64,000 nucleotides of DNA from positions 29,244 to 93,243 of the IMG/VR virus record IMGVR_UViG_3300019867_000001, one strand, 5' to 3'. Below the pieces are notes generated by a model. The model did no database searches, was not told where the DNA came from, and was given only the letters and a program-made list of their open reading frames with translations. The position numbers and the translations under genes were made by a program. Source of the DNA: a virus (lineage: Duplodnaviria > Heunggongvirae > Uroviricota > Caudoviricetes). Each line of letters opens with the position of its first letter. Positions within the stretch are counted from its first letter, which is position 1. This document shows positions 1 through 64,000 of this stretch, piece by piece.

Positions 1-1414
1 CTGTCATACCTCTAGCTAATTCAACTATGCTATATAACAGATTATCCATATTACCAAATCTAAATGTAAGTAATGTATCTCTTGTTCCACCAATATATCT
101 ATCTAAATCTTGAAGTGCATATTCAAATCTACGAACAAAATTACCAATAGCTGGCCACCAGCTAGTAGTATTTTCAATAATTGCATCAGATAACTCAGAA
201 AAAGCTTCTCCATATAACCTCAGTGTTTCAACACTAAAGAATCTTTTTATTGTTTGCGAATCCCAACCACCAGTCAACCAAACATCAGGTCCAATACGTT
301 TAATCTTTTTAAATGCTCTTTCTATATTACTGTCCCAATCTATTAAGTCTTTAATTCCAAATTGAATAATTCTAGAAATTGAAGTAAAAGCTCCACCCGT
401 AATATCATCAAGAGTTCTTAAGCCTTCTTTAGCATCACTAATAAAAGTTCTTGTAAAAAATCCTTGCGGCAATGCTTTTATTAATTGTTTGCCCAATTCA
501 AGAATAATAGTAATTATTGGTTTTACTACTGATTCAACTACTGCTAAACCACTTCTAAATCTTTGTAAGAATAAGTAAGCATCTGTCGCAATATTTTGAG
601 ATGCTCCTCTAATATTACTAGCAGTTCTTAGTAGTAAACCTCCAATAGAACCAGAAATACCTAAACCAATATCTAATTCTGCAACAAATTCACTTATAGA
701 TTGTGATAAAAGTGTAATACCTTGATTTAAAGTCGGATTAACTTGTGAAAATTCTTTATTTATCTTTTCAGATTGACTTAAAATTCCTTGAAATACTGAA
801 GTACCAGATAACTTTCCTTCTTCTGCTACTTTTCTTAATTGTCCAACTTGTAAATTCATGCTATCTGCAATAGCTTGAGCAATTCTAGGAGTTTGCTCTA
901 ATACTGAATTTAATTCTTCGCCTCTCAAAGTATTAGATGCAATACCTTGACCTAATTGAATAATTGCAGAAGCAGCTGATTCTGCACTAGAACCAGAAAT
1001 TGTAATAGCTTTCTGAATTGTTTCTGTTACTTTCAGTAATTGATCAGTAGATACACCTGATGATTTTAAAGCTTTTCCAAAAGTAGAAAAGATTGAAACG
1101 CTACCCTCTATAGAGCTTCTAGTTTTTTCAGTTATATCTCTCAATTTCATTTGAGAATATATTAAATCATTTGTACGTCCTGTCACTAATGCTATCTTAT
1201 TTCCAATATCAGTATACTGTGAAGAAGCTTTTGCTAAAAATGAAAAGGCTAATCCAGATGTAGCAATTGCTGCTAAACCTTTTGCTAAATTTAACATTGC
1301 CTCTGCAGCTTTTGACGTTGTAGATTGAATGCCAGCTACTGAAGCTTTTATAGCATCTAAATCTCGTTTTGCTTTTTCAGTTCGAGTATCAACATCAATG
1401 ACAATGCCAGACAT
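1..1414 (-). CDS. tape measure protein (N-terminal part; ORF runs off window start)
   Basis: Minus-strand ORF starts at ATG 1414..1412 (MSGIVIDVDTRTEKAKRDLDAIKASVAG...) after an RBS-like GGA. The product is long, Ala/Ser/Gly/Leu-rich and helical-repeat-like. It sits immediately after the putative tail chaperones. Confidence 0.5.
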   Translation of the reverse strand, partial: MSGIVIDVDTRTEKAKRDLDAIKASVAGIQSTTSKAAEAMLNLAKGLAAIATSGLAFSFLAKASSQYTDIGNKIALVTGRTNDLIYSQMKLRDITEKTRSSIEGSVSIFSTFGKALKSSGVSTDQLLKVTETIQKAITISGSSAESAASAIIQLGQGIASNTLRGEELNSVLEQTPRIAQAIADSMNLQVGQLRKVAEEGKLSGTSVFQGILSQSEKINKEFSQVNPTLNQGITLLSQSISEFVAELDIGLGISGSIGGLLLRTASNIRGASQNIATDAYLFLQRFRSGLAVVESVVKPIITIILELGKQLIKALPQGFFTRTFISDAKEGLRTLDDITGGAFTSISRIIQFGIKDLIDWDSNIERAFKKIKRIGPDVWLTGGWDSQTIKRFFSVETLRLYGEAFSELSDAIIENTTSWWPAIGNFVRRFEYALQDLDRYIGGTRDTLLTFRFGNMDNLLYSIVELARGMT

Positions 1415-1427
1415 ATCAAAATTCCTA

Positions 1428-1748
1428 TTAAGAATACCTTACAATACTTCCTTTAGCTTTAACATCCGAAGATCCTAATACTTCTCTTTCAATAAAATAA
1501 CTAGGTGCTTGCTGCGAGCTACCATCATTTAATTCTGAAATATACTCTTTTTCATTTTCTATAGACATTCCAAAAGGAGATATATTAATTTTCCAAGCAT
1601 CTCTTGCAGCACCTGTTTCAACAGGTGTTTGTTTTTTGAGTCTTCCTAATATTTTTTCCACAATAATTTTTTGAACAAATTTAATATTTTTTAATTTAAA
1701 ATCTATTTCATTATAAAGATTATCAATCCCATATATCTCTATATTCAT
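1428..1748 (-). CDS. hypothetical tail-module protein
   Basis: 106-aa ORF between the putative chaperones and the tape measure. Its start overlaps the upstream gene. Confidence 0.3.
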   Translation of the reverse strand: MNIEIYGIDNLYNEIDFKLKNIKFVQKIIVEKILGRLKKQTPVETGAARDAWKINISPFGMSIENEKEYISELNDGSSQQAPSYFIEREVLGSSDVKAKGSIVRYS

Positions 1749-2089
1749 TCTGTCTCCTTAAAGATGTCTAGTTTATCCCCACCAATAGCAGTAGACATTT
1801 TACTAAAGAATAATGAATTTTTAAAATTGGCGAAAATTGATTTCCTGCTATTTTCGTAATCTTCTAAACTAGCAATAGATTGAAATATTTCTCGAGGTCT
1901 CGCTTTAACACCTTGAGTTTGTAAAAATTTCATGGTACGATCATCATCTCGCCAATCTATTGGACGTGCTTTAAAGTATTCTTGCCATTTTAAAAATTCT
2001 TCAAATGACATTTCATGTTTTATATAATTAACTTTATAACCAGTATGAAAAGCTAATTCAAAAATAGCTAGTTCTTCTTGGTCCAACAT
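1745..2089 (-). CDS. putative tail assembly chaperone (downstream member of G/GT-like pair)
   Basis: 114 aa. Its ATG overlaps the stop of ORF 2089..2397. Position between tail tube and tape measure. Product acidic at the N-terminus. Confidence 0.3.
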   Translation of the reverse strand: MLDQEELAIFELAFHTGYKVNYIKHEMSFEEFLKWQEYFKARPIDWRDDDRTMKFLQTQGVKARPREIFQSIASLEDYENSRKSIFANFKNSLFFSKMSTAIGGDKLDIFKETE

Positions 2090-2397
2090 TATTGCTTTAC
2101 TTCTTTCTGCTCAGCACCCAATCCTGAAAATTTCATAATTTCATTTGATAGCTTTGATAATTCATCCATAGGAAATGCATCAAAATCAGTATCAGAAAGA
2201 CTTTCAGCATTCTCTACAGAAGCTCGAATAACTGTTCGTAAAATCTCAAATCCTTTTGTTTCATCACTACCTATATTTTTAGCAGCATCTTGAATGCTTA
2301 AAACTTCAGCAACACTTAATTTTGAAATTTTAATCTCTTCACCCATAAACTTAGTAGGTTTTGACATTTTCTTACCAATTAAATCTTTAATACCCAT
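2089..2397 (-). CDS. putative tail assembly chaperone
   Basis: 102-aa acidic protein directly upstream of the tape-measure cluster. Position-based call only. Confidence 0.3.
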   Translation of the reverse strand: MGIKDLIGKKMSKPTKFMGEEIKISKLSVAEVLSIQDAAKNIGSDETKGFEILRTVIRASVENAESLSDTDFDAFPMDELSKLSNEIMKFSGLGAEQKEVKQ

Positions 2398-2403
2398 ATC
2401 AAT

Positions 2404-2640
2404 TTATCCTTTTAATTGAAAGTCTTTAATTTGTTTACGCATCATATGTAATGCGGCTAATGTCCTAAAGACTTCTTGTGATTTTTCCTGATTACCATCA
2501 AATTCCTGTATGCGCTCAAGTGTCTTTCGGATAGAAACATCAATCATTTCATCCATGCGCGCAACAGTTGTATGTATAACATACATATAGCTAAATGGCT
2601 TTATTGGCATCATTATCCTACTAATACGTATATGCACCAT
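2404..2640 (-). CDS. hypothetical protein
   Basis: 78-aa ORF whose start overlaps the end of the tail tube paralogue. Confidence 0.25.
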   Translation of the reverse strand: MVHIRISRIMMPIKPFSYMYVIHTTVARMDEMIDVSIRKTLERIQEFDGNQEKSQEVFRTLAALHMMRKQIKDFQLKG

Positions 2641-3205
2641 AAAAATCAGATTGCATTGAAAGTGTTAAAGTTGCAGTTGTAGCATCAGTAAGTGAAGGTT
2701 TAACAAGTAATGCTTCCATTCTGCCTGTCCAATAATAAACACTATTCTGAACAGTACCTAAACCTAATGCAAGAGAAGCATATTTCGTGGCAGCAGTTAT
2801 ACCAGTGCTATCTTGATTTAAAAGTGCAAATCTAAATGCACGAGTAATATTATCCCCAACAAACTTACTAAGACCCGTAACAGGATCCCAATTTGCAGGA
2901 ATATAATTTAATGTTATTTCCATTGTAGGAGCATCAGCTTGACCTTGAATTTGTTGTGATTGTTTTACTCCAAATACAGGTACTTTAACAATATTTGCTG
3001 GTGTTCCCATTGCAGGAAATTCACGTACATCTAAAATACGATAAAAGCCACCTGCGATTGCAGCGTCTGTAAGTGTACCAGTATCGATAGTTGCAAATAA
3101 TGCCTTAAAGCCAGTATCATCGTATGTTGCAGGTACAATAGAAGTACCTATCGCAATAGATAAATCTGTAAAAAGGCCAACGCCAAGTGAATTAATATGA
3201 GCCAT
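2621..3205 (-). CDS. major tail (tube) protein, paralogue 2
   Basis: 194 aa. Clearly paralogous to 3220..3750: shared MAHI(N/S)S.G.G.FT start, REFP..GTPANIVKVP.FG.KQS.Q.QGQADAP core, and LVKPSLTDATTAT.TLSM.SDFYGA.T end. Sits between head-tail joining genes and chaperones. Confidence 0.45.
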   Translation of the reverse strand: MAHINSLGVGLFTDLSIAIGTSIVPATYDDTGFKALFATIDTGTLTDAAIAGGFYRILDVREFPAMGTPANIVKVPVFGVKQSQQIQGQADAPTMEITLNYIPANWDPVTGLSKFVGDNITRAFRFALLNQDSTGITAATKYASLALGLGTVQNSVYYWTGRMEALLVKPSLTDATTATLTLSMQSDFYGAYTY

Positions 3206-3219
3206 TTATATCTCCAATA

Positions 3220-3750
3220 TTAGTGAGTAAATGCACCATAGAAATCAGATAGCATCGACAATGTTACAGTAGCAGTTGTAGCATCAGTAAGTGAAGGCTT
3301 AACTAATACAGCCTCAATACGACCAAGCCAGTAATAACAGGAATTATCTGTAGCAAGACCAGTAACAGCTGCACCTGGATCAGTATTCATCAATGCAAAT
3401 CTAAATGCATATACAATATCACTATTTAAAGCATAACCAAGTGTACCAGCACCACCATCAACCCAATCGCTTGCTATATAATTAACAGTAACTTCAAGCG
3501 ATGGTGCATCGGCTTGCCCTTGTACTTGTTTTGATTGCTTAAAACCAAAACTCGGTACCTTAACAATATTTGCAGGCGTACCAATAGAAGGAAATTCTCT
3601 TACATTTCCTACTGATGTTCTTTCTGCTCCAGTATCAAATAAAGCATGCCAATCTGACGCAGCGCCTGCACCAGGTACTACAGTTGTAGATACCTTGTTA
3701 AGATTCAGTGTAGTAAAAATTCCAGCTCCAACAGATGAAATATGAGCCAT
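3220..3750 (-). CDS. major tail (tube) protein, paralogue 1
   Basis: 176 aa. Tandem paralogue of 2621..3205. Confidence 0.45.
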   Translation of the reverse strand: MAHISSVGAGIFTTLNLNKVSTTVVPGAGAASDWHALFDTGAERTSVGNVREFPSIGTPANIVKVPSFGFKQSKQVQGQADAPSLEVTVNYIASDWVDGGAGTLGYALNSDIVYAFRFALMNTDPGAAVTGLATDNSCYYWLGRIEAVLVKPSLTDATTATVTLSMLSDFYGAFTH

Positions 3751-3752
3751 TC

Positions 3753-4139
3753 TTAAACTCCAAAGTAATTAAAGGGTATTGAGTATTTGGATCTATAAAG
3801 ACTTGCATTAGCTGTATCATTTCCGATTTCAGTTAATGTACTTGAAAAGAATTGAATAGCGCTATTAACTGTTTTACCAGCAAGGTATTTATCTAACTTA
3901 TCTGCTATTGTAATAGCACGTAATGAACCACCACCTGCAGGATAAAATATATCTATTATTACCTGGCCTGTAGCAGATTTTATATCTGCATCTCCACTAG
4001 CAACAATAGAGATCCTTATATACTCATCAACCCCTGAACCAACAAAGTTCGTAGGGAATGTAGGAATAGCTTCAGCTTTCCATCCATTGGTTGCAAAGAT
4101 TGAATAAATGGCTTGGTATAATGAACTATATTTATCCAT
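3753..4139 (-). CDS. putative tail completion/terminator protein
   Basis: 128 aa. Position immediately upstream of the tail tube genes. Confidence 0.3.
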   Translation of the reverse strand: MDKYSSLYQAIYSIFATNGWKAEAIPTFPTNFVGSGVDEYIRISIVASGDADIKSATGQVIIDIFYPAGGGSLRAITIADKLDKYLAGKTVNSAIQFFSSTLTEIGNDTANASLYRSKYSIPFNYFGV

Positions 4140-4505
4140 TTAAGATTCCTTTGCAACATCAACTTTAATTATAAAGCCATCATTTTTATATGGTGGTATT
4201 GCCTTCCATACTTCACCGTTAGGCATAGTAAATTTATCATAGATAGTAGGATTATCTAAATCTATTGCCTGAAATAGAATTTCCATTGTAGATGTTGAAA
4301 CATCTTTTGATGATTTTTCTACTAAAATACCTTTTATAACTTTAGTAGTTGTTGACAGAGTCGTAGTATTTGTTGCAAAATTAAATGTATTAGAACTTTT
4401 CTGTATTAGTGTAACATCTACAGCTAGATCCTTTACTGCTGCAAAAGCTTTACTAACACTTTTACGAATCAAACTAGCATATCCCATTAATTCGCCCTCC
4501 ACCAA
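4140..4505 (-). CDS. putative head-tail adaptor/head closure protein
   Basis: 121 aa. Position between connector and tail completion genes. Confidence 0.3.
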   Translation of the reverse strand: MVEGELMGYASLIRKSVSKAFAAVKDLAVDVTLIQKSSNTFNFATNTTTLSTTTKVIKGILVEKSSKDVSTSTMEILFQAIDLDNPTIYDKFTMPNGEVWKAIPPYKNDGFIIKVDVAKES

Positions 4506-4969
4506 TTTAATGCACCAGCATTAACTAATAAAGGTTTAATCATGCGATTTACGTTATGTGGGATAGTATTTGGTGTAATTGCATTATTTAAGCTAATTGA
4601 GCCTACAGTAAGTTCTTTTACATACCCTGTATCATCAAGAAGTCCATCATTATTTAATAAATGATATGCTAATTCTATTGTTGCTGTATAAATTCTATTT
4701 GGTAAAGTATTACTTAATTCAACATTTATACCTAATCTTGGATCAAAATAAATACCAGTTCTTGGAAATGCCAGTGGCTGAGTCTCATTTACAGCTACAC
4801 CAGTCCAAGGCATATCATCAAGTATACCAGTTGCAGTTACTAAAGCTTGTGCCCTAATTTCATTATCAGCTGAAGTCCATGCTGCAACATCTAGCCGATT
4901 ATCAAAATAAACGGAAGCTTCTGCAACAGTTACATAAGAGTTAACACCTTTAACCAAGTTAGTAGCCAT
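4487..4969 (-). CDS. head-tail connector (gp6-like) protein
   Basis: 160 aa directly downstream of the capsid gene. N-terminus (VKGVNSYVTVAEASVYF...W) resembles the phage head-tail connector/'DNA packaging' family. Confidence 0.4.
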   Translation of the reverse strand: MATNLVKGVNSYVTVAEASVYFDNRLDVAAWTSADNEIRAQALVTATGILDDMPWTGVAVNETQPLAFPRTGIYFDPRLGINVELSNTLPNRIYTATIELAYHLLNNDGLLDDTGYVKELTVGSISLNNAITPNTIPHNVNRMIKPLLVNAGALNWWRAN

Positions 4970-4980
4970 AAGATTACCTT

Positions 4981-6171
4981 TTATGCGTGAAAAACAGGTA
5001 AAATTCCAAGGCTCAATGCAGATGTTGCTTTACGTATCCAAGTACCTGTAGTCGTAACACCAACAGTAGCAGCAGTCAAATCTTCTGGAGTTCCGCCAGT
5101 AGCAGACTTCATATAATCAGCATCTGTTGGGAAAGCAGTAACAGCACCAGCCCAATTATAGCCTTTCGGATGCAATACATAACCCCAACGATACCAGATA
5201 TCAGTTGCGCCACCACCTTTATAAGCACGTCCATCTCTGAAAATTTCAACAGGAGTAGGTACAGTTAAAGGTTCAAATGCAAGTGCATTGGGTAAAACTA
5301 AAAACGAAGTCTTAGTACCAACAAGATCAACTCCAGCACCTGTATTCAGCTTAGTAAGCTGTGCTGAAGAAAGACTTTGATTAGCACGTGTTTGAATCAA
5401 CCTGAACTTACCACCAAAGATAGTATCAAACGTAATATTACCTTCAGATACTTTGGTTTCATCTACCAAATTAGCTGAACGTAAGGAAGCTAATACAGCA
5501 GGACTAGTTACCAGATACAGCCAATCTGGTTCATAGTCTTTGAAACCCATTCCAATCGCATTTAAGAATCCCTCGGCCCTTGCAGCACCAAGCTTACCAG
5601 TGGGGGTATCCGCAGCTACTACAGGCAAGGCAGAGCCAAGGTCAACATAGAAGCCATAACGAGCACTAGTAGGATCATTATCAAATGTTTGCCCACCAAG
5701 GCCTGTAGAACCTGCACCTGTAGCAGCACCATTCAATACTTCAGAAATAGCAATACCTTTCAAAACTGAAAGAATTGCATTATGCTCATCTTGTGCGCGA
5801 GTTTCACCAAAATCACGAGCAATCTTAGCAAGACCATCAACTTGCGTCACAATTTGTTGCATATTAACCTGAGTCGCACCATGCGTACGAACAGTCTTAA
5901 TATACGTAAGATAATCTGAAGAATACGTTTGACCTGTACCTGCAGCAGAATCTGTCAAACTTGCAACGTTAATAACTGCAGTCATCGGTTTAAACCAACG
6001 CATTTGACCGATATATGTTTCAGTATCAGTATTAATTTGTGGGTTTGGACCGACAATACCTGTTCCAGAGAGTTTACGTGCAGTAGTGTAAGCTTCATCG
6101 CTATATGCACCTAAAGCACTTTGAAGAACAAAATTACTTGCACCAGATAAAGTGGTATCAGGAGTAGACAT
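4981..6171 (-). CDS. major capsid protein (HK97 fold)
   Basis: 396 aa directly downstream of a coiled-coil scaffold gene. Size and composition typical of HK97-fold capsid proteins. Confidence 0.6.
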   Translation of the reverse strand: MSTPDTTLSGASNFVLQSALGAYSDEAYTTARKLSGTGIVGPNPQINTDTETYIGQMRWFKPMTAVINVASLTDSAAGTGQTYSSDYLTYIKTVRTHGATQVNMQQIVTQVDGLAKIARDFGETRAQDEHNAILSVLKGIAISEVLNGAATGAGSTGLGGQTFDNDPTSARYGFYVDLGSALPVVAADTPTGKLGAARAEGFLNAIGMGFKDYEPDWLYLVTSPAVLASLRSANLVDETKVSEGNITFDTIFGGKFRLIQTRANQSLSSAQLTKLNTGAGVDLVGTKTSFLVLPNALAFEPLTVPTPVEIFRDGRAYKGGGATDIWYRWGYVLHPKGYNWAGAVTAFPTDADYMKSATGGTPEDLTAATVGVTTTGTWIRKATSALSLGILPVFHA

Positions 6172-6181
6172 TTAAAATTCC

Positions 6182-6907
6182 TTATTGGTTTGAGGTACTC
6201 CTTAATTTGCCTTCTTCCGCTAATTTAAGAACTTCGGCTTGAGACAAATCGAAGAGTGATTTGGGTTTAGTTTTGGTAGATGGCGGTTTCCCATCATCAT
6301 CTTTTGTACCTGCGCCAGAAGAAGATTTCGGTTTAAATAAAAATGATTGTTCTTCACCTTTTGCAAAAGCTTCTACAAAGTCTTTGACTGAAATACCAGA
6401 GCGATGTATCCAAATACCTTTATCATTACGTGTAAGTTGGGCTACAACTTCTCTGTATGCCATTTCAGTAGCAGTATCATTCCTAAAGTTATAACCCTTA
6501 AGTGCATCTCGCACAGCAACATCACGGCTTAGTTCCGTGTTTCGCTTTTCAAGAGCTTCAACTTTTGCTTGTTGCTCAGCAAGCTTTAATTCATATACTT
6601 CTTTATGCTTGCCTTCTTCTTCAAGTCTTTTCATATGTGCTTCACGCTCTTTAGTTTCAAAATCAGCGATCTTGACAAGAGCTTCATCACGAGACTTATA
6701 ACTAGCATCAAGCTTGGCTTTAATACTTGCTAACTTAGTATCGAGTTCCTTTTGAACACGTTCTTCAACGATACTCTTTATTAAGTCTTCATCTTTTGTT
6801 TTATCATCTTTACTTAGCCTTGCTGTAGCTTCTGCACGAGCAACTTCTTCAGCAACTCTAGCAGCTTCTTCATCTTCTACAGCTTTAATTTCTTCTGGTG
6901 TAGCCAT
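6182..6907 (-). CDS. capsid scaffolding protein
   Basis: 241 aa, highly charged with a predicted coiled coil (EE/KK/AE repeats). Immediately upstream of the capsid gene. Confidence 0.55.
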   Translation of the reverse strand: MATPEEIKAVEDEEAARVAEEVARAEATARLSKDDKTKDEDLIKSIVEERVQKELDTKLASIKAKLDASYKSRDEALVKIADFETKEREAHMKRLEEEGKHKEVYELKLAEQQAKVEALEKRNTELSRDVAVRDALKGYNFRNDTATEMAYREVVAQLTRNDKGIWIHRSGISVKDFVEAFAKGEEQSFLFKPKSSSGAGTKDDDGKPPSTKTKPKSLFDLSQAEVLKLAEEGKLRSTSNQ

Positions 6908-6940
6908 AATATTTCCTTATTCTAAACACAGTTTAGCACC

Positions 6941-7711
6941 TCAAACACAGTTTGGGGATTTGCCTAAGAATTTCATTTCATGTTCGTTACAATAACGCCT
7001 AAAAGCAGCTTCATGTAACTCATTGGGTAACATCCCAATACCATGACCTATTGTACCACCTTTCCACGAACCCTTACGTTTTCCTGTTTCTTTAGTAAAA
7101 CGTAAGTCTAAACTACGAGAAATTTTATTTGATTTAAATAATGATAACCATTTAAACCATTTATCTCCAAAAGCCCATTCTCGTTTTTCAATATGAGTTA
7201 TAACTTCTATTTCTTCATTATCAAAATCAAGAAATTTAAATTTTACTTTTGGTATTAAGTCTTCTTTATCTTGTCGAGCTTTCCAATTCATATGCGTATC
7301 TTCAGTATATAGAAATTCACCTTGTAGACCGTAATAACTAAGTCTTATAAATCTCCATTGTGTCCAAGGTAAGAAACAACTCCAATGCTGTTCAGTGCTT
7401 CTACCAAAATAGATACTAAGATGGCCACTACTTAAAAGAAATCCATAATCACGTTTAGTATATGCAATATAGTAATTACGACCTAATCGTTCTATGGTTT
7501 CATCATCCCATTTAGGATATACTGTTTTTGTTTCAGGATAAATAATCAGTGGTAATTTAATTGCAATTCTAAACCAATAAGCATATATTATTAATTTACA
7601 ATCTGGTTTATCGTCCTCACCATTACCAGATGTAATCCAAATACCAATAGGATTCCAGTTTGTTAGCTTTTCTATTTCGATAATAGAATTTTTAAGTGTT
7701 AACGTATTCAT
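6941..7711 (-). CDS. hypothetical protein (Trp-rich)
   Basis: 256-aa ORF between the RNA polymerase genes and the scaffold gene. No recognisable motif. Confidence 0.3.
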   Translation of the reverse strand: MNTLTLKNSIIEIEKLTNWNPIGIWITSGNGEDDKPDCKLIIYAYWFRIAIKLPLIIYPETKTVYPKWDDETIERLGRNYYIAYTKRDYGFLLSSGHLSIYFGRSTEQHWSCFLPWTQWRFIRLSYYGLQGEFLYTEDTHMNWKARQDKEDLIPKVKFKFLDFDNEEIEVITHIEKREWAFGDKWFKWLSLFKSNKISRSLDLRFTKETGKRKGSWKGGTIGHGIGMLPNELHEAAFRRYCNEHEMKFLGKSPNCV

Positions 7712-7712
7712 T

Positions 7713-7961
7713 TTATGCTTCTTTAATAACTATATACCTAGTACTAGTTAAATACACATCACTGCTTGTCATTGACGTTGGATAATCTAAATTAATTACT
7801 TTTGCAAGTTTATCTGGTTCTCCTTTATCCCAAATTTCTACTATTACTTTATAATTAGAAGTATCTGCATTTTCAATTCTAACTAGCTTAGTCATTCCTA
7901 ACTCCTTTATACGTTTACGTACTTTAAATGCAGATAAATTATACATCGGATGATTTATCAT
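7713..7961 (-). CDS. hypothetical protein
   Basis: 82-aa ORF. Confidence 0.25.
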   Translation of the reverse strand: MINHPMYNLSAFKVRKRIKELGMTKLVRIENADTSNYKVIVEIWDKGEPDKLAKVINLDYPTSMTSSDVYLTSTRYIVIKEA

Positions 7962-8145
7962 AATAGGGTCCGGGCTAATATGCTTTTAGGGAGGAGAAGC
8001 TACCATGCCAGGAGAGACGACATGGATACTAGCCCGGAGTTTTAAGATGTATTACAAATGAACTCTGCAAGCAAAATTAATAAAGTCATTGTAGCTAAAG
8101 AAAGAATTAAAAGTATAAAGATCTGTACAGCTATCTTAAACATTA

Positions 8146-8526
8146 TCAGCCAATGGCATACCAGTACAGATCCTTATTAAAATCCCCTGGGACACTACGA
8201 AGTATATCCTCACGTTTTAAGATATCCTTCTCTGTTATAAGTTTTCCGCCTATTCTAGAACGACCCGCTACAGGAATAAGTCCTATATCAATTGCTTCAT
8301 TAAGGTATCGATTATAGATCTCTCGGGGAAGTCCTCTAGCAAGCATTTCATTTAAGGTATCTAATGTAGTATTAGCTTTTAAAGCATCTGCATAGATTTC
8401 TTTAAGTGCAGCTCTTGCTTTTAACATATCTGCGGTATTAGTTACAAATGCGTCATGTACACTGAAAGTTTGTATGTTATTCTTTTTGCCCCAAAGATGG
8501 AACCTTTTAACCAGAACTGCATCATT
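8146..8526 (-). CDS. single-subunit RNA polymerase, terminal exon (motif C)
   Basis: The frame of ORF 8146..8427 stays open upstream to 8526. It encodes ...FSVHDAFVTNTADMLKARAALKEIYADAL, matching T7 RNAP motif C (IHDSFGTIPADAANLFKAVRETMVDTY). The 3' splice site lies somewhere in 8430-8526. Confidence 0.5.
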   Translation of the reverse strand, partial: NDAVLVKRFHLWGKKNNIQTFSVHDAFVTNTADMLKARAALKEIYADALKANTTLDTLNEMLARGLPREIYNRYLNEAIDIGLIPVAGRSRIGGKLITEKDILKREDILRSVPGDFNKDLYWYAIG

Positions 8527-8796
8527 CAGTGTGTTAAATAGAATTCGTTAGATTCTATCGGTATTGCGCCAAGTATTAATTTGCTTGGCGCGCAACTCCT
8601 GCATGTTACCATGCAGCTCAGACTATCTCTTATAAGAATACTGTCAAGTATTCAAATCTCCATGTTTCAGACCTACTTAGGCCTTACAGGTTTCATAATC
8701 CGTTCTGGATTGTATACCTTAGTCGTTGCACCTTCAAACCTATTCCTAGGTAAGCTTGGCTCAGGATTGTCCTATAACGATAGGAGTTTCCCTGAA
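8527..8796 (-). mobile_element. group I intron-like element (family A, no ORF) in the RNAP gene
   Basis: Non-coding block between RNAP motif-B and motif-C exons. Carries the family core (plus strand): atgcagctcagactat..., tagtcgttgcaccttcaaac, cttggctcaggattgtcc. Boundaries approximate. Confidence 0.45.
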
Positions 8797-9870
8797 TTAA
8801 TGGAGTTTATTCACAGCAAAGTATTTACTGTGATTTGCATTTACAGCATAAGCAGTACGTGCCTTACCAGTATCTGCAATGCTATTAATCTTTCCATCTT
8901 TGTTTATAAGTTCTTCCCACCATGTTGGATCAGTTTTTTGTGCAATTTGAAGTATATTAGTAACCCATTTACCTTCTGCATCTTTATAATTAAGTCTTTC
9001 TTCAAATACTTGAGTAAAGTTCTGTTCTATTATCTTACCATCAAAATTCACACTTGGAACATTGACCCAATTCTTTGGCATTTTATTTGCTATACCTATT
9101 TCTAATTCAAATAGCTTTTTAATTTGAAAAGGTTCTAATTGCAACATCTTAAAACCAGTAAGTCTATCTTTAGGTGCTTCTACACCATAAAGCATTTGAG
9201 CTAAAGTACTATCAGGCTTATACCAACCCATTTGCTTTAATACTTTCTCACTTAAAACTTCATCTTTCCAACCAAGCATTTCACTTATACGTTTAGGTAA
9301 TTTATAACCAGCCTTTTTAGTACCAAGAACTTTAGTTTTAAGGAACTCGACGTAGTCAATATCACTTTCTTTAGGTTTAGCATTAATCATGAAATCTTCA
9401 GCTAGCCTACCGTGAAAACGTGTAAATTCACGTAATACAGGTACTTGAGATTCCAAGTTTTCAGACATAATCTGAGCTATTAATTGGAAGTCTTTGGGTG
9501 TTACTCGTTTCTCATAAGCACCAGACATCTTTTCAACTAAATCTAAAGTTTTGCTGTCTAGAAAGTATAACTCTTCGAGTACATCATCGCCTGGAACTTG
9601 ACCTTTATTAAATATATCTTTTACATCTTGACGTAATGCAAGTAATTCTTGATGCATTTCAGGATCCCATTTTTCGTATCGAGCAGCACGAGCAGAGATT
9701 TCTGAGAGGATTTTATCGCGGTCTTTGGAGTTTACTACAAGTACGCCTTCTTGTTTATCTAAAGCTTTTGCAAGTTTTTGTTCTACATTAAGTATTCCTG
9801 TACGTTTTCCTGCACCATATCGAAATGTTAAATAGAATTCGTTAGATTCTACTAATTTTCTACAAAGCAA
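8797..9870 (-). CDS. single-subunit RNA polymerase, exon with motif B
   Basis: KPDSTLAQMLYGVEAPKDRLTGF aligns with T7 RNAP motif B (KRSVMTLAYGSKEFGF). The ORF ends read into intron sequence on both sides. Confidence 0.55.
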   Translation of the reverse strand: MLCRKLVESNEFYLTFRYGAGKRTGILNVEQKLAKALDKQEGVLVVNSKDRDKILSEISARAARYEKWDPEMHQELLALRQDVKDIFNKGQVPGDDVLEELYFLDSKTLDLVEKMSGAYEKRVTPKDFQLIAQIMSENLESQVPVLREFTRFHGRLAEDFMINAKPKESDIDYVEFLKTKVLGTKKAGYKLPKRISEMLGWKDEVLSEKVLKQMGWYKPDSTLAQMLYGVEAPKDRLTGFKMLQLEPFQIKKLFELEIGIANKMPKNWVNVPSVNFDGKIIEQNFTQVFEERLNYKDAEGKWVTNILQIAQKTDPTWWEELINKDGKINSIADTGKARTAYAVNANHSKYFAVNKLH

Positions 9871-10643
9871 TACTCAGGCATATTAACAGATTTTATTTTA
9901 TAACGTAAAGTTTCTCTGCAAATACCTAAAGCATTTGCAGCTTCCATTGTACTGTTAAATATACCAATCGGTGTTTTTACCTGTTTTCTATTACATGAAA
10001 TAGATCCAATTCTATTACTTTGTTTAGGAGGATCTAAGTAATAATATTCATCAGGATTTTCTAAACAACGCCTTGATACTGTTTTATTTGAAATACCATG
10101 CGCTGTTGATGCTGCACCTACATATGGAAATATACCTAATGGTGTTCTAATACGTCTACTCATACCATGATTCTCTTTACTTGCTGATACCATTTTTCTT
10201 ATACTACCTAAATCTTCAAAACCTTCTGTATGTCTTCTAATAATGTCCTGAAATGTACTTGCTGGAATTTTATGTGCTTCTGCTGCATCAAGATATGTTT
10301 TAAATATACCTAAAGGGGTTTTTACAGCTTTACATAACATTCCATATTTATTCATTGCATTATTTGAAGATCTAATCTCAATTTTATTTAATATATAATT
10401 AGATTTATTAGCACGCATCATAAAAAATGCCATTGCCATTTCAGGGCTGTTATGAATTTTAAATAATAACCAATGTGCTAACAAATGTTGTCTACCTGTT
10501 AAATATATTAAATTTGATTTATCATTATTACCACCTAAAGCTTTAGGTATAATATGATGACGTTCATAACCATTAGTATTAATAGGTCTATTTACAAATC
10601 CATATTTTTGTAATAGATTATTATAGTGTAACTTATAATTCAT
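9852..10643 (-). CDS. HNH homing endonuclease with three NUMOD3-like repeats (intron-encoded)
   Basis: HNH motif ERHHIIPKALGG...NLIYLTGRQH. Three K/RTPLGIF...A(A/E)A...GI repeats. Lies inside the intron between RNAP motif-A and motif-B exons, and overlaps the downstream exon start. Confidence 0.6.
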   Translation of the reverse strand: MNYKLHYNNLLQKYGFVNRPINTNGYERHHIIPKALGGNNDKSNLIYLTGRQHLLAHWLLFKIHNSPEMAMAFFMMRANKSNYILNKIEIRSSNNAMNKYGMLCKAVKTPLGIFKTYLDAAEAHKIPASTFQDIIRRHTEGFEDLGSIRKMVSASKENHGMSRRIRTPLGIFPYVGAASTAHGISNKTVSRRCLENPDEYYYLDPPKQSNRIGSISCNRKQVKTPIGIFNSTMEAANALGICRETLRYKIKSVNMPEYCFVEN

Positions 10644-11217
10644 TTAAGTTTCCTATATTTGCTTTGTTAAAATTCTACATATTCCTATGCAGTCCAGACT
10701 ATATCATCAAGCAAAAGATAAACTTAATTTATCAATTGTTTGTCGGGCGCTTCGATAGGACTTCCTATCTACTTCCTTTCGGAATAGTCGTTGCACCTTA
10801 AAACAAACCATTGTACCATATTTCATGGTACTATAGTAAGTAATCTTGGCTCAGGATTGACCGTTCTGGTGTTCCCCTGAATTCACCCGATTTTCGATGC
10901 ATATTACTATGCAAAGCCTCTATAAGTTAAAGGTGACCATATTTTGCCGTAAATGTTCAAATCTGTTCGTTACTCAGATTCGGTTTAATAATAAACTTCT
11001 ATTAATAAACACCTGCATGTCACCATGCAGCTCAGACTATATCTTCAAACAAAAATTACTTATTTTCGAATGTCCCGCGTTTCGACTGGACTACCAGTCT
11101 ATGGGTTTCATCTTCTGTTCTAGAAGGTATACCCTAGTCGTTGAACCTTCAAACTCATTCCTGAGTAAGCTTGGCTGCTGATTGACTCGTGTGAGCGTTT
11201 CCAGCAATTAACGGGAT
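9871..11217 (-). mobile_element. group I intron-like region with two tandem family-A cores (10681-10920 and 11021-11217) plus HNH ORF
   Basis: Both cores carry cagactatatcatca / tagtcgttg(c/a)accttcaa / cttggctc(ag)gattg blocks. The 100-nt spacer between them has stops in all frames. Could be tandem introns, a twintron, or a degenerate duplicate. Confidence 0.4.
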
Positions 11218-11640
11218 TTAGGCAAGACACAAAGAATTTATCTTGCTTGCCTTACGGAGGTCTTTTTCCGTAAGGCCTAACTTAACATTTAATTCTCGAA
11301 ATCTTGGATCATTAAATGTTAATGCAGCTATCTGATCATATAGACGCTTTTTATGATCAGTAGGGATCACATTACTTAACTCTGCTAACTGTTTGTTTTT
11401 AGTAGTAAGCGCTATGATCTGCGCACCACTACTTGATGCATCTTGCTCTAAGGCTAATGCTGTTTTATATGAATTAAGCTTTTCAAGTGACTTGACAGAG
11501 TAATTACCTTCTAAATAATTATCTATTTTAGCTGTTTCTTGAGCCAAACGTAAGACTTTACCTATATCTTCGGCATCAACATTTGCAAGGAATTTAGAAT
11601 CCAATATTGCGCGTATATCATTTGGTTTACCTTTAAGCAT
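11218..11640 (-). CDS. single-subunit RNA polymerase, exon with motif A
   Basis: MLKGKPNDI... aligns with T7 LAKGKPIGK. ALEQDASSSGAQIIAL aligns with T7 motif A (LAFDGSCSGIQHFSAM). Confidence 0.55.
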   Translation of the reverse strand: MLKGKPNDIRAILDSKFLANVDAEDIGKVLRLAQETAKIDNYLEGNYSVKSLEKLNSYKTALALEQDASSSGAQIIALTTKNKQLAELSNVIPTDHKKRLYDQIAALTFNDPRFRELNVKLGLTEKDLRKASKINSLCLA

Positions 11641-12805
11641 ATGATTGCCAATATCAACTAAGTCTTTACGCCAATATTGAGCTATTTGTTGTCTTCCAGT
11701 GATAGAAAGTGAATTGTATTTTAATTCGTATGAGTCATCTAAGCCGCCTAAGAATGCCCCAATTTGATCTTGAAAATTAGCAAAACCGGGTATTCCAAGA
11801 ATTTTCGATTCTTCAGTATTTAAAAACGGTCTACATTTATGTTCAAGTATATTCGCTAAATATACTCAGGCTTATCAGGCATTTATTAATAATTCTTCCA
11901 AGATCTTCCTTGTTTTATTCCACTAATTGTACCAGAATGAACTTTAAATTTTTTTGCAATATTAGCAAGGCTAATTCCATCAAGAAGCATTTGTCTTATA
12001 ATAGGAATATCTGTTACTGTTAATTTTTTTATAATTCCAACTTTATCAAAAACAGGTCGTTTTATATGTTTCCAACTAATTCCAACACGTATTTTATAAA
12101 TAGAAGAATGTACAATATTATATATTTTTGCTATTTCAATATCTGTACAACCATCTTTAATAAGTTCTATTATATCAAGAACATCAGATTCTTTTAATAT
12201 AGATTCAGGTCTATCCTCACCTTTACAACTACAATTATTAGTAATACCATGTTTATAATTATCAATAAGACTCATCCATTCTAAATTATTATAATTATTA
12301 TTAAGTTTATTACAATCTTTATGATTAACAGTTAAACCTTCAACATACCCATCTACAAAGGCTTTTGCAACAAGTCTATGTACAGTGCGTGTATTTAATT
12401 TACTGTCAAAAAATAAACTTATCTTTAAGTAACCCCTTTCAGTAAGTGATTGACTTAAGATATAATCATATTTATTTTTAACACGTCCTAATGAACTGAT
12501 TTCATACGTTGTATCTTCTATTTGTTTCCATATTTCTTCCATTTTACACCTAAATGTTGTGCCTGATAGCACTTCTGCAATTTCGTTTCCTTATATGCAG
12601 ATCAGACTATATCATCAACCCATAAAGGTTGTCGCGCGCTTCCACTAGGCTTCTAGTGTACAGACTTCATAATCCTTTAACAGGATCGTATGTCTTAGTC
12701 GTTGCACCTTCAAGAGTATTACTACTCAAGCTTGGCTCAGTATTGTCCTTGCGAGGATATCCACTGAATTCACGCGATTTTCGATGTATATTACTATACA
12801 AAGCG
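11641..12805 (-). mobile_element. group I intron-like element (family A) carrying an HNH endonuclease gene
   Basis: Family core at 12590-12805. The T7 alignment runs continuously across the junction (…GETLIS | MLKGKP…), so about 1.17 kb must be removed. Confidence 0.5.
11886..12572 (-). CDS. HNH homing endonuclease (NUMOD4-like N-terminus, C-terminal HTH), intron-encoded
   Basis: EEIWKQIEDTTYEISSLGRVKN resembles NUMOD4. HNH core VNHKDCNKLNNNYNNLEW. C-terminal GISLANIAKKFKVHSGTI looks like a helix-turn-helix. Confidence 0.55.
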   Translation of the reverse strand: MLSGTTFRCKMEEIWKQIEDTTYEISSLGRVKNKYDYILSQSLTERGYLKISLFFDSKLNTRTVHRLVAKAFVDGYVEGLTVNHKDCNKLNNNYNNLEWMSLIDNYKHGITNNCSCKGEDRPESILKESDVLDIIELIKDGCTDIEIAKIYNIVHSSIYKIRVGISWKHIKRPVFDKVGIIKKLTVTDIPIIRQMLLDGISLANIAKKFKVHSGTISGIKQGRSWKNY

Positions 12806-13282
12806 TCAAGAAATTAACGTTTCCCCTGATTGAACACCGATAAGTCCACGTTCATAAATCCTAGCTCTATGATCCAAAAATGGATGATTACTAAAAGCAT
12901 AATTATTCTTTCTTAACCACTCCATCGCCTTAAGTCGTTCATAAGAATCTCCACGTTCAATCATAAACTCACGATAACGATTTAAGTCATTGTAGTATTG
13001 AGCTTTACCTTTATCATCTTGAAAATTAAGCAATTTACCTATAAAATCATGAAATTCAGGGTCTATTTTATACTTAGCATTTGCTGTCCAATTAAGAGCA
13101 TCAGTCATGTCTTTATCTATTAGCTTGGTAGGAAAATTCTTAAAGCTATCTGTTGATGTTAAAGGTATCTGTGTATCTCTGTTTTTATAATCAAAATAAG
13201 TTTTATAGCCTTCACGTATTTTAAGTCTATTCTTATCATCTACTACGCTTACTCTTAATCCTAATTCAATTTTTCGTTGCAA
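12806..13282 (-). CDS. single-subunit RNA polymerase, exon with T/DxxGR motif
   Basis: NNYAFSNHPFLDHRARIYERG aligns with T7 ANHKAIWFPYNMDWRGRVYA. The coding frame stays open upstream into 13283-13450. Confidence 0.55.
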   Translation of the reverse strand: MQRKIELGLRVSVVDDKNRLKIREGYKTYFDYKNRDTQIPLTSTDSFKNFPTKLIDKDMTDALNWTANAKYKIDPEFHDFIGKLLNFQDDKGKAQYYNDLNRYREFMIERGDSYERLKAMEWLRKNNYAFSNHPFLDHRARIYERGLIGVQSGETLIS

Positions 13283-13672
13283 TTTAGAATACTCTTGAAT
13301 TCGAGGATCGACAATTCTAAGATTAACTGAGAATGTGTCGTAGTACGGACCCGTTTTGTTAGATGGTCTTCGTTAAAGATCATCAAATGCTTGCCATTTA
13401 TTTCTCTATGTGTTGTGCTGGCAAGCACTTCTGCAATTTCAAAAATAAACTCATTTAATTATATGCAGACCAGACTATATCATCATCCTATTACTAGGAT
13501 GCTGCGCGCTTTGAGCAGACTTCTGCCCTATGGACTTCATCGTCTGTTCTAGACGGTATGTCCTAGTCGTTGAACCTTCGAACCTGTCCCCAGGTAAGCT
13601 TGGCTGCTGATTGTCCTGAAAGATTTTTTAACGAAAAATCTTATAGGATGTTCCAGCAATTCACGCAGTTAT
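13283..13672 (-). mobile_element. group I intron-like element (family A) with a decayed endonuclease-gene start, between MuF gene and RNAP exon
   Basis: Family core at 13451-13672. Its 3' tail (gaaattgcagaagtgct…aaataaATGgcaagcatTTGA) is homologous to the region preceding the HNH ORF at 12572, but here the ORF stops after 4 codons. The 5' family sequence extends into the last codons of the MuF ORF. Confidence 0.4.
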
Positions 13673-16600
13673 TCAATATACATTACTGTATAAGGCTTCA
13701 TTTAAAAAGTATCTTCTGCCTACTCTACTCTTCATTCGTCGTTTTTGTACACCATAAGTTTCTAATTTATAAATACCCTTGTCATCTGCAACATCCAGAA
13801 GTTTTACGCCTAGTTCAAACCATTCTTTTCGGCTACCTCTATAATTAGCCATATTATAAAGATCACGACCTAAACTAACAGCGAATTGATCTCTATCAGG
13901 CATATCAGCTAATGAAAGCCTATGGGCAAACTTTAAGTAAAATTCTGATAAATCACGGTCTGTTAGACTTAAAAAGTTTTTCTTTAGAGGCAATTTTGGA
14001 TCAATAAAAACCCTACCTAAAACTCCTCTTAACTCTCTTGCAATTTTAGGCGCAGTAGTATTTTCCCAAGTATTTCGCTTTTGTATATTCTCAAGAAAGT
14101 TATCATGTAAATCTTGTAATTGGACTGGTCCTAAAACTGGATCAATGTAATTTTCTTGCTTCAGCTTGAAAAGTAAATTAGCATCTTTGCGTATTTGTGT
14201 TTCAATGTAATCAGACACATTCATTACATCAAATTTCATTTGTCCATTTAGAACAGCTTTTAAATTAGCCCAAGGTATTTTGTTTTCACGTGCTCGTTGA
14301 AATATAATCCTTAAATTATCCGTTATAACAGCACGTTGATTAGTACCCATATGACCATCAAGGTCATCTACAAACTTAAGTATAAAGTCTTTATCTTTAG
14401 GTAGTAATACCTCTGATTCTTCTACTAGTCTTTTAGTATTCTCTAATACCTGCATATTTGGTTGGTAAATCCTTGCATCATCATACCTACCAGTAAAGGG
14501 ATTATACTTCAAATTATCTTCAGTAGGCGGTGAACTTAATACTCTAATTTTAGTATTACGTTTATTATGTAATAATGTACCCCTATAATTAGTAAGCGAA
14601 AGCATTCCATCCAACTCACCATCCTGTAGCAAATAATACTCTTTAAGTGCTTTTTGAAATTCTTTAGATTCTAAAATTTCATCAGGACGTGCTGCACCAA
14701 GTTTAAGAGTATCAAGTTTTTCTTTAGCTAATGCAAATCTACGTGTATCTCCTGGTAAAGCATAACCTGGATCTGTAAGTTTACGGAGTTCCTTAATACC
14801 TATTGAATTGCCTTCATCATTAGTAAATTTATCAAGAGTTAATTGTCCACTTCTGAATACTTCAAGTTTTTTGATATCTCCTAAATGCCTTAACTGAACT
14901 TCTGATGCTTGCCGCGTCAGCCATTCATTATAGGATTCCTTTAATGGAGACTGCCCATCATAAAATGCAATTTGCTTATCAGTTAATCCTTCGAGATTCC
15001 GTTTACGTATTTGGGCTATCCCTTCAAGTTCACCTAGTTGCTCATAGCTTTTTACAATCGGTATAGTAGAGGATCTACAATTACTACCCCAAATTATCTT
15101 ACCATTTCTTTTAGTAAGCAATGTATGCTTATCAGCTAATTCTATATCATAAACTTTGTATAGGCCATCACATTCAACTATAATAGTAGCATCCGTTAAC
15201 CTTCTATATTGACTTCTATTCCAAGCAATATGATAAACTAAATAATTACCATCAATTGTATCTCCATTTTTCTTTATAACAAAACTTGGAAGTCGTTCAT
15301 AAACACTTGCTGAATCCCCAACTTTAATTATAAGTTCACATAAATCTGCCATTAATTGTTTTGAAGTAGTAAAAAATTTTCTTACTAGATTTGAAGTATA
15401 TCCTTCAAAATCAGATTGTTTAACAGAAGTACCATCTCCTAACAAGTATGCTTCAAGAAAAACTAATAAATCACTTTTAGGTAAATTTTTAATTTCTTTT
15501 GGTATATACTTTTCAGTACATTTTCCAAATTTTAATAACCAATTATTTAAATTTTGATCAACAAAACCTAATCCAGTTTGACGATTAGATGGGTTTAATT
15601 CTTTTAATTCTTCTAACATTAATTGTTTATGTGTATACTGCGAAATACAACAATCAATGTAACCTTTATTTTTAATTGATACAGATCCATCCGATAACCA
15701 CCAAGCCATAAATTTACAAAATATAGAAACAGATGGAAATTCAAAATTATTTACAATTATTTTATCTATACTTTTGCCTATCCACTTAGATGATGCAAAC
15801 ATTCTAAAATCAACTTTAGGCGGTATATCTAAAATTGAATTATAATATTTTGGTAAATATTCTTTATAATTGCCTCTATCAACCCTCTTTTGTCCTATGA
15901 AAGGATGATCTGCAGTTACTGCGATGTCGACTGAAAATGCTTTTATAAAAATTATCTCTTCAACTTCTTTTTCAAATTTAGTTATAATTGGTTGCCAAGT
16001 TAAGTCTTCAGTTTCAGGATCTAAAGATAAACATTTTTCATTTATAATTGTATCTTTAATTAATTTAAATCCATTTTCAGTCAATACTTCTGTATCTTCC
16101 AGGTAACAGAAAAAGTGACTGGGCGGGAGATGACTTGTATCACTTATTGGGTACACAGTGCCATCTCGATGAGCACAAAGTGGCGTTGTTCTGCTATCCA
16201 ATACAGCAACATATTGCCATCCTTGTAATGCTTTTTCATTAACTTTATAAACTTCGTGATCTGTTTGAGCGTATACACTTGTAATAGCAGTAGTAACTAA
16301 GCCTTGAGATTGGTTCTTTGTTATTTTAAATATACTACCTTTACGTACATTTAAGGCTATTTCTTCTTCTGTAAGTCCTTCTGCTAATCCTTTACGTATT
16401 AACGATTCAATCCTAATCTTCTCACCTTTAGCAATACTATTCCAGCCTTGAGCTAGAGTTTGATTGCTATAAATTGGACGTGATAAAACTATATCCTCAG
16501 CTATCCTTCGAGTAGGCTTAGAAGTATGCCAAATTTTGCCTAAAGACGCATCTAAACTTTGATATGTATACGAAATTTGATCTCCAACTAAATCAAGCAA

Positions 16601-16870
16601 TGATCGTTTAGTAGTTGTATGTAAAGCATGAGTTGTTCTTGCTAATTCTGCATCTACAGCTTCTCTAAATTTAATAAAACCAGGTCCATTCATTTTAGCT
16701 TTACGTACCAAGTCTTCGATTTTAACTGCATGCCCATCTACTATTAATGATACTTTGCCTTGAACTCTTCGCTCATAAAGTCTTATCATTGCTGATCGAT
16801 CTATTGATTTATCATAAATTTCAGTATTTACATTTATAGCAGTCATACTAATCCTTAATAAAGTAATCAA
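13673..16870 (-). CDS. head morphogenesis protein (Mu F / SPP1 gp7 family) with intein and long C-terminal extension
   Basis: Exteins reconstitute the Mu-F signature ...YVAVLDSRTTPLCAHRDGTVYP...LPPSHFF|CRSS (H.NCRC-like). 1065 aa, including a 343-aa intein and about 470 aa after the MuF domain. Confidence 0.6.
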   Translation of the reverse strand: MITLLRISMTAINVNTEIYDKSIDRSAMIRLYERRVQGKVSLIVDGHAVKIEDLVRKAKMNGPGFIKFREAVDAELARTTHALHTTTKRSLLDLVGDQISYTYQSLDASLGKIWHTSKPTRRIAEDIVLSRPIYSNQTLAQGWNSIAKGEKIRIESLIRKGLAEGLTEEEIALNVRKGSIFKITKNQSQGLVTTAITSVYAQTDHEVYKVNEKALQGWQYVAVLDSRTTPLCAHRDGTVYPISDTSHLPPSHFFCYLEDTEVLTENGFKLIKDTIINEKCLSLDPETEDLTWQPIITKFEKEVEEIIFIKAFSVDIAVTADHPFIGQKRVDRGNYKEYLPKYYNSILDIPPKVDFRMFASSKWIGKSIDKIIVNNFEFPSVSIFCKFMAWWLSDGSVSIKNKGYIDCCISQYTHKQLMLEELKELNPSNRQTGLGFVDQNLNNWLLKFGKCTEKYIPKEIKNLPKSDLLVFLEAYLLGDGTSVKQSDFEGYTSNLVRKFFTTSKQLMADLCELIIKVGDSASVYERLPSFVIKKNGDTIDGNYLVYHIAWNRSQYRRLTDATIIVECDGLYKVYDIELADKHTLLTKRNGKIIWGSNCRSSTIPIVKSYEQLGELEGIAQIRKRNLEGLTDKQIAFYDGQSPLKESYNEWLTRQASEVQLRHLGDIKKLEVFRSGQLTLDKFTNDEGNSIGIKELRKLTDPGYALPGDTRRFALAKEKLDTLKLGAARPDEILESKEFQKALKEYYLLQDGELDGMLSLTNYRGTLLHNKRNTKIRVLSSPPTEDNLKYNPFTGRYDDARIYQPNMQVLENTKRLVEESEVLLPKDKDFILKFVDDLDGHMGTNQRAVITDNLRIIFQRARENKIPWANLKAVLNGQMKFDVMNVSDYIETQIRKDANLLFKLKQENYIDPVLGPVQLQDLHDNFLENIQKRNTWENTTAPKIARELRGVLGRVFIDPKLPLKKNFLSLTDRDLSEFYLKFAHRLSLADMPDRDQFAVSLGRDLYNMANYRGSRKEWFELGVKLLDVADDKGIYKLETYGVQKRRMKSRVGRRYFLNEALYSNVY
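15080..16108 (-). mobile_element. intein with LAGLIDADG homing endonuclease in the MuF protein (residues 255-597)
   Basis: N-terminal block CYLEDTEVLTENG. Two LAGLIDADG motifs (FMAWWLSDGS, LEAYLLGDGTS). C-terminal ...IIWGSN followed by extein Cys. Flanks rejoin to HFF-CRSS. Confidence 0.6.
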
Positions 16871-17060
16871 GTACTAAATCTTCATGCCATGTACGTAATG
16901 CATTACCATTATAAGTTTTAGGACAAGCTTTAATATTATGTTTAAATGAACCACAGTATCCACATTTTAAATATAATCTATTTGATTGACCATCTGCAGT
17001 TTTAGAGCATAATACTTTATTATGCAATTTACTACCACAATATGTGCAATAATGACTCAT
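16848..17060 (-). CDS. small Cys-rich zinc-ribbon protein
   Basis: 70 aa with CTYCGS...C and CGYCGS...C pairs. Confidence 0.3.
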
Positions 17061-17185
17061 TTTTTAGCCTTCCGTTTCATACTGTATGCAATAGCAATTG
17101 CTTGTTTAACAGGTTTTCCAGCTTTAACTTCAGCTTTAATATTCGATTTAAATGCTTTTTCTGATTTAGATTTAATTAGCGGCAT
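17057..17185 (-). CDS. small basic protein (42 aa), below the ORF-track cutoff
   Basis: [42 protein letters not shown]. Its stop overlaps the next ATG (ATGA). Confidence 0.25.
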
Positions 17186-17187
17186 AA

Positions 17188-17664
17188 TTACGATTCCTTT
17201 GCAAACTCTCCATGATATTCTTTAACTGCTTCATTACGAGCATTACGAGCTTCTTCTTCAGTGTCAAACAAGCCTAAAGTGTGCCTTTGACCATCAACAG
17301 TTATTCTCGCACGATACTTACCACTAAATAAATCTACACCTTTAATACCTGTAGTATTCGTTTCAGGCATTGATCGATTTTGCATATTTTGTTCGGCAGT
17401 AGCTGGTCGAAGATTCTCAGGTGTATTATTAAGTCTATCTGTATCTTTATGATCTATACGCTCGGGGTAATCATCATTATATAACATATAGATTAAACGA
17501 TGAACTTTATATGTATGCCCTGCAAACTTTACTTGTAAATAACCTTCACTATTAAGCGTACCTACAGGTTGATTCTTTACTATATTAGGCCCATTATTTA
17601 TATTCCAAAATAACTTGCCATTTTTATAATAAAATACTTCACGGACTTGCTTATGGTTAAGCAT
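17188..17664 (-). CDS. HNH-AP2 homing endonuclease (free-standing)
   Basis: HNH core [19 protein letters not shown]2-like GIKGV...[28 protein letters not shown]. Confidence 0.6.
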
Positions 17665-19379
17665 TATTGCAATTGAGCAGGTTGTTTAGATTTCTTTTTA
17701 ACTGGATTTTCTTGTGCATCTACTGCATTCTCTAGATTTCCTTGTTGAGTCATTGCTTTAATATAACTAGGATCAGATAAATTCTTATCAACTATTCCTT
17801 GTTGCATTATAGCAGCATAATCAGCAACTTCAGGTGAAGCACCAGTAGCTAAAATAATATTATCTGTAATAATTTCTTGTTGGCCTTCTCCATCATCATA
17901 ATCTGGTTCAAGAATATCATTATGCTTCATAATAAGTATCCAAATGCTTCTTGGTATTAAGCCTTGTTGATACCATTCAGTAATTAATCTGAGCCAATCT
18001 GCACCTAGTGGAGCTGGGTTAAAATCAGCAGAAAGCATAAATTTAACATCTTTTGCTGTATATTTAGTTCCATAACGCCAGTTTAACATACATGCAATTA
18101 TACTAGCAAATTGATTACTTACTTTAATATTAAAAGTACCAAGTTGCGCTGTCTGTGCTGCATTTCGAATATCAAGTGCTACTCCACTTTGACTTACTTC
18201 TGGAGCAAGCATTCGAAGACCCATTTTAGCCATTTCTTCAAATGCTGCAGCTATACTCCTATCCATATCTTTAAGAGATTCTGTTGGTGTTTCTAATACA
18301 GTTGCAGTATCGCCTTGTTGTAAATGAAGCCATGTACCTAAACCAGCACCAACAATTTCTTTGAATTTATCATCATTCATATCAGAGCATATAACTGGTG
18401 TATATGTCGCTGCACCATAAAGTAAGTGATTACGTCTACTTATTTTATTATACAATGCTATTTCTTTATCGATTAAGGGAATTAAAATAGGCTCTACAGG
18501 TTGAACACTGCCATTAACAGGCCATGCTGGTATGTAATTGAGTCTTTCACCATTCATCATAATATTAGTGATTGTATCAACTAAAATAAAGCCTTGACCA
18601 AAATTAGTTAAAACGCCATAACCATAATTTTGTTGTATTTGACCATTTATTACTGGTATCATTGCGCTTTCATTTCTATTTTGAAATTTACGTATTTGGT
18701 AATATCCATCTACTATTTCATGTACCCATACAGTATCTAGCTGTTTAGCATGAAATTCATCTTTATCTCGTACTGATTCATAATTACGTACTATGACCAT
18801 TATTAAATCTTGGGAACCATCACCGCTAGGATCACCTAAATCCCAATTAATTACACTTTCAGCTTTCCATAATACTGGATAAGGCTTGTACATAAGTAAT
18901 TCTTGCTGAGTTAAATTTTCATTATTTCCAATATTAGGATAATCTAAATATACCCAAGCTCTGCTAGTTTGTACTTCTTCCCATAATGCTCTATCAAGAA
19001 AACTAATAAGTGGTGAACAATCTTGAGCAAATTCATTCATTATCCAATTATAAGCATCTGCAGGGGCATCTTTAGGAAGCACTAATTGAGGTTGTTTTCT
19101 AAGTAATCCACCTACTACTGTTTTGGCGTATTGGGATACTATGCCTGGTAGCTCAGCTTCTGCCTTGTAGAAGTTATACTGTAATTGTGTCATTGAAGGT
19201 GAAAAAGGAATCAATAGATTCTTAAAAGAAAACACATCTAATACAGAATCTAAATCTTTTACAAACCTTTCACCACCACAAACAGCCCTTGATTTACTCC
19301 ATAATGGTTGCATTGATTCATAAACAGTAAGTGGATCAGCTACTGTTTTACCTATACGAGTCTCATTAAAAACTGTCAT
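17664..19379 (-). CDS. portal protein
   Basis: 571 aa immediately upstream of the MuF gene, in the canonical terminase-portal-MuF order. Size typical of portals. Confidence 0.5.
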   Translation of the reverse strand: MTVFNETRIGKTVADPLTVYESMQPLWSKSRAVCGGERFVKDLDSVLDVFSFKNLLIPFSPSMTQLQYNFYKAEAELPGIVSQYAKTVVGGLLRKQPQLVLPKDAPADAYNWIMNEFAQDCSPLISFLDRALWEEVQTSRAWVYLDYPNIGNNENLTQQELLMYKPYPVLWKAESVINWDLGDPSGDGSQDLIMVIVRNYESVRDKDEFHAKQLDTVWVHEIVDGYYQIRKFQNRNESAMIPVINGQIQQNYGYGVLTNFGQGFILVDTITNIMMNGERLNYIPAWPVNGSVQPVEPILIPLIDKEIALYNKISRRNHLLYGAATYTPVICSDMNDDKFKEIVGAGLGTWLHLQQGDTATVLETPTESLKDMDRSIAAAFEEMAKMGLRMLAPEVSQSGVALDIRNAAQTAQLGTFNIKVSNQFASIIACMLNWRYGTKYTAKDVKFMLSADFNPAPLGADWLRLITEWYQQGLIPRSIWILIMKHNDILEPDYDDGEGQQEIITDNIILATGASPEVADYAAIMQQGIVDKNLSDPSYIKAMTQQGNLENAVDAQENPVKKKSKQPAQLQ

Positions 19380-19469
19380 CTCAGACTCCTAAGATATACG
19401 AATCTTCTACAGTACCATTAGCTATATATTGTACAATCTTCCAATTGGAAGGTGTATAAGGAATAGCCA

Positions 19470-19718
19470 TTAAATTTGACCTTTTAAGTGTTTACCAAAA
19501 TCTTTAGGTGTACCACTAAATACAGAACCAGTAATACTATTTCTTGCTTCAATCTGATCGCCAGTTGTAGGTAAAACATTCCAATTAGCAGGTACTGAAT
19601 CAGCATACTTATTAGTAGTAGGTATGGTCTTCAGTCTACTGGCATCAAATCCTGAAGGAGTATCTGTAACTGGAGTTTTAGGTATATTAATTGGTCCTCT
19701 TGCTGTATCTAAACTCAT
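19470..19718 (-). CDS. hypothetical protein
   Basis: 82-aa ORF. Confidence 0.25.
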   Translation of the reverse strand: MSLDTARGPINIPKTPVTDTPSGFDASRLKTIPTTNKYADSVPANWNVLPTTGDQIEARNSITGSVFSGTPKDFGKHLKGQI

Positions 19719-19730
19719 TTTAATTTCCTT

Positions 19731-22331
19731 TTATAATTGACCAACATATTGATCTAATACGATTACATCCAAAAATGTCCCACTTGGTAAATATAAACGT
19801 TCAAGACGCGTTGTAATAGGCAAAGAAGTAAGTGTAATAGTTTGTATATTATTTATTGTATACGGCGCTTGATTAAATACCCAATTAGTATTATTTCCAC
19901 CATTTGTTGCACCGTAAATAACGCTACCTGCATAAAAAGTATTAGCAGGACTTGCTATGCTATATGAAACATTAGCATGATTGCCAAAATTCAGCTTACC
20001 AGTTCCAGATTTAACTAAAGTATGTGTGGCATTAGTAATCGAACTGATCTTAATTTCTAGACTAAACAGAGCATATCCGTTCCGCGTCCACACTTCGCCG
20101 GTCGTTGAGGATGTGAAGGTGTTGCCGGATACCCAGTCGTTAGGATTGAAATCTACAGCGAGCGTACCGTTTATGCCGTTGTAAATTTGGGCACGATATA
20201 CATCACCAGCACACGGCTGAGTTTGCCCAATGCTAATCTGCGCAACGCTGTCAAAGAAACCAGAACCAACGGATACTGTGACTGTTGCTCCTAATTGAAC
20301 CCAAGTAACGCCATCTTCTGTCGGGCAAGTATAAAATTTCGTGTCACCAGATGATACCTGCCTTGTAACTCGCACCCAATGTAGAGAACCGGCTATAAAC
20401 CCATGCACTACGGTAGAAATCGCACCTACCCCAGAAACTGCGGTGCCAGTCGGATAAATAATAAAGTTTAATTGTCCACTATTCACTCTAAATAAGTAAG
20501 TACGATGACTACCATTATTATCATCTTTGCCAATTAAACATTGTGTGATCGTTGGAGAAGCCCAATTATTAAGCGCAACCTGTACTCTAATATCAATGTC
20601 GCCAAGAATTGCAGAGGTCACACTGTTTGGGGTAGACAGCTGGTTATAGACAAGTACTGGGTCAGTTCGTACAAACTTCACTGCCGCCGGATTGTAAAGA
20701 GGTACGTTCACACTCGCCACGGTCATAGTCGTGCTCGCCGTTAAGCGGATATTTTTGGGGCCGTTGTCGGTTCGGAACTCGTTAAAAGTGTTGCTGCCGG
20801 TGAAGTCGAAGGAGCCTGAGCCTGCGCCTGAGAGCCAGATATTGTTGTAGGTCTTGCCGCCGCCTGCGAAGGTCTTGATGGCTGATGTGGCATCGGTTAG
20901 CTTAGTCGTTCCGCTGTCAGTCACTGTTACACCCGCTGCGGTACTGAGCACTGTTCCACTGCCTGTGATCGCCCTTAGTCCAGTGCGGATAATCGTGCTT
21001 GCATTGGACGAGGTGAAGCTCGCCATCGTGGTATTGAATCCGGCATCGTTCTTAGTGCCATTGGTGACTGTGAATGCGCCATTCGTAATAAAAGCGTCAG
21101 CGAGAGTAAGCGTTCCTCCCGGCATATTCTCTATGACTGGCTGCGTGAATGTGTGGCCTGCACTTGTTAGCGTGACTGAACTGCGGGCACCAAACGTGAG
21201 TGCAGCAGTACCTGAGAGTACACCCGCATTCGTCAAATTCAATGAGCCGTAGAGTGTATTGGCAACAGTTGTATTCAGGATTGGCGAATTGCCTGCCCCA
21301 GTGAAGTTGATGTTTTTTCCTAGTCTCGGCATATCCATCGTGACCGTTCTGCCAGCGATGAAGGCGTTCGGAACATCTACATCATCCTGTGGCAGCGGTA
21401 CGCGAGAAGTCCAGCCATGCGTGCTCCAAGCGAATGATGCGGTTCCTGTAGCAGTCTGCTTGACTGAAGCAGCGAATGTGATATTAGAGTTTCCGCCACA
21501 ATCTCCTAAGTTGCCTGATGTAGCGACCCACGTCCCGCCTGCACCGGCAGCGGTGATGTCCATAAAGTCACAGTTGGTGAGGATTGGGGGATTAGTGCAA
21601 GTGATGGTACGTGGCGTGCCTACTGATAAGACATACGCCGTGGCTGCTTGTACCAATACGGGCATAGTAGGGCTGGAGCCAGAAATTGTTAGAAAATGCG
21701 TGACAGCAATATCATTGTTAAACGCATTTATACAATTTGCAACATTAGTACCAGGAAACACAAGGTCATAGAAGCTGAACGCGCCACCGATGATCGTGCC
21801 GGCGGGGCGATCCAAAGTCATCTTCTTTCCGTTCGGATCAAAACTGGCCGTAGCGATAAGGCTAAAAACGGAGGGATTCAACGTCCAGTCACCCATTAAC
21901 TTGTATGTGGCAGCCCCGTTTAAGTTGACGGTACTACCAAAAGTAAAATCCAATACCTCGTTAGGTGTAATCGTTTGAATGCCAGAAGGTGCAAGGAATT
22001 GCAAAGTTCCGTTGTATTTGCCTGAAGCACCTACATCCATCCCTGCTAACAACTTCAATGAGCCATAACAGTTAATTGATCCACTACCCACCAGCGTAAT
22101 CGTCCCACCTGCGCCATCCCCCGGCTTGGCGTCGAACATCAGGTCACGGCAATTGAACGTCACATCTACGGTAACTGTGTAGCCGGCGTTACTGGTATTG
22201 CTCAGACCATCAAAGTGTGCATCAAGAACAGACGTAGGCAAGTTGCCAGCGCCTGGCGCACCGCCTGACGTAGCCGCCCAATGATTCGCGGCGTCACTGG
22301 TATTGCCCGTACCGTTGACCCAGAAGCTCAT
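19731..22331 (-). CDS. large Gly/Thr/Ser/Asn-rich protein, putative tail fibre/receptor-binding protein (GC-rich island)
   Basis: 866 aa, beta-rich and low in charged residues, with a C-terminal lectin/LamG-like region. Local GC is clearly higher than the flanks. Confidence 0.4.
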   Translation of the reverse strand: MSFWVNGTGNTSDAANHWAATSGGAPGAGNLPTSVLDAHFDGLSNTSNAGYTVTVDVTFNCRDLMFDAKPGDGAGGTITLVGSGSINCYGSLKLLAGMDVGASGKYNGTLQFLAPSGIQTITPNEVLDFTFGSTVNLNGAATYKLMGDWTLNPSVFSLIATASFDPNGKKMTLDRPAGTIIGGAFSFYDLVFPGTNVANCINAFNNDIAVTHFLTISGSSPTMPVLVQAATAYVLSVGTPRTITCTNPPILTNCDFMDITAAGAGGTWVATSGNLGDCGGNSNITFAASVKQTATGTASFAWSTHGWTSRVPLPQDDVDVPNAFIAGRTVTMDMPRLGKNINFTGAGNSPILNTTVANTLYGSLNLTNAGVLSGTAALTFGARSSVTLTSAGHTFTQPVIENMPGGTLTLADAFITNGAFTVTNGTKNDAGFNTTMASFTSSNASTIIRTGLRAITGSGTVLSTAAGVTVTDSGTTKLTDATSAIKTFAGGGKTYNNIWLSGAGSGSFDFTGSNTFNEFRTDNGPKNIRLTASTTMTVASVNVPLYNPAAVKFVRTDPVLVYNQLSTPNSVTSAILGDIDIRVQVALNNWASPTITQCLIGKDDNNGSHRTYLFRVNSGQLNFIIYPTGTAVSGVGAISTVVHGFIAGSLHWVRVTRQVSSGDTKFYTCPTEDGVTWVQLGATVTVSVGSGFFDSVAQISIGQTQPCAGDVYRAQIYNGINGTLAVDFNPNDWVSGNTFTSSTTGEVWTRNGYALFSLEIKISSITNATHTLVKSGTGKLNFGNHANVSYSIASPANTFYAGSVIYGATNGGNNTNWVFNQAPYTINNIQTITLTSLPITTRLERLYLPSGTFLDVIVLDQYVGQL

Positions 22332-22576
22332 GGCTTCACCACTTGAAGCTCGTCAGGTGTTAGCTCGACCACTGGTACAGGCGGAGCTGTAATGAGCGCT
22401 ATCCAATTATCATGGCGACGGTGCATTTCCTCCTCTAGCATTACAGGCGTCTGGTTCGGCCATTCCTCAATACTGAAGTGTAATGCATCACGCCACTCCA
22501 TTGGTCCGTTCTTATCCATTGTATAATCTACAATGACACGAGTAGATCCTATAAGTATTTCTTTATCTATAATCAT
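22328..22576 (-). CDS. hypothetical protein (within GC-rich island)
   Basis: 82-aa ORF. Confidence 0.25.
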   Translation of the reverse strand: MIIDKEILIGSTRVIVDYTMDKNGPMEWRDALHFSIEEWPNQTPVMLEEEMHRRHDNWIALITAPPVPVVELTPDELQVVKP

Positions 22577-22971
22577 GATCCGCTAAAAATCCCATTAATT
22601 TGATCAGCATCAATAACAAAACTTTCACTTATTGGAATTGTAATCGAGTACCCATAATCATACCAACTTAGTAATGGCTTATTAGTCTGAGTATCATTAT
22701 AAATTACCATATATCGAAATGGTCCAATTGTTACACTTGCTGCTACAAATGTAGCATCAGAACCTAAAATAAATCGATTATTAGAGACAGTAAGCGGGCC
22801 AATCAATAGTCCTCCCGCAGTGTAATTAGCATTTGTAGTAATTTCTATTATATCAGCATAAACAGTATTACTTGCACTTGGTAAAGTATTACTTAACATT
22901 ACCTTATAGGTATCTGTTAATCTATGTTTACCTGAAAACAAATCATTAATAATACAATTAAAATTCGGCAT
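22573..22971 (-). CDS. hypothetical protein
   Basis: 132-aa ORF. Confidence 0.3.
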   Translation of the reverse strand: MPNFNCIINDLFSGKHRLTDTYKVMLSNTLPSASNTVYADIIEITTNANYTAGGLLIGPLTVSNNRFILGSDATFVAASVTIGPFRYMVIYNDTQTNKPLLSWYDYGYSITIPISESFVIDADQINGIFSGS

Positions 22972-22983
22972 TAAAATAAATTC

Positions 22984-23328
22984 CTATATCATTAGCTGAA
23001 ATATAGCTTGTACCCAATAAGGACATTGCTCTCGTGCGAAGATAACTATACCAATATCTCCAAGTACTTTATATTCTGCCATACTTGAATCAATAGTAAG
23101 TACATCATTTACAAGTAATCGCGGGCCTCTTGTGATATATGGTGTAAGTGCTGCAGCAAATTTTAAACCACCAGAAGGTATACCAAGTACTGATCCAAAA
23201 TTAATCCGTTTAGCTACTACATATGCAAGTGTATCTAAATCTTCAACTGTTAAATCATCACATTCTATTTTCCAATCAAGCATAATACCGGAATGGGATA
23301 TTAAGTCTTTTCTTATAAACATAATCAT
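22984..23328 (-). CDS. hypothetical protein
   Basis: 114-aa ORF. Confidence 0.3.
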   Translation of the reverse strand: MIMFIRKDLISHSGIMLDWKIECDDLTVEDLDTLAYVVAKRINFGSVLGIPSGGLKFAAALTPYITRGPRLLVNDVLTIDSSMAEYKVLGDIGIVIFAREQCPYWVQAIFQLMI

Positions 23329-23657
23329 TTCCTACGTTCATCAAGCGATTGCTGTATTCTACCAACTTGATTTATAATACTATTATGCTCTGCTTGAAAA
23401 CCACTCAATTGAGCTTTAAGTGCGCCATCTGATTCAACACTGTGTAATTGAATTAATGCCATTTGTTTATCACGTTCTTCTATTTTAGTTTCCAGAGCTG
23501 TAAAACGTATTTTTTGCGCTTGTTGCTCTGCAGCAACCTCAATTACTTTTTCTTTCATATTACCAATACCTGCTATCCATGCAACTAGTATTCCAAGCAA
23601 GATAGTAATTGCGCTACCTATAAAAGACTTTAAAGCAGAATTAACTATTTCCTTCAT
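23325..23657 (-). CDS. membrane-anchored coiled-coil protein
   Basis: N-terminal TM segment (ITILLGILVAWIAGIG) followed by a coiled coil. Confidence 0.3.
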   Translation of the reverse strand: MKEIVNSALKSFIGSAITILLGILVAWIAGIGNMKEKVIEVAAEQQAQKIRFTALETKIEERDKQMALIQLHSVESDGALKAQLSGFQAEHNSIINQVGRIQQSLDERRK

Positions 23658-23800
23658 TAGATTTTACCCCAATGATAGAGCCATGCTACTGTACATGCAA
23701 ATATTATAAGTATTATTAATTCCATCTTTTCTTTAGTGGATAATTTCATAAATGCAAACCATTATAGCAATAACCGCACATACAATAAGGAAAATTCTCA

Positions 23801-24355
23801 TCAGAATCCAAATCCTCTTACAGCTGGAATACTACTAGATCTAATTGAAAAAAGATACTCTATGGAATAGCGAACACCATCTGAGAAATGTTCTACACCT
23901 TCCTTTTTATCTATAGTTGCTGAATCAGGGTTGTTATCAAGCCAAGAAGTACGTTCTATAGACATAATAGTTCCAGTACAACGTGGATGAAAAAACAAGT
24001 TAATCTCGCCTGCTGCTGTCTTAAGCATACGATTTACAGCATTCACTGAATCCACAATAGGTGGCGATTTATTATGTGAAAATACTCTAAAACCATAAGA
24101 TCCAAGTATATTAAAATCTGTTCTACCCATTACAGCTGAAGTTTTTCTGCTCTTCCCTGTAGGATCGGGATATAATGAGATCTTACAAGGCTTTACTCGA
24201 GTCTTTTCATACTTAGGCCAGTAACGTCCTATAATAGCACGAGCTAACATATCAGTATCAGGGAATCCTTGTAATTCATCTAAATACTGAACTTGTCCAC
24301 CTCTAACTGCAAATACTGAAGAGCATTGGAGACCTACGTTAAACCAGTTGTTCAT
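23801..24355 (-). CDS. terminase large subunit, exon 2 (nuclease domain)
   Basis: 184 aa with RNase-H-like terminase nuclease features (…HFSDGVRY…). Downstream of the ATPase exon. Confidence 0.5.
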   Translation of the reverse strand: MNNWFNVGLQCSSVFAVRGGQVQYLDELQGFPDTDMLARAIIGRYWPKYEKTRVKPCKISLYPDPTGKSRKTSAVMGRTDFNILGSYGFRVFSHNKSPPIVDSVNAVNRMLKTAAGEINLFFHPRCTGTIMSIERTSWLDNNPDSATIDKKEGVEHFSDGVRYSIEYLFSIRSSSIPAVRGFGF

Positions 24356-25082
24356 TAAAGCTCGTTAAACTTTAACCGAGTCTTGAAGATACCCAATTGC
24401 ACTTTTAAGACTATTTATATTGTCTTTAAAAGCACCTAAACCAGTATTACAAAAACCACAAAGAACACCACGAATTTCGCCTGTAAGATGATCATGATCA
24501 ATTACAGCTTCTTCACTAATATTCTTTCCATGGCCTTGTTTAAGTTTAAAATTTGTTATATTGCCACAAATCGCACATAGATTATTTTGCTTTTGAAGAA
24601 AAGAATCACGTTCTTCTAAAGATAAACTATGTTTACGTTTGTAATACCATTTTGATTGTCGTTCTTTACCACATTCTTTACAATAAGTTTGTAATTTATC
24701 TGCTCTATACGCATTATTACTAAACTCAGTAAATGTTTTTTCTTTACGACAAACATAACAAATTTTAAAACCTTCTCTTTGATTGAAATTTAATTTATTT
24801 CTTGTTAATGGAATATTTCCATTTTCAGTCAAATGTACTGGTAATTTAAACACTATATCTCCTAACTCTGCTATACATTACTGTATAGAGCAGACTATAT
24901 TATCAAAAGTCTTTAGTGGAGTAGCTTTTAAATTAAAGCCACATCCCAACCTTTGTTCGGCGCTTCCACTGGACTTCCAGTGTACTCCTTTACAGGATAG
25001 TCGTTGCACCTTCAAACTTTAAATTAAGCATACTTTGTATGCTAAACTCTTAGTAAGCTTGGCTCAGGATTGACCACGAGGG
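24356..25082 (-). mobile_element. group I intron-like element (family A) with EndoVII-type HEG, in terminase large subunit gene
   Basis: Family core 24880-25082 plus ORF 24365..24853. The family sequence overlaps the last codons of the exon-1 ORF, so the true 5' splice site is slightly upstream of 25083. Confidence 0.45.
24365..24853 (-). CDS. endonuclease VII-family homing endonuclease (intron-encoded)
   Basis: Cys/His zinc clusters typical of T4 endoVII-like nucleases (CAICG...DHDHLTGEIRGVLCGFCN). Confidence 0.5.
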   Translation of the reverse strand: MFKLPVHLTENGNIPLTRNKLNFNQREGFKICYVCRKEKTFTEFSNNAYRADKLQTYCKECGKERQSKWYYKRKHSLSLEERDSFLQKQNNLCAICGNITNFKLKQGHGKNISEEAVIDHDHLTGEIRGVLCGFCNTGLGAFKDNINSLKSAIGYLQDSVKV

Positions 25083-25958
25083 TTATCCCCTGAGTTCACC
25101 GAATTTTATATCGACCAATAAATCGATACCAATATGAATATCCTCAATGATATCCCCTTCATCATTCATTTTAAACCATTCTAAATCATTTCTAATATGT
25201 AGTTTTCGGTCAAAACAATAAAATACATTATTTCCTGATTCTTGGAATGATGCCAAATACTCCCTCGCGAATCGAATGGGGTCTATGTTATGACGAATAC
25301 GCTCTATTTCAACAGGATCTAAGAGTGGACTTGTTGTATAGTCAAGTTGGTAACTTTTCCAAGTGACGTCAGTATCCTGAAATGTAAACATTTCATAAAG
25401 ATAATCATAACCTTTAGGAGTACTAATAGTAAGTGACCTACCGCTTCGAGGACTTCCGTATTGCTTAGCCTGTTTTGGGCTCCAACGAGTTACTATGGTT
25501 GGCTGAATTATTGATTCCCAAGCTTCCTTTGCTCCTGGAGTTTTAGCCCAATCACGTATTTCATCATTAACGACATAATAAGCTCCACTTCCACGAAGTC
25601 TCTCTATTGCTTCAAAAGAAATTAACTTGAGTTCCACATTCTTAGGAAACCATAACCTGCCTGCATCACGAGAGTACTTCAAGCAATATCCTGATAAACC
25701 TAATTCATAGATAAGTAAAGGAAAGTATATTTCAGAAACCTGCGTATATGTTGGTGCAATAATTAATACATTTTTATTAGGCACAGACTCATCAAGTTGC
25801 ATGAGCTCAAATATAGCATTTGTTGCACAAGTGGCAGCTAAGAAAGATTTGCCCCAGCCTCTCGACGTCACTGCGACTATATTTTGTACTATATCCTTTA
25901 AGAATATTTCTGAGAATATCTCACTCTGCTTTGGGTGAAGTGTGATCGTTGAATTCAT
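25083..25958 (-). CDS. terminase large subunit, exon 1 (ATPase domain)
   Basis: Walker A VTSRGWGKS, Walker B-like VVNDE. Confidence 0.55.
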   Translation of the reverse strand: MNSTITLHPKQSEIFSEIFLKDIVQNIVAVTSRGWGKSFLAATCATNAIFELMQLDESVPNKNVLIIAPTYTQVSEIYFPLLIYELGLSGYCLKYSRDAGRLWFPKNVELKLISFEAIERLRGSGAYYVVNDEIRDWAKTPGAKEAWESIIQPTIVTRWSPKQAKQYGSPRSGRSLTISTPKGYDYLYEMFTFQDTDVTWKSYQLDYTTSPLLDPVEIERIRHNIDPIRFAREYLASFQESGNNVFYCFDRKLHIRNDLEWFKMNDEGDIIEDIHIGIDLLVDIKFGELRG

Positions 25959-26742
25959 CTAAAATTGACCTATTTCTATAATCTTTATTACCTTTAGCTT
26001 TTAAATAAGCTTGAGATGCTTCTTCGGATGTATTAAAAGTACCTAAATAAATAGATTTTTTATTTTCCATAATATCAGCTCTATATCTATTTCTAGCTTT
26101 ACGGACACCTATAGGTAATCCAGTAGTTAATTCTAAATATACTTTTTCACTAATTAAATTTTTTTCAAATGCGATATCTTGACATTTCTTAAAAACCAAG
26201 TTTTCATCAAATTCTCTTAGATTTTCAGCTATTTTTCGAAAACGCATGCTTATCTTATTAAAAACTGAATCTCTTAACAAAGAATCTGGTAACGAATTAA
26301 TATAAGTATTTAAATCAGACTTATCTCTATTCATATTGTATTCTTCAACCCAAGATTTCTTCTTTTTCTTTAAGTATAAATTTTCAATCGCCAAATTATG
26401 TGGGTTTTCATCTTTAAAACAAACTTTCATATTGTCAGGAATACTATCATTATGGTATATCCAAATCAAATAATGATATCTAAATGGTATATTATCAATT
26501 TGAATAACCCATCTATTCCAAGGTTGAATAAAACAACCTGGTTCTGATTTAGTAGTATAATATGGTTTTTCTTTATACTTAAATTTACCATTTTCATAAA
26601 TAAATCTTCGTTTTAATTCTTCTGAAGTTATAGGTCTATTAGGGGATATTTTTAGCATTTGATAGCCTAGCAGTATCAAAATCAACAGGAGTCCCTGTGA
26701 GATTAATTTGAATTGGCATTGTAGCCATAGTATTAATCTCAA
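25921..26742 (-). CDS. HNH-AP2-like homing endonuclease (free-standing, between putative terS and terL)
   Basis: Degenerate HNH region (YHNDSIPDNMKVCFKDENPHNLAIENLYL). Clear AP2-like C-terminus (GVRKARNRYRADIMENKKSIYLGTFNTSEEASQAY). Confidence 0.45.
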   Translation of the reverse strand: MRLILWLQCQFKLISQGLLLILILLGYQMLKISPNRPITSEELKRRFIYENGKFKYKEKPYYTTKSEPGCFIQPWNRWVIQIDNIPFRYHYLIWIYHNDSIPDNMKVCFKDENPHNLAIENLYLKKKKKSWVEEYNMNRDKSDLNTYINSLPDSLLRDSVFNKISMRFRKIAENLREFDENLVFKKCQDIAFEKNLISEKVYLELTTGLPIGVRKARNRYRADIMENKKSIYLGTFNTSEEASQAYLKAKGNKDYRNRSILDEFNDHTSPKAE

Positions 26743-27127
26743 CAGTTTCTATTGCTCGAGCATAGCCATAACGTAACAAGTCACTGATGATCCTTTGTTT
26801 AACTGACACAAGTGTAGTCATTGCTATTGTTGAAAACCGCTTAGGATCACCAGTTTCATCATACATCATATTAAAAATATCTTTTTCAAGCTGACGATAC
26901 ATTTCTATCATCTGCTCAATAGGATCAAATTGCAGCTCTTCTAACTTCTTCGCAGCTTTCTTTGAGTAAATCCTAGTCTCTCGAGGAGATTCGATTATAT
27001 CATCTGGAAGTTTATCTAAATGAAATAATTCAAGCGGCTCGCCCATCGTATCACCTGTATGCAATAAATTGGAAAAACGGACATTTACCATGTGGTGTTC
27101 GCTTTCCTTCGGAAAGCTTTTGGACAC
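26639..27127 (-). CDS. hypothetical protein; possible small terminase subunit by position
   Basis: 162-aa ORF at the head of the packaging module, directly flanking the repeat hub. Confidence 0.25.
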   Translation of the reverse strand: MSKSFPKESEHHMVNVRFSNLLHTGDTMGEPLELFHLDKLPDDIIESPRETRIYSKKAAKKLEELQFDPIEQMIEMYRQLEKDIFNMMYDETGDPKRFSTIAMTTLVSVKQRIISDLLRYGYARAIETVEINTMATMPIQINLTGTPVDFDTARLSNAKNIP

Positions 27128-27160
27128 AGAATTCTTAGTTTACACAGAAATACTGTTAAT

Positions 27161-27262
27161 ATTAATTTATTTACTATTTTTAACTTGCAAATAAAACAGT
27201 ATTAGTATTAACTGTATTTATTATTTTTAAATTGCAGATAAAAGTGTTAAAATATTAATTAT
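27161..27262. repeat. 102-bp direct repeat, copy 1
   Basis: Identical to 28070..28171 (attaatttatttactatttttaacttgcaaataaaacagtattagtattaactg...). Confidence 0.8.
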
Positions 27263-27344
27263 ATTTATTATTCTAAGTATAAACCACTATTATATAAAAT
27301 TTAATAGTATTATGTTTCGTTTTATTATAATATTATGTTTTATT

Positions 27345-27792
27345 TTGTTATAGTATTAGGTTTGTTATTATGTTTTATAGTATTAGGTTTGTTATTATGT
27401 TATAGTATTAGGTTTGTTATGTTTTATAGTATTAGGTTTGTTATTATGTTTTATAGTATTAGGTTTGTTATTATGTTATAGTATTAGGTTTGTTATGTTT
27501 TATAGTATTAGGTTTGTTATTATGTTATAGTATTAGGTTTGTTATTATGTTATAGTATTAGGTTTGTTATGTTTATAGTATTAAGTTTGTTATGTTTTAT
27601 AGTATTAGGTTTGTTATGTTTTATAGTATTAGGTTTATTATTATGTTATAGTATTAGGTTTGTTATGTTTTATAGTATTAGGTTTGTTATTATGTTATAG
27701 TATTAGGTTTGTTATGTTTATAGTATTAAGTTTGTTATGTTTTATAGTATTAGGTTTGTTATGTTTTATAGTATTAGGTTTATTATTATTAT
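27345..27792. repeat. tandem array A: about 19 copies of a 22-26-bp unit (atagtattaggtttgttat[tat]gtt[t]t)
   Basis: Read directly from the sequence. No unique spacers. Confidence 0.85.
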
Positions 27793-28069
27793 AATTTTAT
27801 ATAGGCATTAATAACATAAAAAATAGTATTAATGCCTATATTATAATTTTATTTAATTTTATAACATATAACTATTATATTTATTTTGGTTATTGTTTCT
27901 TATTATAATACTCTAGATAGACCAGTATATGTTAAGTTTACAGCTACATTTAAATAAATTTTACATTAAACTGGAATCTAAGTATTCAGATTTTATTTCG
28001 TTTTATAGAATAATGTTAAGGATTGTTTACTTAAATCATTATCTATAAGCAGATTTTAAAGCTATAAGT

Positions 28070-28171
28070 ATTAATTTATTTACTATTTTTAACTTGCAAA
28101 TAAAACAGTATTAGTATTAACTGTATTTATTATTTTTAAATTGCAGATAAAAGTGTTAAAATATTAATTAT
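28070..28171. repeat. 102-bp direct repeat, copy 2
   Basis: Identical to 27161..27262. Confidence 0.8.
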
Positions 28172-28208
28172 TTATTATAATTTAAAATATTATACAACTA
28201 TTTTACAT

Positions 28209-28550
28209 GATACTAAGTATTATAATACTACAATACTAAGTATTTAAAACTAACAACTAATATAATACTAAGTATTTAAAACTAACATGATACTAAGTAT
28301 TATAATACTACAATACTAAGTATTTAAAACTAACAACTAACATAATACTAAGTATTTAAAACTAACAACTAACATAATACTAAGTATTTAAAACTAACAA
28401 CTAATATAATACTAAGTATTTAAAACTAACAACTAACATAATACTAAGTATTTAAAACTAACAACTAACATAATACTAAGTATTTAAAACTAACAACTAA
28501 CATAATACTAAGTATTTAAAACTAACATAATACTACTAAGATTTAAAAAC
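28209..28550. repeat. tandem array B: about 10-12 copies of a roughly 31-bp unit (aactaacataatactaagtatttaaaactaac)
   Basis: Read directly from the sequence. Confidence 0.85.
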
Positions 28551-28792
28551 ATCATACAACTATTCATTTAATGTATAGATCGTCAATCTATCATTAAATT
28601 CTTAATTTGTCCATAATGGGTTAGCCCAATAGCTTTAGAGCCCATCCTGAAAGCTATTTACTACGGCTATTCTTTATTTTAATATCTTTTACTTTCAAAA
28701 ACTAAACCTTAAGGGAATCGTTCATATTAGGGTAAGTTTACAGCTGTTCTACCTAATCGCATAAACATTAAATCAATTTTTTCTATTAAATA

Positions 28793-28880
28793 AACAAAAA
28801 AAAAAAAAAAAAAAAAACAAAAAAAAAAACCTATAAGCCACTCTAACTCCCAATTGAGGGAATTAGAGTAGCTTATAGGT
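28793..28880 (-). terminator. strong intrinsic terminator for minus-strand transcription
   Basis: About 22-bp perfect hairpin (cctataagccactctaactccc/aattg/agggaattagagtagcttatagg). On the minus strand it is followed by a U-run of more than 30 nt. Confidence 0.5.
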
Positions 28881-28885
28881 TAAAT

Positions 28886-29236
28886 TTAATCTTCAGTTTG
28901 TATTAATTTTAAATTTTCAATTTGTTTTAATTGTATATATGTAACTTTCCTTGTTTTTAAAAGTTTAATTAGTCTTAATTCTAAATTTTCAATTCGATCA
29001 TCTAAATTCGATTCTTTATGAATTACCTTATAGCCTACAGGAATTTCTCCATTATGATATACCCAAACTAAATTTTTTCTTAAATGATATTTATTATTAT
29101 ATTTAATTCTAAAACCTGTTCTATAATGCTGAAAACCAGCTTTCTCACCAGCTTTTGATGATCCAGCACTAATTAACCAAATAAATTCACCAGTTATTAC
29201 ATATGACAAAATCAAATGCCAATTAATTAATTGCAT
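28886..29236 (-). CDS. HNH-like protein
   Basis: HNH-type motif LVWVYHNGEIPVGYKVIHKESNLDDRIENLEL. Confidence 0.35.
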   Translation of the reverse strand: MQLINWHLILSYVITGEFIWLISAGSSKAGEKAGFQHYRTGFRIKYNNKYHLRKNLVWVYHNGEIPVGYKVIHKESNLDDRIENLELRLIKLLKTRKVTYIQLKQIENLKLIQTED

Positions 29237-29685
29237 GGTATTAACTCTAAATTTTCAATTTTATTATTTAATGGATTTTTATCTTTATGATAAATTGTAT
29301 ATCCTACAGGTATAGCCCCATAATGCATTTCCCAAATAATACGTTCTTCTGAAAATTCTTCTCCAAAAATAGCTTTAAGTGATTCTTCTGTAGCTTTATC
29401 ACCTGGTTTAATTATTAATTCTAAATTATCAATACGATTATTTAATTTATTTCCATCTATATGATTTAAAACCATTCCATTTATCATAGATTTGCCATGC
29501 GCAATCCAAACAATTTCAGCTACAGTAGAATCTTTTCCGAAAACAGCTTGTACTTCTGCATCTGTAGTTGTAGGAATTATACGTATTACTTCTTTTCCTG
29601 TGTCTTCATCAATCATACTAAATTCTTTCATTATTCTCACTGCTTCCTCCTTTTTTGCGAGAAACTCGCAAATATCCATCCCCAA
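29227..29685 (-). CDS. protein with two HNH-like repeats
   Basis: Two repeats: NHIDGNKLNNRIDNLELI and YHKDKNPLNNKIENLELI. Confidence 0.4.
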   Translation of the reverse strand: MGMDICEFLAKKEEAVRIMKEFSMIDEDTGKEVIRIIPTTTDAEVQAVFGKDSTVAEIVWIAHGKSMINGMVLNHIDGNKLNNRIDNLELIIKPGDKATEESLKAIFGEEFSEERIIWEMHYGAIPVGYTIYHKDKNPLNNKIENLELIPCN

Positions 29686-30826
29686 GTATTGTTAATTGCT
29701 CGAAAAGCCAATTCTGCAGCTCCCTTGTACAGTCTTCAAATCCATGCTTTAAATGAACCCACTCCTCAATAAGAGTGCTTGCCAACATTAACTGCCCCAT
29801 TTGAATAGACCTACGAGCGATAAAAATTTGGTTATCTTCGGCTTTACCAAGTACACCTTCACCTAATGACTCAACAATTACAATCCTATATGTATCTACT
29901 GGATACTTCAATGCCTTACAAAAGTTAATAGCTTCTGCAAGAAGCCATTCTTCATTATCACGGAGATCAATACTCTCAATAATAGGTGGTGGCCGTTTTA
30001 TACGATATAGCTGTACAGCAGATCTATTAATATTCAAATGAGGATTATTCAATATTTCTTCAGTAACATCTAAAAACTCCTCAGAAACCTTTTCAGAATA
30101 CCAATTGATATCAATATAATGTTCTCGATAAACGTTTGATATAGTTAAAAATTCCTTCAGGAAACTTTTATCAGTAGCTTTAATAACAGTTTTTGCTATA
30201 AGTCTATCTACTCCCCATTGATCTGCTATTGTTCTATCTTCAGTCAAAGTGACTTGGTCTGTAATATTTGTAGTAAAATACCAAGGTCTAAATGGAGTTT
30301 CTCCTACTTTAATACATCTATAATATAAGTTCTTAGTTATACCTCTATGAAATTCAATACCTAGCTCGGTATGTATTGGTTTTGATTCAAGAATATAATC
30401 TGATTTATGTAAAAAGCATTTCTCAATTTCATGTAAATCAACAATGATCAATGTGGTATCAGGTTTCGGGTTGATCTTATATGTCCCAATTTTGCCTTCT
30501 TCATCTAGTGTGTTAGTATATAACTCGCGAAACGCCATCCAAGGTACCCAATGATGCCCAAGATGCGTTGTAAAGCCAAGTTCAACTTCATTCATTGTGA
30601 CAATACTTTGTGTTTCACCACGTATCATCACAAGCTTAACTCCAAACTTATATTCCTCGAAACCCCTCCATATACTGATTTTACCACCATTACGAAGTAT
30701 AATAGCAATTGCGTATTTCAGTCCTGTACCAAAAAAACCGATAGGATTTTTTGTCTCTTTAACTGAAACCCCAATCGTCGTAATACATCTAATATCAATT
30801 AATCCGTTACTCTCTAAATATAGCAT
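29618..30826 (-). CDS. hypothetical protein
   Basis: 402 aa. G-rich N-terminal loop (GFFGTGLKYA), C-terminal EEWVH. Confidence 0.3.
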   Translation of the reverse strand: MLYLESNGLIDIRCITTIGVSVKETKNPIGFFGTGLKYAIAIILRNGGKISIWRGFEEYKFGVKLVMIRGETQSIVTMNEVELGFTTHLGHHWVPWMAFRELYTNTLDEEGKIGTYKINPKPDTTLIIVDLHEIEKCFLHKSDYILESKPIHTELGIEFHRGITKNLYYRCIKVGETPFRPWYFTTNITDQVTLTEDRTIADQWGVDRLIAKTVIKATDKSFLKEFLTISNVYREHYIDINWYSEKVSEEFLDVTEEILNNPHLNINRSAVQLYRIKRPPPIIESIDLRDNEEWLLAEAINFCKALKYPVDTYRIVIVESLGEGVLGKAEDNQIFIARRSIQMGQLMLASTLIEEWVHLKHGFEDCTRELQNWLFEQLTILGDGYLRVSRKKGGSSENNERI

Positions 30827-30880
30827 TATATACCTTCCATACCTGACATTAATACTCCATCCTTAGCTACACGACTCATG

Positions 30881-31522
30881 CTAATCTCCTGGTGGTGTCC
30901 ATACTGCCTCATTTTCCTTCAGATTCCTTCCTAAATTATTTGCAATTACACTACCAGTTGAACGCATCATACTAACAGTATCTGAAGTGGTAGCATACAT
31001 AGCTTTTATACCTTTTACTGTATTACTATAACCTGCTGTATTTGCCATGCTAATACCCATAGAGCCAGCTTCAGCAAAAGCATCTACATTAGCGCCTAAG
31101 TAAATAAATGCCCATTTACCTGAATCCTGTCGAGTTTTAATCATTGCTTGTATTTTAGCTTTTGTGTATTCATTCGAAGCGTTTTCTTCACCATCAGTTA
31201 CTATGACTACGATAGCACGTTCTGGTTGTTCACGCTTCCAATCTTCATCTAATTGATTAATTGTAGTGCCAATAGCATCTAATAGCGGTGTACCACCACG
31301 AGGCTGAAAATCATCAGGAGTTAGCAATTTGCATTCATTTAACGCCTGCATAGGCTTAAAACGCTCAATTGCACCTGTATCAAATCTCACAAATGCAATA
31401 CTAGCTGAATCAGGTAGTTTTTGTTGTTCAATAATGAATGTATTTACACCACCAATAACATCAGTTTCACGACCAGACATTGAACCGCTACGATCAAGTA
31501 TAAGACAAATCATTGATTTCAT
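30881..31522 (-). CDS. von Willebrand factor A (vWA) domain protein
   Basis: MIDAS DRSGSMSG ... T ... TDGEEN. Confidence 0.55.
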   Translation of the reverse strand: MKSMICLILDRSGSMSGRETDVIGGVNTFIIEQQKLPDSASIAFVRFDTGAIERFKPMQALNECKLLTPDDFQPRGGTPLLDAIGTTINQLDEDWKREQPERAIVVIVTDGEENASNEYTKAKIQAMIKTRQDSGKWAFIYLGANVDAFAEAGSMGISMANTAGYSNTVKGIKAMYATTSDTVSMMRSTGSVIANNLGRNLKENEAVWTPPGD

Positions 31523-31532
31523 ATTAATATCC

Positions 31533-32447
31533 TTATTTTACACTCATAAAAGGAATTGGCGCACTCCCATAAATACTAACAGGCAATACACCATTCCAAA
31601 CTTCTGCTTTCTTCATTTCGACTTCAATCCTGCGAAGTTCGAGTACATCCTTATTCTGTAATAAAGCAGCATTTTGGATCTTTAATGCTTCAGCTTGAGC
31701 TTTTGCTACTGTTAAATTGGCGTAAGCTTCACCATCCGCTTTTGCTTTTACTGCGGTAGCTTCTGCTTCAGCTGTGACTACCTTAATTTTTTGTTCAGAT
31801 ATAGTGGTTAATACTCTATTGTCTGCTGCAAGCTTCTTTTGCTCTTGAGTTGTTTTGTCATTAATTGCATCCATATAAGACTTTTGAAATGAGAAATTAG
31901 TCATATCTATATTAATTACTTGTGCACCATATAATGCTAACTTGGTCTTAAGAGCAGCATTTATATCACCTGATACTTGCGCTCTTTTAGCAATCAAATC
32001 CGGTGCAGTGTAATGTGCTGTGACAGCTTTAAATGTTTCCATGGTAGCAGTTTGTACATATGAGGCTAAATTACCATCATGAGAATACTTTTCAAATACT
32101 TCTGCTACTTTGTCAATCATAATGCTATACCTCACAGTCATACTCACATGTACAGGCTGAGTATCACTAGTACTACCTTCAGCGTCTTTAATGTCTGCAG
32201 TTTCAGCCCGAATACTGAAATTACTTAATTTCTGCCATGGTAGAAGTATTGTTAAACCTTCTGCTTCAATGCCTATTATTTTGCCAAATTGAGTTACAAC
32301 ACCACGACTACCAGTCGGAACTGAGTAGAACGGCCAGAGGAATATTATACTTAAAACAACACTTACAAAAATTCCACTAGTTTTTAACTTATTACTCATT
32401 AAAGAATTCTCCATGTGCTTCCTTTGCAATTTTGTTTTTAGACCCAC
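31533..32447 (-). CDS. SPFH/band-7 (prohibitin/HflKC-like) membrane protein
   Basis: N-terminal TM segment. SPFH-like core followed by a long Ala/Glu/Lys coiled coil. Confidence 0.55.
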   Translation of the reverse strand: MGLKTKLQRKHMENSLMSNKLKTSGIFVSVVLSIIFLWPFYSVPTGSRGVVTQFGKIIGIEAEGLTILLPWQKLSNFSIRAETADIKDAEGSTSDTQPVHVSMTVRYSIMIDKVAEVFEKYSHDGNLASYVQTATMETFKAVTAHYTAPDLIAKRAQVSGDINAALKTKLALYGAQVINIDMTNFSFQKSYMDAINDKTTQEQKKLAADNRVLTTISEQKIKVVTAEAEATAVKAKADGEAYANLTVAKAQAEALKIQNAALLQNKDVLELRRIEVEMKKAEVWNGVLPVSIYGSAPIPFMSVK

Positions 32448-32680
32448 AGACTGAACACCAATAGATTAATCATTTTAGGTGGTGATCTACATCTGAATTC
32501 AGGTCATGATTATCATCCTTATGCCAAAGTAAATTTTCATCCACTTACTATACCCATTCCGCGCCATGTCGTTGTATACTCATTATATGAATAGGTTGTA
32601 GGTGACAATCTATAAAAGATGTAAGAGTACCATGCTCCACAATCACATTTAAGATAAAATGGGTCAAAATGATTCATATT

Positions 32681-32749
32681 GAGCGACCTAGGTAAGAATT
32701 GAACTTACAGTCTATAGGATTGAAAGCCTTTGGCTCACCATGCTAGGTC
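32681..32749 (-). ncRNA. tRNA-like element (acceptor-like stem + T-arm); candidate Y-RNA module
   Basis: Minus-strand RNA GACCUAG...GUAAG-UUCAAUU-CUUAC-CUAGGUC. 7-bp terminal stem and a 5-bp/7-nt T-arm-like hairpin. No canonical anticodon arm. Confidence 0.25.
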
Positions 32750-32924
32750 ATATTACTTTTTCAGCTGCATTATAAGTCTTATCATTTATAGTTTCTTTTT
32801 CTCATTTGCACCTTCTGCTCAGTTAATTCACTTCTATCCAAGCTTAGTGAATGCATCGTATTTCGCGCCCATAACTCTCCAAAATCATCTGTTTCATCAA
32901 TCCATGATGAAATAATAGGAATTC

Positions 32925-33125
32925 CTACTTCACGCAAATCAGCACTGCGGCATCCTCTGCCAGTTGCTTATTTGCGATCATACTAGTAGGTAGCATTGGA
33001 TGATTCAATGCATCAGCAGCAGCTACAAGTTGTCCCATTAATCCAGTAACCTCATCATTACGTATTCCACATTCTGAATTAGCATCTGCTAGCTCGCACT
33101 TCAACCCGCGTGCAAACTCCACCAA
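32925..33125 (-). CDS. hypothetical protein fragment (possibly frameshifted with upstream 33126-33250)
   Basis: 66-aa ORF. An adjacent open frame lies in another phase. Confidence 0.2.
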   Translation of the reverse strand: MVEFARGLKCELADANSECGIRNDEVTGLMGQLVAAADALNHPMLPTSMIANKQLAEDAAVLICVK

Positions 33126-33387
33126 CCTTCCCCAATCGGAAACCGCATCTGCACCGAGAATATGGGCATTGGTGAATGTGACATGACAATCACTTCTGCA
33201 GCAGTATGCTCAATATAGAAAAGTGGGGCATTATCTAATTTCATTAATAAGTTATCATTTTTGCTCATTCTATAATGCACGAATAAATATCCTGTAAATT
33301 AAGTAGGCGATAGCTAAAATACGCCCAGTCCTTGTTTTCATTAGCATACACTAGACGAGAGAAAAGTGTTACACAAGGTGCTTTTAT

Positions 33388-33573
33388 TCATTTAAATTTA
33401 GTATCCAGAAATAGTATATTTTCTTTCATACTTGCTATAATTTCTTGTAAACGTTTAATTTTACGACGATAAACTAAACCACAAGTACAAGGTTCTCCAC
33501 ATTCATAGCCATGTGGGTCTTCCCATGCAGGACAATTTCTTTCATGTCTTAATAATCTATTCTGTTCGTTCAT
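33388..33573 (-). CDS. small Cys-rich protein
   Basis: 61 aa. CPAWEDPHGYECGEPCTCG. Confidence 0.25.
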   Translation of the reverse strand: MNEQNRLLRHERNCPAWEDPHGYECGEPCTCGLVYRRKIKRLQEIIASMKENILFLDTKFK

Positions 33574-33637
33574 ATACTATTTTTACTTCTTCAAGAGAAA
33601 AGCCCTAGAGTAATCAATTCATTCTAGGGCTATTTGG

Positions 33638-35038
33638 TTATTGTATCACAGCATAACGAGGATTATTAATTACAGTCATCATTATACTGTAAGGTGAGAG
33701 ATTTTCCAATTCACCTGCAAGTATTGCCTTTAATACTGTAGGTGAATAACCAGAAACCATTACAATTCCTGACTGATTTGCAGTAGCAGGTACGTTCTTA
33801 TATTCCCCGTTTAAATTCCAGAATACAATAATAGGTATTTTATAACCTGCCTCTTTGTATTTATATGCAATTGCCTCTACAGCAGTATTATTGCCATATT
33901 GATCGAATTGCATATCTGAAAGTACAAGGAGTATCTTGGGCATTTCTTCTTGTTTAGCTTCACGTCTGATTGCAATGCTAAGTAGTAATTCAACTGCACC
34001 TACGAGATTTGTATTACCACCCCAAGGAAGTTCCTTTAGCATTTCATAACGTTGCTTAAGTGTTCCCTCCAACTTAAAGATCTCAGGATGAGCATCAAAA
34101 TTCAATACTTCTCCGTGGAATGCTCCAAGCTGTTTCTCAGCGATATATAAGCCAAGTGAAACAGATATATCAATTGCTCGTAAATTCTTGTTTCCAGTGA
34201 TTGGGACTGTCATTGAGCCTGAAGTGTCTACCATTGCAAGAATTCCAAAATCCGAATTAAGGTAGTTTGGAAGAGCAAGCCACTGAGCCTCTGCAGTTTC
34301 TTCTTGCCCTGCAGTTAATCCTTTGAGGACATCATGAGGAAAGATTGCAGTAGCATTGATCTTAACACCTTCTTTGCCAGCTTTAAGATCTGCTTGCCAA
34401 GCAGTATAGCGTGTTTCTTGATGTTTCTTGAAAGCATTTTGATAAATCTTGCTTGCAATGGACGGAACGTGATTGAAGTTAATATCATCCCACTGCTTTG
34501 CACACATTTGGGATTCAACAACTTTGGTCATGTTGACCAGAAGCTTACGGTAAGCTTTTGGAGTAAGTTTCAAATGCTGCCGAAGCTGTGTTGCTATTGG
34601 ACCTTTACGTGGCATCCATTTAGCACAAAGCCCATTATTTGCTTTTAAGCCTTGGTTAATGATACTAAATGCAATATTCTGCATTGTGGGATTATCATCA
34701 AAAATCAATAAATCATCCCAACGGCCAAATTCAGGAACATGTTGCAAATTACGAACTAAAGCTTCCAAATCTACTTTAGCAAGTGCTTTAAGGATATCCC
34801 TAAAAACTTTCCTCTCGCCAGCACCACCGCGGATATCCCTTGCCCAAAAGAGAATCCTAAGAGCTTCTATTTTGAATTGAACGAATGCTGTTAAGAACAA
34901 ACCTACAATTGCCAGATTGTTCCTGGCTGCACCTATGGCAAAGAACAAGTCTACTAAAGGGTTAGTAGTACTCTTGTAAGCAATCATTTTATTTTGTGTA
35001 GTCGTTAAGTTACCACTGGTCTCGCCCAGAAAGCTCAT
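33638..35038 (-). CDS. rsr: Ro60/Rsr-like protein (TROVE + vWA domains)
   Basis: Helical N-domain with FVQFK...GRWDDLL and IFPHDVL, similar to Ro60 FIQFK / GWSHKDLL / IHPFHIL as I recall them. C-terminal vWA with MIDAS MVDTSGSM. Confidence 0.5.
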   Translation of the reverse strand: MSFLGETSGNLTTTQNKMIAYKSTTNPLVDLFFAIGAARNNLAIVGLFLTAFVQFKIEALRILFWARDIRGGAGERKVFRDILKALAKVDLEALVRNLQHVPEFGRWDDLLIFDDNPTMQNIAFSIINQGLKANNGLCAKWMPRKGPIATQLRQHLKLTPKAYRKLLVNMTKVVESQMCAKQWDDINFNHVPSIASKIYQNAFKKHQETRYTAWQADLKAGKEGVKINATAIFPHDVLKGLTAGQEETAEAQWLALPNYLNSDFGILAMVDTSGSMTVPITGNKNLRAIDISVSLGLYIAEKQLGAFHGEVLNFDAHPEIFKLEGTLKQRYEMLKELPWGGNTNLVGAVELLLSIAIRREAKQEEMPKILLVLSDMQFDQYGNNTAVEAIAYKYKEAGYKIPIIVFWNLNGEYKNVPATANQSGIVMVSGYSPTVLKAILAGELENLSPYSIMMTVINNPRYAVIQ

Positions 35039-35137
35039 TTGTTTTTACCTTTCAAAGTGTTAAGTCAGGTTGACACGTTTAAAGTCCGCCGACTTGATTA
35101 GCCCGAAGGCTAATAATTTTTGCGGAAGTCAACCATT

Positions 35138-35515
35138 TCATGTTTCAAGTGATTCATTAGCTTCTTGCCATACAAATTCATTAAGCGGAAAGTGTGCTTT
35201 ACATTTAGTACAAAACGTACCATTATAAAAACCAGGATCTCGTGCATATGTTTCTGCTAGTGATAGACTCATAGTAGTAGCAGTTTCACATTTAGTATGA
35301 ACATATGTTCTTCTAACTGGTCTTATAAATCCTTTAGCTCGTTCTGCTAAAGTTAAGACTACATAAGCTTCCTGTTGTCCATCATCACGAAGCTTAGTAT
35401 GTGAATTATCTTTTGGTACAGGTTGACCATTAGTTAAAATTCGATTATCACGATTGACTGGTGTAGGTTTAAATGGATCGTCAAGCATATCAACTCTACG
35501 TTCTAATGATTTCAT
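35138..35515 (-). CDS. hypothetical protein with C-terminal Cys cluster
   Basis: 125 aa. C..C...CTKC. Confidence 0.3.
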   Translation of the reverse strand: MKSLERRVDMLDDPFKPTPVNRDNRILTNGQPVPKDNSHTKLRDDGQQEAYVVLTLAERAKGFIRPVRRTYVHTKCETATTMSLSLAETYARDPGFYNGTFCTKCKAHFPLNEFVWQEANESLET

Positions 35516-36067
35516 TTTAATTCCTTTATCAGATTAACACGCTTTAAGTCCGTCGACTTCGGTGAGCCGTAAGGCTCGATTTGTTGCGGAAGTTAATCTT
35601 ATCATATCAGGTTGGTTTTATAGGTTTAGCTATAGCGAGATGTCTTTTCATCAGTCAAGTGGAATACCACTATTACTACCGGCATATAAATTGGTAGTGC
35701 TGAACCCAACCTTAAACAGGATCATGCCTTTCGGCGTTCATTTAACGGATGAGATTTTAGGTGCTGCAATGATCCTTAATACTAACAGACTCGTCCATTT
35801 TGTGAGAATGGTAACTCATCTCTATATATGATGCTGAAACGAGTCTTAATTACTGGATTGCCCCTTCCGGGTTTCGCTATAGGAATTTTGGGATGCTGTA
35901 GCAATCCATTGATATCTCCTATTATGGTAGTTCTTTAATTAATACTTCCATAATAATCCCTCTGCAGCCTATTAACATTACCGCTTGTATTGCAGTTATT
36001 TCTTTTCAGGATATAGTGCTGCTATTATTTTATTTGCTAAAGTTAATGCATCAGATTTATTCATAGT

Positions 36068-37108
36068 TTATGGTGCAAGTAAACATTCTACATCATTCCT
36101 TTTTGGTCCGTATGAGCGATAATTAAATTTTAAAAAGTAATTATCTTCAACTTTTTTCTGATCTAAGCATGTAATTGCAATCTTATAAGACGATGTACTG
36201 TTATTATGATCTTTAATAATTCTTTGTTCTAATTCTTTTATGTTTAATGGAGCATACCGTAATTTACCTTGAAATTTATTTTCAAAATTAGTTTCATCTT
36301 TAACCCAATTTGGTAATGGCTGCTCATTAACTAGTGGACCAGCACCATGTCGCGTTAAATAAGACCGAGATACATATATAGGATTAAGTTCTTTGATATC
36401 CCATTCATTACAAAGTTCTAATACATTTTTAATTCCAGTATTAGATGGTGTTAAATATGGAAACCCAGGATAATTTTGATCTAACATTAAACCTTGTGCG
36501 CCCTCAAATACAAAATTAGTACCTTTAGGTTTTTCACTAATTATTATTTTATCAAGAAATTTTTCTACATAACTAAAGTATATCTCTCTCCACTTTGCTT
36601 CAAATTCTAAATTAAAAAGATTTAAGTTTAATAATCTTTTAGGTATATATTCTTTTAAAATTCTATCATATACACTCTTATCTCTAATTGTTTTTACTTT
36701 TATACAGTATTTAGGATCTCTAGACCTAAGGACTGTTTCAAAAATTCCAACTCCACAAGTATCTAATTTCGCAATTGCTTGATTTATTAACATGTCAAGT
36801 GGTGTCGTTACAGTAGATGATGGATGTACATGTGTTGGTGATAATTGTAATTCGTTAAAGAATAAAATAGGATTGCAAATAAAGTGTTCACTTAAATAGG
36901 TCGGGATATTTAAGAAGCCACCAGAAGCATGATGGTGAAATACATTTCGTTCACCTTTAGGAGTTACAACAGAATGACCTGCCTGACTGCCACCATTAAA
37001 GCGAATTACAAAATCAGGGGAATGTTTTGAGCAAATATAATCTGTTATATGACCTTTTGATTCATCACCATAATTAGAACCTATGACAGCATATGCTTGC
37101 GCTTGCAT
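36068..37108 (-). CDS. adenylosuccinate synthetase (PurA)-family protein, short form; candidate PurZ
   Basis: GDESKGH / NGGSQAGHS / FEGAQGLMLD / TRHGAGP match the PurA signature blocks (GDEGKGK / QGGHNAGHT / FEGAQGTLLD / TRVGAGP). 346 aa, against about 430 for cellular PurA. Confidence 0.6.
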   Translation of the reverse strand: MQAQAYAVIGSNYGDESKGHITDYICSKHSPDFVIRFNGGSQAGHSVVTPKGERNVFHHHASGGFLNIPTYLSEHFICNPILFFNELQLSPTHVHPSSTVTTPLDMLINQAIAKLDTCGVGIFETVLRSRDPKYCIKVKTIRDKSVYDRILKEYIPKRLLNLNLFNLEFEAKWREIYFSYVEKFLDKIIISEKPKGTNFVFEGAQGLMLDQNYPGFPYLTPSNTGIKNVLELCNEWDIKELNPIYVSRSYLTRHGAGPLVNEQPLPNWVKDETNFENKFQGKLRYAPLNIKELEQRIIKDHNNSTSSYKIAITCLDQKKVEDNYFLKFNYRSYGPKRNDVECLLAP

Positions 37109-37109
37109 T

Positions 37110-37589
37110 TAATTTCCTTCATTATAAAATTCACCATGTAATGTTTTAGCTTTTTCATTGTATGCATCTCTAGCTTTTTCAGCAGTATCAAAGTAGCCGA
37201 GATGTATTATTTTTCTGAAGTGTAGTATTAAACATTTGTTCTTGTCTTGTCGCTAATCTTAGATTTTCAATTCTATTATTTAAGCTATTTAAGTCTTTGT
37301 GATCTATTTCAAATCCCTTTGGAATCTCACCATTAAACATTTCCCAAATGATTCTGGCTGCTGTAAAAGTAATTCTATTATAGCTAATTCGCCAGCTGCA
37401 ATAGCCATTCGAACTTTTACTAATATTACCTGCTAAATCACCAATATTAACATTATATGCAGGTTTGATTTTCCAAAATAGACTACCTTCGTCATATATA
37501 AAAATTTTATGCCAATTTATAACTTGAGTAATAGATGAAATATTATCAATTAAATATTCAGGTAATTTGAATTTTTCTTGTTCTTCCAT
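37110..37589 (-). pseudogene. HNH-AP2 homing endonuclease, disrupted (AP2 tail in another frame)
   Basis: ORF 37188..37589 ends ...IENLRLATRQEQMFNTTLQKNNTSRLL*. The AP2 C-terminus (…FDTAEKARDAYNEKAKTLHGEF) is readable downstream in a different frame. Confidence 0.4.
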
Positions 37590-37679
37590 ATCTATCCTTT
37601 ATTTAAAGTAATTACATAAGGGCTATAGTTTGCTGTTTAATCCTTATTTTACAGGATTATTTAGCCCTTATATAATACT

Positions 37680-37865
37680 TTATTTTATAAAATGGCCTAA
37701 TGTGAATGCTACTGCAACTATAATTCCTAGGATAATACTTAAAAACTTAATAAATTCTCTTGTAAACGTATAAGCAGTACGACAGCTATATTCAAAATAT
37801 ATTGCTATTGAAAGACTTAAAATAAATAGAAATGCTGGAAACCACCACCAGTTAATAATAGTCAT
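37680..37865 (-). CDS. small membrane protein (2 TM)
   Basis: 61 aa, hydrophobic. Confidence 0.3.
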   Translation of the reverse strand: MTIINWWWFPAFLFILSLSIAIYFEYSCRTAYTFTREFIKFLSIILGIIVAVAFTLGHFIK

Positions 37866-37867
37866 AC

Positions 37868-38734
37868 TTAAGCAGGCAATAATGCTAAGTAACCAGGTAA
37901 TTCTTTTTGATGTATAGATCTAGTATTGCCAAGATTACCTTCATTCCTCTGAATAATAGAAATAATTCCATCTGCAAGTTTATTATGGTCTTTCAAACTA
38001 AAACAGTTTTGGCCTATTAATTTATTCCATGAATTTTGAACTGCAGGTAAGTCTCCTCTTGCATAATTGCCTTCTTCAATGATAATATGATAAGTATTAT
38101 AAATACGACTTACTAAATTATATAAGGCTTCTGCAGTATAATCTTGTTGTGGTGTTATTCCAATTACTTTTGCTATTTGCTCTTTTGTTAATATTGGTGG
38201 AGCTTCTTCATCACCAACAGTGAATAGATATCCTTTCTTTCCACGCTTTTCAAAGCAATCAATACTTGTGTGGAAAGCTGCAAAATACCAAGGGAAGCTA
38301 TATGATTCATGATCATTTCCACCACCACCACCTTCAAGCCATAAACCAGTTAATTGCTCCACAATTCTAATATCTGCTTCGAATTGAGAGACTTGGAGTG
38401 GAGCGCGATCATATGCCACATCCCCTATGCCCATGAACATAATATGTGGATCACTAACAGGTTGTTCATCGTAGAGCTTGTTAAACAGTATACCTAAACT
38501 TTTCTTAGCAATATCTTCCGATATGTGACCCATGCTGCCCGTTACGTCCAGCGCAATAACAATTGCGTTAGATTTAGGATTATCTGCTGAATCTCTAGAT
38601 TCACGAAATTTTACACCAAAAGGATTTAATTCCTCTTTAATACCTCGTGAAGTAAATCGTTGTTCACGAGAAAAATCTTGTGTTGTACTAGTATAGTTTG
38701 CATATGCTGTATGATCAAAACGACCACTGCCCAT
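37868..38734 (-). CDS. vWA domain protein
   Basis: MIDAS DVTGSMG. Confidence 0.5.
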   Translation of the reverse strand: MGSGRFDHTAYANYTSTTQDFSREQRFTSRGIKEELNPFGVKFRESRDSADNPKSNAIVIALDVTGSMGHISEDIAKKSLGILFNKLYDEQPVSDPHIMFMGIGDVAYDRAPLQVSQFEADIRIVEQLTGLWLEGGGGGNDHESYSFPWYFAAFHTSIDCFEKRGKKGYLFTVGDEEAPPILTKEQIAKVIGITPQQDYTAEALYNLVSRIYNTYHIIIEEGNYARGDLPAVQNSWNKLIGQNCFSLKDHNKLADGIISIIQRNEGNLGNTRSIHQKELPGYLALLPA

Positions 38735-38739
38735 GTTAA

Positions 38740-39322
38740 TTATCCTTTATTAAAAAATTCACCATGTAATGCTTTAGCTCTTTCATTATAAGCTTCTCCT
38801 GCTTCTTCAGGAGTATTAAAATAGCCGATATGAATAGATTTATTGTTTATTCTAATTGTTGCTACCCATTTTTTATCTCGTTTATGCCAAGAAACTCCTT
38901 TATAACCAGATGCATTATCTTTTCTAAGTACAGTATTAAAATTTTGTTCTTGTCTTGTGGCTAATCTTAAATTTTCTATTTAAACTATCTCTATCAATGT
39001 GATCTACTTCCATTCCTTCAGGTATAGCTCCATTAAACATTTCCCAAATAATTCTAGCTGCTATAAACGCTATTTTATTATATCTAACTTGCCAAGACTT
39101 ATAGCACTGTTTTGTTATTATTAAATAACCAGCCAAATCACCAATATTAACTCGTGCTGAAGGCTTTATTTTCCAAAATAAATTACCTTTATCGTATTCA
39201 AAAATTTCATAAATTGATATCTTCTTTTTGTTAGTTAATTGCTGCTTGTTTAAGGCACAAGCAGCAAAGCCTATTAAGCGACACCAGCACTTATTGCTAG
39301 TTATATCTAGAATGACTAACAA
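38740..39322 (-). pseudogene. HNH-AP2 homing endonuclease, frameshifted
   Basis: ORF 38936..39322 has the HNH part (MEVDHIDRDSLN). The AP2 part (GYKGVSWHKRDKKWVATIRINNKSIHIGYFNTPEEAGEAYNERAKALHGEF) lies in another frame. There is a small deletion relative to the paralogue at 47991-48020. Confidence 0.45.
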
Positions 39323-39984
39323 GATTTAGCTGGATTGCTTAATCTGTAATCTTTTATGATCTTCTCTGCTTGCATATATAATACCGAATCACCTTCAGTT
39401 AAAACTTTAAGTAACAACTCGAATTCATTCATAAAAACTCTAGCAAATCCAGGATCATACTTAATAACGCTATCCGCATTATTAATTAAATCAGCAAGTT
39501 TAACAGTTTTCGCATCTGCAGGAGCTTGCCTTAAGTATTCTCTTTGAAGCTTTTTACGTTGTGCTCTATTACCCTTAAATGCTTGATCAGTTAACCAAAC
39601 TACAAGATTTGTAATTTCAATACCAAATATTGCTATTAATCCTTCTTTTGTAGTCTGTGTATCCTCGAGTGTATCATGAAGAATAGCTGCGCAAACCATT
39701 TCAACTGTATGTGGTACAGTTTTAACCAATTTAGCAACAGCAATACAATGATTAATGTATGGTTCTTTTGTATATTTTCGAATTTGGTCTTCATGCGCTT
39801 TAATTGCAAAATCTAAAGCTGTTGCTTCTAGATCCTCAATAATCTCCACAGTCCATCCTTTAAATTTGCAGTAGTCTAAAATCTTTCTTAATTTCCAACC
39901 TTTCATGTATTTTATTATTGGTGCTACAGCTCCGCCTTGTATTATACCAGCTATAAAATGTGGGGCAATAATACGCAGCATCAT
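39316..39984 (-). CDS. RelA/SpoT-type HD-domain hydrolase (small alarmone hydrolase-like)
   Basis: ALDFAIKAHEDQIRKYTKEPYINHCIAVAKL...CAAILHDTLEDT matches the RSH hydrolase signature (H...HD...ED). Confidence 0.55.
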   Translation of the reverse strand: MMLRIIAPHFIAGIIQGGAVAPIIKYMKGWKLRKILDYCKFKGWTVEIIEDLEATALDFAIKAHEDQIRKYTKEPYINHCIAVAKLVKTVPHTVEMVCAAILHDTLEDTQTTKEGLIAIFGIEITNLVVWLTDQAFKGNRAQRKKLQREYLRQAPADAKTVKLADLINNADSVIKYDPGFARVFMNEFELLLKVLTEGDSVLYMQAEKIIKDYRLSNPAKSC

Positions 39985-40202
39985 TTTAAAGCCTCTACTC
40001 CCAATACAAATTTATTTATTAAATCTATAGTTCTGCTATCAATATAATCATATAGATGATAATAAGAATATTCAATTATAGTAATAACATCTTTTTCTGT
40101 AATAATATGTAACATTCCATTCTCATACTCAATTACTTTATCACATACTATAATCATAAATGGCATTACTTCATCTGAATGATAAACAGTCACTAGTTTC
40201 AT
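39981..40202 (-). CDS. hypothetical protein
   Basis: 73-aa ORF. Confidence 0.2.
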   Translation of the reverse strand: MKLVTVYHSDEVMPFMIIVCDKVIEYENGMLHIITEKDVITIIEYSYYHLYDYIDSRTIDLINKFVLGVEALK

Positions 40203-40205
40203 TTT

Positions 40206-40445
40206 TCACCAATAAAAAACATGCGGTTTTTTGGCCAATGGAAATAATGGGATCTCTTCCAAGTTTTTTAATTTCAATACTAATTCCAATAAGATTCTCG
40301 TTTTCGCTCTTTGTGGTTTTGTCATCATAAGATGAATCCATTCATGTGGAGCAGAACTCATCCATCTAAATTTACATTGACTACGTTTTTTCTTAGAATG
40401 CTGTAATTTTAGTATTATTTTTAAATCATATAAGATTATTAACAT
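40206..40445 (-). CDS. hypothetical protein
   Basis: 79-aa ORF. Confidence 0.2.
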   Translation of the reverse strand: MLIILYDLKIILKLQHSKKKRSQCKFRWMSSAPHEWIHLMMTKPQRAKTRILLELVLKLKNLEEIPLFPLAKKPHVFYW

Positions 40446-40714
40446 TATTTATACATACTCGATTTATACATTACAGCCTTTATCTCAACATCATCTTCAT
40501 CATCCGAGTTTATAATTTCAAATAAGCCTACTACATCACCTTCATTAATTTTTCTAAATTTAAGATCTTCTTTATTATCATCAATTACCTCGTCTTTTAA
40601 TTCCTTTACACTATTCCCATAATAGTTAAGTGTATTGTCTTCTGCATTTCCGACTTCGTAATCTTCTTTAGTACCATTAAAGGTAACAAAGTATTTACCC
40701 ATAACTTTTGTCAT
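40445..40714 (-). CDS. small highly acidic protein
   Basis: 89 aa, rich in Asp/Glu. Confidence 0.25.
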   Translation of the reverse strand: MTKVMGKYFVTFNGTKEDYEVGNAEDNTLNYYGNSVKELKDEVIDDNKEDLKFRKINEGDVVGLFEIINSDDEDDVEIKAVMYKSSMYK

Positions 40715-40806
40715 AACTATCCTTTATCAATTGATATTATGCGTTTTCAACAGAAGGTTAAATTAAACCTTCATACTCAAGCTATACTATTAACCAACAG
40801 TATTTA

Positions 40807-41088
40807 TCATAATGTAATTTTTAATTCAGCCTTATTCACAATATTTACCAATTCATTTCTATCTAAAAAATGAACAGTCCCGAAATTAATATTTAAAACC
40901 ATTGGTACGCCTTCATTTAGCTTATCACCAATTATTTTACTATTCAATAAGTATTGTGTTGGTCTAACTCTCATATAATACTCATTAGTATTTCCATGAC
41001 GTCTAAATACCTCCATATGAGCGACTTTATATGCTGGTATTTCTTCAGATGCATTGTTAGATGTTTTTGAAACTACAAGAATACTCAT
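40807..41088 (-). CDS. hypothetical protein
   Basis: 93-aa ORF. Confidence 0.25.
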   Translation of the reverse strand: MSILVVSKTSNNASEEIPAYKVAHMEVFRRHGNTNEYYMRVRPTQYLLNSKIIGDKLNEGVPMVLNINFGTVHFLDRNELVNIVNKAELKITL

Positions 41089-41143
41089 ATTTTTCCTATA
41101 AAAAAGCCCAATTGATTTACTTAATCAATCAGGCTTTTATTTC

Positions 41144-41704
41144 TTAAGCGGCTTTTGCTTTTGCAGCTTCTACTGCTGCTTTCTTTGCAGCCCTAGAAGC
41201 TTCCAAGGCTTCCATTGCTTTGGGATTCATGATTCTCTTTTCAATTCCGGCCTCATATGCTGCGAGGATCGCATCTTTATTCTTTGCAATCCAGTTTGCA
41301 GCATTTTCATCTGCAAGCTTTTTCAGCATCGTTAACGTCTCAATAGCTTTTTCTTCTGGTGTAAGACGCTTAACGCTAGGCCATCTAAACGATTCCAATA
41401 CAGCATCTGAGTTATCTTGGATAAATTTTAATTTTGGATCAGTTACAGTCTTTAGATACTCAAGTGATTTTTTAAGTTTACCCCTTTCGCTCTTGGTTAC
41501 ACGGGCTACGACCCCTGCTTCAAAAGCTTTTTCTATTTCATCTTGCTGTTCCAACAAAAATCCTGCAAGGTTAGCATCACCAGCAGCTATACGCTTTAAT
41601 GCTGTTTCGATAAGTGGCTTCCGCAAATAATCTCTTGCTTCCGCTGCAGTTTCAAAAGTCTTACCATCTGGCGTAACGTATGCTTGTCTAAGTTTATTAT
41701 TCAT
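41144..41704 (-). CDS. hypothetical Ala/Lys/Glu-rich helical protein
   Basis: 186 aa. Confidence 0.3.
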   Translation of the reverse strand: MNNKLRQAYVTPDGKTFETAAEARDYLRKPLIETALKRIAAGDANLAGFLLEQQDEIEKAFEAGVVARVTKSERGKLKKSLEYLKTVTDPKLKFIQDNSDAVLESFRWPSVKRLTPEEKAIETLTMLKKLADENAANWIAKNKDAILAAYEAGIEKRIMNPKAMEALEASRAAKKAAVEAAKAKAA

Positions 41705-41853
41705 TTAATATCCCTCTAGTTAGTTACAAAAACCGAATTCAGATAATTCTGCCTGTTCGGGATAATTTAACGGTGTAATTTTAAGAAATCTATATGTGAT
41801 TTTAATATTTTCTTGATATTTTATTTTTGATTTTATATTTAAACTATTAAATT

Positions 41854-42231
41854 TTATTTTGAATCTATCCTAGATGTATTTGCTTTGCTTTCAGCTAATG
41901 TAGACCATTCTAAATTACTAAAATGGTTATTTGTTTTTCTGCCATCCTTATGACTAATTTGTGGCTTATTTTTTGGATTTATAATAAATACTTCACCTAC
42001 TATTCTATGTAAACGAATAGTCTTTGAAATTCCTTTAATATTAACAATGGCTGTTAAATAGCCTTTTGTATCTAATGTTAGTTTTAACTTTCTTCCTCTT
42101 CGTAATGACATTGTTCCATGTCTATTCTCTACATATCTATCAATACTACGTATATTACCTAAATTTGAAACTTCATAATAGCCCTCAATATATGTTTTCC
42201 AAATTTCAAATTGAAACACATTTGATGGCAT
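41854..42231 (-). CDS. HNH homing endonuclease (NUMOD4-like N-terminus)
   Basis: EIWKTYIEGYYEVSNLGNIRS. HNH core ISHKDGRKTNNHFSNLEW. Confidence 0.5.
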   Translation of the reverse strand: MPSNVFQFEIWKTYIEGYYEVSNLGNIRSIDRYVENRHGTMSLRRGRKLKLTLDTKGYLTAIVNIKGISKTIRLHRIVGEVFIINPKNKPQISHKDGRKTNNHFSNLEWSTLAESKANTSRIDSK

Positions 42232-42243
42232 TTTAGATCCTAA

Positions 42244-42459
42244 TTACTTGAGAAGTTCAATCGGCAATACACGTGTTTTGCTGCAAATTACTTCAAATTC
42301 TTTATTAAGATTTATTGACGCATTTATATGCGTTTCGTTTGCTTTTGCCAAATTAAGTTTTGCTTTATTAAATTCATTTTGAGCAGCCTTTAATTCTTTA
42401 GTAACTTGCTCTAAGTACTTTTGCGCCTCTCCTAATGAAAGGCTTTTTTCCTCTTTCAT
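42244..42459 (-). CDS. hypothetical coiled-coil protein
   Basis: 71-aa ORF. Confidence 0.25.
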   Translation of the reverse strand: MKEEKSLSLGEAQKYLEQVTKELKAAQNEFNKAKLNLAKANETHINASINLNKEFEVICSKTRVLPIELLK

Positions 42460-42468
42460 TCTCAGTCC

Positions 42469-43362
42469 TTATATTTTTGCTAATGAGTGTTCTCTCAGCA
42501 CACTAAATCCAGCAGCATGCTTATGCCCTCCACCACCAAATTGTAATGCTATTTTAGAAACATCTACTCCATTTGATCGAGATCTCAAGCTAAAGTATCT
42601 TCGATTTGGTCCATCGGTATATGTAACTGCAAATGGATTATTTTCAGCCATTATATGACCAGCATCACTAGCCATTGTATGTGAAATATTAACTAATGGT
42701 ACTATATACTCAGCAAGCGTAATCTCTCTTTGATTTGATTTAAGTATTTCTCTTATATCTTTATCATTTTTCTTTAATAGTATCTCTCCATATTTTATCA
42801 TTTGATTCATTTTTAATTTATTTGCTATTATTAATTTATCCCATATCTTAAAGTCATACTCAAATATGGCTAGATAAGCAATAATTTCTTTTGTATACGG
42901 TATTTTAAATTGCCATAAATCGCGATCTTGAACATGTTTAAGAATTTTATATGGCTCTTTTTTAGGATTTAAATATTCCCAAGCAAGTATTGCTCCTGAT
43001 TTTTCTAAATGACTAGATTCCATATACAAGCCTTTCAAATCCCATAGATCTTCTAAAGCTGATTTGTGGTGATCTAGCAGTATGACAGAATTAGCAAATT
43101 TGACTATTTCTTGCATAACTTCTCGTTTATATGAGAAATCTGTTAAATATACATCTCTACATGCTATTTCTGGTGGGGATTGGTTATAAAAACCAGGAAA
43201 GTATTCCATATCATCCTGATACTTTTTCCAAAAACACCATGCACTACAAAAACCATCAATACAGTTAGCATGATATATTACAATTGGCTTACTCATAATG
43301 ATATAGCCTTTGCCATGCTTGCATTTTTTCTTTACTTCCCCATGAATTTGGTGGTGCTTCAT
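42469..43362 (-). CDS. DHH-DHHA1 family phosphoesterase (NrnA/nanoRNase-like)
   Basis: DHH motif VILLDHHK. DHHA1 motif GGGGHKHAAGF. Confidence 0.55.
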   Translation of the reverse strand: MKHHQIHGEVKKKCKHGKGYIIMSKPIVIYHANCIDGFCSAWCFWKKYQDDMEYFPGFYNQSPPEIACRDVYLTDFSYKREVMQEIVKFANSVILLDHHKSALEDLWDLKGLYMESSHLEKSGAILAWEYLNPKKEPYKILKHVQDRDLWQFKIPYTKEIIAYLAIFEYDFKIWDKLIIANKLKMNQMIKYGEILLKKNDKDIREILKSNQREITLAEYIVPLVNISHTMASDAGHIMAENNPFAVTYTDGPNRRYFSLRSRSNGVDVSKIALQFGGGGHKHAAGFSVLREHSLAKI

Positions 43363-43576
43363 TATAGAAAAATATTATACAAACTGCAATTACTTTAATG
43401 TTATTTTCATCAGCATATAGGTATGTATTTAAAAGATTATTTGAAATTACGCTTTTTAAAAAATCTCCTGGTAGAATACCACTACTTAGATAGTTTTCAA
43501 TTCCTTGTATAAGGGATCCTGGTATTTTTTGATTTTTATAACTAAAGTTTTCAAGTCTATTTCTTAATGTATTCAC
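43289..43576 (-). CDS. hypothetical protein
   Basis: 95-aa ORF. Confidence 0.25.
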   Translation of the reverse strand: MNTLRNRLENFSYKNQKIPGSLIQGIENYLSSGILPGDFLKSVISNNLLNTYLYADENNIKVIAVCIIFFYNEAPPNSWGSKEKMQAWQRLYHYE

Positions 43577-43584
43577 TTTGGCTC

Positions 43585-43821
43585 CTAATGTTTATAATGT
43601 TCCCTTAATTTTTGAGATACTTCCTTAGCAATGTTATACCATGTAAGTTTTGAAATTATAGCAGTCCCATCATCTTCAGGTTTAGGTGATTTTAAAACTT
43701 CATTTGTATATGTTTCAATTGCTGTTAATATAAATATTTGTGCTAATGCACCATGAGTACTGAAATCCATTAACTCAGTAACAAGACTTGTACTTGATTT
43801 TGATTTCATTTTGGGAGCCAT
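43585..43821 (-). CDS. hypothetical protein
   Basis: 78-aa ORF. Confidence 0.25.
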   Translation of the reverse strand: MAPKMKSKSSTSLVTELMDFSTHGALAQIFILTAIETYTNEVLKSPKPEDDGTAIISKLTWYNIAKEVSQKLREHYKH

Positions 43822-44774
43822 TATTCGAATACTCCGTCTATAATTTTAGCTAAATATGTAGCATCAATTAATTTTAAATCAGTATTTTTCAAAGCTTCTA
43901 TGATTTGATGCATATACGCCTGATCAACACCAATAAGTTGTTCTTGAAGTACTTCTCTATTATTAAGATCTAACTTACTTATTTGAAATGTAATTTTCAA
44001 TAATTGACCAGCAGTAATTCTCCAACCACGCTCTATAAACTTACGTAATCTAAAAATTGAAGCAATAGGGTATAAACTACCGCAATATATTAAAGATTTA
44101 GACGCTAATGCATTGTATACTTCGATTGGTACTTCCAAATGATTTTCTCTATAATCATAGTATGCAGTAGCATGAAGATAATCAAAATTACGATGTATGT
44201 TATGTGGTGTGCCATAAAATCTAGTAATAAATTGAATTTTATCGCTTAATGTAATAGCATTCTGAGACATATAAATAGGTCTATACTTACCTGAATCTTT
44301 AGCTTTTAGATTTGTGATAATTGATTCTGCAAAATTATCTGCTTCTGTTTCACTCATCGCTTCGAAGTAGTGATACGTTTCTTGATCTTCACCGACAATA
44401 CCTGCTGATTGTATATGCACTTCAACACGTTCTTCTTCTTCATTTAAGCTATTCTTCTTAGTTATAAGACGAACTGCTGGATTACATGGCTTTGAAGCTG
44501 AAGTCGGCAATACTCCTTTATGTGTGTTAAAGAAGTTTACATAGTATTCGGCTAACTTTAATGTTGCCTCCTTACTTTTAAAATAAATATCATAGTCTTT
44601 AACATGTTCTCCTAACAGCATTGAGGCAATGCAGCCACCTGTTATAATTATATTATTAGCAATTAATTCTTTTATTTCAGGATTTATGGTGCTAAGCCAA
44701 TCTTCTATTTTTCTTTTTAATAGTAATTTAATTGTGCTTTGCTTCATTCCTGGATGCTTGTATTCTTCTAGCAT
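43821..44774 (-). CDS. Pol-beta-superfamily nucleotidyltransferase
   Basis: hG[GS] ... DhDh signature: IITGGCIASMLLGEHVKDYDIYF. Confidence 0.4.
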   Translation of the reverse strand: MLEEYKHPGMKQSTIKLLLKRKIEDWLSTINPEIKELIANNIIITGGCIASMLLGEHVKDYDIYFKSKEATLKLAEYYVNFFNTHKGVLPTSASKPCNPAVRLITKKNSLNEEEERVEVHIQSAGIVGEDQETYHYFEAMSETEADNFAESIITNLKAKDSGKYRPIYMSQNAITLSDKIQFITRFYGTPHNIHRNFDYLHATAYYDYRENHLEVPIEVYNALASKSLIYCGSLYPIASIFRLRKFIERGWRITAGQLLKITFQISKLDLNNREVLQEQLIGVDQAYMHQIIEALKNTDLKLIDATYLAKIIDGVFE

Positions 44775-45172
44775 TATTTTCTCTCCTTTCGATACTCATT
44801 ATAAGCTTCTATTAGATTTTGTGATATTTCTTGTATTGCATATGCTTCTTCTTCACTAGAGCCTTTACCGCCTATTTCTTCTAGATGTGCTTGCCAAATG
44901 TGTGTTGCTTCATGCACTAGGATTCCATACACTGAAGTTAATTTTCTTTTTAAACTAGCTTTTCCATCAAGACAAACAAATGCAATTCCTTTGCCTTCCA
45001 TTGTAAAATAATTTACTCTTGCAAAATTTGTACTTTTTATAAAATCAGGCCAAATACGTTTATTAATTTTAAATTGTTTTAATTCTTTTTTAAACTGCTT
45101 TTTAGAATAACAAATACCATAATAATATGTACATCTTGAAAGAGTTCTATCTAGCCATTTTATTTTATTCAT
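44774..45172 (-). CDS. putative HExxH zinc metallopeptidase (SprT-like)
   Basis: VHEATHIWQAH. Confidence 0.35.
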   Translation of the reverse strand: MNKIKWLDRTLSRCTYYYGICYSKKQFKKELKQFKINKRIWPDFIKSTNFARVNYFTMEGKGIAFVCLDGKASLKRKLTSVYGILVHEATHIWQAHLEEIGGKGSSEEEAYAIQEISQNLIEAYNEYRKERK

Positions 45173-45413
45173 ATACAGTCATCATTTTAATTAATTTAAA
45201 TACTTCTTTACATTCGATTTCATCTGGTTCATATTCATAAGGTGATTCATCTTGCATTTCAGTAGCGCCTACACGGTATACTGTTTCATAGTATTTATTA
45301 TCAAATTTAAAAATTAAACGAAAAGACACAGCCCACCTATGATGTTCATATATCTCATCTGAAATAATATCATTTGCTGGAATATGAAGTAAGAATTCTT
45401 TTTTAAATTTCAT
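45165..45413 (-). CDS. hypothetical protein
   Basis: 82-aa ORF. Confidence 0.25.
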   Translation of the reverse strand: MKFKKEFLLHIPANDIISDEIYEHHRWAVSFRLIFKFDNKYYETVYRVGATEMQDESPYEYEPDEIECKEVFKLIKMMTVYE

Positions 45414-45616
45414 TTTAATCCTTTAGTTTTAAGAAAATCAAAGTCTTCATTACTTAATGGTGCTAATTCTGATTCTTCTACATATGCTGAAGCAATTACT
45501 GTTATAGCTGTAGGATTCAATGGAAAATCTGGGAGGTTTTCAGTAATAGAATTAAGTATATACTCAATTTCCTCTAAAGTTTCTGCATTTGTTTTACATA
45601 GGATATAATAGCTCAT
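45410..45616 (-). CDS. hypothetical protein
   Basis: 68-aa ORF. Confidence 0.2.
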   Translation of the reverse strand: MSYYILCKTNAETLEEIEYILNSITENLPDFPLNPTAITVIASAYVEESELAPLSNEDFDFLKTKGLK

Positions 45617-45861
45617 TTAGATTCCTTTATACTAATAGTTATAAGACTTCTTTTAATTGCAGTATGAATTTCATCATTTGCACCATCAGTAAAAGAATCT
45701 AATAAAACTTCAAAAGCAAAATCCAGAATGTTTTGCTGAGAATTATCAAACACTACTATTTGATAATAATTTTCATCTGCACTTAAAATTGGGAAGTCTT
45801 CAGTATATAACTTATTATTAAATAATTTAAATCCAGTATCTGATAAGGCTGTATATAACAT
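45613..45861 (-). CDS. hypothetical protein
   Basis: 82-aa ORF. Confidence 0.25.
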   Translation of the reverse strand: MLYTALSDTGFKLFNNKLYTEDFPILSADENYYQIVVFDNSQQNILDFAFEVLLDSFTDGANDEIHTAIKRSLITISIKESK

Positions 45862-46782
45862 TTAAGTATCCATTTTATCTCGAAAGCCAATTGCTCTTGG
45901 CATTCTAGGTTTATGTTTTATTCCATGACCGAAGAAGCGGAATTTTAATATTCTGCCTAAGCAGAAATTCATATTTTTCCAAATCCATAATCTCTCTGTA
46001 TGTAAAAAAGCACCACATCCAATTTCAAGTTCAAGTCCATTATAATCAACTACAAATTTACCAAGTGTACCTGCAAGTACCATTCCAGCTTTAGCAGTGC
46101 TACGTTTAGCTCCACCAAGGTTACTACGTATATCTTCATTTGTATTTGTCTGTTGTTCTATAAATCCTATAATTTTTGCTTCATCATCTTGAAACCGTTT
46201 AAGCTTATAAATAAGACCTTCCTTGAATGTCCCTCGGCCATGCTTATAACGACCAAAAGGGTTTCTCATCATAACGCCCTCATAGCCAAGTTCTAATTGC
46301 TTTTCTTCATACTCAAGTAATTCTTCTTTATTATTACATAATGTATGTTCTACAATTGAAACTTTTGGATTTTTATATTTAGCAATTGCTACATTCGCGA
46401 TTATCAATCTTTCATGAAATACCATATCAGCTACACATTCTTCAGCCCAGTCGAATACACGGAATTTAATATCATCATGTATTTTATTTTCAGACATTAC
46501 ATAAGATTGAGTTCGATTATATACATTAAAGTCTGTTTCATTGCCAACTATAAGCTCACCATCTAATTCGTCACAGTTGCTAAATAACGCTTGAACTTGA
46601 TTAGATGGTAAATCAATATAAGTTCTGCTCTTACATCTTTGTTCCTTAACAATCATCCTAATACCATCGATTTTACTAGAACATAATAAAGGATACTTTA
46701 ACTCATTCCAATAATTTGGATCTTTAAGAGGATCATTATTAGGCGCTAGTATTGGTCGAAATCTATTTAAAAGTTTTTCCAT
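45862..46782 (-). CDS. ATP-dependent DNA ligase
   Basis: Motif I SKIDGIRMI (KxDG). Phage-ligase size (306 aa). Confidence 0.65.
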   Translation of the reverse strand: MEKLLNRFRPILAPNNDPLKDPNYWNELKYPLLCSSKIDGIRMIVKEQRCKSRTYIDLPSNQVQALFSNCDELDGELIVGNETDFNVYNRTQSYVMSENKIHDDIKFRVFDWAEECVADMVFHERLIIANVAIAKYKNPKVSIVEHTLCNNKEELLEYEEKQLELGYEGVMMRNPFGRYKHGRGTFKEGLIYKLKRFQDDEAKIIGFIEQQTNTNEDIRSNLGGAKRSTAKAGMVLAGTLGKFVVDYNGLELEIGCGAFLHTERLWIWKNMNFCLGRILKFRFFGHGIKHKPRMPRAIGFRDKMDT

Positions 46783-47251
46783 TTAAAACACGACCTATAG
46801 AAGTATGATCAACATTATAAAATCTACCAATATCTCTTTGTGAAAAACCATATTTATATAATTGAAAAATTTCTGATTGTTTTAATTTAGCTAAAACTGC
46901 ATTTTCACCAATATTTGTAATACAATTATTTATATGCGCATGTACAATACTTTCTTTATGCGTCATCCATTCTAAATTATCAACAAAATTATTAGTTTTT
47001 ATAGTATCTTTATGATTTACTTCTGGATTTTTAATAAATGCTTCTGCAACAAGTCTATTAATTCTCTTAGTTTTTCGATCGCCATCTTTACATAATACCA
47101 CAAAATAGTATCCTGATTTTCTACCAAGTGTTTGCTTTAATATTATTTCTTTAATACTAGTATTTGAATTTAAACTTTTTACACGACCAAAATTACTAAT
47201 TTCATAAACTCCTTCATAATCTTGAATTGGTTTCCAAATTTCCTCCTGCAT
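46763..47251 (-). CDS. HNH homing endonuclease (NUMOD4-like), overlapping ligase gene start
   Basis: EEIWKPIQDYEGVYEISNFGRVKS. HNH core VNHKDTIKTNNFVDNLEW. C-terminal HTH-like. Confidence 0.55.
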   Translation of the reverse strand: MQEEIWKPIQDYEGVYEISNFGRVKSLNSNTSIKEIILKQTLGRKSGYYFVVLCKDGDRKTKRINRLVAEAFIKNPEVNHKDTIKTNNFVDNLEWMTHKESIVHAHINNCITNIGENAVLAKLKQSEIFQLYKYGFSQRDIGRFYNVDHTSIGRVLNGKTFK

Positions 47252-47431
47252 TATTTTTTCCTTAATAATTCTAATGTTAATATCACAATAATAGCCTCTA
47301 TTGCAGCTTTATCATTATGATCCAATTTATCTGAAAGATTTAATATTAATCCTCTAGAAGTTTTTAATGCTTATAAGATACTTGTTTTAGCTCAATATAC
47401 GCTTTATCTCTAACTCTTTCTATAATTAGAT

Positions 47432-47722
47432 TTACCATTCTACTTTCTCAAATATTTTTTCAAATCTAATAGGATCATATATTTCTATATTATGTTTTTG
47501 ATTTTCTACGATCCAATCACCTGTAAGTATAATACTACCGCCATTTTGTCCTAAAATTAAACCTATATCTTCTTTTTCAGCACTATAATTATCAAAATCA
47601 TTTTGTAAACATTCTGATAAGTTGTCATAAATTTCATCTGTAACTTTTATAACTGCAGGATGATCACCATGTTTAAACCATTGTGTTGCTTCTATAAGTT
47701 CTACTTTTGTTTTATATTTCAC
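47432..47722 (-). CDS. hypothetical protein
   Basis: 96-aa ORF. Confidence 0.25.
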   Translation of the reverse strand: MKYKTKVELIEATQWFKHGDHPAVIKVTDEIYDNLSECLQNDFDNYSAEKEDIGLILGQNGGSIILTGDWIVENQKHNIEIYDPIRFEKIFEKVEW

Positions 47723-47759
47723 GTTTAAATTCTCCTTTTAAATTTAATAGGATTATATA

Positions 47760-48323
47760 TTATTCTCTATAAAATTCTCCATGTGCTTCTTTTGCAATTA
47801 TATTATATGCATTGCTAGCTTCTTCAGGAGTATCAAAATTACCAAGATGTATAGTTTTATTATTTATATCAATTTGTGCTCGCCATCTTTTTGCTTGTTT
47901 ATCCCAATAAATTCCTTTATAACCAGATGTATTATTTTTATGAAGCGTAGAATTAAACTTTTGCTGCTGTCTTGTAGCTAACCTTAAATTTTCTATTTTA
48001 TTATTTAAACTGTCTCCATCAATGTGATCTATCTCCATCTCTTCAGGTATAGTTCCAAAATGTATTTCCCAAATGAGTCTAGATGCTATAAAATTAATTT
48101 TATTATAACGAATTTGCCAGCTGCAATAACCATTTGAATTTTTACTAATATTACCTGCTAAATCACCAATATTAACATTATATGCAGGTTTGATTTTCCA
48201 ATACAACCAACCTTCTAAATACTTAAAAATATTATTCCAATTATATTTCCATATTTTTTTATTAATTAGGCTAGTGTTCACTATTATTCCAATTAGCATT
48301 AATGAATGAATCCATACTTTCAT
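47760..48323 (-). CDS. HNH-AP2 homing endonuclease (intact)
   Basis: MEIDHIDGDSLNNKIENLRLATRQQQ + GYKGIYWDKQAKRWRAQIDINNKTIHLGNFDTPEEASNAYN. Confidence 0.65.
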   Translation of the reverse strand: MKVWIHSLMLIGIIVNTSLINKKIWKYNWNNIFKYLEGWLYWKIKPAYNVNIGDLAGNISKNSNGYCSWQIRYNKINFIASRLIWEIHFGTIPEEMEIDHIDGDSLNNKIENLRLATRQQQKFNSTLHKNNTSGYKGIYWDKQAKRWRAQIDINNKTIHLGNFDTPEEASNAYNIIAKEAHGEFYRE

Positions 48324-48471
48324 CAGGTTCTTCTAAAAAATTAAATGCTATTTCTAAATCATTTATTAAACTTAAAGCATTTTCAACTTCTAAAAGATCA
48401 GAATTATTATTAATTACTTTTAATAAATATACATATGATTTTCTAATTACTTCTAATTGCTCCGTATTCAT
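48271..48471 (-). CDS. hypothetical protein
   Basis: 66-aa ORF. Confidence 0.2.
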   Translation of the reverse strand: MNTEQLEVIRKSYVYLLKVINNNSDLLEVENALSLINDLEIAFNFLEEPDESMDSFINANWNNSEH

Positions 48472-48483
48472 TTTTTACCTCCA

Positions 48484-49410
48484 TTACAATAAACTTAATA
48501 CCTTTCTAAATGTTCTATTCTTTAGCATCTCTCCCTTTCCAAACCATGCTGAATTAAGACGAGTATCTGCAGTATTACCCTTAATATGGTCTAAATAGCC
48601 CGTCATACCATTGACAACACCCCATAAAGTATTTTCTGCACCTGGAGCATATTTATAAACTTGCATAATATCTCTTATGGCTTTGTTATCTTTATAAAAG
48701 ATACTATAAACCTCTTCTTCTAACTCATCATTATTTAATAAAATTTGTGTATATATCTTTTGTGCTTCTGTTTCATTAATTCTATAACTTACTAATTTTA
48801 AGACATTTCCTTTAAATTCATCCCATTCATCTTCGATTAAACCCATTTCGAGTTTGACTTCAGTTTCGTTAAATTCATTGCCATGATGCACTTTAATTGC
48901 AGGCTCTTTATTATTAATTGCCATACCTAAAGTATTTTGACAAACTACTCTAACACTAGTATGTTTACATGTTGTAGACATACTTCCATCATATGATGTA
49001 GCTAATAAAATAAATTCATTAATTATATCTTTACCTTTTAAAATTAAAGATTGACCTGTTCGGACTAATGCCCAAACCTTACGGCCACCATCTAATGAAC
49101 CTGCAGTTTCAAATTTAAATTTATATTTAGTAATTAAATCGGAAAAGAAATTAATTATTTCACTTGGTTGTACTACTTTGTAGTTTTTACCTACAATTGA
49201 AAGTTCTTTATTTGTATCTTCACGATATAGAATAAAGAAATGCTTTGATTTTATAAATTTTCCATACATCACAGATTCTTTTATAACTTCAAAATTTAAA
49301 CCTGAATTTTGTTTCCATTCCTCAATTGTTGCATTATCAGGCATTACATATTCCAATCCATGCCAACTTGGTTGGCCAATTAATGCCATTCTCTCAACAT
49401 TTGCGCTCAT
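48484..49410 (-). CDS. hypothetical protein, possibly DUF932-like phage/plasmid protein
   Basis: 308 aa. LATSYDGSMSTTC...RVVCQNTL block. Weak recollection only. Confidence 0.3.
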   Translation of the reverse strand: MSANVERMALIGQPSWHGLEYVMPDNATIEEWKQNSGLNFEVIKESVMYGKFIKSKHFFILYREDTNKELSIVGKNYKVVQPSEIINFFSDLITKYKFKFETAGSLDGGRKVWALVRTGQSLILKGKDIINEFILLATSYDGSMSTTCKHTSVRVVCQNTLGMAINNKEPAIKVHHGNEFNETEVKLEMGLIEDEWDEFKGNVLKLVSYRINETEAQKIYTQILLNNDELEEEVYSIFYKDNKAIRDIMQVYKYAPGAENTLWGVVNGMTGYLDHIKGNTADTRLNSAWFGKGEMLKNRTFRKVLSLL

Positions 49411-49473
49411 ATAAACTCCAAATTACTTACATAAGAATTATTACTTTTGTAATTTCTAATGCTTTTTCTTTTG

Positions 49474-49788
49474 TCATTTAATAACATGATTTAATTCATT
49501 ACCAGCTTTTTCTAGTTCTAAACTTGCACTAAGTCTATTAGGTGAATTCCAATGTATTAAAAATTCTATTATAACATTTCTTAATTTTTTATCATTTAGC
49601 ATCCACCTAATTTGATTATCAAGAGATAATTCATATAATAATTTCATGTAATTGTATTTAGATTCTAAATTAGTATACTCAAACCTTATAGTATCAATTG
49701 CATTTATTAATTTTTTATTAGTTTGTGGATTAAATTCACTAATACTTAATAATTCATAACATGCTTGTTCTATATTAGATCGTGACAT
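49474..49788 (-). CDS. hypothetical protein
   Basis: 104-aa ORF. Confidence 0.25.
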   Translation of the reverse strand: MSRSNIEQACYELLSISEFNPQTNKKLINAIDTIRFEYTNLESKYNYMKLLYELSLDNQIRWMLNDKKLRNVIIEFLIHWNSPNRLSASLELEKAGNELNHVIK

Positions 49789-50018
49789 TATCTAAACTCC
49801 AATTCTAATCCTTTTATTTCAGCTTTCATAAATTGATGCCATTGATATTCTAATGTACCATCTATTTCTTTATTTTCTATATATAACTTTTTACCATTTA
49901 GAATTTTAATTTTAGCTTCCATTAAATACCAACCATTATCATTATAATGATTAATTTCTGTTTCTGAGAATACTTCTGTTAGGCGTTTCATCTTACAGGA
50001 CACACTCCAGTTGAACAA
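49788..50018 (-). CDS. hypothetical protein
   Basis: 76-aa ORF overlapping the RNR exon-2 end. Confidence 0.2.
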   Translation of the reverse strand: MFNWSVSCKMKRLTEVFSETEINHYNDNGWYLMEAKIKILNGKKLYIENKEIDGTLEYQWHQFMKAEIKGLELEFR

Positions 50019-50872
50019 TCATCTAATCCCTCAAACTCTGCATAGTTTAACATTGTAATTGGTTTTACTGTAGCAATAAGTTTATCATATTCTTCTTTAG
50101 TAATCTCTTCATATGGTGCTTGTGCAAATCCATGTTCTGAATGTAATAAAAATGATAAAGTTTTATAGTTATCTTTATAATGCGCTGTTAAATACTCTTT
50201 GATTTCTGGTAATTCTTCTTTTTTATAGTATACTGTACATGATACTGAATTATCACTCCAGAATTCTTGCAGCTTCTTGATTTCTTTTAATTGATCTATT
50301 GCTGTCATATCTTTAGCAAGTTTAGTCCCTTCAGGATACATAAAGGGAAATGTTACAACTACTGTATTATAATCTTCAGAACCATCAAAGTTCCGTTGGT
50401 ATTCTACGGGGTATCCATGTAATTTGCAAATATTAACGAGTTCATGTTCTGCTGATATACGAATACGTCTTAGCATATGTGATGAAAACCCTGGATGAAT
50501 TCCAGGCGAAACTCCTGGTAAAAGGGATAAGGAACCCGAGGGCTGTACCGTAGTCAATTTAATTGACTTGTTAAAACCGTGAAGTTCCGAATAACGCTTG
50601 TCGTAATCACGTATATGCTCATAACCTTCATTTAACCATGAAAGCTGCTCTTGTGATGCTTGCATAATTCCAGTTAATGAAATACCCATTCTTTGATTTT
50701 TCTTTACAATTGCCTCAGTTTCAGGATGATGACATGGTAGCTGAAGTGAATGTTTACTTATACGATAAAGTAGTGTTATAAGATCTATGAATTCTTCTTG
50801 ATTTGCTATATTTGGAAGAAATACAGTACTTAACGTACAAGTTTCCATTGGAGCTAAACTTTGTTCTGCACA
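49988..50872 (-). CDS. nrdJ: class II (B12-dependent) ribonucleotide reductase NrdJ, exon 2
   Basis: Begins …CAEQSLAPMETCTLSTVFL, i.e. the second half of the NPC(G/A)E radical-Cys motif plus the C(N/T)L motif. The first 14 codons of the ORF (to 50914) are intron sequence. Confidence 0.6.
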   Translation of the reverse strand, partial: CAEQSLAPMETCTLSTVFLPNIANQEEFIDLITLLYRISKHSLQLPCHHPETEAIVKKNQRMGISLTGIMQASQEQLSWLNEGYEHIRDYDKRYSELHGFNKSIKLTTVQPSGSLSLLPGVSPGIHPGFSSHMLRRIRISAEHELVNICKLHGYPVEYQRNFDGSEDYNTVVVTFPFMYPEGTKLAKDMTAIDQLKEIKKLQEFWSDNSVSCTVYYKKEELPEIKEYLTAHYKDNYKTLSFLLHSEHGFAQAPYEEITKEEYDKLIATVKPITMLNYAEFEGLDDCSTGVCPVR

Positions 50873-51130
50873 CTGCTTTGTTACTACAAAACACAAAATA
50901 CAAGTATTTTGCATTAAGTGGTATAGTCATTTCTGCTATACTCTATGCATCCCTGCATAGCACGGACTGTATCATATACCAAACTGAGGAATTTGGTACT
51001 CCTTGTCAGTCTCTAGCGCCTCTTGATTATAGGGACCATAATCAGAATTGCGTCGGGATTGTCTGTTCTAGAGTTTCCCCGATATTCGGATTTTCGAAAG
51101 AGATTACTCTCTTAAGCCCCAATGTTGTTT
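50873..51130 (-). mobile_element. group I intron (family B, ORF-less, about 258 nt) in nrdJ
   Basis: Splits the NP|CAEQ motif. Exon 1 ends …AAC CCU (U before the splice site). The intron ends in G. It contains GGGGAAAC (P4-like), GCUAGAGACUGACAAGG (R-like) and AUGAUACAGUCCG (S-like). Confidence 0.5.
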
Positions 51131-53293
51131 AGGGTTGTATCCCATAACTTCAGGATCTGGATATTCTATCTCTCCAAGTCTTCCAATTTCTCTCGAGAGG
51201 CGCAAGTTAACGATACCAATGGGTTCACCCTTATTCTGATAGGTATCCCAGAAGTATTCGTGAAGATTTGAAATGTCTTCACACACGACGGAATTATTTG
51301 ACATTGCCCTGTGAGAGGGCACGTGCGATAAATCAAATCTTTTAGCCAGTAGGCATTCGATATCGTCTTCGTCAAATAAAGCAAGTTGTGCTGAGTTATG
51401 GGTAAGATATCCTTCACAAAAGAACTCATTCATTGTCTCCACTTCAATGTCAAAAGTTTCGATAGAACGGCCTTTTTCAATACCTACAACTTTAACTGGA
51501 AGTAAGTCTGGATATTCACCAGTTAAATCTGTAAATTTGCGTATTGCTACTTCTCGATTATATCCTCCAGAATTTAAAGTAAATCCATGACTTGTTAACC
51601 AGCCTTGCAAGTAGGTATTTGTATAGCAATCACGAGTTCCTTTTCGCATTATTTTACAAAGTTGCGGTACTTTATGAAATACATCTTTAACATAATCATT
51701 TATAATATCTACTTCATATGTATCTTGTTTGTTAATTTCTTTACTTACGAATGGTCCAGCTAACCTAGTTTCTAATCCACATGAATAACACAATAATTGA
51801 ACAGATTTTGCGAATTCAGGATATATTGTAGTTACTAGTCTAACTGGTGTATGATTTCTGGAACCATCTGTATCAAATATACCTGCAAGATATGCTAATT
51901 TAATTTCTTGTTTGCTATTAATTATCCAATTTGGAATTATAATTGGTGTATTTGGTTGTTTTATGTACTTATAGAAGTATCTTGCAAGTTCTATTGAATG
52001 CGAGTTTATGCGTATTGATGCTTGTCTGTCATCATGCCTGGTCGAAACATTAAAACCAAAACGTTTAAACTGTTCTTCTGTAAATATTATTTCTTTTATA
52101 TCTTTATCATTAAATTCAATTGTAATATGCCCATTACTTTTACCTTCTTTGTGCAGATATACATACCCATTTCCATGAAATACTCCAATTAACCAAGCAA
52201 GATCTGCATCTAATACTGGTGTAATTTCAAGTCCTTCAGGTAATTGTGTTTCTGTACCTTCTATTGGAATTCTTGATGTAATTAATCTATCATCAATTTT
52301 AAGCTCTTGTGCTTCTTTCCATTTATACTCATCAACTCCAGTCATTACTGCCATTTTATGATTCGGTGTACATTCAAATGAACCGTCTTGTGTTTTAATG
52401 ATAATAGTTTCTTGAATGCCTTGTGCAAATTTATTTATTACCTTATGATAACCTTCAGATGTTAATACTTCTTCTCCTATTTCTATATCCTTAATAGTCG
52501 TAAGTCCTCCTTTATAAAATATTTTGGATGTTTGTGGTATACAACGTCTTACATTGCCCGCGACAATGACTTCACCAATTATATTCATCATATCTAAACA
52601 GTCAATTGGACGTACTTTTCTGCCTGCACGTTTAAGTAAAACGTTACTAATCTTGTTTATCCCTACAACTAAGGCTTCAGGGCCACTTGAAGTACCACCA
52701 AAACCCTTAATTGGTAATCCCTTTCCACGTACAACTTGTGTAGAATAAGTAAAGCTGCCTTTATCCTTCCTTTCTGAAAGAAAGGCTGCTTTAAGTGTCT
52801 TAGCAAGAAACCTAACCCAACCTTCTCTAGAGTCTGGTATAATAAAATCAGCACTGCCATTGTCTATTCTAGTTGGTATTTTAAACCAGTCTCTTACAGC
52901 AGGTATCTTATTGACATGTTCTCGTTGTATATTGTATCCAACTCCTGCGCCTAACGCTAACATATCCATTGTCCAAGTAAATGGCACAATGGGTTTATCA
53001 ACTACCGTAAATGCACAGTTCTGTAAACTAGCTAAACCAAACCTATTAACTGTATCAGTTCCAAGTTGCCACAGGAATCTGCCCGCAACAGAACCTTTAA
53101 GAGAAAGAAAATAATACCTGAGTCTTTCTTCTTCTTCTTTTGTAAATTTACAATTTAATTGTTGATTGCACGCAGTAATTACTCTTTCTATTGTTTCAGG
53201 AAACTCTTCAGTTCGATCAGACCCTTCTATTACACGACTATATGTTCGTTTATAAGTGATATATCCTATCGATGACCAAGGTGTATTAATCAT
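51131..53293 (-). CDS. nrdJ: class II ribonucleotide reductase NrdJ, exon 1 (contains intein)
   Basis: Exteins give …VIVAGNVRR|SAQLALFDEDD… and …EVMGYNP. The ORF's last 8 codons (KQHWGLRE) are intron-encoded. Confidence 0.6.
51395..52543 (-). mobile_element. intein with LAGLIDADG endonuclease in NrdJ (residues 251-633)
   Basis: N-terminal CIPQTSKIFYKGG. Block B TPNHKMAV. LAGLIDADG motifs LAWLIGVFHGNG and LAYLAGIFDTDGS. C-terminal …CEGYLTHN followed by extein Ser. Confidence 0.6.
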
Positions 53294-53443
53294 TTTTGGC
53301 CATTACCTCAAGTACTAACTGCTCAAATGTCCATATTCCAAGTGGATAAAAAATATCATCCTCTTTAGAATAAAGTTTAATTTGATTTCTTTCAGTATCT
53401 ATCAGGATACCATAATCACTTCCATCTTCTTTTTGAAATTCAA

Positions 53444-53668
53444 TCACGGTGCTCTCCATTGATTTGGCCAGGGTAAAGCGGGCATTTCAGCTTTAATATA
53501 ACAATTAGTACATAAGAAATGCCCATTTGTTGGATTCAAAGTTCCTTCTTCTGATAATACGTATTCTTCAGCTGTCATATCATTTTCGTAACCTGCATCT
53601 ACGTATTCTTGAAGTTCTGCTGGCTTCTTATTACAACCAGTACATATAAGTTGTTCAATTAAGCGCAT
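53444..53668 (-). CDS. small Cys-rich protein
   Basis: 74 aa. CTGC…C..C pairs. Confidence 0.25.
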   Translation of the reverse strand: MRLIEQLICTGCNKKPAELQEYVDAGYENDMTAEEYVLSEEGTLNPTNGHFLCTNCYIKAEMPALPWPNQWRAP

Positions 53669-53816
53669 CTGCTAAATCCTTCTGCAAAATCTATAGCTTT
53701 TTGAGCTATTACTTTATCAATATGATAACAATCAATTGAACTTTGTAATAAAACTTCTTGTTCATTTTTATCATTAAATACCATTGCATTTCTATTTGTA
53801 TATAATATGAAAGTTT

Positions 53817-55874
53817 TCATTGAATTCCAAAAGTATCTTTTACAGGAATAGCTTCAATAGCAAGTAGTCTACCAGTTGCATAGTCATACCAGACACCTTG
53901 AACTGGACCTGTTAGACCTGAAGTTCTTGCTTTTAAAACTGACATTTTAATTGTATTACGTTCTAATCCCTCTTCAGCTAACATATTTCGAGCAAATGCA
54001 ACTATATCAAAGCTAATTTGCTTAATTGAGCCAGATCCTTTTATATCATCAACACTAGGTAAACGACCTTCTTCAAATGACTTGCCACCACTTGGTGATT
54101 TACGTAAATGTGATACAAGACCAATCCATACTGGATACCTTTTGACTAGCCTTAGTAAATCATTCATTATTTTATCAATTGCAGTGTTTCCACTTAGTTC
54201 TTCTGCACCTTCAGATACAAGAATTGTTATGTGATCAACAAATATATACCTACAACCGACTAAACACATATATTCTAATTGATCTATTATACTACTATCC
54301 TTAATAGAACCTTGGTGATCTAGTAGTATAACACGATCATCATTAAAAACTTTGTCAAATCCAATTTTAAGGTCATCTATTGGAATTTCTTCATTTGATG
54401 GATTTCTAAGTATAGTCATTCCTGCAAGTTTTCGTGCATGTTCTGCAGGGGATTCTTCTAAACTGACAACTCCAATTTTATCTTTAGTAACAAGTAATAC
54501 ATGTAATTCAATTTCACGTATAATAGAACTTTTACCACTATTATGGGTAACTATAAAATTACCCAATACGAACCTGTTATTACCATCTGTACTAAAACCA
54601 TAAAAATTATCTTCTTCTAACCATTCAATTTCAAAAGAATACTGCGTATATAAATCTGATTTTGAGTATTTAAAAGCTTTTGATTTACATTTTTGTTCAT
54701 ATGGCAATAAATCATAATCTTTAAGTTTTATATCTATAATTTTATTATTTATAATTATAGAAATGATATGCGAACAATTACATATAAATCCTGTACCGTC
54801 TTGTAATTTAATATGGGCCATCTGTTCTCTTCCGCTAAATAATGAAAGAACAGTTCGAGGTGTACCATCATCACCCATAATACAATCATTTACTTTAATA
54901 TTTTCTATTAATTCTTTATCTCCATTCGCCATTAATACTTCAGTGCCTCTCCCAAAGCAACCTGTACCAGAAATAAATAAAGTTATTTCTCCTTCCCGCA
55001 TACCCTTAAGCTTGCCATTTAAACCTTCAAGGCATGCTGGATATGGTACTGGTATCACTTTATTTAATTCGGATAATTCTTTCCATAGCTGTTCTTTGCC
55101 AATAATACCTGCTGGTTGCCATGGTATAGCATCCCAGATTAGATATAGTAACTTTTCTGGACCTAATTGAGTTAGCACCTCACTTGCGTCTTTTAAGCTA
55201 GGCTTCCATATTTTAGCCTTATCAATACCAACGATTTTAAGTGCTCGTTGTGTTGCATCCTCTCCTGCCTTATCATTATCAAGACATAAGACTACTTCAT
55301 CAAATCCACGTATCCATTCTCGATGCTCTAAAAGAGATTTTGTCTCGGTTGCTGAAGATATTGAGATTACAGGATAAAATTGTTTATATTTCTCCCAATT
55401 AGCTTGACTTACAGCTAATGCATCAATTTCACCTTCAGTAATTACTAATCTCTTACCACCTGTACTGAATTTATTTAAGCCAAAGAGACCACCTGGTGTA
55501 CCAATCCAACTAAAGATTTTAGGTAGCTTGCGATGTTTATATCCTCCATTACTATAAGGATAATAATGATCAGTTATTATTCCATCTGTATCACATTTTA
55601 CCTTAACATCAAAAAATTCACAAACATGTTTCTCTATTTGTCGTTCTCTAAAGCCACGACTTTTTAATGCTTTAATACTATCAATTACATTAATATTAGG
55701 AAATGCTTTTAATTCTATTTTAATTTCTTCTGTTTCAACAGCTGTTTTATCAGCTTTAAAGTATGTTTTACAACTAAAACAATACGCTGTATTGTCTTCA
55801 TATATTTGCATCGCATCAGAACTACCACAGGTAGCGAGATAGCAAGCTTGATTTTTTAATTTAATCTGACTCAT
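53817..55874 (-). CDS. DNA primase-helicase (T7 gp4-like) with mini-intein in the P-loop
   Basis: N-terminal Zn-ribbon (CYLATCGS…CFSCK). Primase/TOPRIM-like region (EGEIDALAV…LDND). Helicase Walker A ISGTG|…|SGKSS once the intein is removed; this aligns with T7 TSGSGMGKST. Confidence 0.6.
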   Translation of the reverse strand: MSQIKLKNQACYLATCGSSDAMQIYEDNTAYCFSCKTYFKADKTAVETEEIKIELKAFPNINVIDSIKALKSRGFRERQIEKHVCEFFDVKVKCDTDGIITDHYYPYSNGGYKHRKLPKIFSWIGTPGGLFGLNKFSTGGKRLVITEGEIDALAVSQANWEKYKQFYPVISISSATETKSLLEHREWIRGFDEVVLCLDNDKAGEDATQRALKIVGIDKAKIWKPSLKDASEVLTQLGPEKLLYLIWDAIPWQPAGIIGKEQLWKELSELNKVIPVPYPACLEGLNGKLKGMREGEITLFISGTGCFGRGTEVLMANGDKELIENIKVNDCIMGDDGTPRTVLSLFSGREQMAHIKLQDGTGFICNCSHIISIIINNKIIDIKLKDYDLLPYEQKCKSKAFKYSKSDLYTQYSFEIEWLEEDNFYGFSTDGNNRFVLGNFIVTHNSGKSSIIREIELHVLLVTKDKIGVVSLEESPAEHARKLAGMTILRNPSNEEIPIDDLKIGFDKVFNDDRVILLDHQGSIKDSSIIDQLEYMCLVGCRYIFVDHITILVSEGAEELSGNTAIDKIMNDLLRLVKRYPVWIGLVSHLRKSPSGGKSFEEGRLPSVDDIKGSGSIKQISFDIVAFARNMLAEEGLERNTIKMSVLKARTSGLTGPVQGVWYDYATGRLLAIEAIPVKDTFGIQ
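54540..54959 (-). mobile_element. mini-intein (about 140 aa, no endonuclease domain) in helicase Walker A
   Basis: Residues 306-445: CFGRGTEVLMANG … FVLGNFIVTHN, followed by S. Confidence 0.5.
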
Positions 55875-56050
55875 TTTTTATTGCCTAAATTAGCAAAACC
55901 GGCTCCTAGTATTAAGGCTGTAATTCCTACTAGTAAAAAATCTTCCGTATTTAAAGGTGATTTACTTAATGCAGTAAAAGAACCCACACATAAAAGTGAC
56001 ATGCCTACTATTATAAGCAATGCTGATATCATTCCTAAAAATATCTTCAT
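55871..56050 (-). CDS. small membrane protein (59 aa)
   Basis: MKIFLGMISALLIIVGMSLLCVGSF…, preceded by AAAGGAG. Its stop overlaps the primase ATG (ATGA). Confidence 0.25.
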   Translation of the reverse strand: MKIFLGMISALLIIVGMSLLCVGSFTALSKSPLNTEDFLLVGITALILGAGFANLGNKK

Positions 56051-56153
56051 TCTACTCCTTTATTACATATTTCTGCTAGGAAGTCTCCATGACATCTGAG
56101 TGGTTTACACCAGCAGCCTAAACGTTTTCCTGTTAGTTGTGATTTTACTTGAG

Positions 56154-56759
56154 TTATAGTTTGCAATCTATATCTCCTTTGAAATTTACAGCTTTTAGCA
56201 TCATGCTTAAACGATCCTTATGTCTTTGTGTTATAGGTTCTTTAATAATCCATTTAATTCCATTGATTAATCGATTATACCAGATATCTTGATAAAATGA
56301 GCTTTGACAAATTATTAAAGACCATGTTTCTGCATATGAAAGTGTAGCTTTTGTTTTATATTGTTCTAATGCAATAAATTCAAAGTATTGTTTCCCAAGT
56401 CTTTTTACTCGAACTGATAATTCTTTACTGCTAGAAATATACCAAGGCCAGTTTAAATCTTTAGAAACTCGACGAGTTGTACCAGATTCTAATACTTTAC
56501 TTCTAAATTGTTTTTTTCCCAAATATAGCTTATTTGCTTCTACATCCCGTATAATATAAATAAAACCTATATATTCAGATATACCTAGTATTTCTGGAAA
56601 AATCCAATGACCGTTATTACGATACTTAGTAGGGTCCACTCGACTTCCATTTACGCCTTCAAGTGAGATTTTTTTAATTTTAAGCTTTTCATGGGAAGGA
56701 ACTATAGCTACTGTATTAATGAGATATGGAGGTAGTATAAATTTATTCTGTTCTTCCAT
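56154..56759 (-). CDS. GIY-YIG homing endonuclease
   Basis: YIGFIYIIRD…NKLYLGKK (GIY…YIG motif). Confidence 0.45.
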   Translation of the reverse strand: MEEQNKFILPPYLINTVAIVPSHEKLKIKKISLEGVNGSRVDPTKYRNNGHWIFPEILGISEYIGFIYIIRDVEANKLYLGKKQFRSKVLESGTTRRVSKDLNWPWYISSSKELSVRVKRLGKQYFEFIALEQYKTKATLSYAETWSLIICQSSFYQDIWYNRLINGIKWIIKEPITQRHKDRLSMMLKAVNFKGDIDCKL

Positions 56760-56761
56760 AG

Positions 56762-57130
56762 TTATCTTTCTCTATAAAATTTTCCATGAATTTCTTTAGC
56801 AATTTTATTATATGCATTACTTGCTTCTTCAGCAGTATTAAAAGCTTGTTGTGTATGAGTAGCAAGCCTAAGATTTTCAATTTTATTATTTAAACTATTT
56901 CCATCTATATGGTCTATTTCAAATCCAGTTGGAATCACTCCATTAGACATTTCCCAGATTATACGAGCGACTACATAATTTATATTGTTAAATCTTACTC
57001 TATAAAATAAATATTTTGCTTTAGTTTTATTTAGATAACCAGCTCTATCTCCTATTTTTATTCTATTACCTGACGGTATTTTGTTTTAATCGGTATATTA
57101 CAGGAATACCATTTTCTATTACAGTACTTG
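56762..57130 (-). pseudogene. decayed HNH-AP2 homing endonuclease remnant
   Basis: The 62-aa ORF retains EIDHIDGNSLNNKIENLRLATHTQQ, fused directly to the extreme AP2 C-terminus (EEASNAYNKIAKEIHGKF). N-terminal pieces lie upstream in other frames. Confidence 0.4.
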
Positions 57131-57171
57131 GCATTATAGTATCTAGATCTATACTTTTTGGAAACTCAAAA

Positions 57172-57636
57172 TCATCCATTCTTGATTCCTTTTAAAAATT
57201 CATAAACTTCTTTAAGCCATAAAGCATCATTTAATGCATGATGTTTACTTGATTTTTGCTTTGGTAATTTAGGATTACCTTTGAACTCTGCTAGTAATTT
57301 AAGGTCTTTAACGTATAAAGGCCAGTTAGTAGGAATATTTATCATTTTTCCATATAACTGGCAAAGTACTACCCAATCATATGAAGCGTAGTATGACCAA
57401 AATTCAGGTCTATCACCAATTATACGTTGAATATCTATTGCTATGTGTTCTCTAGGAATTTTTGGACCTTCAAGATTTGGAATTACATTTTGTTGTATCC
57501 ATTTATCTGTTGTAGTTAAATCGATTTCAGATGACTCAGCATAATAAGTTCTTTCATTTTCACATATTAAACCAATACTAATTAATTCAATTGTTTTACC
57601 GTTATCGATAAATTCTGTGTCGAAGAAAACTTTCAT
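57172..57636 (-). CDS. DnaQ-like 3'-5' exonuclease (DEDD family)
   Basis: Exo I-like VFFDTEF…, about 150 aa. Confidence 0.45.
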   Translation of the reverse strand: MKVFFDTEFIDNGKTIELISIGLICENERTYYAESSEIDLTTTDKWIQQNVIPNLEGPKIPREHIAIDIQRIIGDRPEFWSYYASYDWVVLCQLYGKMINIPTNWPLYVKDLKLLAEFKGNPKLPKQKSSKHHALNDALWLKEVYEFLKGIKNG

Positions 57637-57637
57637 T

Positions 57638-58153
57638 TTAGTCCTTTACGTGTAACTGCAAAGCTTTCTTATCATACGCTGCTTTTGCCTCCTTTATTGT
57701 ATCAAATAATCCTAAATCATTTTTTATTTTATTAACTATTATTTCTGCTTTATATTTTTTACCATACTTTCTAACACCTTTCACACCTAATTTGCTATTA
57801 CTTGGTGCTTTTGCATTTAAACGCTTTTCAGCTGGTGTTATAAGTTGTAAGTTTTCAATTGTATCATTTAAATTATTGCCATCAATATGATGTATTTGCT
57901 CTCCGAGTTTTATTGGTCCTTTGAACATAACATATATTACACGTGCCGTAGTGAAATATGTATCATTATATTTAAAATTTGAAAATAATTTTCCTTTAGG
58001 TAAAAATTCGCCTTTATGTTCTCCACCTAACCAATAAAGTCTATTATTAAAATAACCAAGAATGCTATGCCACTCTATGCTATTCAAAAGTAAATTATTT
58101 CTTTCTGTCCCTTCCTTTGTATTCATAATTTTTCTCTGAGTTGTAAATTTCAT
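57638..58153 (-). CDS. HNH-AP2 homing endonuclease (intact)
   Basis: IHHIDGNNLNDTIENLQLIT + GVKGVRKYGKKYKAEIIVNKIKNDLGLFDTIKEAKAAYD. Confidence 0.6.
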   Translation of the reverse strand: MKFTTQRKIMNTKEGTERNNLLLNSIEWHSILGYFNNRLYWLGGEHKGEFLPKGKLFSNFKYNDTYFTTARVIYVMFKGPIKLGEQIHHIDGNNLNDTIENLQLITPAEKRLNAKAPSNSKLGVKGVRKYGKKYKAEIIVNKIKNDLGLFDTIKEAKAAYDKKALQLHVKD

Positions 58154-58363
58154 TATAACAATTTTTATATTGTTTTAATAGCTTACTACAAATTCTAAAG
58201 TTTGAATTTGTATTTTAAATTAGAATACGTTGCAAGTTGTAACGGAGGCCTATCCCTGAAGTATCTCTCAGTACCTTGCAGCTACATTCCGGACGTTGGA
58301 ATCAGCTTGAAATTGCACACTTCAGGAGGCATACACATTTCTAATGTTTATGATATTTTATTC

Positions 58364-58570
58364 TTACCTCAATTTGAACGGTGAATCAGCATCAACTTTT
58401 TGTGGCTGTAGTGGCTTTTCAAATGTAACTAGTAAATAACACTTTAAAACGTTCTTTTCATGATAAGCTCCAACATGTCCATCTTTTGTTCTGTATGCTG
58501 GTAAAGGTAAGTATTCAGGTTGATCTTTTGCATAAATAAAATTTTGTTCTTTAAATGATATTGGTATCAT
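58364..58570 (-). CDS. hypothetical protein
   Basis: 68-aa ORF. Confidence 0.2.
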   Translation of the reverse strand: MIPISFKEQNFIYAKDQPEYLPLPAYRTKDGHVGAYHEKNVLKCYLLVTFEKPLQPQKVDADSPFKLR

Positions 58571-58808
58571 AATATTAAATTAAGTAATGTAAGTGCGAGT
58601 ATGACCATTATTAACGCTACAGTAATATTTGGCCAGTCAATACGCGGAGGCATTATTTCTCCTTTGTAAAAATTTCTCGCCAATGAATTAAAATCACTAA
58701 AACACCGCATATAGCCATAAAAGCAAAAAATGCGAGTATTCCAAAAATACTATTTTGATCAGCACAAGATATCATAATTAGCACTATAGTTAAAAGTTTG
58801 TTTCATAT

Positions 58809-58994
58809 TTAATACCTAGAAGATTGAACTACAACAGTACTCCAATCAGTATGCTCTAACTTCTTAATTGTTTCTCGTACTTCATTTTCAGATCCCCATT
58901 CACATGATGTCCAGAATATTGGTCCATTTTCTTCATCACGTATAACAGCCTTAAATTTTCTACGAAAGGTCATGATATCGATAAGCATATTCAA
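58809..58994 (-). CDS. hypothetical protein
   Basis: 61-aa ORF. Confidence 0.2.
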   Translation of the reverse strand: MNMLIDIMTFRRKFKAVIRDEENGPIFWTSCEWGSENEVRETIKKLEHTDWSTVVVQSSRY

Positions 58995-59194
58995 CCTCCT
59001 TATATAACTACTTTTCTACTAGTGATCACCAACTAGGTATTCCGCTTATTTCTTACAAGTACATTCTTCATACTCTGGCCAAGTGATATGAATTAATAAA
59101 AAATCCCAATCACCACAAAAATGCCATCCTTGATCTATTTCTTCTTTAATAAGTCTTTCGTTCTTATATTCAATTTCGTTATACCGTTCTTGTT

Positions 59195-59515
59195 TCATAT
59201 TACCTCCTCAAGTATTCTCCAGGTTGCTAATTTATTATCCTCAAATAATACTTCAACAGGAATTCCTACTAACTCTGATAATTTATTCTTTTTAGCTGAA
59301 ATTAATAAATTATTTACCCACATTATAGTTTCACCTAAAAATTTAATTCTCTCTTCTTTTGAGTATCCATTTGGTTCTGTATTTGAGAAAGCTTTATCAC
59401 TATTAACACCCCAATGCTCTGAATCGCTACCTAATTCATAAAAAATTCCAATTCTAGAATTATCTATAAACCCTAATTCTATTCTCTTAATTTTACCTAA
59501 TCTTTTATCTTTCAT
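59195..59515 (-). CDS. hypothetical protein
   Basis: 106-aa ORF. Confidence 0.25.
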   Translation of the reverse strand: MKDKRLGKIKRIELGFIDNSRIGIFYELGSDSEHWGVNSDKAFSNTEPNGYSKEERIKFLGETIMWVNNLLISAKKNKLSELVGIPVEVLFEDNKLATWRILEEVI

Positions 59516-59604
59516 TTTTATAAGCCTATTGTTGATTTTAACTTCTTTTATTGTAGCATGAATATGATATTTATTTTTTTAAAATACTCCGACTTCACCT
59601 GTGA

Positions 59605-59931
59605 TTAGATCAAGAAAAGCATGCTCTCCATTTTGCCATTTCTTTGTAAATTTATTATCTTTATATTGAAAACTAAATATTTAATTGTTATGCTCTCTAT
59701 ACGATTATTTATCGTTTTTGATTTCCAATTTACTGTTTTACAATATAATCCTCTTGTTGCAAATTCAGAATCACCAGCTATATATTCTGAATCAATAAGT
59801 CGTGCTATTATAGGATATAATACTTTTGCATTATGTAACTCTTGAAACATCATAGCCAGCGTTCTTGAAGAAAAATGTTCATTATCAGATTTATTGATGC
59901 AACGATAATTATTTTTTCTATCATACTCCAT
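59605..59931 (-). CDS. hypothetical protein
   Basis: 108-aa ORF. Confidence 0.2.
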   Translation of the reverse strand: MEYDRKNNYRCINKSDNEHFSSRTLAMMFQELHNAKVLYPIIARLIDSEYIAGDSEFATRGLYCKTVNWKSKTINNRIESITIKYLVFNIKIINLQRNGKMESMLFLI

Positions 59932-60007
59932 AATCGTGCTAATGCATTTGTAACATATAATCCAAAATCATTATCTCCAAATTGAACACATAAAAATTTA
60001 GCATTCA

Positions 60008-60382
60008 TTATAATCCTGCCTCCCTTTTATATGCTGAATGCTGATTTGATCTTTTCCAAAACATATGTTCGTCTGCACGCATTAACATTAGATGTGCAAT
60101 TATATCATCTGTAGGACACATCGCACCAGCCCAAGAATCAGCATAATAAGCTATTGGATGCATACAAAGCGTACACATAATACGTGTATCATTACCTTTT
60201 AAATCTATTGCAACTGTCGGCCTGAGTTTACGAAAACAATACATAACTCCACTTCTTTTACTAGTTTCAAGAAACATTCCAGTAAGTAAATATCGTTTAA
60301 ATTGAGAATGCCTAAGCAATCCCGCAAGTGTTTGTAATGCATTACTTTCTTGCTCAATCCCCCAGGCATCTGAACAACTCAT
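60008..60382 (-). CDS. hypothetical Cys/His-rich protein
   Basis: 124-aa ORF. Confidence 0.25.
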   Translation of the reverse strand: MSCSDAWGIEQESNALQTLAGLLRHSQFKRYLLTGMFLETSKRSGVMYCFRKLRPTVAIDLKGNDTRIMCTLCMHPIAYYADSWAGAMCPTDDIIAHLMLMRADEHMFWKRSNQHSAYKREAGL

Positions 60383-60432
60383 AGTATGCAGATCTAAAGC
60401 AAAGTGATGAATATTTGGTTCAAAGGTCCAAA

Positions 60433-60795
60433 TTACTTTATTATCTTTTTTTTTTCAATTACGTAGATTTTGCAACGTTTAGAAGTAGAATAGAATGAAT
60501 TACGAATTTTGTATTCAGTGTTCTCTTCTGATTTTTTACTCATCAATTCTTTAGCATGAGGATAAGTAGGTTCTACTACTAGCTGCTCATTTTCAAGAGG
60601 CATTGGAATTCCACAATAATAATCTTTTATTTCTGATATAGCTTTTAAACCATTTCTTAATCCTGCAAGATTATCAAAAGATTCTATTACTTTAATCTTA
60701 ACCTCCCGCTGTTCTTGCAACTGCGATCCCGTTTGTTTCTTTTGCTGAAATTGATTTTCTACCTGGTTTCTTTTTTTCCATTTGGCTTGTCTCAT
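60433..60795 (-). CDS. hypothetical protein
   Basis: 120-aa ORF overlapping 60698..61018. At most one of the two is likely real over the overlap. Confidence 0.2.
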   Translation of the reverse strand: MRQAKWKKRNQVENQFQQKKQTGSQLQEQREVKIKVIESFDNLAGLRNGLKAISEIKDYYCGIPMPLENEQLVVEPTYPHAKELMSKKSEENTEYKIRNSFYSTSKRCKIYVIEKKKIIK

Positions 60796-61018
60796 CTTGT
60801 TTCTCCTCGAAATCAGCTATTATATATTCATATTTTTTATCATCAAATTCAAGAACTCTTTGATATTTACCTTTTGAAACTTCAACTAATAATACATAGC
60901 CACGCTTCATCATATCTTTTACAATACGAGCAGCACGTATACATTCTGCTGTATTTTTAGGATCAAAGCTGATCTTTATATCACCGCAACCAACATTCAA
61001 AATTCCTATATTAGCCAT
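60698..61018 (-). CDS. hypothetical protein
   Basis: 106-aa ORF. Confidence 0.25.
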   Translation of the reverse strand: MANIGILNVGCGDIKISFDPKNTAECIRAARIVKDMMKRGYVLLVEVSKGKYQRVLEFDDKKYEYIIADFEEKQDETSQMEKKKPGRKSISAKETNGIAVARTAGG

Positions 61019-61033
61019 TACTTCCTCATATAT

Positions 61034-61516
61034 TTATTTTAATCTCACAAATTCACCATGCAATTTTATTGCTATTGTATTATACGCATCTTCTGCTTCT
61101 TTTAATGTATTATAACATCCAATATGAGATGTTTTACCATTTATACGTATTTGTGCTCTATATTGGCCATTAAATTTATGAACACCTTTAATTCCGGAAG
61201 CATTAGTTTTTGGAAGCTTTTGATTATATGCTTGTTGAGCTTGTGTTGCTAATCTTAAATTTTCAATTTTATTATTTAAACTGTCTCCATCAATATGATC
61301 TACTTCCATTCCTTCAGGTATAGCTCCATTATGCATTTCCCAAATTATTCTTGAAACAGTATAATTTTTATTATTATACCTAATTCTCCATCTAAGATAT
61401 CCGTTTTTATTTATAGTTAGGGAACCGGCTAAATCTCCTATATGAATTTTATTAGCAGGTCTTATTTTCCAATATAACCAACCAGCATTATATTTAAAAA
61501 TTTCATTCCAATTCAT
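61034..61516 (-). CDS. HNH-AP2 homing endonuclease (intact)
   Basis: MEVDHIDGDSLNNKIENLRLATQAQQ + GIKGVHKFNGQYRAQIRINGKTSHIGCYNTLKEAEDAYN. Confidence 0.65.
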   Translation of the reverse strand: MNWNEIFKYNAGWLYWKIRPANKIHIGDLAGSLTINKNGYLRWRIRYNNKNYTVSRIIWEMHNGAIPEGMEVDHIDGDSLNNKIENLRLATQAQQAYNQKLPKTNASGIKGVHKFNGQYRAQIRINGKTSHIGCYNTLKEAEDAYNTIAIKLHGEFVRLK

Positions 61517-61520
61517 TTTC

Positions 61521-61730
61521 TTATCCCAATGTTTTTGTCATAGGTCTTCCTTGACATATTAATCTTGGTCCATTACAACCACTACATGGATCATTTCCTA
61601 AACCAATTTCATCCATGATAACTATACCACCTAATAAACATGTAGATGGTACATATCCTTGCTCTATTGCTAACTTTAAATTGAAGTCATCTTGATCAGC
61701 AATCTCTTGATTAAAATAATGTACTTTCAA
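61521..61730 (-). CDS. hypothetical small Cys-containing protein
   Basis: 69 aa. …DPCSGCNGPRLICQG. Confidence 0.2.
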   Translation of the reverse strand: MKVHYFNQEIADQDDFNLKLAIEQGYVPSTCLLGGIVIMDEIGLGNDPCSGCNGPRLICQGRPMTKTLG

Positions 61731-61922
61731 TTACTCTTCCTTTATAAAACCATTTCTTTCAGCCCAATCCTCTAATACTGAATCTTCGAATACTTCTTCT
61801 GGTTTATTATTTTTTATAAATTCAATAATTTCATGTTCTGAATAAATATCATCTATTTCAATATTATTCTTTATAAGAAATATAATATTTTCAAATAAAC
61901 TTACTTTATCTCGATCACGCAT
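61731..61922 (-). CDS. hypothetical protein
   Basis: 63-aa ORF. Confidence 0.2.
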   Translation of the reverse strand: MRDRDKVSLFENIIFLIKNNIEIDDIYSEHEIIEFIKNNKPEEVFEDSVLEDWAERNGFIKEE

Positions 61923-62747
61923 TTATACCTCCTTACCTAAATTTATACATTCTGTTTCCTCTAACTTAATATATGGAACATTTGGCCAATTTGCAATTGA
62001 AAATTCATCATCTCTTGTTTTTCTTAAATATAAAAGTTTACCATTTAAAGTAAGCTCTTTCAACCAATCATCACCAAAGAAATCTTGATAACAAGAAACT
62101 ACTGTAAATTGAAATTCTTCTTCTGTGGAGTACTTTTCAAGTATCCTTTTGGCTTTAACTGGTCCAATACTTGGTATACCTTTAATATTATCAGTAGGAT
62201 CGCCTTTGAGTAGTTGCTCATAGAAAAAACGTAATGCTTCCTCTTCTGAAACTGTTACAAATTGGTTTTTATGCATTAAGTAATGTCTACCAGGTATACA
62301 CTGCAAATCCTTATCTATGGACGAAATTATATAATCTTTACCTTCTAAAATTGCTTCTTCTCTCCAAATACGTAATAAGTCATCTGCCTCCATTCCATCT
62401 GCGGCTATAGCCATATTAGCATCAACAGCTCGCTGACGTAAGATAGGGACAAAAGGAAAATCATCTCTATTACTTTTTCGATTTGCTTTATATTCAGGGT
62501 AAATTATATCTCTAAAATTATTTAAGCCTTTTACTGCCATTTTGTATTCATCAGCAAAACAAGTTTCAATTAATTCATTTGTCATTTCTTGAAAAGTAAT
62601 CCACGCTTCTTCTAAGTAAGCTTCATTTTGTTCAGGAGTAAAAGTTTCTGTATCTATAGTTACTAATGTAAAACCATCAGGAGTTTTAAATCTATTCTTA
62701 CAAGCATTGTAGGCGATGACATCGCCATCTAACAAAGCAATAGTCAT
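61923..62747 (-). CDS. 5'-3' exonuclease / flap endonuclease (T7 gene 6 / Pol I 5'-nuclease family)
   Basis: IALLDGDVIAYNA (N-terminal acidic cluster). H3TH-like GIPSIGPVKAKRILEKY. Confidence 0.55.
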   Translation of the reverse strand: MTIALLDGDVIAYNACKNRFKTPDGFTLVTIDTETFTPEQNEAYLEEAWITFQEMTNELIETCFADEYKMAVKGLNNFRDIIYPEYKANRKSNRDDFPFVPILRQRAVDANMAIAADGMEADDLLRIWREEAILEGKDYIISSIDKDLQCIPGRHYLMHKNQFVTVSEEEALRFFYEQLLKGDPTDNIKGIPSIGPVKAKRILEKYSTEEEFQFTVVSCYQDFFGDDWLKELTLNGKLLYLRKTRDDEFSIANWPNVPYIKLEETECINLGKEV

Positions 62748-62756
62748 AATTCACCA

Positions 62757-63275
62757 TTATTCTGATTTAGCAAATTCACCATAAATTTCTTGAGCTGCTT
62801 TATCATAAGCAACTTTTGCTTCTTCTATAGAATGGTAATAGCCTAATGATTTATGTTTACCATTAATACTAATTTGTGCATTCCATTTATTTTTCTTTTT
62901 AAACCAAGTCACACCTTTATAACCAGAAGTATTATCTTTACGAATACCAACATTCATTTGATTTTGGGATCTTGTAGCTTCTCTTAAATTTTCAAGTAAA
63001 TTATTATAAACAATTTCATCTATATGATCTACTTCTAATTCCGTATCACCAAAATGCATTTCATAAATAATACGATGAGTATAATAAAGTTTACCATAAA
63101 TATTAATTACCCAATATCCTCTTGAATTTATACTACCAGCTTGATCACCAGCTTTTATTTTATTTCCGCGATCTTTCTTCCAATATAAATAACCAATTTT
63201 ATAAAAGAACAATGAATTCAAAAATTCTTGTCTACTTGCATATCTTTGTAATTCTTCTTCAAATATAATTTTCAT
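62757..63275 (-). CDS. HNH-AP2 homing endonuclease
   Basis: LEVDHIDEIVYNNLLENLREATRSQN + GYKGVTWFKKKNKWNAQISINGKHKSLGYYHSIEEAKVAYD. Confidence 0.55.
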   Translation of the reverse strand: MKIIFEEELQRYASRQEFLNSLFFYKIGYLYWKKDRGNKIKAGDQAGSINSRGYWVINIYGKLYYTHRIIYEMHFGDTELEVDHIDEIVYNNLLENLREATRSQNQMNVGIRKDNTSGYKGVTWFKKKNKWNAQISINGKHKSLGYYHSIEEAKVAYDKAAQEIYGEFAKSE

Positions 63276-63457
63276 AATTTTTTAATTCCATTATCTAGTT
63301 GTCCTGCAATGAATGCGATCATAACAGCATTAGTTGCTATGATTTGCATACTTGTACTTATTCGTTTAGGGTCATCTATTCCTTCAACTACTTTTAATGC
63401 ATTAAGTGTTTCATGTATTAATTGTTTTACTCTAATCATATCATTAGGATTATTCAT
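63272..63457 (-). CDS. hypothetical protein
   Basis: 61-aa ORF. Confidence 0.2.
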   Translation of the reverse strand: MNNPNDMIRVKQLIHETLNALKVVEGIDDPKRISTSMQIIATNAVMIAFIAGQLDNGIKKL

Positions 63458-63729
63458 TCTAATGTTCCAAGTTGTTGGGATCTTACCATATAACCTTTTA
63501 ACTTATCTATTTTATCTTGACTGAATTTTTTATCGAATTCTATTTTTAATTCATTTTCAAGTAAATATAAAACTGACATTACATCAGTTAATTCAAGTTG
63601 AACTCGCTCTATATTACTTAATTCATAGTAATGATGCTCAGTAGTAAATCTTAAACATTTTATACAGTTCTGTGCTAATTCATTGCATTCTTCTGCTAAA
63701 CAAAGAAGTAAATATTCTTGTTTATTCAT
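63454..63729 (-). CDS. MazG-like nucleotide pyrophosphohydrolase (small all-alpha NTP-PPase)
   Basis: LAEECNELAQ (EExxE motif) and LELTDVMSVL (second acidic motif). 91 aa, with an RBS GAGGA upstream. Confidence 0.45.
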   Translation of the reverse strand: MNKQEYLLLCLAEECNELAQNCIKCLRFTTEHHYYELSNIERVQLELTDVMSVLYLLENELKIEFDKKFSQDKIDKLKGYMVRSQQLGTLE

Positions 63730-63732
63730 TTA

Positions 63733-64000
63733 ATATAAATCCTCTGAGTATAACTTTTTGTCTGTTTTTTCTTGAATTTGATTTGCAGCTACTGCAATTA
63801 TATACGATTGCTCTCTTGTAAAGAAATCACTAAATTGATCTAAAAATCCTTGTTCCCAATCAGAGTGATGTGAAAGTGGATTAGTAATTTGTTTAGCCAT
63901 TATTAAATCAAAATGCCGAATACCACATATTACATGATTAGTTTGTATATTTCTTATTGCTGCACATATAATTTTTTGTGGATTTTCTTCTCTTAAATTT
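63733..64000 (-). CDS. hypothetical protein (C-terminal part; ORF enters window from the right edge)
   Basis: Open minus-strand frame …IICAAIRNIQTNHVICGIRHFDL…YSEDLY*, ending at 63733 just upstream of the MazG-like gene. Confidence 0.3.

What the first reader, a model, noticed from the sequence alone, without database searches (positions are those of the whole stretch)
23801..25958. Large terminase gene split between ATPase and nuclease domains by an intron carrying an endonuclease-VII-type homing endonuclease
- **Split domains.** The Walker-A ATPase exon (25083..25958) and the nuclease exon (23801..24355) are separated by a family-A intron core (24880-25082) plus an EndoVII-like ORF (24365..24853).
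- **Splice site inside the ORF.** The intron family sequence overlaps the last codons of the exon-1 ORF (…FGELRG*), so the true 5' splice site is inside the annotated ORF.

Terminase is an essential late gene, so splicing must be efficient. EndoVII-family HEGs in group I introns are rare.
Basis: partly seen in the sequence, partly recalled or inferred. Interest (0 to 1): 0.6.

Follow-up and report, generated by a model that had tools for sequence, protein, structure and literature searches.

The report
Mobile self-splicing intron in phage terminase
The phage's DNA-packaging enzyme gene is interrupted by a self-splicing group I intron carrying its own homing endonuclease; the reading is correct, but a published relative (roseophage DSS3_VP1) has the same arrangement, so it is a new example of a known thing.

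Summary
Confirmed. On the minus strand, terL is interrupted by a 778-nt IA-type group I intron (25121..24344). A 162-aa EndoVII-motif (DHHRN) homing endonuclease ORF (24853..24365) lies in its P9.1 loop.

The 5' splice site follows U25122, which forms the U•G pair of P1. The 3' splice site follows G24344. Joining the exons gives an in-frame 459-aa TerL that restores the family-invariant IGID|FNVG motif and aligns end to end with intron-less homologs.

Covariation supports the core and a 3' hairpin beyond the ORF. A sister contig (L159) has the same intron, 98% identical, without the ORF.

- The intron cuts inside the nuclease domain, right after the invariant (probably catalytic) Asp codon. 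It does not sit at the ATPase/nuclease boundary.
- The 3' splice site is also inside the called exon-2 ORF.
- EndoVII-type intron endonucleases are not rare. The DHHRN family is published, and DSS3_VP1's terL intron with such a gene was described in 2021.

Modestly new:
- This terL family has two recurrent insertion sites 12 nt apart.
- The window's endonuclease belongs to a clade otherwise found at the other site.

Splicing and cleavage are inferred, not shown.

The parts
25122..25958 (-). terL exon 1. It encodes the ATPase domain (Walker A SRGWGKS), the linker and the first nuclease strand, ending ...IHIGID. The last codon is GAT and its U25122 is the 5' splice-site U.
   Evidence: Terminase_6N hit. 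51-54% identity to DSS3_VP1, DSS3_PM1 and EBPR siphovirus 1 TerL. The junction was placed by alignment to intron-less alleles.
24344..25121 (-). Group I intron, 778 nt, IA-type: P7.1 and P7.2 are present and there is no P2.
   Evidence: Rfam 68.1 bits, E=2e-16. nhmmer E=6e-45. The MFE fold recovers the helices with z=-6.3. Covariation supports the structure. Removing the intron gives an in-frame 459-aa TerL.
25109..25128 (-). P1. The exon strand UAUCGAU (25128..25122) pairs with the internal guide GUCGAUA (25115..25109). U25122 pairs with G25115 as the U•G wobble at the 5' splice site.
   Evidence: U•G is invariant in 8 of 8 family members, and 5 of 7 P1 pairs covary with the exon context.
24871..25103 (-). 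Ribozyme core: P3 (25103-25097 with 24962-24956), P4/P5, P6, P7 (25002-24998 with 24897-24893), P7.1 (24997-24986), P7.2 (24982-24967), P8 (24955-24904), J8/7 (24903-24898) and P9 with a GUAA loop (24888-24871).
   Evidence: Coordinates. Of 50 pairs, 98.7% of cells pair and 28 pairs show double changes, against about 35% paired in slid controls.
24901..24901 (-). A in J8/7 where every other family member, including the 98%-identical L159, has G.
   Evidence: Alignment A5 and the window versus L159 comparison. The functional effect is unknown.
24855..24862 (-). P9.1 5' strand, GGAGAUAU. It contains the GGAG of the endonuclease ORF's Shine-Dalgarno sequence.
   Evidence: In L159 these bases form the hairpin GGAGA-UUAA-UCUUC.
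24365..24853 (-). Homing endonuclease ORF, 162 aa, GTG start, EndoVII-motif (DHHRN) type. It has an N-terminal zinc site (C32xxC35, C58xxC61) and the catalytic motif C93xxC96, D119-H120-D121-H122, R128 and C132xxC135-N136. Its stop codon lies in the P9.2 loop.
   Evidence: PF02945 at 1.7e-18. Hpy99I at 1.6e-7 and T4 endonuclease VII at 3e-4. Motif positions. 50% identical to the DSS3_VP1 terL-intron ORF.
24391..24857 (-). The roughly 464-nt segment (the ORF and a few flanking bases) that is absent from the otherwise 98%-identical intron in L159. It marks the endonuclease gene as an insert in loop L9.1.
24385..24392 (-). P9.1 3' strand, GUAUCUUC, inside the last codons of the ORF.
24354..24377 (-). 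P9.2 hairpin: stem GUUAAAG/CUUUAAU with the conserved loop UUUAACGAG.
   Evidence: Across nine introns the 7 pairs are 100% paired and 6 of 7 show compensatory changes. The covariation score is 1.12 against at most 0.24 for slid controls.
24344..24353 (-). Conserved 3' terminal segment GAACAACUGG, ending in omega-G at 24344.
   Evidence: The motif UGAACAnnnnG| is conserved in all family members. In the window the tail motif occurs only at intron 3' ends.
23801..24343 (-). terL exon 2, the rest of the nuclease domain. It starts TTT AAC GTA GGT (FNVG).
   Evidence: About 51-54% identity to the C-terminal half of DSS3_PM1, DSS3_VP1 and EBPR siphovirus 1 TerL. Frame and junction.

Best explanation
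terL is interrupted by a mobile IA-type group I intron, 778 nt long (25121..24344, minus strand).

Splicing (inferred). The pre-mRNA folds into the ribozyme. The internal guide sequence pairs with the last seven exon-1 bases (P1), placing the U25122•G25115 wobble at the 5' splice site. An external guanosine attacks there. The P9.1 and P9.2 helices then bring the distant 3' end back to the core, omega-G24344 docks, and the exons are ligated. The product is a 459-aa TerL with the motif IGID|FNVG restored.

Why splicing is needed. The intron follows the codon of the invariant, probably catalytic Asp of the nuclease domain. Neither called ORF alone could therefore form a complete nuclease.

Mobility (inferred). 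A 162-aa EndoVII-motif (DHHRN) ββα-Me endonuclease with two zinc sites is encoded in loop L9.1. Its ribosome-binding site forms part of the P9.1 stem. The endonuclease is inferred to cut intron-less terL alleles in the highly conserved ATHGAYTTYAAYGTNGG stretch during mixed infection. Repair from the intron-bearing genome would then copy the intron, or the endonuclease gene itself, into the cut allele.

Shown here: the RNA structure, the boundaries, the restored reading frame, and presence/absence polymorphism of both the intron and the ORF. Inferred: splicing in vivo, endonuclease activity and target, and occlusion of the ribosome-binding site.
For: Intron identity
- Rfam 68 bits, E=2e-16; nhmmer E=6e-45; MFE z=-6.3 with P1, P3-P9, P7.1 and P7.2 recovered.
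- Core covariation: 98.7% of 399 cells pair, 28 of 50 pairs have double changes, and the score is 0.55 against at most 0.09 for slid controls. U•G is invariant in 8 of 8, and P1 tracks the exon context.
- P9.2 beyond the ORF: 100% paired, 6 of 7 pairs compensatory.

Splice product
- In frame, 459 aa.
- 52% identical to the intact DSS3_PM1 TerL over the full length, E=7e-176, with no gap at the junction.
- The closest uninterrupted homologs read IG(I/V)DFNVGLQCSS.
- D-F-N-V is invariant in 30 homologs.
- The site lies on the first nuclease-domain strand of a TerL-fold model.

Mobility signatures
- Most relatives are uninterrupted.
- At least 4 lineages have the intron at D|F and at least 13 at G|x.
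- All intron-bearing alleles whose DNA I could read use GAT| or GGT|, as the splice-site U requires.
- L159 has the same intron at 98% identity without the ORF, with P9.1 as a simple hairpin.
- L061 keeps only a remnant of the ORF.

Endonuclease
- PF02945 at 1.7e-18; the full DHHRN motif and an AGGAG ribosome-binding site; Hpy99I and T4 EndoVII similarity.

Precedent
- DSS3_VP1 terL intron (PMC8323127), the DHHRN family (PMC6083498), and terL introns shown to splice in Bastillevirinae (PMC11878797).
Against: - No RNA or enzymatic data exist. Splicing and cleavage are inferred.
- J8/7 has A24901 where all other family members, including the 98%-identical L159, have G.
- By inspection, P10 forms 5 bp in the D|F-site relatives L074 and L076 but at most 1 bp in the window.
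- The window's 8-bp P9.1 is not significant on its own: 140 of 1000 shuffles score as well.
- No intron-less allele of this same phage lineage was found.
- The co-conversion test was inconclusive.
- The only other assembly of this phage (L077) is 100% identical, so it adds no independent evidence.
Confidence: 0.88

Rival explanations
1. The intron is a splicing-dead relic. TerL is made as two separate polypeptides, ATPase from 25958..25083 and nuclease from 24355..23801, which assemble non-covalently.
For: Both halves are open ORFs, and the second has an ATG. J8/7 carries a non-consensus A at 24901, and P10 is essentially absent (inspection).
Against: - The invariant Asp of the first nuclease strand would sit on the ATPase fragment, followed by 12 intron-encoded residues. 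The second fragment would begin with MNNW in place of that strand.
- Every core helix, the U•G pair, omega-G and the P7 sequence are intact.
- No Shine-Dalgarno sequence precedes the exon-2 ATG, whereas the endonuclease ORF has AGGAG. This is a weak argument, because terL itself also lacks an obvious one.
- The sister intron in L159 is 98% identical, so there has been little time for decay.
Confidence: 0.05
2. The intron splices, but the EndoVII-type ORF is no longer a working homing endonuclease. It could be decaying, or it could serve another role such as helping splicing.
For: The family goes through gain and loss of the ORF. L061-63 keep only a remnant and L159 lacks the ORF altogether. 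No cleavage data exist.
Against: The ORF is full length and has a strong ribosome-binding site. Every residue that Fang et al. 2018 found conserved in this family, five of which they showed to be essential in F-CphI, is present, and so are both zinc sites. All 30 relatives conserve these positions.
Confidence: 0.15
3. The intron and the endonuclease gene are independent mobile units. An ORF-less intron already sat at the D|F site (the L159 state). It later acquired, in loop L9.1, an endonuclease gene from introns at the neighbouring G|x site. On this view the endonuclease did not bring the intron to this position.
For: - The window's endonuclease is 63% and 57% identical to G|x-site ones (L071, L059) but only 41-43% identical to the other D|F-site ones (L074, L076).
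- Its nearest relatives with recoverable context (L155-L157) are all at G|x.
- L159 is the same intron without the ORF and without any ORF remnant.
- The P9/P9.1 and P9.2 flanks are conserved and could support recombination.
Against: A clean deletion of the ORF in L159 explains the polymorphism equally well. The sample is small. The intron cores do not resolve the relationships: the window is 70-74% identical to both site classes.
Confidence: 0.3

Closest known systems
Group I intron with an endonuclease VII-type gene in terL of roseophage DSS3_VP1 (Naomviridae; Rihtman et al. 2021, PMC8323127; GenBank MN602266)
   Same: - Same TerL family (51% identity in exon 1).
- Same intron family: P7.1/P7.2, no P2, ORF in L9.1, and a P9.2 hairpin with a UAACGA loop.
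- The endonuclease is 50% identical.
- Same conserved nuclease motif is targeted.
   Different: - The VP1 intron lies after IDFNVG (G|x), 12 nt downstream of the window's D|F site, with a different guide sequence (GCCCAC versus GUCGAUA).
- VP1's P9.1 does not include the ribosome-binding site.
- The host genome is GC-rich, whereas the window is 33% GC.
[quoted passage not shown] 2018, PMC6083498)
   Same: [quoted passage not shown]
   Different: - F-CphI is free-standing, next to an intron.
- The three podovirus intron-encoded members named there sit in DNA polymerase genes; none of the seven is reported in terL.
- This protein has an extra N-terminal zinc ribbon, like Hpy99I.
Hpy99I restriction endonuclease (PDB 3FC3) and T4 endonuclease VII (PDB 1E7D)
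   Same: ββα-Me catalytic core with structural zinc sites. The Hpy99I alignment covers residues 30-157, including both CxxC pairs.
   Different: These are a restriction enzyme and a Holliday-junction resolvase, not homing enzymes. Similarity is low (E=1.6e-7 and 3e-4).
terL group I introns of Bastillevirinae, for example SIOphi (NAR 2025, PMC11878797)
   Same: Group I introns with endonuclease genes in phage terL. SIOphi terL splicing was shown both in vitro and in vivo.
   Different: The phages are unrelated, and their terL introns carry Vsr-like endonucleases. Their insertion sites were not compared here.
Phage T4 nrdD (sunY) intron with I-TevII (from memory, not checked here)
   Same: An IA-type phage intron whose ORF lies 3' of the catalytic core, so the distant 3' splice site has to be brought back by peripheral P9 pairings.
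   Different: The host gene and the endonuclease family both differ.

Membership tests
Group I intron (Rfam RF00028) | Covariance-model score above the curated gathering score | tested here: met
   68.1 bits against 50, E=2e-16, full model 1-253. The match is missed when 64 kb is scanned at once.
Group I intron (Rfam RF00028) | P1 helix formed by an internal guide sequence, with a U•G wobble at the 5' splice site | tested here: met
   UAUCGAU/GUCGAUA with U25122•G25115. U•G is invariant in 8 of 8 relatives, and P1 covaries with the exon.
Group I intron (Rfam RF00028) | Conserved core P3-P9, including the P3/P7 pseudoknot, supported by covariation | tested here: met
   98.7% of cells pair and 28 of 50 pairs have double changes. 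P7 is invariant.
Group I intron (Rfam RF00028) | Terminal guanosine (omega-G), and exon ligation that restores the host reading frame | tested here: met
   G24344. The product is an in-frame 459-aa TerL that is collinear with intron-less alleles.
Group I intron (Rfam RF00028) | Guanosine-dependent self-splicing | not testable with these tools
   Needs an in vitro transcript assay or RT-PCR.
Subgroup IA2 (T4 td/nrdB/nrdD type) | P7.1 and P7.2 between P7 and P3' | tested here: met
   P7.1 at 24997-24986 and P7.2 at 24982-24967. All 9 pairs covary.
Subgroup IA2 (T4 td/nrdB/nrdD type) | P2 present (typical of IA2; from memory) | tested here: not met
   Only 5 nt (UAAAA) separate P1 and P3. I therefore call it 'IA-type' and do not assign a subgroup.
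DHHRN / EndoVII-motif homing endonucleases (PMC6083498) | Endonuclease_7 domain with CX2-4C...DHDH...R...CX2C-N, located in the C-terminal part of the protein | tested here: met
   PF02945 at 66.8 bits against 23.6. C93xxC96, D119-H120-D121-H122, R128 and C132xxC135-N136 in a 162-aa protein.
DHHRN / EndoVII-motif homing endonucleases (PMC6083498) | Encoded in, or next to, a mobile intron that shows presence/absence polymorphism | tested here: met
   Intron-less, intron-plus-ORF, ORF-remnant and ORF-less alleles all exist.
DHHRN / EndoVII-motif homing endonucleases (PMC6083498) | Site-specific cleavage of the intron-less allele, and resistance of the intron-bearing allele | not testable with these tools
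   Needs purified protein and target DNA.
Large terminase (TerL) | N-terminal packaging ATPase followed by a C-terminal RNase H-like nuclease | tested here: met
   Terminase_6N hit. The model of the 64%-identical homolog P0035 matches D6E, T4 gp17, Sf6 and HK97 TerL and isolated nuclease domains.

The most novel reading that the evidence does not exclude
One endonuclease clade serves two intron insertion sites 12 nt apart (D|F and G|x) in the same conserved terL nuclease motif. The window's D|F-site element carries an endonuclease from a clade otherwise found at G|x. This implies that the enzyme's target spans both sites. It also implies that either the endonuclease gene hops between neighbouring introns through the conserved P9.1/P9.2 flanks, or the intron itself has moved 12 nt, for example by reverse splicing into the similar sequence (A/G)UCG(A/G)U. 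If so, this would be a natural system for studying how intron position and endonuclease specificity become uncoupled.
Probability: 0.35. Interest if true: 0.45.

Novelty: new member of a known kind. Interest (0 to 1): 0.27.

Why it matters
- Annotation. terL here should be annotated as one spliced 459-aa gene with join(25958..25122, 24343..23801) on the minus strand, not as two genes. TerL-based phylogeny and packaging-type prediction need the spliced sequence.
- Method. Default Rfam scans of long contigs silently miss a 68-bit intron, so split phage genes deserve targeted re-scans of short slices.
- Biology. This terL family (Naomviridae and relatives) shows intron-less, intron-plus-endonuclease, remnant and ORF-less alleles at two sites 12 nt apart within an active-site motif. 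That makes it a compact natural series for studying the homing endonuclease gain and loss cycle. The concept itself is well established.

Tried and rejected
- Whole-window Rfam scans, in both gathering and permissive modes, did not report the terL intron. This is a filter artefact and not evidence of absence.
- A sequence search of TerL against the PDB matched only the ATPase domain weakly. I used a structure model and a fold search instead.
- An automatic search for P9.1 picked the wrong stems in 3 of 8 introns. I redid it with tighter windows and shuffles.
- The co-conversion test compared exon identity next to the intron between D|F-site alleles. The first 30 nt are 87% and 73% identical against about 60% overall. 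That stretch is the conserved motif anyway, so the result is inconclusive.
- An exact-match search for an intron-less allele of this phage's junction in metagenomes found nothing.
- The other assembly, L077, is 100% identical and so adds no independent variation.
- The region near 51.1 kb gave a weak intron-profile hit but no Rfam match. It is left unexplained.
- An intein was considered and rejected. The insert is RNA-structured, interrupts the frame with a stop, and has its own ribosome-binding site.
- A free-standing endonuclease gene between two separate genes was considered and rejected. The flanking ORFs are the two halves of one conserved protein.
Full report
**1. What is in the sequence**

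All features lie on the minus strand.
- ORF 25958..25083 (291 aa) matches Terminase_6N.
- ORF 24853..24365 (162 aa, GTG start) matches Endonuclease_7 (PF02945) at 66.8 bits against a cut-off of 23.6.
- ORF 24355..23801 (184 aa) has no Pfam hit.

By tblastn, the first and third ORFs are 51-54% identical to the N- and C-terminal halves of TerL from the roseophages DSS3_VP1 and DSS3_PM1 (Naomviridae) and EBPR siphovirus 1. In DSS3_PM1 and EBPR siphovirus 1 the two halves form one continuous gene.

Rfam's group I intron model matches 25159..24871 at 68.1 bits (gathering score 50), E=2e-16, over the full model length. This appears only when a 3.7-kb slice is searched. Both whole-window scans miss it, which is a filter artefact. 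An nhmmer profile built from the window's other introns finds it at E=6e-45.

**2. Exact boundaries**

Intron-less homologs read ...H(V/I)(A/G)IDFNVG(I/L)(M/Q)...
- The window's exon-1 ORF reads ...HIGID and then diverges (LLVDIKFGELRG*).
- The exon-2 ORF reads MNNW and then FNVGLQCSS....

The last seven exon-1 bases, UAUCGAU (25128..25122), pair with GUCGAUA (25115..25109). U25122•G25115 is the wobble pair that marks a group I 5' splice site. An unconstrained MFE fold finds this hairpin (z=-6.3).

The 3' end is ...UGAACAACUGG|UUUAAC, with omega-G at 24344. Joining 25958..25122 to 24343..23801 gives an in-frame 459-aa protein. It aligns with the intact DSS3_PM1 TerL over its full length at 52% identity, E=7e-176, with no gap at the junction. 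The closest uninterrupted homologs in the large protein database (63-65% identity) read IG(I/V)DFNVGLQCSS, exactly the predicted product.

The intron is therefore 25121..24344, 778 nt. Both splice sites lie inside the mechanically called ORFs.

**3. RNA structure**

The core has P1, P3, P4/P5, P6, P7, P7.1, P7.2, P8 and P9 with a GUAA loop. There is no P2 (coordinates). P7.1 and P7.2 mark it as IA-type.

I aligned eight terL introns of this family, drawn from three insertion contexts.
- 98.7% of 399 cells pair.
- 28 of 50 pairs show changes on both sides.
- The covariation score is 0.55, against at most 0.09 when partners are slid. No shuffle out of 500 reaches the observed value.
- The U•G at the splice site is invariant.
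- The P1 guide changes in step with whichever exon sequence precedes the intron.

Downstream of the ORF, all family members end with a hairpin, P9.2, with loop NNUAACGAN, followed by UGAACAnnnnG|.
- In nine introns, the seven P9.2 pairs are 100% paired and six show compensatory changes.
- The score is 1.12 against at most 0.24 for slid controls.

A further stem, P9.1, joins the bases just after P9 to the bases just before P9.2, which puts the ORF in loop L9.1.
- P9.1 is individually significant in six of eight introns.
- In the window it is an 8-bp stem, GGAGAUAU/GUAUCUUC, that includes the GGAG of the ORF's ribosome-binding site.
- On its own the window's stem is weak, because 140 of 1000 shuffles score as well.

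**4. Natural deletion variant**

Contig L159 (Ga0184621_10008528) carries the same intron at the same D|F site.
- The core is 98% identical, and exon 2 is 93% identical at the protein level.
- It lacks window 24857..24391 (about 464 nt), which is the endonuclease ORF.
- In its place it reads GGAGA-UUAA-UCUUC, a hairpin made of the two predicted P9.1 strands.
- This 315-nt form folds into the same helices (z=-6.0).

L159 confirms P9.1 and shows that the ORF is a discrete insert in L9.1.

**5. Where the intron sits in the protein**

I modelled P0035, a 64%-identical uninterrupted homolog (AlphaFold2, pLDDT 83.5).
- The model matches the full-length large terminases of D6E, T4, Sf6 and HK97, and the isolated nuclease domains of G20c, P22 and SPP1.
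- The ATPase domain ends near residue 255.
- The family-invariant D280-F-N-V lies at the end of strand 275-281, the first strand after the ATPase domain and linker.

From general knowledge of TerL nucleases, whose first catalytic Asp lies at the end of strand 1 of the RNase H-like fold, this Asp is probably catalytic. I did not obtain a residue-level superposition.

The intron therefore follows the Asp codon inside the nuclease domain and does not sit at the domain boundary. A two-polypeptide terminase would separate that Asp from the rest of the active site.

**6. The endonuclease**

The protein carries C93xxC96, D119-H120-D121-H122, R128 and C132xxC135-N136. It also has a second zinc site (C32xxC35, C58xxC61) and an AGGAG 7 nt before its GTG start. 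Its best solved relatives are the restriction enzyme Hpy99I (E=1.6e-7, covering residues 30-157) and T4 endonuclease VII (E=3e-4). These are the features of the DHHRN family defined by Fang et al. 2018 (PMC6083498). Its stop codon lies in the P9.2 loop.

**7. Distribution**

Most relatives of this TerL are uninterrupted. The interrupted ones fall into three classes.
- D|F site, as in the window: L159 (ORF-less), L074/L075, L076, and P0106 (inferred from its read-through peptide and gene order).
- G|x site, 12 nt downstream, after IDFNVG: DSS3_VP1, L059, L061-63 (321 nt, with the ORF remnant MKKCCICK), L071 (from a Flavobacterium sp. MAG assembly), L080-82, L155-157, and four more inferred from read-through peptides.
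- Just before Walker B (residues 125|126): L056, which has the same intron family but an HNH_3-type endonuclease.

Both nuclease-motif sites lie in the most conserved DNA stretch, ATHGAY|TTYAAYGTNGGN|. The intron-bearing alleles whose DNA I could read all use the T-ending codon before the intron. Intron-less alleles mostly use GAC and mixed GGN codons.

The window's endonuclease is 63% and 57% identical to those of L071 and L059 (G|x site), but only 41-43% identical to those of L074 and L076 (D|F site). Its nearest relatives with recoverable context are all at G|x. The intron cores are 70-74% identical across both classes and do not resolve the relationships.

**8. Comparison with the literature**

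- Rihtman et al. [quoted passage not shown]
- Fang et al. 2018 list EndoVII-motif endonucleases embedded in group I introns of DNA polymerase genes in three podoviruses, plus intron-encoded ones in four myoviruses.
- terL introns occur in 5 of 52 Bastillevirinae, and SIOphi terL splices both in vitro and in vivo (PMC11878797).
- A 2014 review names terminases among the usual targets (PMC3984707).

The window is thus a new member of a published kind. The D|F site, the ORF-less sister allele, and the mismatch between endonuclease clade and insertion site are modest additions.

**9. Caveats**

- Nothing here shows splicing or cleavage directly.
- The window's J8/7 has A24901, where all relatives, including L159, have G. 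From memory, the efficient Azoarcus ribozyme also has A at the equivalent position, so this may be harmless. I did not check that.
- By inspection, P10 forms 5 bp in L074 and L076 (exon UUUAA with UUAAG) but is essentially absent in the window, whose L1 loop is 3 nt shorter.
- No intron-less allele of this exact lineage was found.
- The co-conversion test was inconclusive.

**10. Verdict**

The rarity argument is not supported. Novelty: new member of a known kind. Interest is low to moderate.

Noticed in passing
window 25921..26742 (-): A free-standing 273-aa HNH_3 + AP2-domain endonuclease ORF lies between a putative small terminase gene (27127..26639) and terL. It overlaps the terL start by 38 nt. 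This makes two selfish endonuclease genes within 2.4 kb of the packaging module.
   Followed up: partly
window 8599..16870 (-): One long gene starts with a Phage_Mu_F head-morphogenesis domain (13673..16870, 1065 aa). It appears to continue into exons resembling a T7-type single-subunit RNA polymerase (weak PF00940 hit on 11218..11640). It is interrupted by five group I introns at 8599-8836, 10675-10939, 11013-11323, 12575-12826 and 13451-13716. At least two of them carry HNH endonuclease ORFs (11886..12572 and 9852..10643). A MuF-RNA polymerase fusion with five introns looks more unusual than the terL finding.
   Followed up: partly
window 10940..11012 (-): The introns at 11013-11323 and 10675-10939 are nearly adjacent. 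The first ends with the family's 3' tail (UAACGA...UGAACAUUUACGG, around 10950), and the next intron's Rfam match starts at 10939. The exon between them would be only about 10-20 nt.
   Followed up: no
window 49988..53293 (-): The class II (B12-dependent) ribonucleotide reductase gene at 51104..53293 contains an intein with a LAGLIDADG domain. Its C-terminal barrel continues in a separate ORF at 49988..50914. The gap of about 190 nt gives a weak intron-profile hit at 51123..51053 (E=9e-5) but no Rfam match. What separates the two ORFs is unexplained.
   Followed up: partly
whole window: Rfam cmscan misses a 68-bit full-length group I intron when 64 kb is scanned at once, in both the gathering and the permissive modes. 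It finds the intron on a 3.7-kb slice (versus 3). Other structured RNAs in long contigs may be lost in the same way.
   Followed up: yes
L056:2040-3000 (IMG/VR UViG_3300026478_000380): A third insertion site exists in the same TerL family. An intron of the same RNA family, with the same P9.2 and tail, lies just before the Walker B motif (residues 125|126). It carries a different, HNH_3-type endonuclease of about 220 aa.
   Followed up: partly
L071 / L078 (GCA_043534155.1, contig JBFDMO010002903.1): A terL locus with this intron and endonuclease sits on a 34-kb contig deposited in a Flavobacterium sp. MAG assembly. Together with the window's 33% GC, this hints at a Bacteroidota host for this branch, unlike the roseobacter hosts of the Naomviridae.
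   Followed up: no
G|x-site exon sequence AACGTCGGT (L059, L061, L071, L155-157): The exon sequence just before the G|x intron often contains CGTCG. This matches CGWCG, the recognition site of Hpy99I, the endonuclease's closest solved relative. It may be coincidence and was not tested.
   Followed up: no

Follow-up and report, generated by a model that had tools for sequence, protein, structure and literature searches.

The concatemer junction of phage T7 has the order phiOR, SRR array, terminal repeat, SRL array and phiOL, the SRL array being made of CCTAAAG repeats with a period of about 12–13 nt beside the 160-bp terminal repeat. Secondary origins have been linked to both phiOL and phiOR, and the primary T7 origin consists of two T7 promoters and an AT-rich stretch. 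The lambda origin combines four palindromic iterons with an AT-rich region and a palindrome, and the ori/crr of P4 includes two 120-bp direct repeats carrying a short motif. In lambda-type cosB and lactococcal cos regions, the non-coding DNA just before the small-terminase gene contains repeated terminase-binding R sites. The 'a' sequence of herpes simplex virus has the order DR1-Ub-DR2 array-DR4 array-Uc-DR1.

Here we describe a gene-free region, the hub, in an uncultured phage of about 104 kb that was recovered in near-identical form from four samples; the stretch analysed, hereafter the window, covers 64 kb of its genome. All genes of the window are on the minus strand, and the hub, at about 1.75 kb, is its largest ORF-free gap. 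As in T7, the genes are co-directional and include those for a T7-type RNA polymerase (RNAP) and a gp4-like primase-helicase, and in both phages a non-coding region with two different short-repeat arrays and phage promoters, putative in the window phage, lies between the last and the first genes. By contrast, terS and terL precede the junction in T7, whereas they follow the hub in the window phage, whose repeat units are 24–32 bp long, have a palindromic core and reach higher copy numbers, and whose hub is opened by a predicted hairpin/oligo(T) terminator. There is no sequence homology between the two regions, and the assemblies of the hub, in which terminal repeats collapse, reveal neither a terminal repeat nor a physical end. 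The hub shares with lambda-type cosB and lactococcal cos a position where the gene map ends and begins anew, directly upstream of a small-terminase gene, and repeated protein-binding sites, both the gene and the sites being putative in the window phage. However, lambda has three R sites and an IHF site, compared to some 30 tandem units in the hub, and in lambda the late transcripts run through cos, whereas the hub begins behind a strong predicted terminator. The herpesviral 'a' sequence and the hub are alike in a layout reminiscent of cleavage/packaging regions, in which identical direct repeats enclose two distinct tandem arrays, and in having a T-rich element and a variable array copy number. 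The former, however, belongs to a eukaryotic virus, is GC-rich, has a function tied to proven genome termini and contains arrays that are themselves dispensable, so that the likeness is one of analogy only.

Architecture of the hub

A preliminary description of this DNA had placed 2 direct repeats, 2 tandem arrays, a poly(A) tract and a hairpin between the replication and packaging modules, and every one of these elements was found at or near its reported position, far beyond chance. The location is borne out by the flanking gene content, with genes for a primase-helicase, RNR, ligase, FEN, RNase H and others on the replication and nucleotide-metabolism side, and a terS-like gene, a split terL, portal and MuF on the packaging side. 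The ORFs neighbouring the hub encode HNH endonucleases, phrog_8203, vWA, band-7 and TerS-like proteins, with HNH genes flanking it on both sides. Read along the minus strand, an HNH gene is followed by a 24-bp hairpin with 34–42 T, 237 nt of unique sequence, array B, the direct repeat DR2, 216 nt of unique sequence, a second hairpin, array A, the direct repeat DR1 and the putative small-terminase gene. Given the minus-strand orientation of the genes on either side, the first hairpin and its T tract, previously taken as the end of the hub, form its start in the direction of transcription. The 47-nt periodicity of the direct repeats, the palindromes of array B and an apparent module duplication are, like the opening position of the terminator, new relative to the preliminary description.

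Arrays A and B lie in DNA of about 80% A+T, along with the poly(A/T) tract. The core motifs of arrays A and B are confined to the hub, with none elsewhere in the 64-kb window, and the half-site TAATACTA, common to array A, array B and the direct repeats, has just 15 occurrences in the other 62 kb. To some extent, this sharing between the arrays could stem from a common ancestry through duplication. A whole module, comprising a 13-nt motif, an array and a direct repeat, seems to have been duplicated within the hub. In a megablast search of 50,697 phage records, the sole match to the region was a 51-nt stretch in an HNH gene; no Rfam family matched positions 26900–29000, even at E ≤ 1, and a tRNA model search recovered no tRNA in the window. 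A CRISPR array was ruled out, given that the units are arranged head-to-tail without unique spacers.

A terminator-like hairpin opens the hub

The upstream HNH gene (28886–29236, minus strand) is followed, 5 nt past its stop codon, by a hairpin with a 24-bp stem and a 6-nt loop (28828–28881, minus strand). The adjoining oligo(T) tract (28788–28827, minus strand) reads T11-G-T22 before becoming merely T-rich and corresponds to the U-tract of the putative terminator; on the plus strand it appears as poly(A), with 22 A at 28796–28817 and 11 A at 28819–28829, inside a 42-nt A-rich run. The hairpin has a folding energy of −40.4 kcal/mol (z −11.9), with 0 of 200 shuffled sequences being as stable (RNAfold), and was picked up by a terminator scan that returned 9 sites compared to 0.8 expected. 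The scan and the fold energy uphold the earlier assignment of hairpin and U-tract to a terminator, as far as anatomy goes. The stem, by contrast, is not the perfect 22-bp hairpin that had been reported, as 2 positions pair only as G·U. These 2 pairs exist only in minus-strand RNA, whereas plus-strand RNA would have C·A mismatches, indicating that the hairpin works as RNA on the minus strand. By its anatomy, the element is an intrinsic terminator (Rho-independent or T7 class I-type) and would be expected to terminate transcription.

Contigs L013 and L014 end in the oligo(T) tract and L017 begins there. The contig ends at the hairpin and T tract vary in position, falling in the loop, the stem or the T run, and some other near-complete contigs cross the whole hub uninterrupted; for both reasons, contig ends were set aside as physical genome termini. 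The breaks are explicable by assembly behaviour at a hairpin followed by a homopolymer, and those near-complete contigs that terminate in the T tract may derive from circular assembly graphs linearized at a poly-A/T k-mer. With arrays in addition to hairpin and homopolymer, short-read assemblies of such phages break or collapse at the hub.

Tandem arrays and direct repeats

Array B (28205–28556; TRF score 425) contains 11 sites, 9 of which include the exact 13-nt palindrome AATACTAAGTATT (AATACT-A-AGTATT). The period of the array is 32 bp, with site spacings of 23, 25 and 32 nt; the shorter spacings are found at the left (28205) end, as is an 80-nt higher-order repeat. The palindromes are candidate sites for a dimeric DNA-binding protein, spaced about three helical turns apart, whereas their loops would be too short to form hairpins in RNA. 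Searches of GTDB genomes did not recover the array B unit.

In form, array B resembles sopC of the F plasmid, in which a dimeric protein binds the short palindrome present in each tandem unit, raising the question of whether the hub is a sopC/parS-like partition centromere of a plasmid-like prophage. SSU5-type phage-plasmids are indeed among the distant terL relatives of the window phage, but the hub, unlike sopC, is not accompanied by partition genes: the scan of about 40 window ORFs revealed no ParA/ParB, Rep or integrase, and the gene repertoire is typical of a lytic phage. Alternatively, the repeats could function as RNA, serving as a sponge or decoy, given that the corresponding block of relatives lies downstream of a promoter and is probably transcribed. 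Against this, there is no Rfam match, the direct repeats lack a significant fold and the palindromic sites point to recognition of double-stranded DNA. We consider a centromere or a functional repeat RNA very improbable.

Array A (27300–27793; TRF period 24, 20.3 copies, score 652, in an overall range of 652–757) consists of 18 regular units of 23–27 nt (27351–27792), with the core TAGTATTAGGTTTGTTAT, plus degenerate flanks; all 18 units have the half-site TAATACTA in common. Higher-order duplications are evident at 76 and 145 bp, with a 120-nt block being repeated exactly 145 nt away. The unit was not found in IMG/VR. The promoter-proximal edge of the array is formed by an inverted repeat, I12 (27788–27852), with 26-nt arms that are 81% complementary and an RNA fold of −18.9 kcal/mol (z −4.4 on the minus strand and −3.6 on the plus strand).

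The direct repeats DR1 (27160–27263), immediately upstream of the leader of the terS-like gene, and DR2 (28069–28172), which contains TAATACTAATACT, are exact 104-nt copies of each other and extend to a pair of 124 nt with 93% identity. Internally, each comprises about 2.5 copies of a 47-nt unit (TRF 27156–27272 and 28063–28186). No significant RNA structure was predicted for DR1 on either strand (z −0.5), and the DR2 copy is identical. Logan contig L001 breaks inside DR1. The comparison of array copy number, recommended in the preliminary description, revealed that the 3 assemblies covering the region differ inside both arrays, with array B being about 240 nt shorter in L017 and array A 49 nt (2 units) shorter in L018. 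However, none of the 3 has a DR1–DR2 deletion, giving no sign of the recombination that had been envisaged between the direct repeats.

Such variability would be expected of neutral satellite DNA, that is, of repeats without function that have expanded in a permissive non-coding slot by slippage, by unequal crossing-over or by break repair in a genome rich in homing endonucleases. This explanation accommodates the recent higher-order duplications (120 nt, exact, in array A and 80 nt in array B), the copy-number differences between otherwise identical assemblies, the HNH genes on either side of the hub and the situation in relatives (see below), the closest of which is devoid of arrays, with the cargo of the slot varying. 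Nevertheless, the array cores are highly homogeneous, and hub-specific repeated boxes, often palindromic, recur with unrelated sequences in many independent lineages, which speaks for selection on at least the basal boxes. We regard a largely neutral nature of the arrays as unlikely.

Hub architecture in related phages

The window phage belongs to a large group of uncultured phages with genomes of 70–105 kb, co-directional genes and a MuF-fused T7-type RNAP; literature searches returned no account of the family or of its termini. Relatives with terL proteins 52–65% identical share the architecture of the hub but not its sequence, displaying a hairpin with a long T tract, a promoter-like motif, an AT-rich block with lineage-specific repeats or palindromic boxes and a terS-like gene. 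The T tracts, of 12–28 nt, follow GC-rich hairpins; the repeated boxes, many of them palindromic, differ in sequence between lineages, and some relatives have 12–13-nt arrays, such as the CCCTAAG-type boxes of L072, comparable to the SRL array of T7. The closest relative (terS 55% identical), however, has 3 tRNA genes and no arrays in the equivalent gap, indicating that large arrays are dispensable. Thus, retention of the arrays among relatives, which the preliminary description had considered decisive, holds for the position of the repeats in distant relatives but neither for their sequence nor for the closest relative. Elsewhere in the family, the cargo of the slot includes tRNA genes, HNH genes and small ORFs.

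Across the family, tandem repeats concentrate between −2000 and −500 from the terL start and are nearly absent elsewhere. The promoter-like motif, ACCCGTTAAATTAACCC, is conserved and occurs genome-wide in the family, allowing hub promoters to be compared with the others. AT excess is +0.188 at 49 hub promoters versus +0.091 at 106 other promoters (p = 5e-14); T tracts of at least 11 nt lie upstream of 27 of the 49 hub promoters but of none of the 106 others, and 8-mers repeated at least 4 times were found in 7 of 49 hubs compared to 0 of 106 controls. In the window phage, this hub-specific AT-rich block has been locally amplified to an extreme degree, giving rise to the arrays. The 40-nt promoter consensus was not found in any cultured phage, and the 38 matches of the motif in GTDB do not, by estimate, exceed what chance would yield for a 17-mer in 596 Gb and thus carry no information on the host. 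A Z-base (PurZ/DatZ) interpretation of the PurA-like and HD genes is not supported, their best matches being ordinary PurA and Mesh1/alarmone hydrolases.

In the hub of the window phage itself, the promoter is difficult to recognize. Unique segment 1 (28557–28787, minus strand), which contains small inverted repeats, has a degenerate match to the family promoter at about 28700–28753, and gapped alignment of the segment with the consensus gave a score of 22, tied for 6th to 10th of about 25,600 windows, which is suggestive of homology; the position weight matrix (PWM) score of the promoter in this hub is negative. Within the match, at 28733–28745, lies the 13-nt motif AGCTGTAAACTTA, a second copy of which is located at 27933–27945 in unique segment 2 (27853–28068, minus strand). 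Exact matches to CTGTAAACTTA occur in the window only at these 2 hub positions, but AGCTGTAAACTTA is not over-represented window-wide (4 matches compared to 4.0 expected). A sigma-70 promoter scan of the hub did not rise above shuffled sequences (36 versus 31.8 ± 5.8), and k-mer searches for a promoter that the hub might share with the remaining intergenic gaps yielded nothing but A/T-rich noise.

The association of promoter and AT-rich block is an argument for an origin of replication resembling those of T7 and/or lambda, in which transcription by the phage RNAP would prime replication or open the AT-rich region, with the boxes being iterons for an initiator or helicase loader that have expanded in this lineage. 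In the family, the hub is the sole place where the conserved promoter precedes a markedly AT-rich block, and the block, with its repeats, stays with the promoter rather than with terS when ORFs intervene (L031, L049, L025 and L072). Promoter pairs flank the block in some relatives, in tandem in L026 and convergently in L073 and L089, and the window phage encodes a T7-like replisome set (Toprim-DnaB fusion, ligase, FEN and RNase H) along with the T7-type RNAP. Arrays A and B are direct repeats beside A/T-rich DNA, and the hub likewise resembles lambda ori, P4 ori/crr and plasmid iterons in its tandem dyad sites spaced by about 24–32 bp and in the adjacent palindrome, its direct repeats of about 100 bp being similar to the pair in P4. 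Yet, unlike in iteron origins, no initiator gene (Rep/O/DnaA-like) adjoins the hub or was detected among the approximately 40 window ORFs scanned, and the hub borders packaging rather than replication genes. The 18–20 plus 11 repeats far exceed those of known phage origins, with a copy number 3–5 times higher than in iteron origins; the canonical promoter is absent from the window's hub, and the cumulative GC skew has no turn there beyond that produced by the arrays' own composition. We consider an origin doubtful.

The same arrangement could also be read in terms of transcriptional control, the arrays being operators of the packaging and structural (late) operon at which a repressor or activator, acting through the boxes by roadblock or looping, would set late timing, with the terminator providing insulation. 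Consistent with this, the strongest terminator of the region lies upstream of the hub and the first packaging/structural gene downstream, the boxes of relatives are located between the promoter-like motif and the first downstream gene, and palindromic boxes are a typical form of operator. Thirty-odd sites, however, are far above known operator numbers; different ORFs occupy the interval from the T tract to the promoter in different relatives, with no candidate regulator being conserved beside the hub, and the identity of the promoter in the window's hub is uncertain. We consider control of late genes an unlikely role for the arrays.

The TerS-like gene and a possible packaging-related role of the hub

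Downstream of DR1, a leader (27092–27159, minus strand) with a 7-bp hairpin, GCTTTCC-GAA-GGAAAGC (27101–27117, z −2.6), precedes the ATG at 27091 of a gene for a 150-aa putative small terminase (26639–27091, minus strand). By eye, relatives contain a loosely similar, TTTCGAAA-type element. The identification of the TerS-like protein is based on position: the gene is kept directly upstream of terL across the family, with 75 homologues adjoining terL relatives, and in the window terL-N lies 1.2 kb downstream of the hub. The protein has no match in Pfam, PHROG or PDB, either as a single sequence or as a profile, and a pattern scan of IMG/VR recovered no relative. Its AF2 model includes a helical hairpin, and Foldseek ranks the G20c TerS third, although with a non-significant E value of 2.6. 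In a 30-sequence alignment, many homologues have an N-terminal RGRP motif, which is AT-hook-like and would fit binding to AT-rich DNA; the window's own TerS-like protein does not have it.

We tentatively favor, with clearly less than even confidence, the interpretation of the hub as a DNA-level, multi-site protein-binding platform that marks the start of the packaging module in a pac-like manner. In this scenario, the stable hairpin and the 34–42-nt U tract would end transcription of the replication/auxiliary block and shield the region against upstream read-through. Diverged remnants of the family promoter, suggestive in both unique segments, would be followed by the AT-rich block that replication slippage or unequal recombination amplified into array B, array A and the 47-nt/104-nt repeats, and then by the short leader and the putative small-terminase gene. 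The arrays would act as double-stranded DNA rather than RNA, and a phage-encoded sequence-specific protein, the leading candidate being the adjacent TerS-like protein, would oligomerise on them. In this way, the platform would label the genome where the packaging module begins, functioning as a recognition region of the pac/cosB type, and the copy number of the arrays would drift freely.

Several observations are in line with this interpretation. The arrays are non-random, with palindromic sites that are restricted to the hub within the window, and the hub is located immediately upstream of the terS-like gene and terL. Action at the DNA level is consistent with the lack of an Rfam match and of significant structure in the direct repeats. 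At the family level, the hub-specific repeats, AT excess, T tracts and repeated 8-mers point in the same direction, the RGRP motif of many TerS-like homologues suits AT-rich DNA, and assemblies of this one phage have arrays of unequal copy number. Other observations argue against a pac-like platform. The contig breaks at the T tract vary in position and are explicable by assembly behaviour; the AT-rich block is attached to the promoter and not to terS in the 4 relatives with intervening ORFs; the window's TerS-like protein lacks RGRP and owes its identification to its position; and the large arrays are dispensable, the closest relative having tRNA genes instead. Furthermore, the irregular 23–27-bp spacing and recent higher-order duplications of array A resemble drift rather than a tuned structure, and the 8-mer common to the arrays could partly descend from duplication.

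Implications for the phage family

Initiation and packaging might also be combined at a single locus. In a family that delivers its own MuF-fused T7-type RNAP, the hub would then serve as a launch pad in which a universal terminator, a family-wide promoter and lineage-specific palindromic boxes jointly couple RNAP-primed replication initiation, concatemer processing and packaging recognition, similar to the concatemer junction of T7, with the canonical promoter having decayed in the window phage and been replaced by the amplified array. We consider this scenario quite improbable. If true, it would imply a switch from promoter-driven to protein-array-driven initiation in this lineage.

The proposed organization of the hub, if true, would provide a testable map of cis elements for a large uncultured phage family with hundreds of metagenomic relatives, consisting of a universal hairpin/oligo(T) terminator, a highly conserved promoter-like motif and a lineage-specific block of boxes before the packaging genes. 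Array length is a ready strain marker. The window phage would be the most amplified example, its 11 palindromic sites and 18 half-site units lending themselves to a search for the protein that binds them. These sites could also settle whether hubs of this kind serve as packaging signals, as origins of replication or as both.

Genomic setting and orientation of the hub

Comparison of the N-terminal part of the large terminase (terL-N) and a search of phage records revealed no cultured relative of the phage: among the matches listed, terL-N is at most 51–54% identical to that of Naomviridae roseophages and approximately 27–31% identical to that of the remaining phages (e.g., Nickie- and SSU5-type). 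Four samples yielded near-identical copies of the same phage, and its genome closes at approximately 104 kb, because both ends of a 103,960-bp MEGAHIT contig fall within the T tract of the hub, a gene-free region of about 1.75 kb.

Since all genes in the window are on the minus strand, the hub, which is the largest ORF-free gap of the window, has to be read from right to left; GC skew is negative throughout. Upstream in the sense of transcription lie genes for an intein-containing primase-helicase, an intein-containing ribonucleotide reductase (RNR), ligase, FEN, RNase H, DUF932 and others, and downstream lie the terS-like gene, terL, portal and MuF genes; thus, the position between the replication/early and packaging modules assigned in the preliminary description is correct. 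An HNH gene (29236 to 28886) is followed, after a gap of 5 nt, by a 24-bp hairpin (ΔG −40.4 kcal/mol, z −11.9) and then T11-G-T22, an unusually strong predicted intrinsic terminator. Two stem positions pair solely as G·U in minus-strand RNA, which argues that the hairpin has been selected as RNA on this strand. In the direction of transcription, the predicted terminator stands at the start of the hub, not at its end as had been described. It is followed by unique segment 1, array B, direct repeat DR2, unique segment 2, an inverted repeat with 26-nt arms, array A and DR1, and then by a 68-nt leader, the terS-like ORF of 150 aa (26639–27091, minus strand) and an HNH-AP2 gene. In the terL locus beyond (23801–25958), the N- and C-terminal ORFs are separated by an endonuclease VII ORF (24365–24853).

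Several further genes were noted. DUF2828/DUF7788 (vWA-like; 33638–35038), band-7/SPFH (31533–32447) and vWA (30881–31522) proteins are grouped just upstream of the hub, and a strong match to the Acb3 CBASS inhibitor (PF25187, E = 3e-64; 6941–7711) occurs amid the structural genes. An 866-aa ORF (19731–22331) within a GC island (0.48–0.50 versus ~0.32 for the genome) probably encodes a fibre or receptor-binding protein gained by horizontal transfer. A short (346 aa) adenylosuccinate-synthetase homologue (36068–37108) and an HD hydrolase (39316–39984) are also present; a PurZ/DatZ (2-aminoadenine) pathway is unsupported, the best PDB matches being ordinary PurA and Mesh1/small alarmone hydrolases.

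Repeat anatomy and variation

The two direct repeats, two tandem arrays, poly(A) tract and hairpin listed in the preliminary description are all present in the sequence, and the feature is real and non-random. DR1 (27160–27263) and DR2 (28069–28172) are identical over 104 nt, and within each a 47-nt unit is repeated ~2.5 times. Array A (27300–27793; TRF score 652–757) contains 18 regular units of 23–27 nt with the core TAGTATTAGGTTTGTTAT and has recently undergone higher-order duplication, one example being a 120-nt block that recurs exactly at a distance of 145 nt. Array B (28205–28556; score 425) comprises 11 sites, 9 of them with the exact 13-nt palindrome AATACT-A-AGTATT at a spacing of 32 nt. 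Within the 64-kb window, the cores of both arrays are confined to the hub. Because each unique segment contains a single copy of the 13-nt motif AGCTGTAAACTTA, the hub looks like a duplicated module of motif, array and direct repeat.

The unique parts of the hub are 100% identical among the 3 assemblies covering the region, none of which carries a DR1–DR2 deletion of the kind expected from the proposed recombination between the repeats. The suggested comparison of copy numbers did reveal differences, with array B shorter by ~240 nt in one assembly and array A by 49 nt in another, although these are short-read assemblies in which collapse may account for them.

Conservation of the hub among relatives

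The comparison covered 80 metagenomic loci with terL relatives (51–64% identity) and, for the nearest terS relative (55%), 10 loci. Homologues of the 150-aa ORF lie immediately upstream of terL in 75 loci. Tandem repeats are most frequent between 2000 and 500 nt upstream of the start of terL (1.5–3.6% of bases, with no other bin exceeding 0.9%), typically as 3–6 copies of 12–13-nt units and sometimes as 22–72-nt units; the hub of one relative (L066) holds several arrays in 1.2 kb. In many relatives, a GC-rich hairpin followed by 12–28 T is found 190–1800 nt upstream of terS. Arrays are absent from the nearest relative, which has 3 tRNA genes in the equivalent gap, and those of different lineages are unrelated in sequence, an outcome that the preliminary description had named as a refutation, but more distant relatives do have repeats at the same position. 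Together with the irregular spacing, recent duplications and copy-number differences, the array-free nearest relative speaks against a tuned function of the full arrays.

The hub is an insertion hotspot. Variable small cargo ORFs lie between the T tract and the promoter-like motif described below in L031, L032, L062, L136, L060, L079 and L088; read by eye, their products include AP2-like, ParB-N-like (DGRHR) and HExxH-containing proteins.

Selfish elements and a candidate phage RNA polymerase

Selfish elements are unusually abundant in the genome: intein/Hint and LAGLIDADG domains lie inside the primase-helicase (53817–55874) and B12-type RNR (51104–53293), and at least 8 other HNH or GIY-YIG endonuclease genes stand alone. 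Rfam detected no intron in the split terL locus; terL of roseophage DSS3_VP1 has been reported to be interrupted in its middle by an endonuclease-bearing group I intron (PMC8323127).

Five group I introns (8599–13716, minus strand; Rfam, 66.9–97.8 bits) alternate with HNH/NUMOD ORFs and exon-like ORFs extending the MuF gene (13673–16870), the continuation of which carries a candidate T7-type RNA polymerase (RNAP) domain, weakly matched by the exon-like ORF 11218–11640 (PF00940). This locus has the appearance of a MuF-RNAP fusion that has been heavily invaded. In L002, the nearest terS relative, a 1539-aa protein (8225–12844) combines Phage_Mu_F (E = 4e-16) and PF00940 RNA_pol (E = 4e-14) domains. 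Such a fusion suggests a head-packaged, ejected single-subunit RNAP, unlike the N4 type.

A family motif next to the AT-rich repeats

In relatives, the stretch from the T tract to the AT-rich repeats contains a near-invariant motif, (G)AACCCGTTAAATTAAC(CC). An intergenic, multi-copy, co-oriented motif, ACCCGTTAAATTAACCC, is near-invariant across relatives L022–L221, with loci of 37% to 62% GC. The exact 17-mer has at least 120 matches in IMG/VR, several per 70–79-kb contig on one strand, and is not hub-specific. The main coding strand carries 146 of 157 instances, and 150 of the 157 are located outside ORFs of at least 100 aa; the next ORF starts a median of 124 nt downstream, in some cases right behind an RBS. 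Given the L002 fusion and the weak PF00940 match in the window, the motif is probably a promoter of the phage RNAP. It shares AATTAACCC with the T3 promoter, possibly by chance.

Compared with 106 other instances, the 49 hub instances have a larger maximal downstream AT excess (+0.188 versus +0.091; Mann–Whitney p = 5e-14), an upstream T tract of at least 11 (27/49 versus 0/106) and 8-mers repeated at least 4 times (7/49 versus 0/106). Many hub boxes are palindromic and lineage-specific (CCTAGG, GACGTC, GATATC, TGATCA and TCATTAAATGA types), and the AT-rich repeat block remains beside the promoter when ORFs are inserted before terS. We interpret the window arrays, which occupy the place of this block, as its extreme local amplification. 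A weight-matrix scan found no canonical promoter in the window's own hub; the sole strong match in the window is intergenic (41761–41777, minus strand), with a weaker one at 35736–35749 (minus strand). Unique segment 1 scores 22 against the extended consensus GAAC..GT(T)AAA..ACCC..ACG(A)TTCCCT, tied 6th–10th of ~25,600 windows, a resemblance that is suggestive only.

Possible function of the hub

The hub has no RNA family match in Rfam and its direct repeats have no significant fold. Considering this, the palindromic sites and the lineage specificity of the boxes, a dimeric or oligomeric phage protein would recognise the array boxes as double-stranded DNA. Tentatively, we favour a pac-like platform for protein binding, located where the packaging module starts, because the hub adjoins terS and terL and because the N-terminus of many TerS-like homologues has an AT-hook-like RGRP sequence. 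In alignment A2 of the family, most homologues combine an AT-hook-like N-terminal (R/G)GRPxG with an acidic tail at the C-terminus; this motif is missing from the window protein. Lambda cosB and the end-adjacent SRL/SRR arrays of T7, the layout of which we confirmed, are known elements of a comparable kind. Close behind, albeit rather unlikely, comes an origin of the T7/lambda type: the AT-rich block attached to a promoter follows the promoter-plus-AT-rich logic of T7, and some relatives have tandem or convergent promoters, but no initiator gene was found among the window ORFs scanned.

In many independent assemblies, the ends of contigs, including contigs of 68–104 kb, are concentrated at the conserved hairpin/oligo-T (window 28788–28881). 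Contigs of this phage terminate in the stem, loop or T run; the near-complete relatives L031, L049, L136 and L129/L216 are cut at the T tract or at most 60 nt away, and L036, L059, L065 and L071 also end at the hairpin/oligo-T. Other near-complete relatives are continuous through the hub. This clustering may reflect true termini, a failure of coverage or the behaviour of assemblers. Because the end points vary and assemblers may open circular graphs at poly-A/T k-mers, contig ends are poor evidence for physical termini.

Collectively, the members of a large uncultured family share the architecture of the hub, with its sequence and size being lineage-specific. The hub thus joins already known kinds of phage cis-acting regions, among which it is a new variant.

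What the first reader, a model, noticed from the sequence alone, without database searches (positions are those of the whole stretch)
32681..35038. Ro60/Rsr orthologue (TROVE + vWA) with a tRNA-like element about 1 kb downstream: candidate phage Rsr-Y RNA module
- **Rsr-like protein.** ORF 33638..35038 combines a helical N-domain carrying Ro60-like blocks (FVQFK…, …GRWDDLL, IFPHDVL) with a C-terminal MIDAS-containing vWA domain. That is the Ro60/Rsr architecture.
- **tRNA-like element.** At 32685-32749 the minus strand can form a 7-bp acceptor-like stem (GACCUAG/CUAGGUC) enclosing a perfect T-arm (GUAAG-UUCAAUU-CUUAC). It has no anticodon arm.
- **Why that matters.** Bacterial and phage Y RNAs (YrlA-type) pair an Rsr-binding stem with a tRNA-like module that lacks an anticodon.
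- **Second candidate site.** The non-coding block 35520-36067 just upstream of the operon is another place a Y RNA could lie.
Basis: partly seen in the sequence, partly recalled or inferred. Interest (0 to 1): 0.75.

Follow-up and report, generated by a model that had tools for sequence, protein, structure and literature searches.

The report
Phage Ro60-like protein with RNA array

Summary

**tRNA-like element.** The element at 32684-32749 (-) exists: a 7-bp acceptor stem plus a T arm. It scores below the tRNA threshold (24.2 versus 29 bits). Its D arm is shortened and its anticodon arm is stunted, with loop CUUUCAA. It is not YrlA-shaped, and a terminator and 0.9 kb separate it from the gene. 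It is most likely a decayed tRNA.

**The better candidates.** Each has a terminal stem with compensatory changes, a (U)UCAGCAA or CCGCAA motif and a CUGU(U) tail.
- A model trained without window sequences finds two of them in the whole window (E 7e-5 and 3e-4).
- In 13 of 15 loci, including the window, such a unit ends 12-39 nt before the Ro-like start codon.
- Elsewhere the units sit inside phage tRNA arrays.
- They carry anticodon-loop mimics or YrlA-type tRNA-like domains.
- Rfam has no family for them.

**Verdict.** A phage Ro-like module with a variant class of Y-like RNAs.

The parts
33638..35038 (-). Ro60-fold protein gene (466 aa): helical ring domain plus vWA/MIDAS domain. Family DUF2828 + DUF7788 = PHROG 850.
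33594..33631 (-). Terminator-like hairpin (9-bp stem AGCCCUAGA/UCUAGGGCU) followed by UUUUCUCUU, just after the stop codon.
   Evidence: Sequence. Fold z-score -3.5 with 0 of 200 shuffles as stable.
35061..35138 (-). Unit B: small structured RNA ending 23 nt before the Ro-like start codon. Stem GGUUGAC/GUCAACC, motif UUCCGCAA, hairpins UUAGCC-UUCG-GGCUAA and AAGUC-GGCG-GACUU, tail UGAC.
   Evidence: R1 41.2 bits, but it was in R1's training set. Independent R2 gives only 10.4 bits, E 0.55. Fold z -4.5. Paralogue of unit A, with two compensatory changes in the stem.
35138..35515 (-). ORF of 125 aa between units A and B. No family match, and not conserved next to the gene in other loci.
35525..35602 (-). 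Unit A: stem AGAUUAAC/GUUAAUCU, motif UUCCGCAA, hairpins GAGCC-UUAC-GGCUC and AAGUC-GACG-GACUU, tail GAUA. It ends about 10 nt before the ORF125 start.
   Evidence: R1 45.3 bits, in training. R2 17.8 bits, E 0.01. Fold z -5.2.
35603..35711 (-). Possible long unit: GGUUGGGUU-CAGCAC...AACCAACC-UGAU. Found by eye only.
   Evidence: Sequence. Fold z -2.25. The model score is insignificant at 4.5 bits.
35712..35779 (-). Unit D: stem AGGAUCAU/AUGAUCCU, motif UGCAGCAC, hairpin UCAU-CCGUUAA-AUGA, hairpin GCC-GAAA-GGC, tail GUUU.
   Evidence: Not in any training set. R1 34.8 bits. R2 31.8 bits, E 7.4e-5 over the whole window.
35781..35849 (-). Unit C: AAG start, stem GACUCGUU/GACGAGUC, motif UCAGCAUC, tail UGUUAG.
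   Evidence: R1 57.2 bits, in training. Independent R2 29.5 bits, E 2.6e-4 over the whole window.
35852..35908 (-). Weak fifth unit: stem GGAUUGC/GCAAUCC, motif UACAGCAUC, tail AGU.
   Evidence: R1 10.2 bits. R2 14.6 bits, E 0.059.
32684..32749 (-). tRNA-like element: 7-bp acceptor stem, 3-bp D stem, stunted anticodon arm with loop CUUUCAA, canonical T arm, no encoded CCA. Probably a decayed tRNA. Its link to the module is not shown.

Best explanation
The window carries a phage Ro-like ribonucleoprotein module.

**Shown.**
- The 466-aa protein adopts the Ro60 architecture: a helical ring closed by a vWA/MIDAS domain.
- It belongs to a large phage family, PHROG 850 (Pfam DUF2828 + DUF7788).
- On the same strand directly upstream lies a tandem array of at least four, probably five or six, small RNAs of 60-110 nt.
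- Each unit has a terminal stem kept by compensatory changes, a single-stranded (U)UC(A/C)GCAA motif right after the 5' strand, a variable inner module, and a CUGU(U)/CUGA tail after the 3' strand.
- The same RNA family accompanies this protein family in unrelated phages and is interspersed with tRNA genes in phage tRNA arrays.

**Inferred.**
- The units are cut out of the operon transcript, as tRNAs are from their arrays.
- They bind the Ro-like ring through the stem plus the CAGCAA motif, as Y RNAs bind Ro60.
- They present their variable module to tRNA-directed enzymes or nucleases. In relatives that module is an anticodon-stem-loop mimic or a YrlA-type tRNA-like domain.
- The outcome would be RNA surveillance, repair or decoy activity during infection. 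The unit in front of the start codon could also give autoregulation.

**The tRNA-like element.** The element at 32684-32749 is most likely a decayed phage tRNA. It could be a remnant of the tRNA array that flanks this gene in most relatives. It is not the Y RNA.

For: **Family.** PHROG 850 at E 3e-129. 710 phage records carry it, and mycobacteriophage copies are annotated 'Ro-like RNA binding protein'.

**RNA family.**
- Model R1 gives 36 hits at E<0.3 in 15 sources, all on the strand of the Ro-like gene and at least one per locus. Units not used for training score 35-58 bits.
- By my count, a unit ends 12-39 nt before the start codon in 13 of 15 loci.
- In 40 non-window units the stem is 93% paired, and 6 of 8 pairs show changes on both sides.
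- Model R2, trained without window sequence, finds 35779-35712 and 35849-35781 as the only significant hits in 64 kb. It also ranks the three other units top in the region.

**Link to the gene rather than to tRNAs.** The window has no tRNA gene at all yet keeps the array next to the gene. Mycobacteriophage Lumos has three units directly after its gene, and one of them encloses a YrlA-like domain.

**tRNA relation.**
- In 11 of 15 viral loci the gene lies inside a same-strand tRNA array.
- 85 of 120 motif instances have tRNAs within 2 kb, and 867 of those 868 tRNAs are on the same strand. About 49 instances start 4-8 nt after a tRNA.
- About 24 of 40 short units hold a 5-bp hairpin with a loop of the form C-U-NNN-A-A.

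**Precedent.** Ro60 with Y RNA encoded next to it is known in bacteria and 22 phages (PMC4201824). Thermus phage phiLo Ro60 binds two upstream Y-like RNAs (PMC12135203).
Against: - No binding or expression data exist. The protein-RNA link rests on gene neighbourhood alone.
- Pfam TROVE does not match.
- Units A and B, the two nearest the ORFs, are divergent. They carry CCGCAA and score only 17.8 and 10.4 bits with the independent model.
- The training units for R1 were picked by requiring a stem, so part of the covariation is by construction.
- In the reverse test only 29 of 120 motif instances had the Ro-like gene inside the held stretch. Many units therefore lie far from the gene, or in phages that may lack it.
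- The position just before start codons also fits a purely cis-acting leader.
- No close relative of this phage exists in the collections: the nearest is 58% identical. Conservation of the window's own units and of the tRNA-like element could not be tested.
Confidence: 0.6

Rival explanations
1. The tRNA-like element at 32684-32749 is the Y RNA partner of the Ro-like protein: a YrlA-type RNA whose tRNA-like module lacks an anticodon.
For: - The element is clearly tRNA-derived, with an acceptor stem and a T arm, and is not a normal tRNA.
- It lies on the same strand, 0.9 kb downstream.
- In Citrobacter phage Ci1 (45% identical protein), two tRNA-shaped RNAs lie about 500-600 nt downstream of the gene. 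One of them is annotated as a pseudo-tRNA.
- Its loop CUUUCAA recurs in family units.
Against: - No YrlA hit at E<=10, and no hit with R1 or R2.
- It has the normal D-anticodon-T order closed by the acceptor stem. YrlA has a T arm, a stem-loop and a D arm inside a stem formed by the 5' and 3' ends (PMC4201824).
- It has no CAGCAA or GNCGAA motif. The Ci1 RNAs do carry CAGCAA-type inserts.
- A terminator hairpin follows the Ro-like gene.
- With its flanks the region folds no better than shuffles, z -0.27.
- It aligns generically to phage tRNAs, with deletions in the D arm and the anticodon stem.
Confidence: 0.12
2. The upstream units are cis-acting RNA elements that work without the Ro-like protein. 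They could be mRNA leaders, translational operators, or processing punctuation for RNase P, E or III in polycistronic tRNA and mRNA transcripts. Their neighbourhood with the gene would then only reflect shared residence in the phage tRNA region.
For: - Units end 12-39 nt before the start codon in 13 of 15 loci.
- Units A and B each precede an ORF.
- About 49 of 120 instances start 4-8 nt after a tRNA 3' end.
- Only 29 of 120 instances have the gene in the held stretch.
Against: - In phage SUSP1 and mycobacteriophage Lumos the units lie downstream of the gene or between tRNAs, not in front of an ORF.
- A conserved single-stranded motif combined with a hypervariable, tRNA-mimicking insert is typical of a protein-bound trans-acting RNA.
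- The window keeps the array beside the gene although it has no tRNA genes.
Confidence: 0.2
3. The protein is not an RNA-binding protein. It would be a vWA/MIDAS adaptor working with the neighbouring vWA and SPFH/Band 7 proteins, for example in a membrane-associated or assembly complex. The Ro60 likeness would then be only a shared scaffold.
For: - Other vWA proteins lie in the neighbourhood: the 213-aa vWA protein at 30881-31522 and an SPFH protein at 31533-32447. The 288-aa ORF at 37868-38734 has a DVTGS motif but no Pfam match.
- A homologue of the 213-aa vWA protein follows the gene in L005 and L006.
- A Band 7-like gene lies near the gene in Lumos.
- TROVE does not match.
Against: - Many invariant Arg/Lys lie in the helical domain.
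- There is a tight, repeated association with structured RNAs and tRNA genes.
Confidence: 0.08

Closest known systems
Ro60/Rsr with Y RNAs (Xenopus Ro, D. radiodurans Rsr-Yrn1, Salmonella and Mycobacterium Rsr-YrlA, Thermus phage phiLo Ro60-Yrl1/2)
   Same: Ring of helical repeats closed by a vWA/MIDAS domain. Small structured RNAs are encoded right next to the gene on the same strand. In relatives, some of these RNAs enclose a tRNA-like domain of the YrlA type.
   Different: No TROVE profile match, and 12-16% identity. The conserved RNA motif is (U)UCAGCAA beside a short terminal stem, not the GNCGAA/GGUCCGA helix. Many units are only about 60-70 nt. They carry an anticodon-stem-loop mimic instead of a T/D-arm domain. 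They occur in tandem arrays and inside tRNA arrays.
PHROG 850 / Pfam DUF2828 + DUF7788, annotated 'Ro-like RNA binding protein' in mycobacteriophages and 'RNA-binding protein' in Felix O1-type, Vibrio and Staphylococcus phages
   Same: Direct membership: E 3e-129, 3.6e-43 and 7.9e-27. 710 phage records carry it.
   Different: The nearest relative is only 58% identical. This phage has no tRNA genes in the 64 kb around the gene.
Dictyostelid Class I RNAs (Rfam RF01414; PMC7919456)
   Same: About 60 nt long. AAG start. A short terminal stem kept by compensatory changes. An 11-nt motif next to the 5' strand ending in CAGCAA. A CUGU end whose C pairs with the conserved 5' G. All of this is seen in the phage consensus UUUAGGAUAG-UUU-CAGCAA...CUAUCCUGUUG. 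The Rfam model gives 30.1 and 26.9 bits on two phage units.
   Different: Those scores are below the gathering score of 41.5, and there is no hit on the window's own units at E<=10. The known partner there is the RRM protein Rnp1A. The class was reported as absent outside Dictyostelia. Whether dictyostelids have a DUF2828 protein was not tested here.
Phage tRNA-array small stable RNAs (T4 rnaC and rnaD, species 1 and 2 RNAs)
   Same: Small RNAs of unknown function co-located with phage tRNA genes. The hairpin AAGUCGNCGGACU of window units A and B recurs in T4 rnaD.
   Different: T4 rnaC and rnaD do not match model R2.

Membership tests
Ro60/Rsr (TROVE + vWA) | Match to the Pfam TROVE profile | tested here: not met
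   No TROVE hit at E<=0.01 or E<=10. A profile search of PDB sequences gives only E 0.11 to phiLo Ro60, in the MIDAS stretch.
Ro60/Rsr (TROVE + vWA) | Helical-repeat ring closed by a vWA domain, superposable on solved Ro60 | tested here: met
Ro60/Rsr (TROVE + vWA) | MIDAS motif (DxSxS...T...D) in the vWA domain | tested here: met
   D271, S273, S275, T343 and D375 are invariant in 36 homologues.
Ro60/Rsr (TROVE + vWA) | Binds Y RNA on the outer surface and RNA ends in the central hole | not testable with these tools
   Needs biochemistry.
PHROG 850 / DUF2828 + DUF7788 | Profile matches above threshold over the full length | tested here: met
   PHROG 850 E 2.9e-129 covering residues 10-463. DUF7788 147.8 bits against a cut-off of 27.1. 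DUF2828 94.6 bits against a cut-off of 29.
YrlA-type Y RNA (RF02553) | Reaches the Rfam gathering score (69 bits) | tested here: not met
   No YrlA hit at E<=10 in 32300-36200. Relatives give sub-threshold hits: L012 29.4, L007 25.5 and Lumos 39.3 bits.
YrlA-type Y RNA (RF02553) | T arm, then a stem-loop, then a D arm, enclosed by a stem formed by the 5' and 3' ends | tested here: not met
   32684-32749 has the normal tRNA order closed by an acceptor stem. The window units lack T and D arms. The arrangement is present in relatives' long units, for example L001 4816-4933, L007 4628-4742 and L012 4463-4584.
tRNA | Rfam gathering score (29 bits), or an ARAGORN call | tested here: not met
   24.2 bits. 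ARAGORN finds 0 genes in the window.
tRNA | 7-bp acceptor stem and a canonical T arm | tested here: met
   GACCUAG/CUAGGUC and GUAAG-UUCAAUU-CUUAC.
Phage 'stem + CAGCAA' small RNAs (defined here, models R1 and R2) | Significant match to a model trained without window sequences | tested here: met
   35779-35712 scores 31.8 bits (E 7.4e-5) and 35849-35781 scores 29.5 bits (E 2.6e-4) over 64 kb. Units A, E and B score 17.8, 14.6 and 10.4 bits.
Phage 'stem + CAGCAA' small RNAs (defined here, models R1 and R2) | Same strand as the PHROG 850 gene and adjacent to it | tested here: met
   All window units lie on the minus strand within 23-870 nt upstream of the gene. The same holds in L001-L016.
Dictyostelid Class I RNA (RF01414) | Rfam gathering score (41.5 bits) | tested here: not met
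   No hit on the window array at E<=10. Relatives score 30.1 and 26.9 bits.
Dictyostelid Class I RNA (RF01414) | AAG start, 6-bp terminal stem, 11-nt motif ...CAGCAA, CUGU end, about 60 nt | tested here: inconclusive
   Units 35849-35781 and 35779-35712 read UUAAG-stem-U(U/G)CAGCA(U/C)...stem-CUGUU. This is a likeness by inspection against the description in PMC7919456. Homology is not shown.

The most novel reading that the evidence does not exclude
The small RNAs next to phage Ro-like (DUF2828) genes would be the same kind of RNA as the dictyostelid Class I RNAs. They share the size, the AAG start, a covarying terminal stem, the ...CAGCAA motif and the CUGU end. That would mean Class I RNAs are Y-RNA-like partners of a DUF2828-type Ro60 relative. 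In phages the scaffold would display anticodon-stem-loop mimics (Lys UUU, Thr UGU, Tyr GUA, Glu UUC, Asn GUU, Arg UCU). These would act as decoys or baits for host anticodon nucleases or tRNA-modifying enzymes.
Probability: 0.2. Interest if true: 0.85.

Novelty: new variant of a known kind. Interest (0 to 1): 0.62.

Why it matters
- Ro60-Y RNA particles are known from animals, some bacteria and a few phages. What they do is still poorly understood.
- The result links a very common phage protein family (710 phage records, more than 7000 metagenomic homologues) to a defined small-RNA family that has no Rfam entry and is easy to model.
- That family sits inside phage tRNA arrays and mimics anticodon arms or whole tRNAs.
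- This gives a concrete, testable idea for the protein: tRNA-directed surveillance, repair or decoy activity during the conflict over host tRNA cleavage. Cultivable models exist, including Felix O1-type phages, SUSP1 and mycobacteriophage cluster L.
- It may also give a first lead on the unexplained dictyostelid Class I RNAs.
- For annotation, pseudo-tRNA and hypothetical non-coding calls near these genes should be re-read as RNA genes.

Tried and rejected
- **Pfam TROVE at relaxed E:** no hit.
- **PDB by sequence:** nothing useful for the single protein, and only E 0.11 with the profile.
- **NCBIfam and PADLOC** on the protein and its neighbours: nothing informative.
- **Rfam at E<=10** over 32300-36200 and 35040-35920: no YrlA, Y_RNA or Class I hit in the window.
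- **ORF125 as a conserved partner:** no homologue in any locus.
- **Exact-pattern scans of viral contigs** for the window's unit A/B core and for the tRNA-like 3' half: no match. No close relative is available to test their conservation.
- **T4 rnaC and rnaD as members of the RNA family:** no significant R2 hit.
- **AFDB Foldseek search** to look for eukaryotic members such as Dictyostelium: library not available.
- **A Y-like extended stem around the tRNA-like element:** the 161-nt context folds no better than shuffles, z -0.27.
- **Literature searches** for DUF2828, 'Ro-like' plus Y RNA plus phage, and anticodon-nuclease decoys: no description of this RNA family found.
Full report
**1. The protein**

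ORF 33638..35038 (-) encodes 466 aa. Pfam gives DUF7788 (E 3.6e-43) and DUF2828 (E 7.9e-27), plus a sub-threshold VWA_2. TROVE does not appear even at E<=10. PHROGs places it in phrog_850, 'RNA-binding protein', at E 2.9e-129 over residues 10-463.

More than 7200 homologues were found. The best non-self hit is only 58% identical. A sibling contig, L015, is the same phage.

Sequence comparison with solved structures is nearly blank. There is one marginal profile hit (E 0.11) to the Thermus phage phiLo 'TROVE domain-containing protein', in the MIDAS stretch.

An AlphaFold model built from 36 homologues has pLDDT 84.8 and pTM 0.80.
- In Foldseek against the PDB the first 12 hits are all Ro60: phiLo Ro60 at E 1e-10, and Xenopus Ro (1yvr) at TM 0.66. 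Alignments span about 500 columns.

The MIDAS residues D271, S273, S275, T343 and D375 and many Arg/Lys of the helical part are invariant.

So the Ro60 architecture is real. The protein is a separate, distant family rather than an orthologue. tblastn finds the family in 710 phage records. These include Felix O1-type, Vibrio, Listeria, Staphylococcus and Campylobacter phages, jumbo phages and mycobacteriophages. Some copies are annotated 'Ro-like RNA binding protein'.

**2. The tRNA-like element**

- The Rfam tRNA model gives 24.2 bits, below the gathering score of 29, with E 0.079 for 3.9 kb times 4227 families. For the tRNA family alone over the whole window that is about 3e-4, so the element is tRNA-derived.
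- ARAGORN finds no tRNA in the 64 kb.
- The Rfam alignment shows a 3-bp D stem with a 4-nt loop and a 2-3 bp anticodon stem with loop CUUUCAA. The arms are stunted rather than missing.
- Against 1513 tRNAs from related phage loci it aligns generically. It shares the T arm AAGUUCAAUUCUU and the AUAGAC variable region, with deletions in the D arm and anticodon stem and no CCA.
- It is not YrlA-like. No YrlA hit appears at E<=10. It has the normal arm order and no closing stem formed by the RNA ends. With flanks it folds no better than shuffles, z -0.27.
- A terminator-like hairpin with a U run follows the Ro-like stop codon, z -3.5. About 0.9 kb with small ORFs lies in between.

I read it as a decayed phage tRNA.

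**3. Context in relatives**

I fetched 14 viral loci with homologues at 42-48% identity. In 11 of 15 loci the gene lies inside a same-strand array of tRNA genes. One further locus has a tmRNA.

Rfam at relaxed thresholds gave sub-threshold YrlA hits just upstream of the gene in L012 (29.4 bits) and L007 (25.5 bits). It also gave a tRNA-like hit lacking the acceptor ends in L007, and a sub-threshold 'Dicty_Class_I_RNA' hit (30.1 bits).

**4. The upstream RNA array**

Reading 35030-36130 (-) showed a two-copy element in front of ORF125 and in front of the Ro-like ORF. The closing stems are GAUUAAC/GUUAAUC and GGUUGAC/GUCAACC, which differ by two compensatory changes. UUCCGCAA follows the 5' strand.

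The upstream regions of relatives hold similar units. A simple scan found the consensus UAGGAUAG-NNN-CAGCAA...CUAUCCUG-UUG in almost every locus, on the gene's strand.
- Short units of 58-70 nt hold one small hairpin.
- Long units of 100-170 nt enclose a T arm, a stem-loop and a D arm, which is the YrlA arrangement.

Model R1, built from 12 units, gave 36 hits with E<0.3 in 186 kb. All lie on the strand of the Ro-like gene, with at least one per locus. Untrained units scored 35-58 bits, including a fourth window unit at 35779-35712. From, a unit ends 12-39 nt before the start codon in 13 of 15 loci.

R1's training units were chosen by requiring a stem. I therefore built R2 from 40 non-window hits. 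Their stem is 93% paired, and 6 of 8 pairs show changes on both sides.
- Over the whole window R2 finds only 35779-35712 (31.8 bits, E 7.4e-5) and 35849-35781 (29.5 bits, E 2.6e-4).
- With filters off, the next best hits in 32000-36500 are 35602-35525 (17.8 bits), 35908-35852 (14.6 bits) and 35134-35068 (10.4 bits). All are in the array and on the minus strand.
- Units A and B fold far better than shuffles, z -5.2 and -4.5.

**5. Breadth of the RNA family**

- In phage SUSP1 two units lie among the tRNAs after the gene.
- In mycobacteriophage Lumos three units follow the gene, each with a stem and CAGCAA. The middle one encloses a YrlA-like domain (Rfam YrlA 39.3 bits, full model).
- In Citrobacter phage Ci1 two tRNA-shaped RNAs lie downstream of the gene, and one of them is annotated as a pseudo-tRNA. 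Both carry UCUACAGCAA or UUCAGCAUC inserts in place of the anticodon arm.

In a reverse scan for TAGGATAGTNNCAGCAA in viral contigs I analysed 120 instances.
- 29 have the Ro-like gene within the held stretch, always on the same strand.
- 85 have tRNAs within 2 kb, and 867 of those 868 tRNAs are on the same strand.
- About 49 start 4-8 nt after a tRNA.

About 24 of 40 short units carry a 5-bp hairpin with a 7-nt loop of the form C-U-NNN-A-A. The loops are CUUUUAA, CUUGUAA, CUGUAAA, CUUUCAA, CUUCUAA, CUGUUAA and CUCUUAA. These are anticodon-stem-loop mimics.

No Rfam family reaches its gathering score on these units.

**6. How it probably works**

Shown: the Ro60 fold, the conserved RNA family, and its position and strand.

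Inferred, from the Ro60-Y RNA paradigm (PMC4201824; PMC12135203):
- the units are processed from the operon transcript;
- they bind the ring through the stem plus CAGCAA;
- they present tRNA-like modules to tRNA-directed enzymes or nucleases;
- the unit before the start codon may also allow autoregulation.

The main rival is a protein-independent cis or processing role. The units' positions in SUSP1 and Lumos argue against that. So does the window itself, which keeps the array without any tRNA genes.

**7. Comparison and novelty**

Phage Ro60 with adjacent Y-like RNAs is known: 22 phages in PMC4201824, and phiLo in PMC12135203. The protein family is routinely annotated.

What differs here:
- the protein family fails the TROVE profile;
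- the RNA motif is CAGCAA beside a short stem, not GNCGAA;
- the units are short and arrayed;
- they are embedded in tRNA arrays;
- they carry anticodon-loop mimics.

The family consensus also shares every feature listed for dictyostelid Class I RNAs: about 60 nt, AAG start, covarying 6-bp stem, 11-nt motif ending in CAGCAA, and CUGU end (PMC7919456). The scores are below threshold, and the window's own units give no hit. This stays a hypothesis.

**8. Verdict**

The module is real and of a known general kind. The proposed Y RNA is probably a dead tRNA. The real interest lies in the upstream RNA array.

Noticed in passing
window 8599-13716 (-), with related fragments near 24953-25107: Five group I introns above the Rfam gathering score (66.9-97.8 bits) lie within 5 kb on the minus strand. 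Repeat families D19 and D20 show a further intron-like fragment near 25 kb.
   Followed up: no
window 37188-37589, 38900-39223, 47759-48242, 56759-57109, 61049-61506, 62753-63035, 29227-29472: There are many paralogous copies of an HNH_3 homing-endonuclease gene with a conserved upstream block (repeat families D1 and D4-D8). The genome is riddled with mobile endonucleases.
   Followed up: partly
window 27153-28561: Dense tandem and interspersed repeats, including about nine copies of a 32-nt unit (TAACATAATACTAAGTATTTAAAACTAACAAC) at 28194-28561 and other repeats at 27328-27789. Function unknown.
   Followed up: no
L015 9886-9889, corresponding to window 34880-34955: The sibling contig (JGI 3300019869) is otherwise virtually identical to the window (99.99-100%). 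It lacks 76 nt inside the 5' part of the Ro-like gene. That shifts the frame, and the gene was called there from an internal ATG (376 aa). It is either a natural variant or an assembly error.
   Followed up: partly
L016 5358-5436 and 5437-5750: In the closest relative (58% identity) a twister-sister ribozyme (40.4 bits against a gathering score of 34) starts right at the stop codon of the Ro-like gene. About 300 nt of GC-richer non-coding sequence follows.
   Followed up: no
window 35537-35559 and 35073-35095 (-); L141 3136-3148 (-) = T4 rnaD: The hairpin AAGUCGNCGGACU of window units A and B also occurs in phage T4 species 2 RNA (rnaD). It occurs nowhere else in the 141 loci held (about 1.4 Mb).
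   Followed up: partly
L019 5891-6005 and 6012-6125 (Citrobacter phage Ci1): Two tRNA-shaped RNAs lie downstream of the Ro-like gene, behind a perfect sigma-70 promoter. The second is annotated tRNA-Pseudo in the record, and the first has no annotation there. Both have the anticodon arm replaced by an insert carrying the CAGCAA-type motif.
   Followed up: partly
A4 units (for example L001 3034-3107, L022 331-402): The hairpin UUGA-CUUUUAA-UCAA in several units equals, from memory, the anticodon stem-loop of E. coli tRNA-Lys(UUU). Other units mimic the Thr, Tyr, Glu, Arg and Asn anticodon loops.
   Followed up: partly
window 30881-31522 and 31533-32447; L005 5679-6260; L006 2533-3006; L021 1723-2655: A 213-aa vWA protein recurs downstream of the Ro-like gene in L005 and L006. 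A Band 7/SPFH gene lies near it both in the window and in mycobacteriophage Lumos. This may be a wider conserved neighbourhood.
   Followed up: partly
L001 2391-2465; L014 3962-4035; L005 2019-2343: The tRNA arrays around homologues include predicted amber-suppressor-type tRNAs (anticodon CUA). One locus has a phage-borne permuted tmRNA.
   Followed up: no
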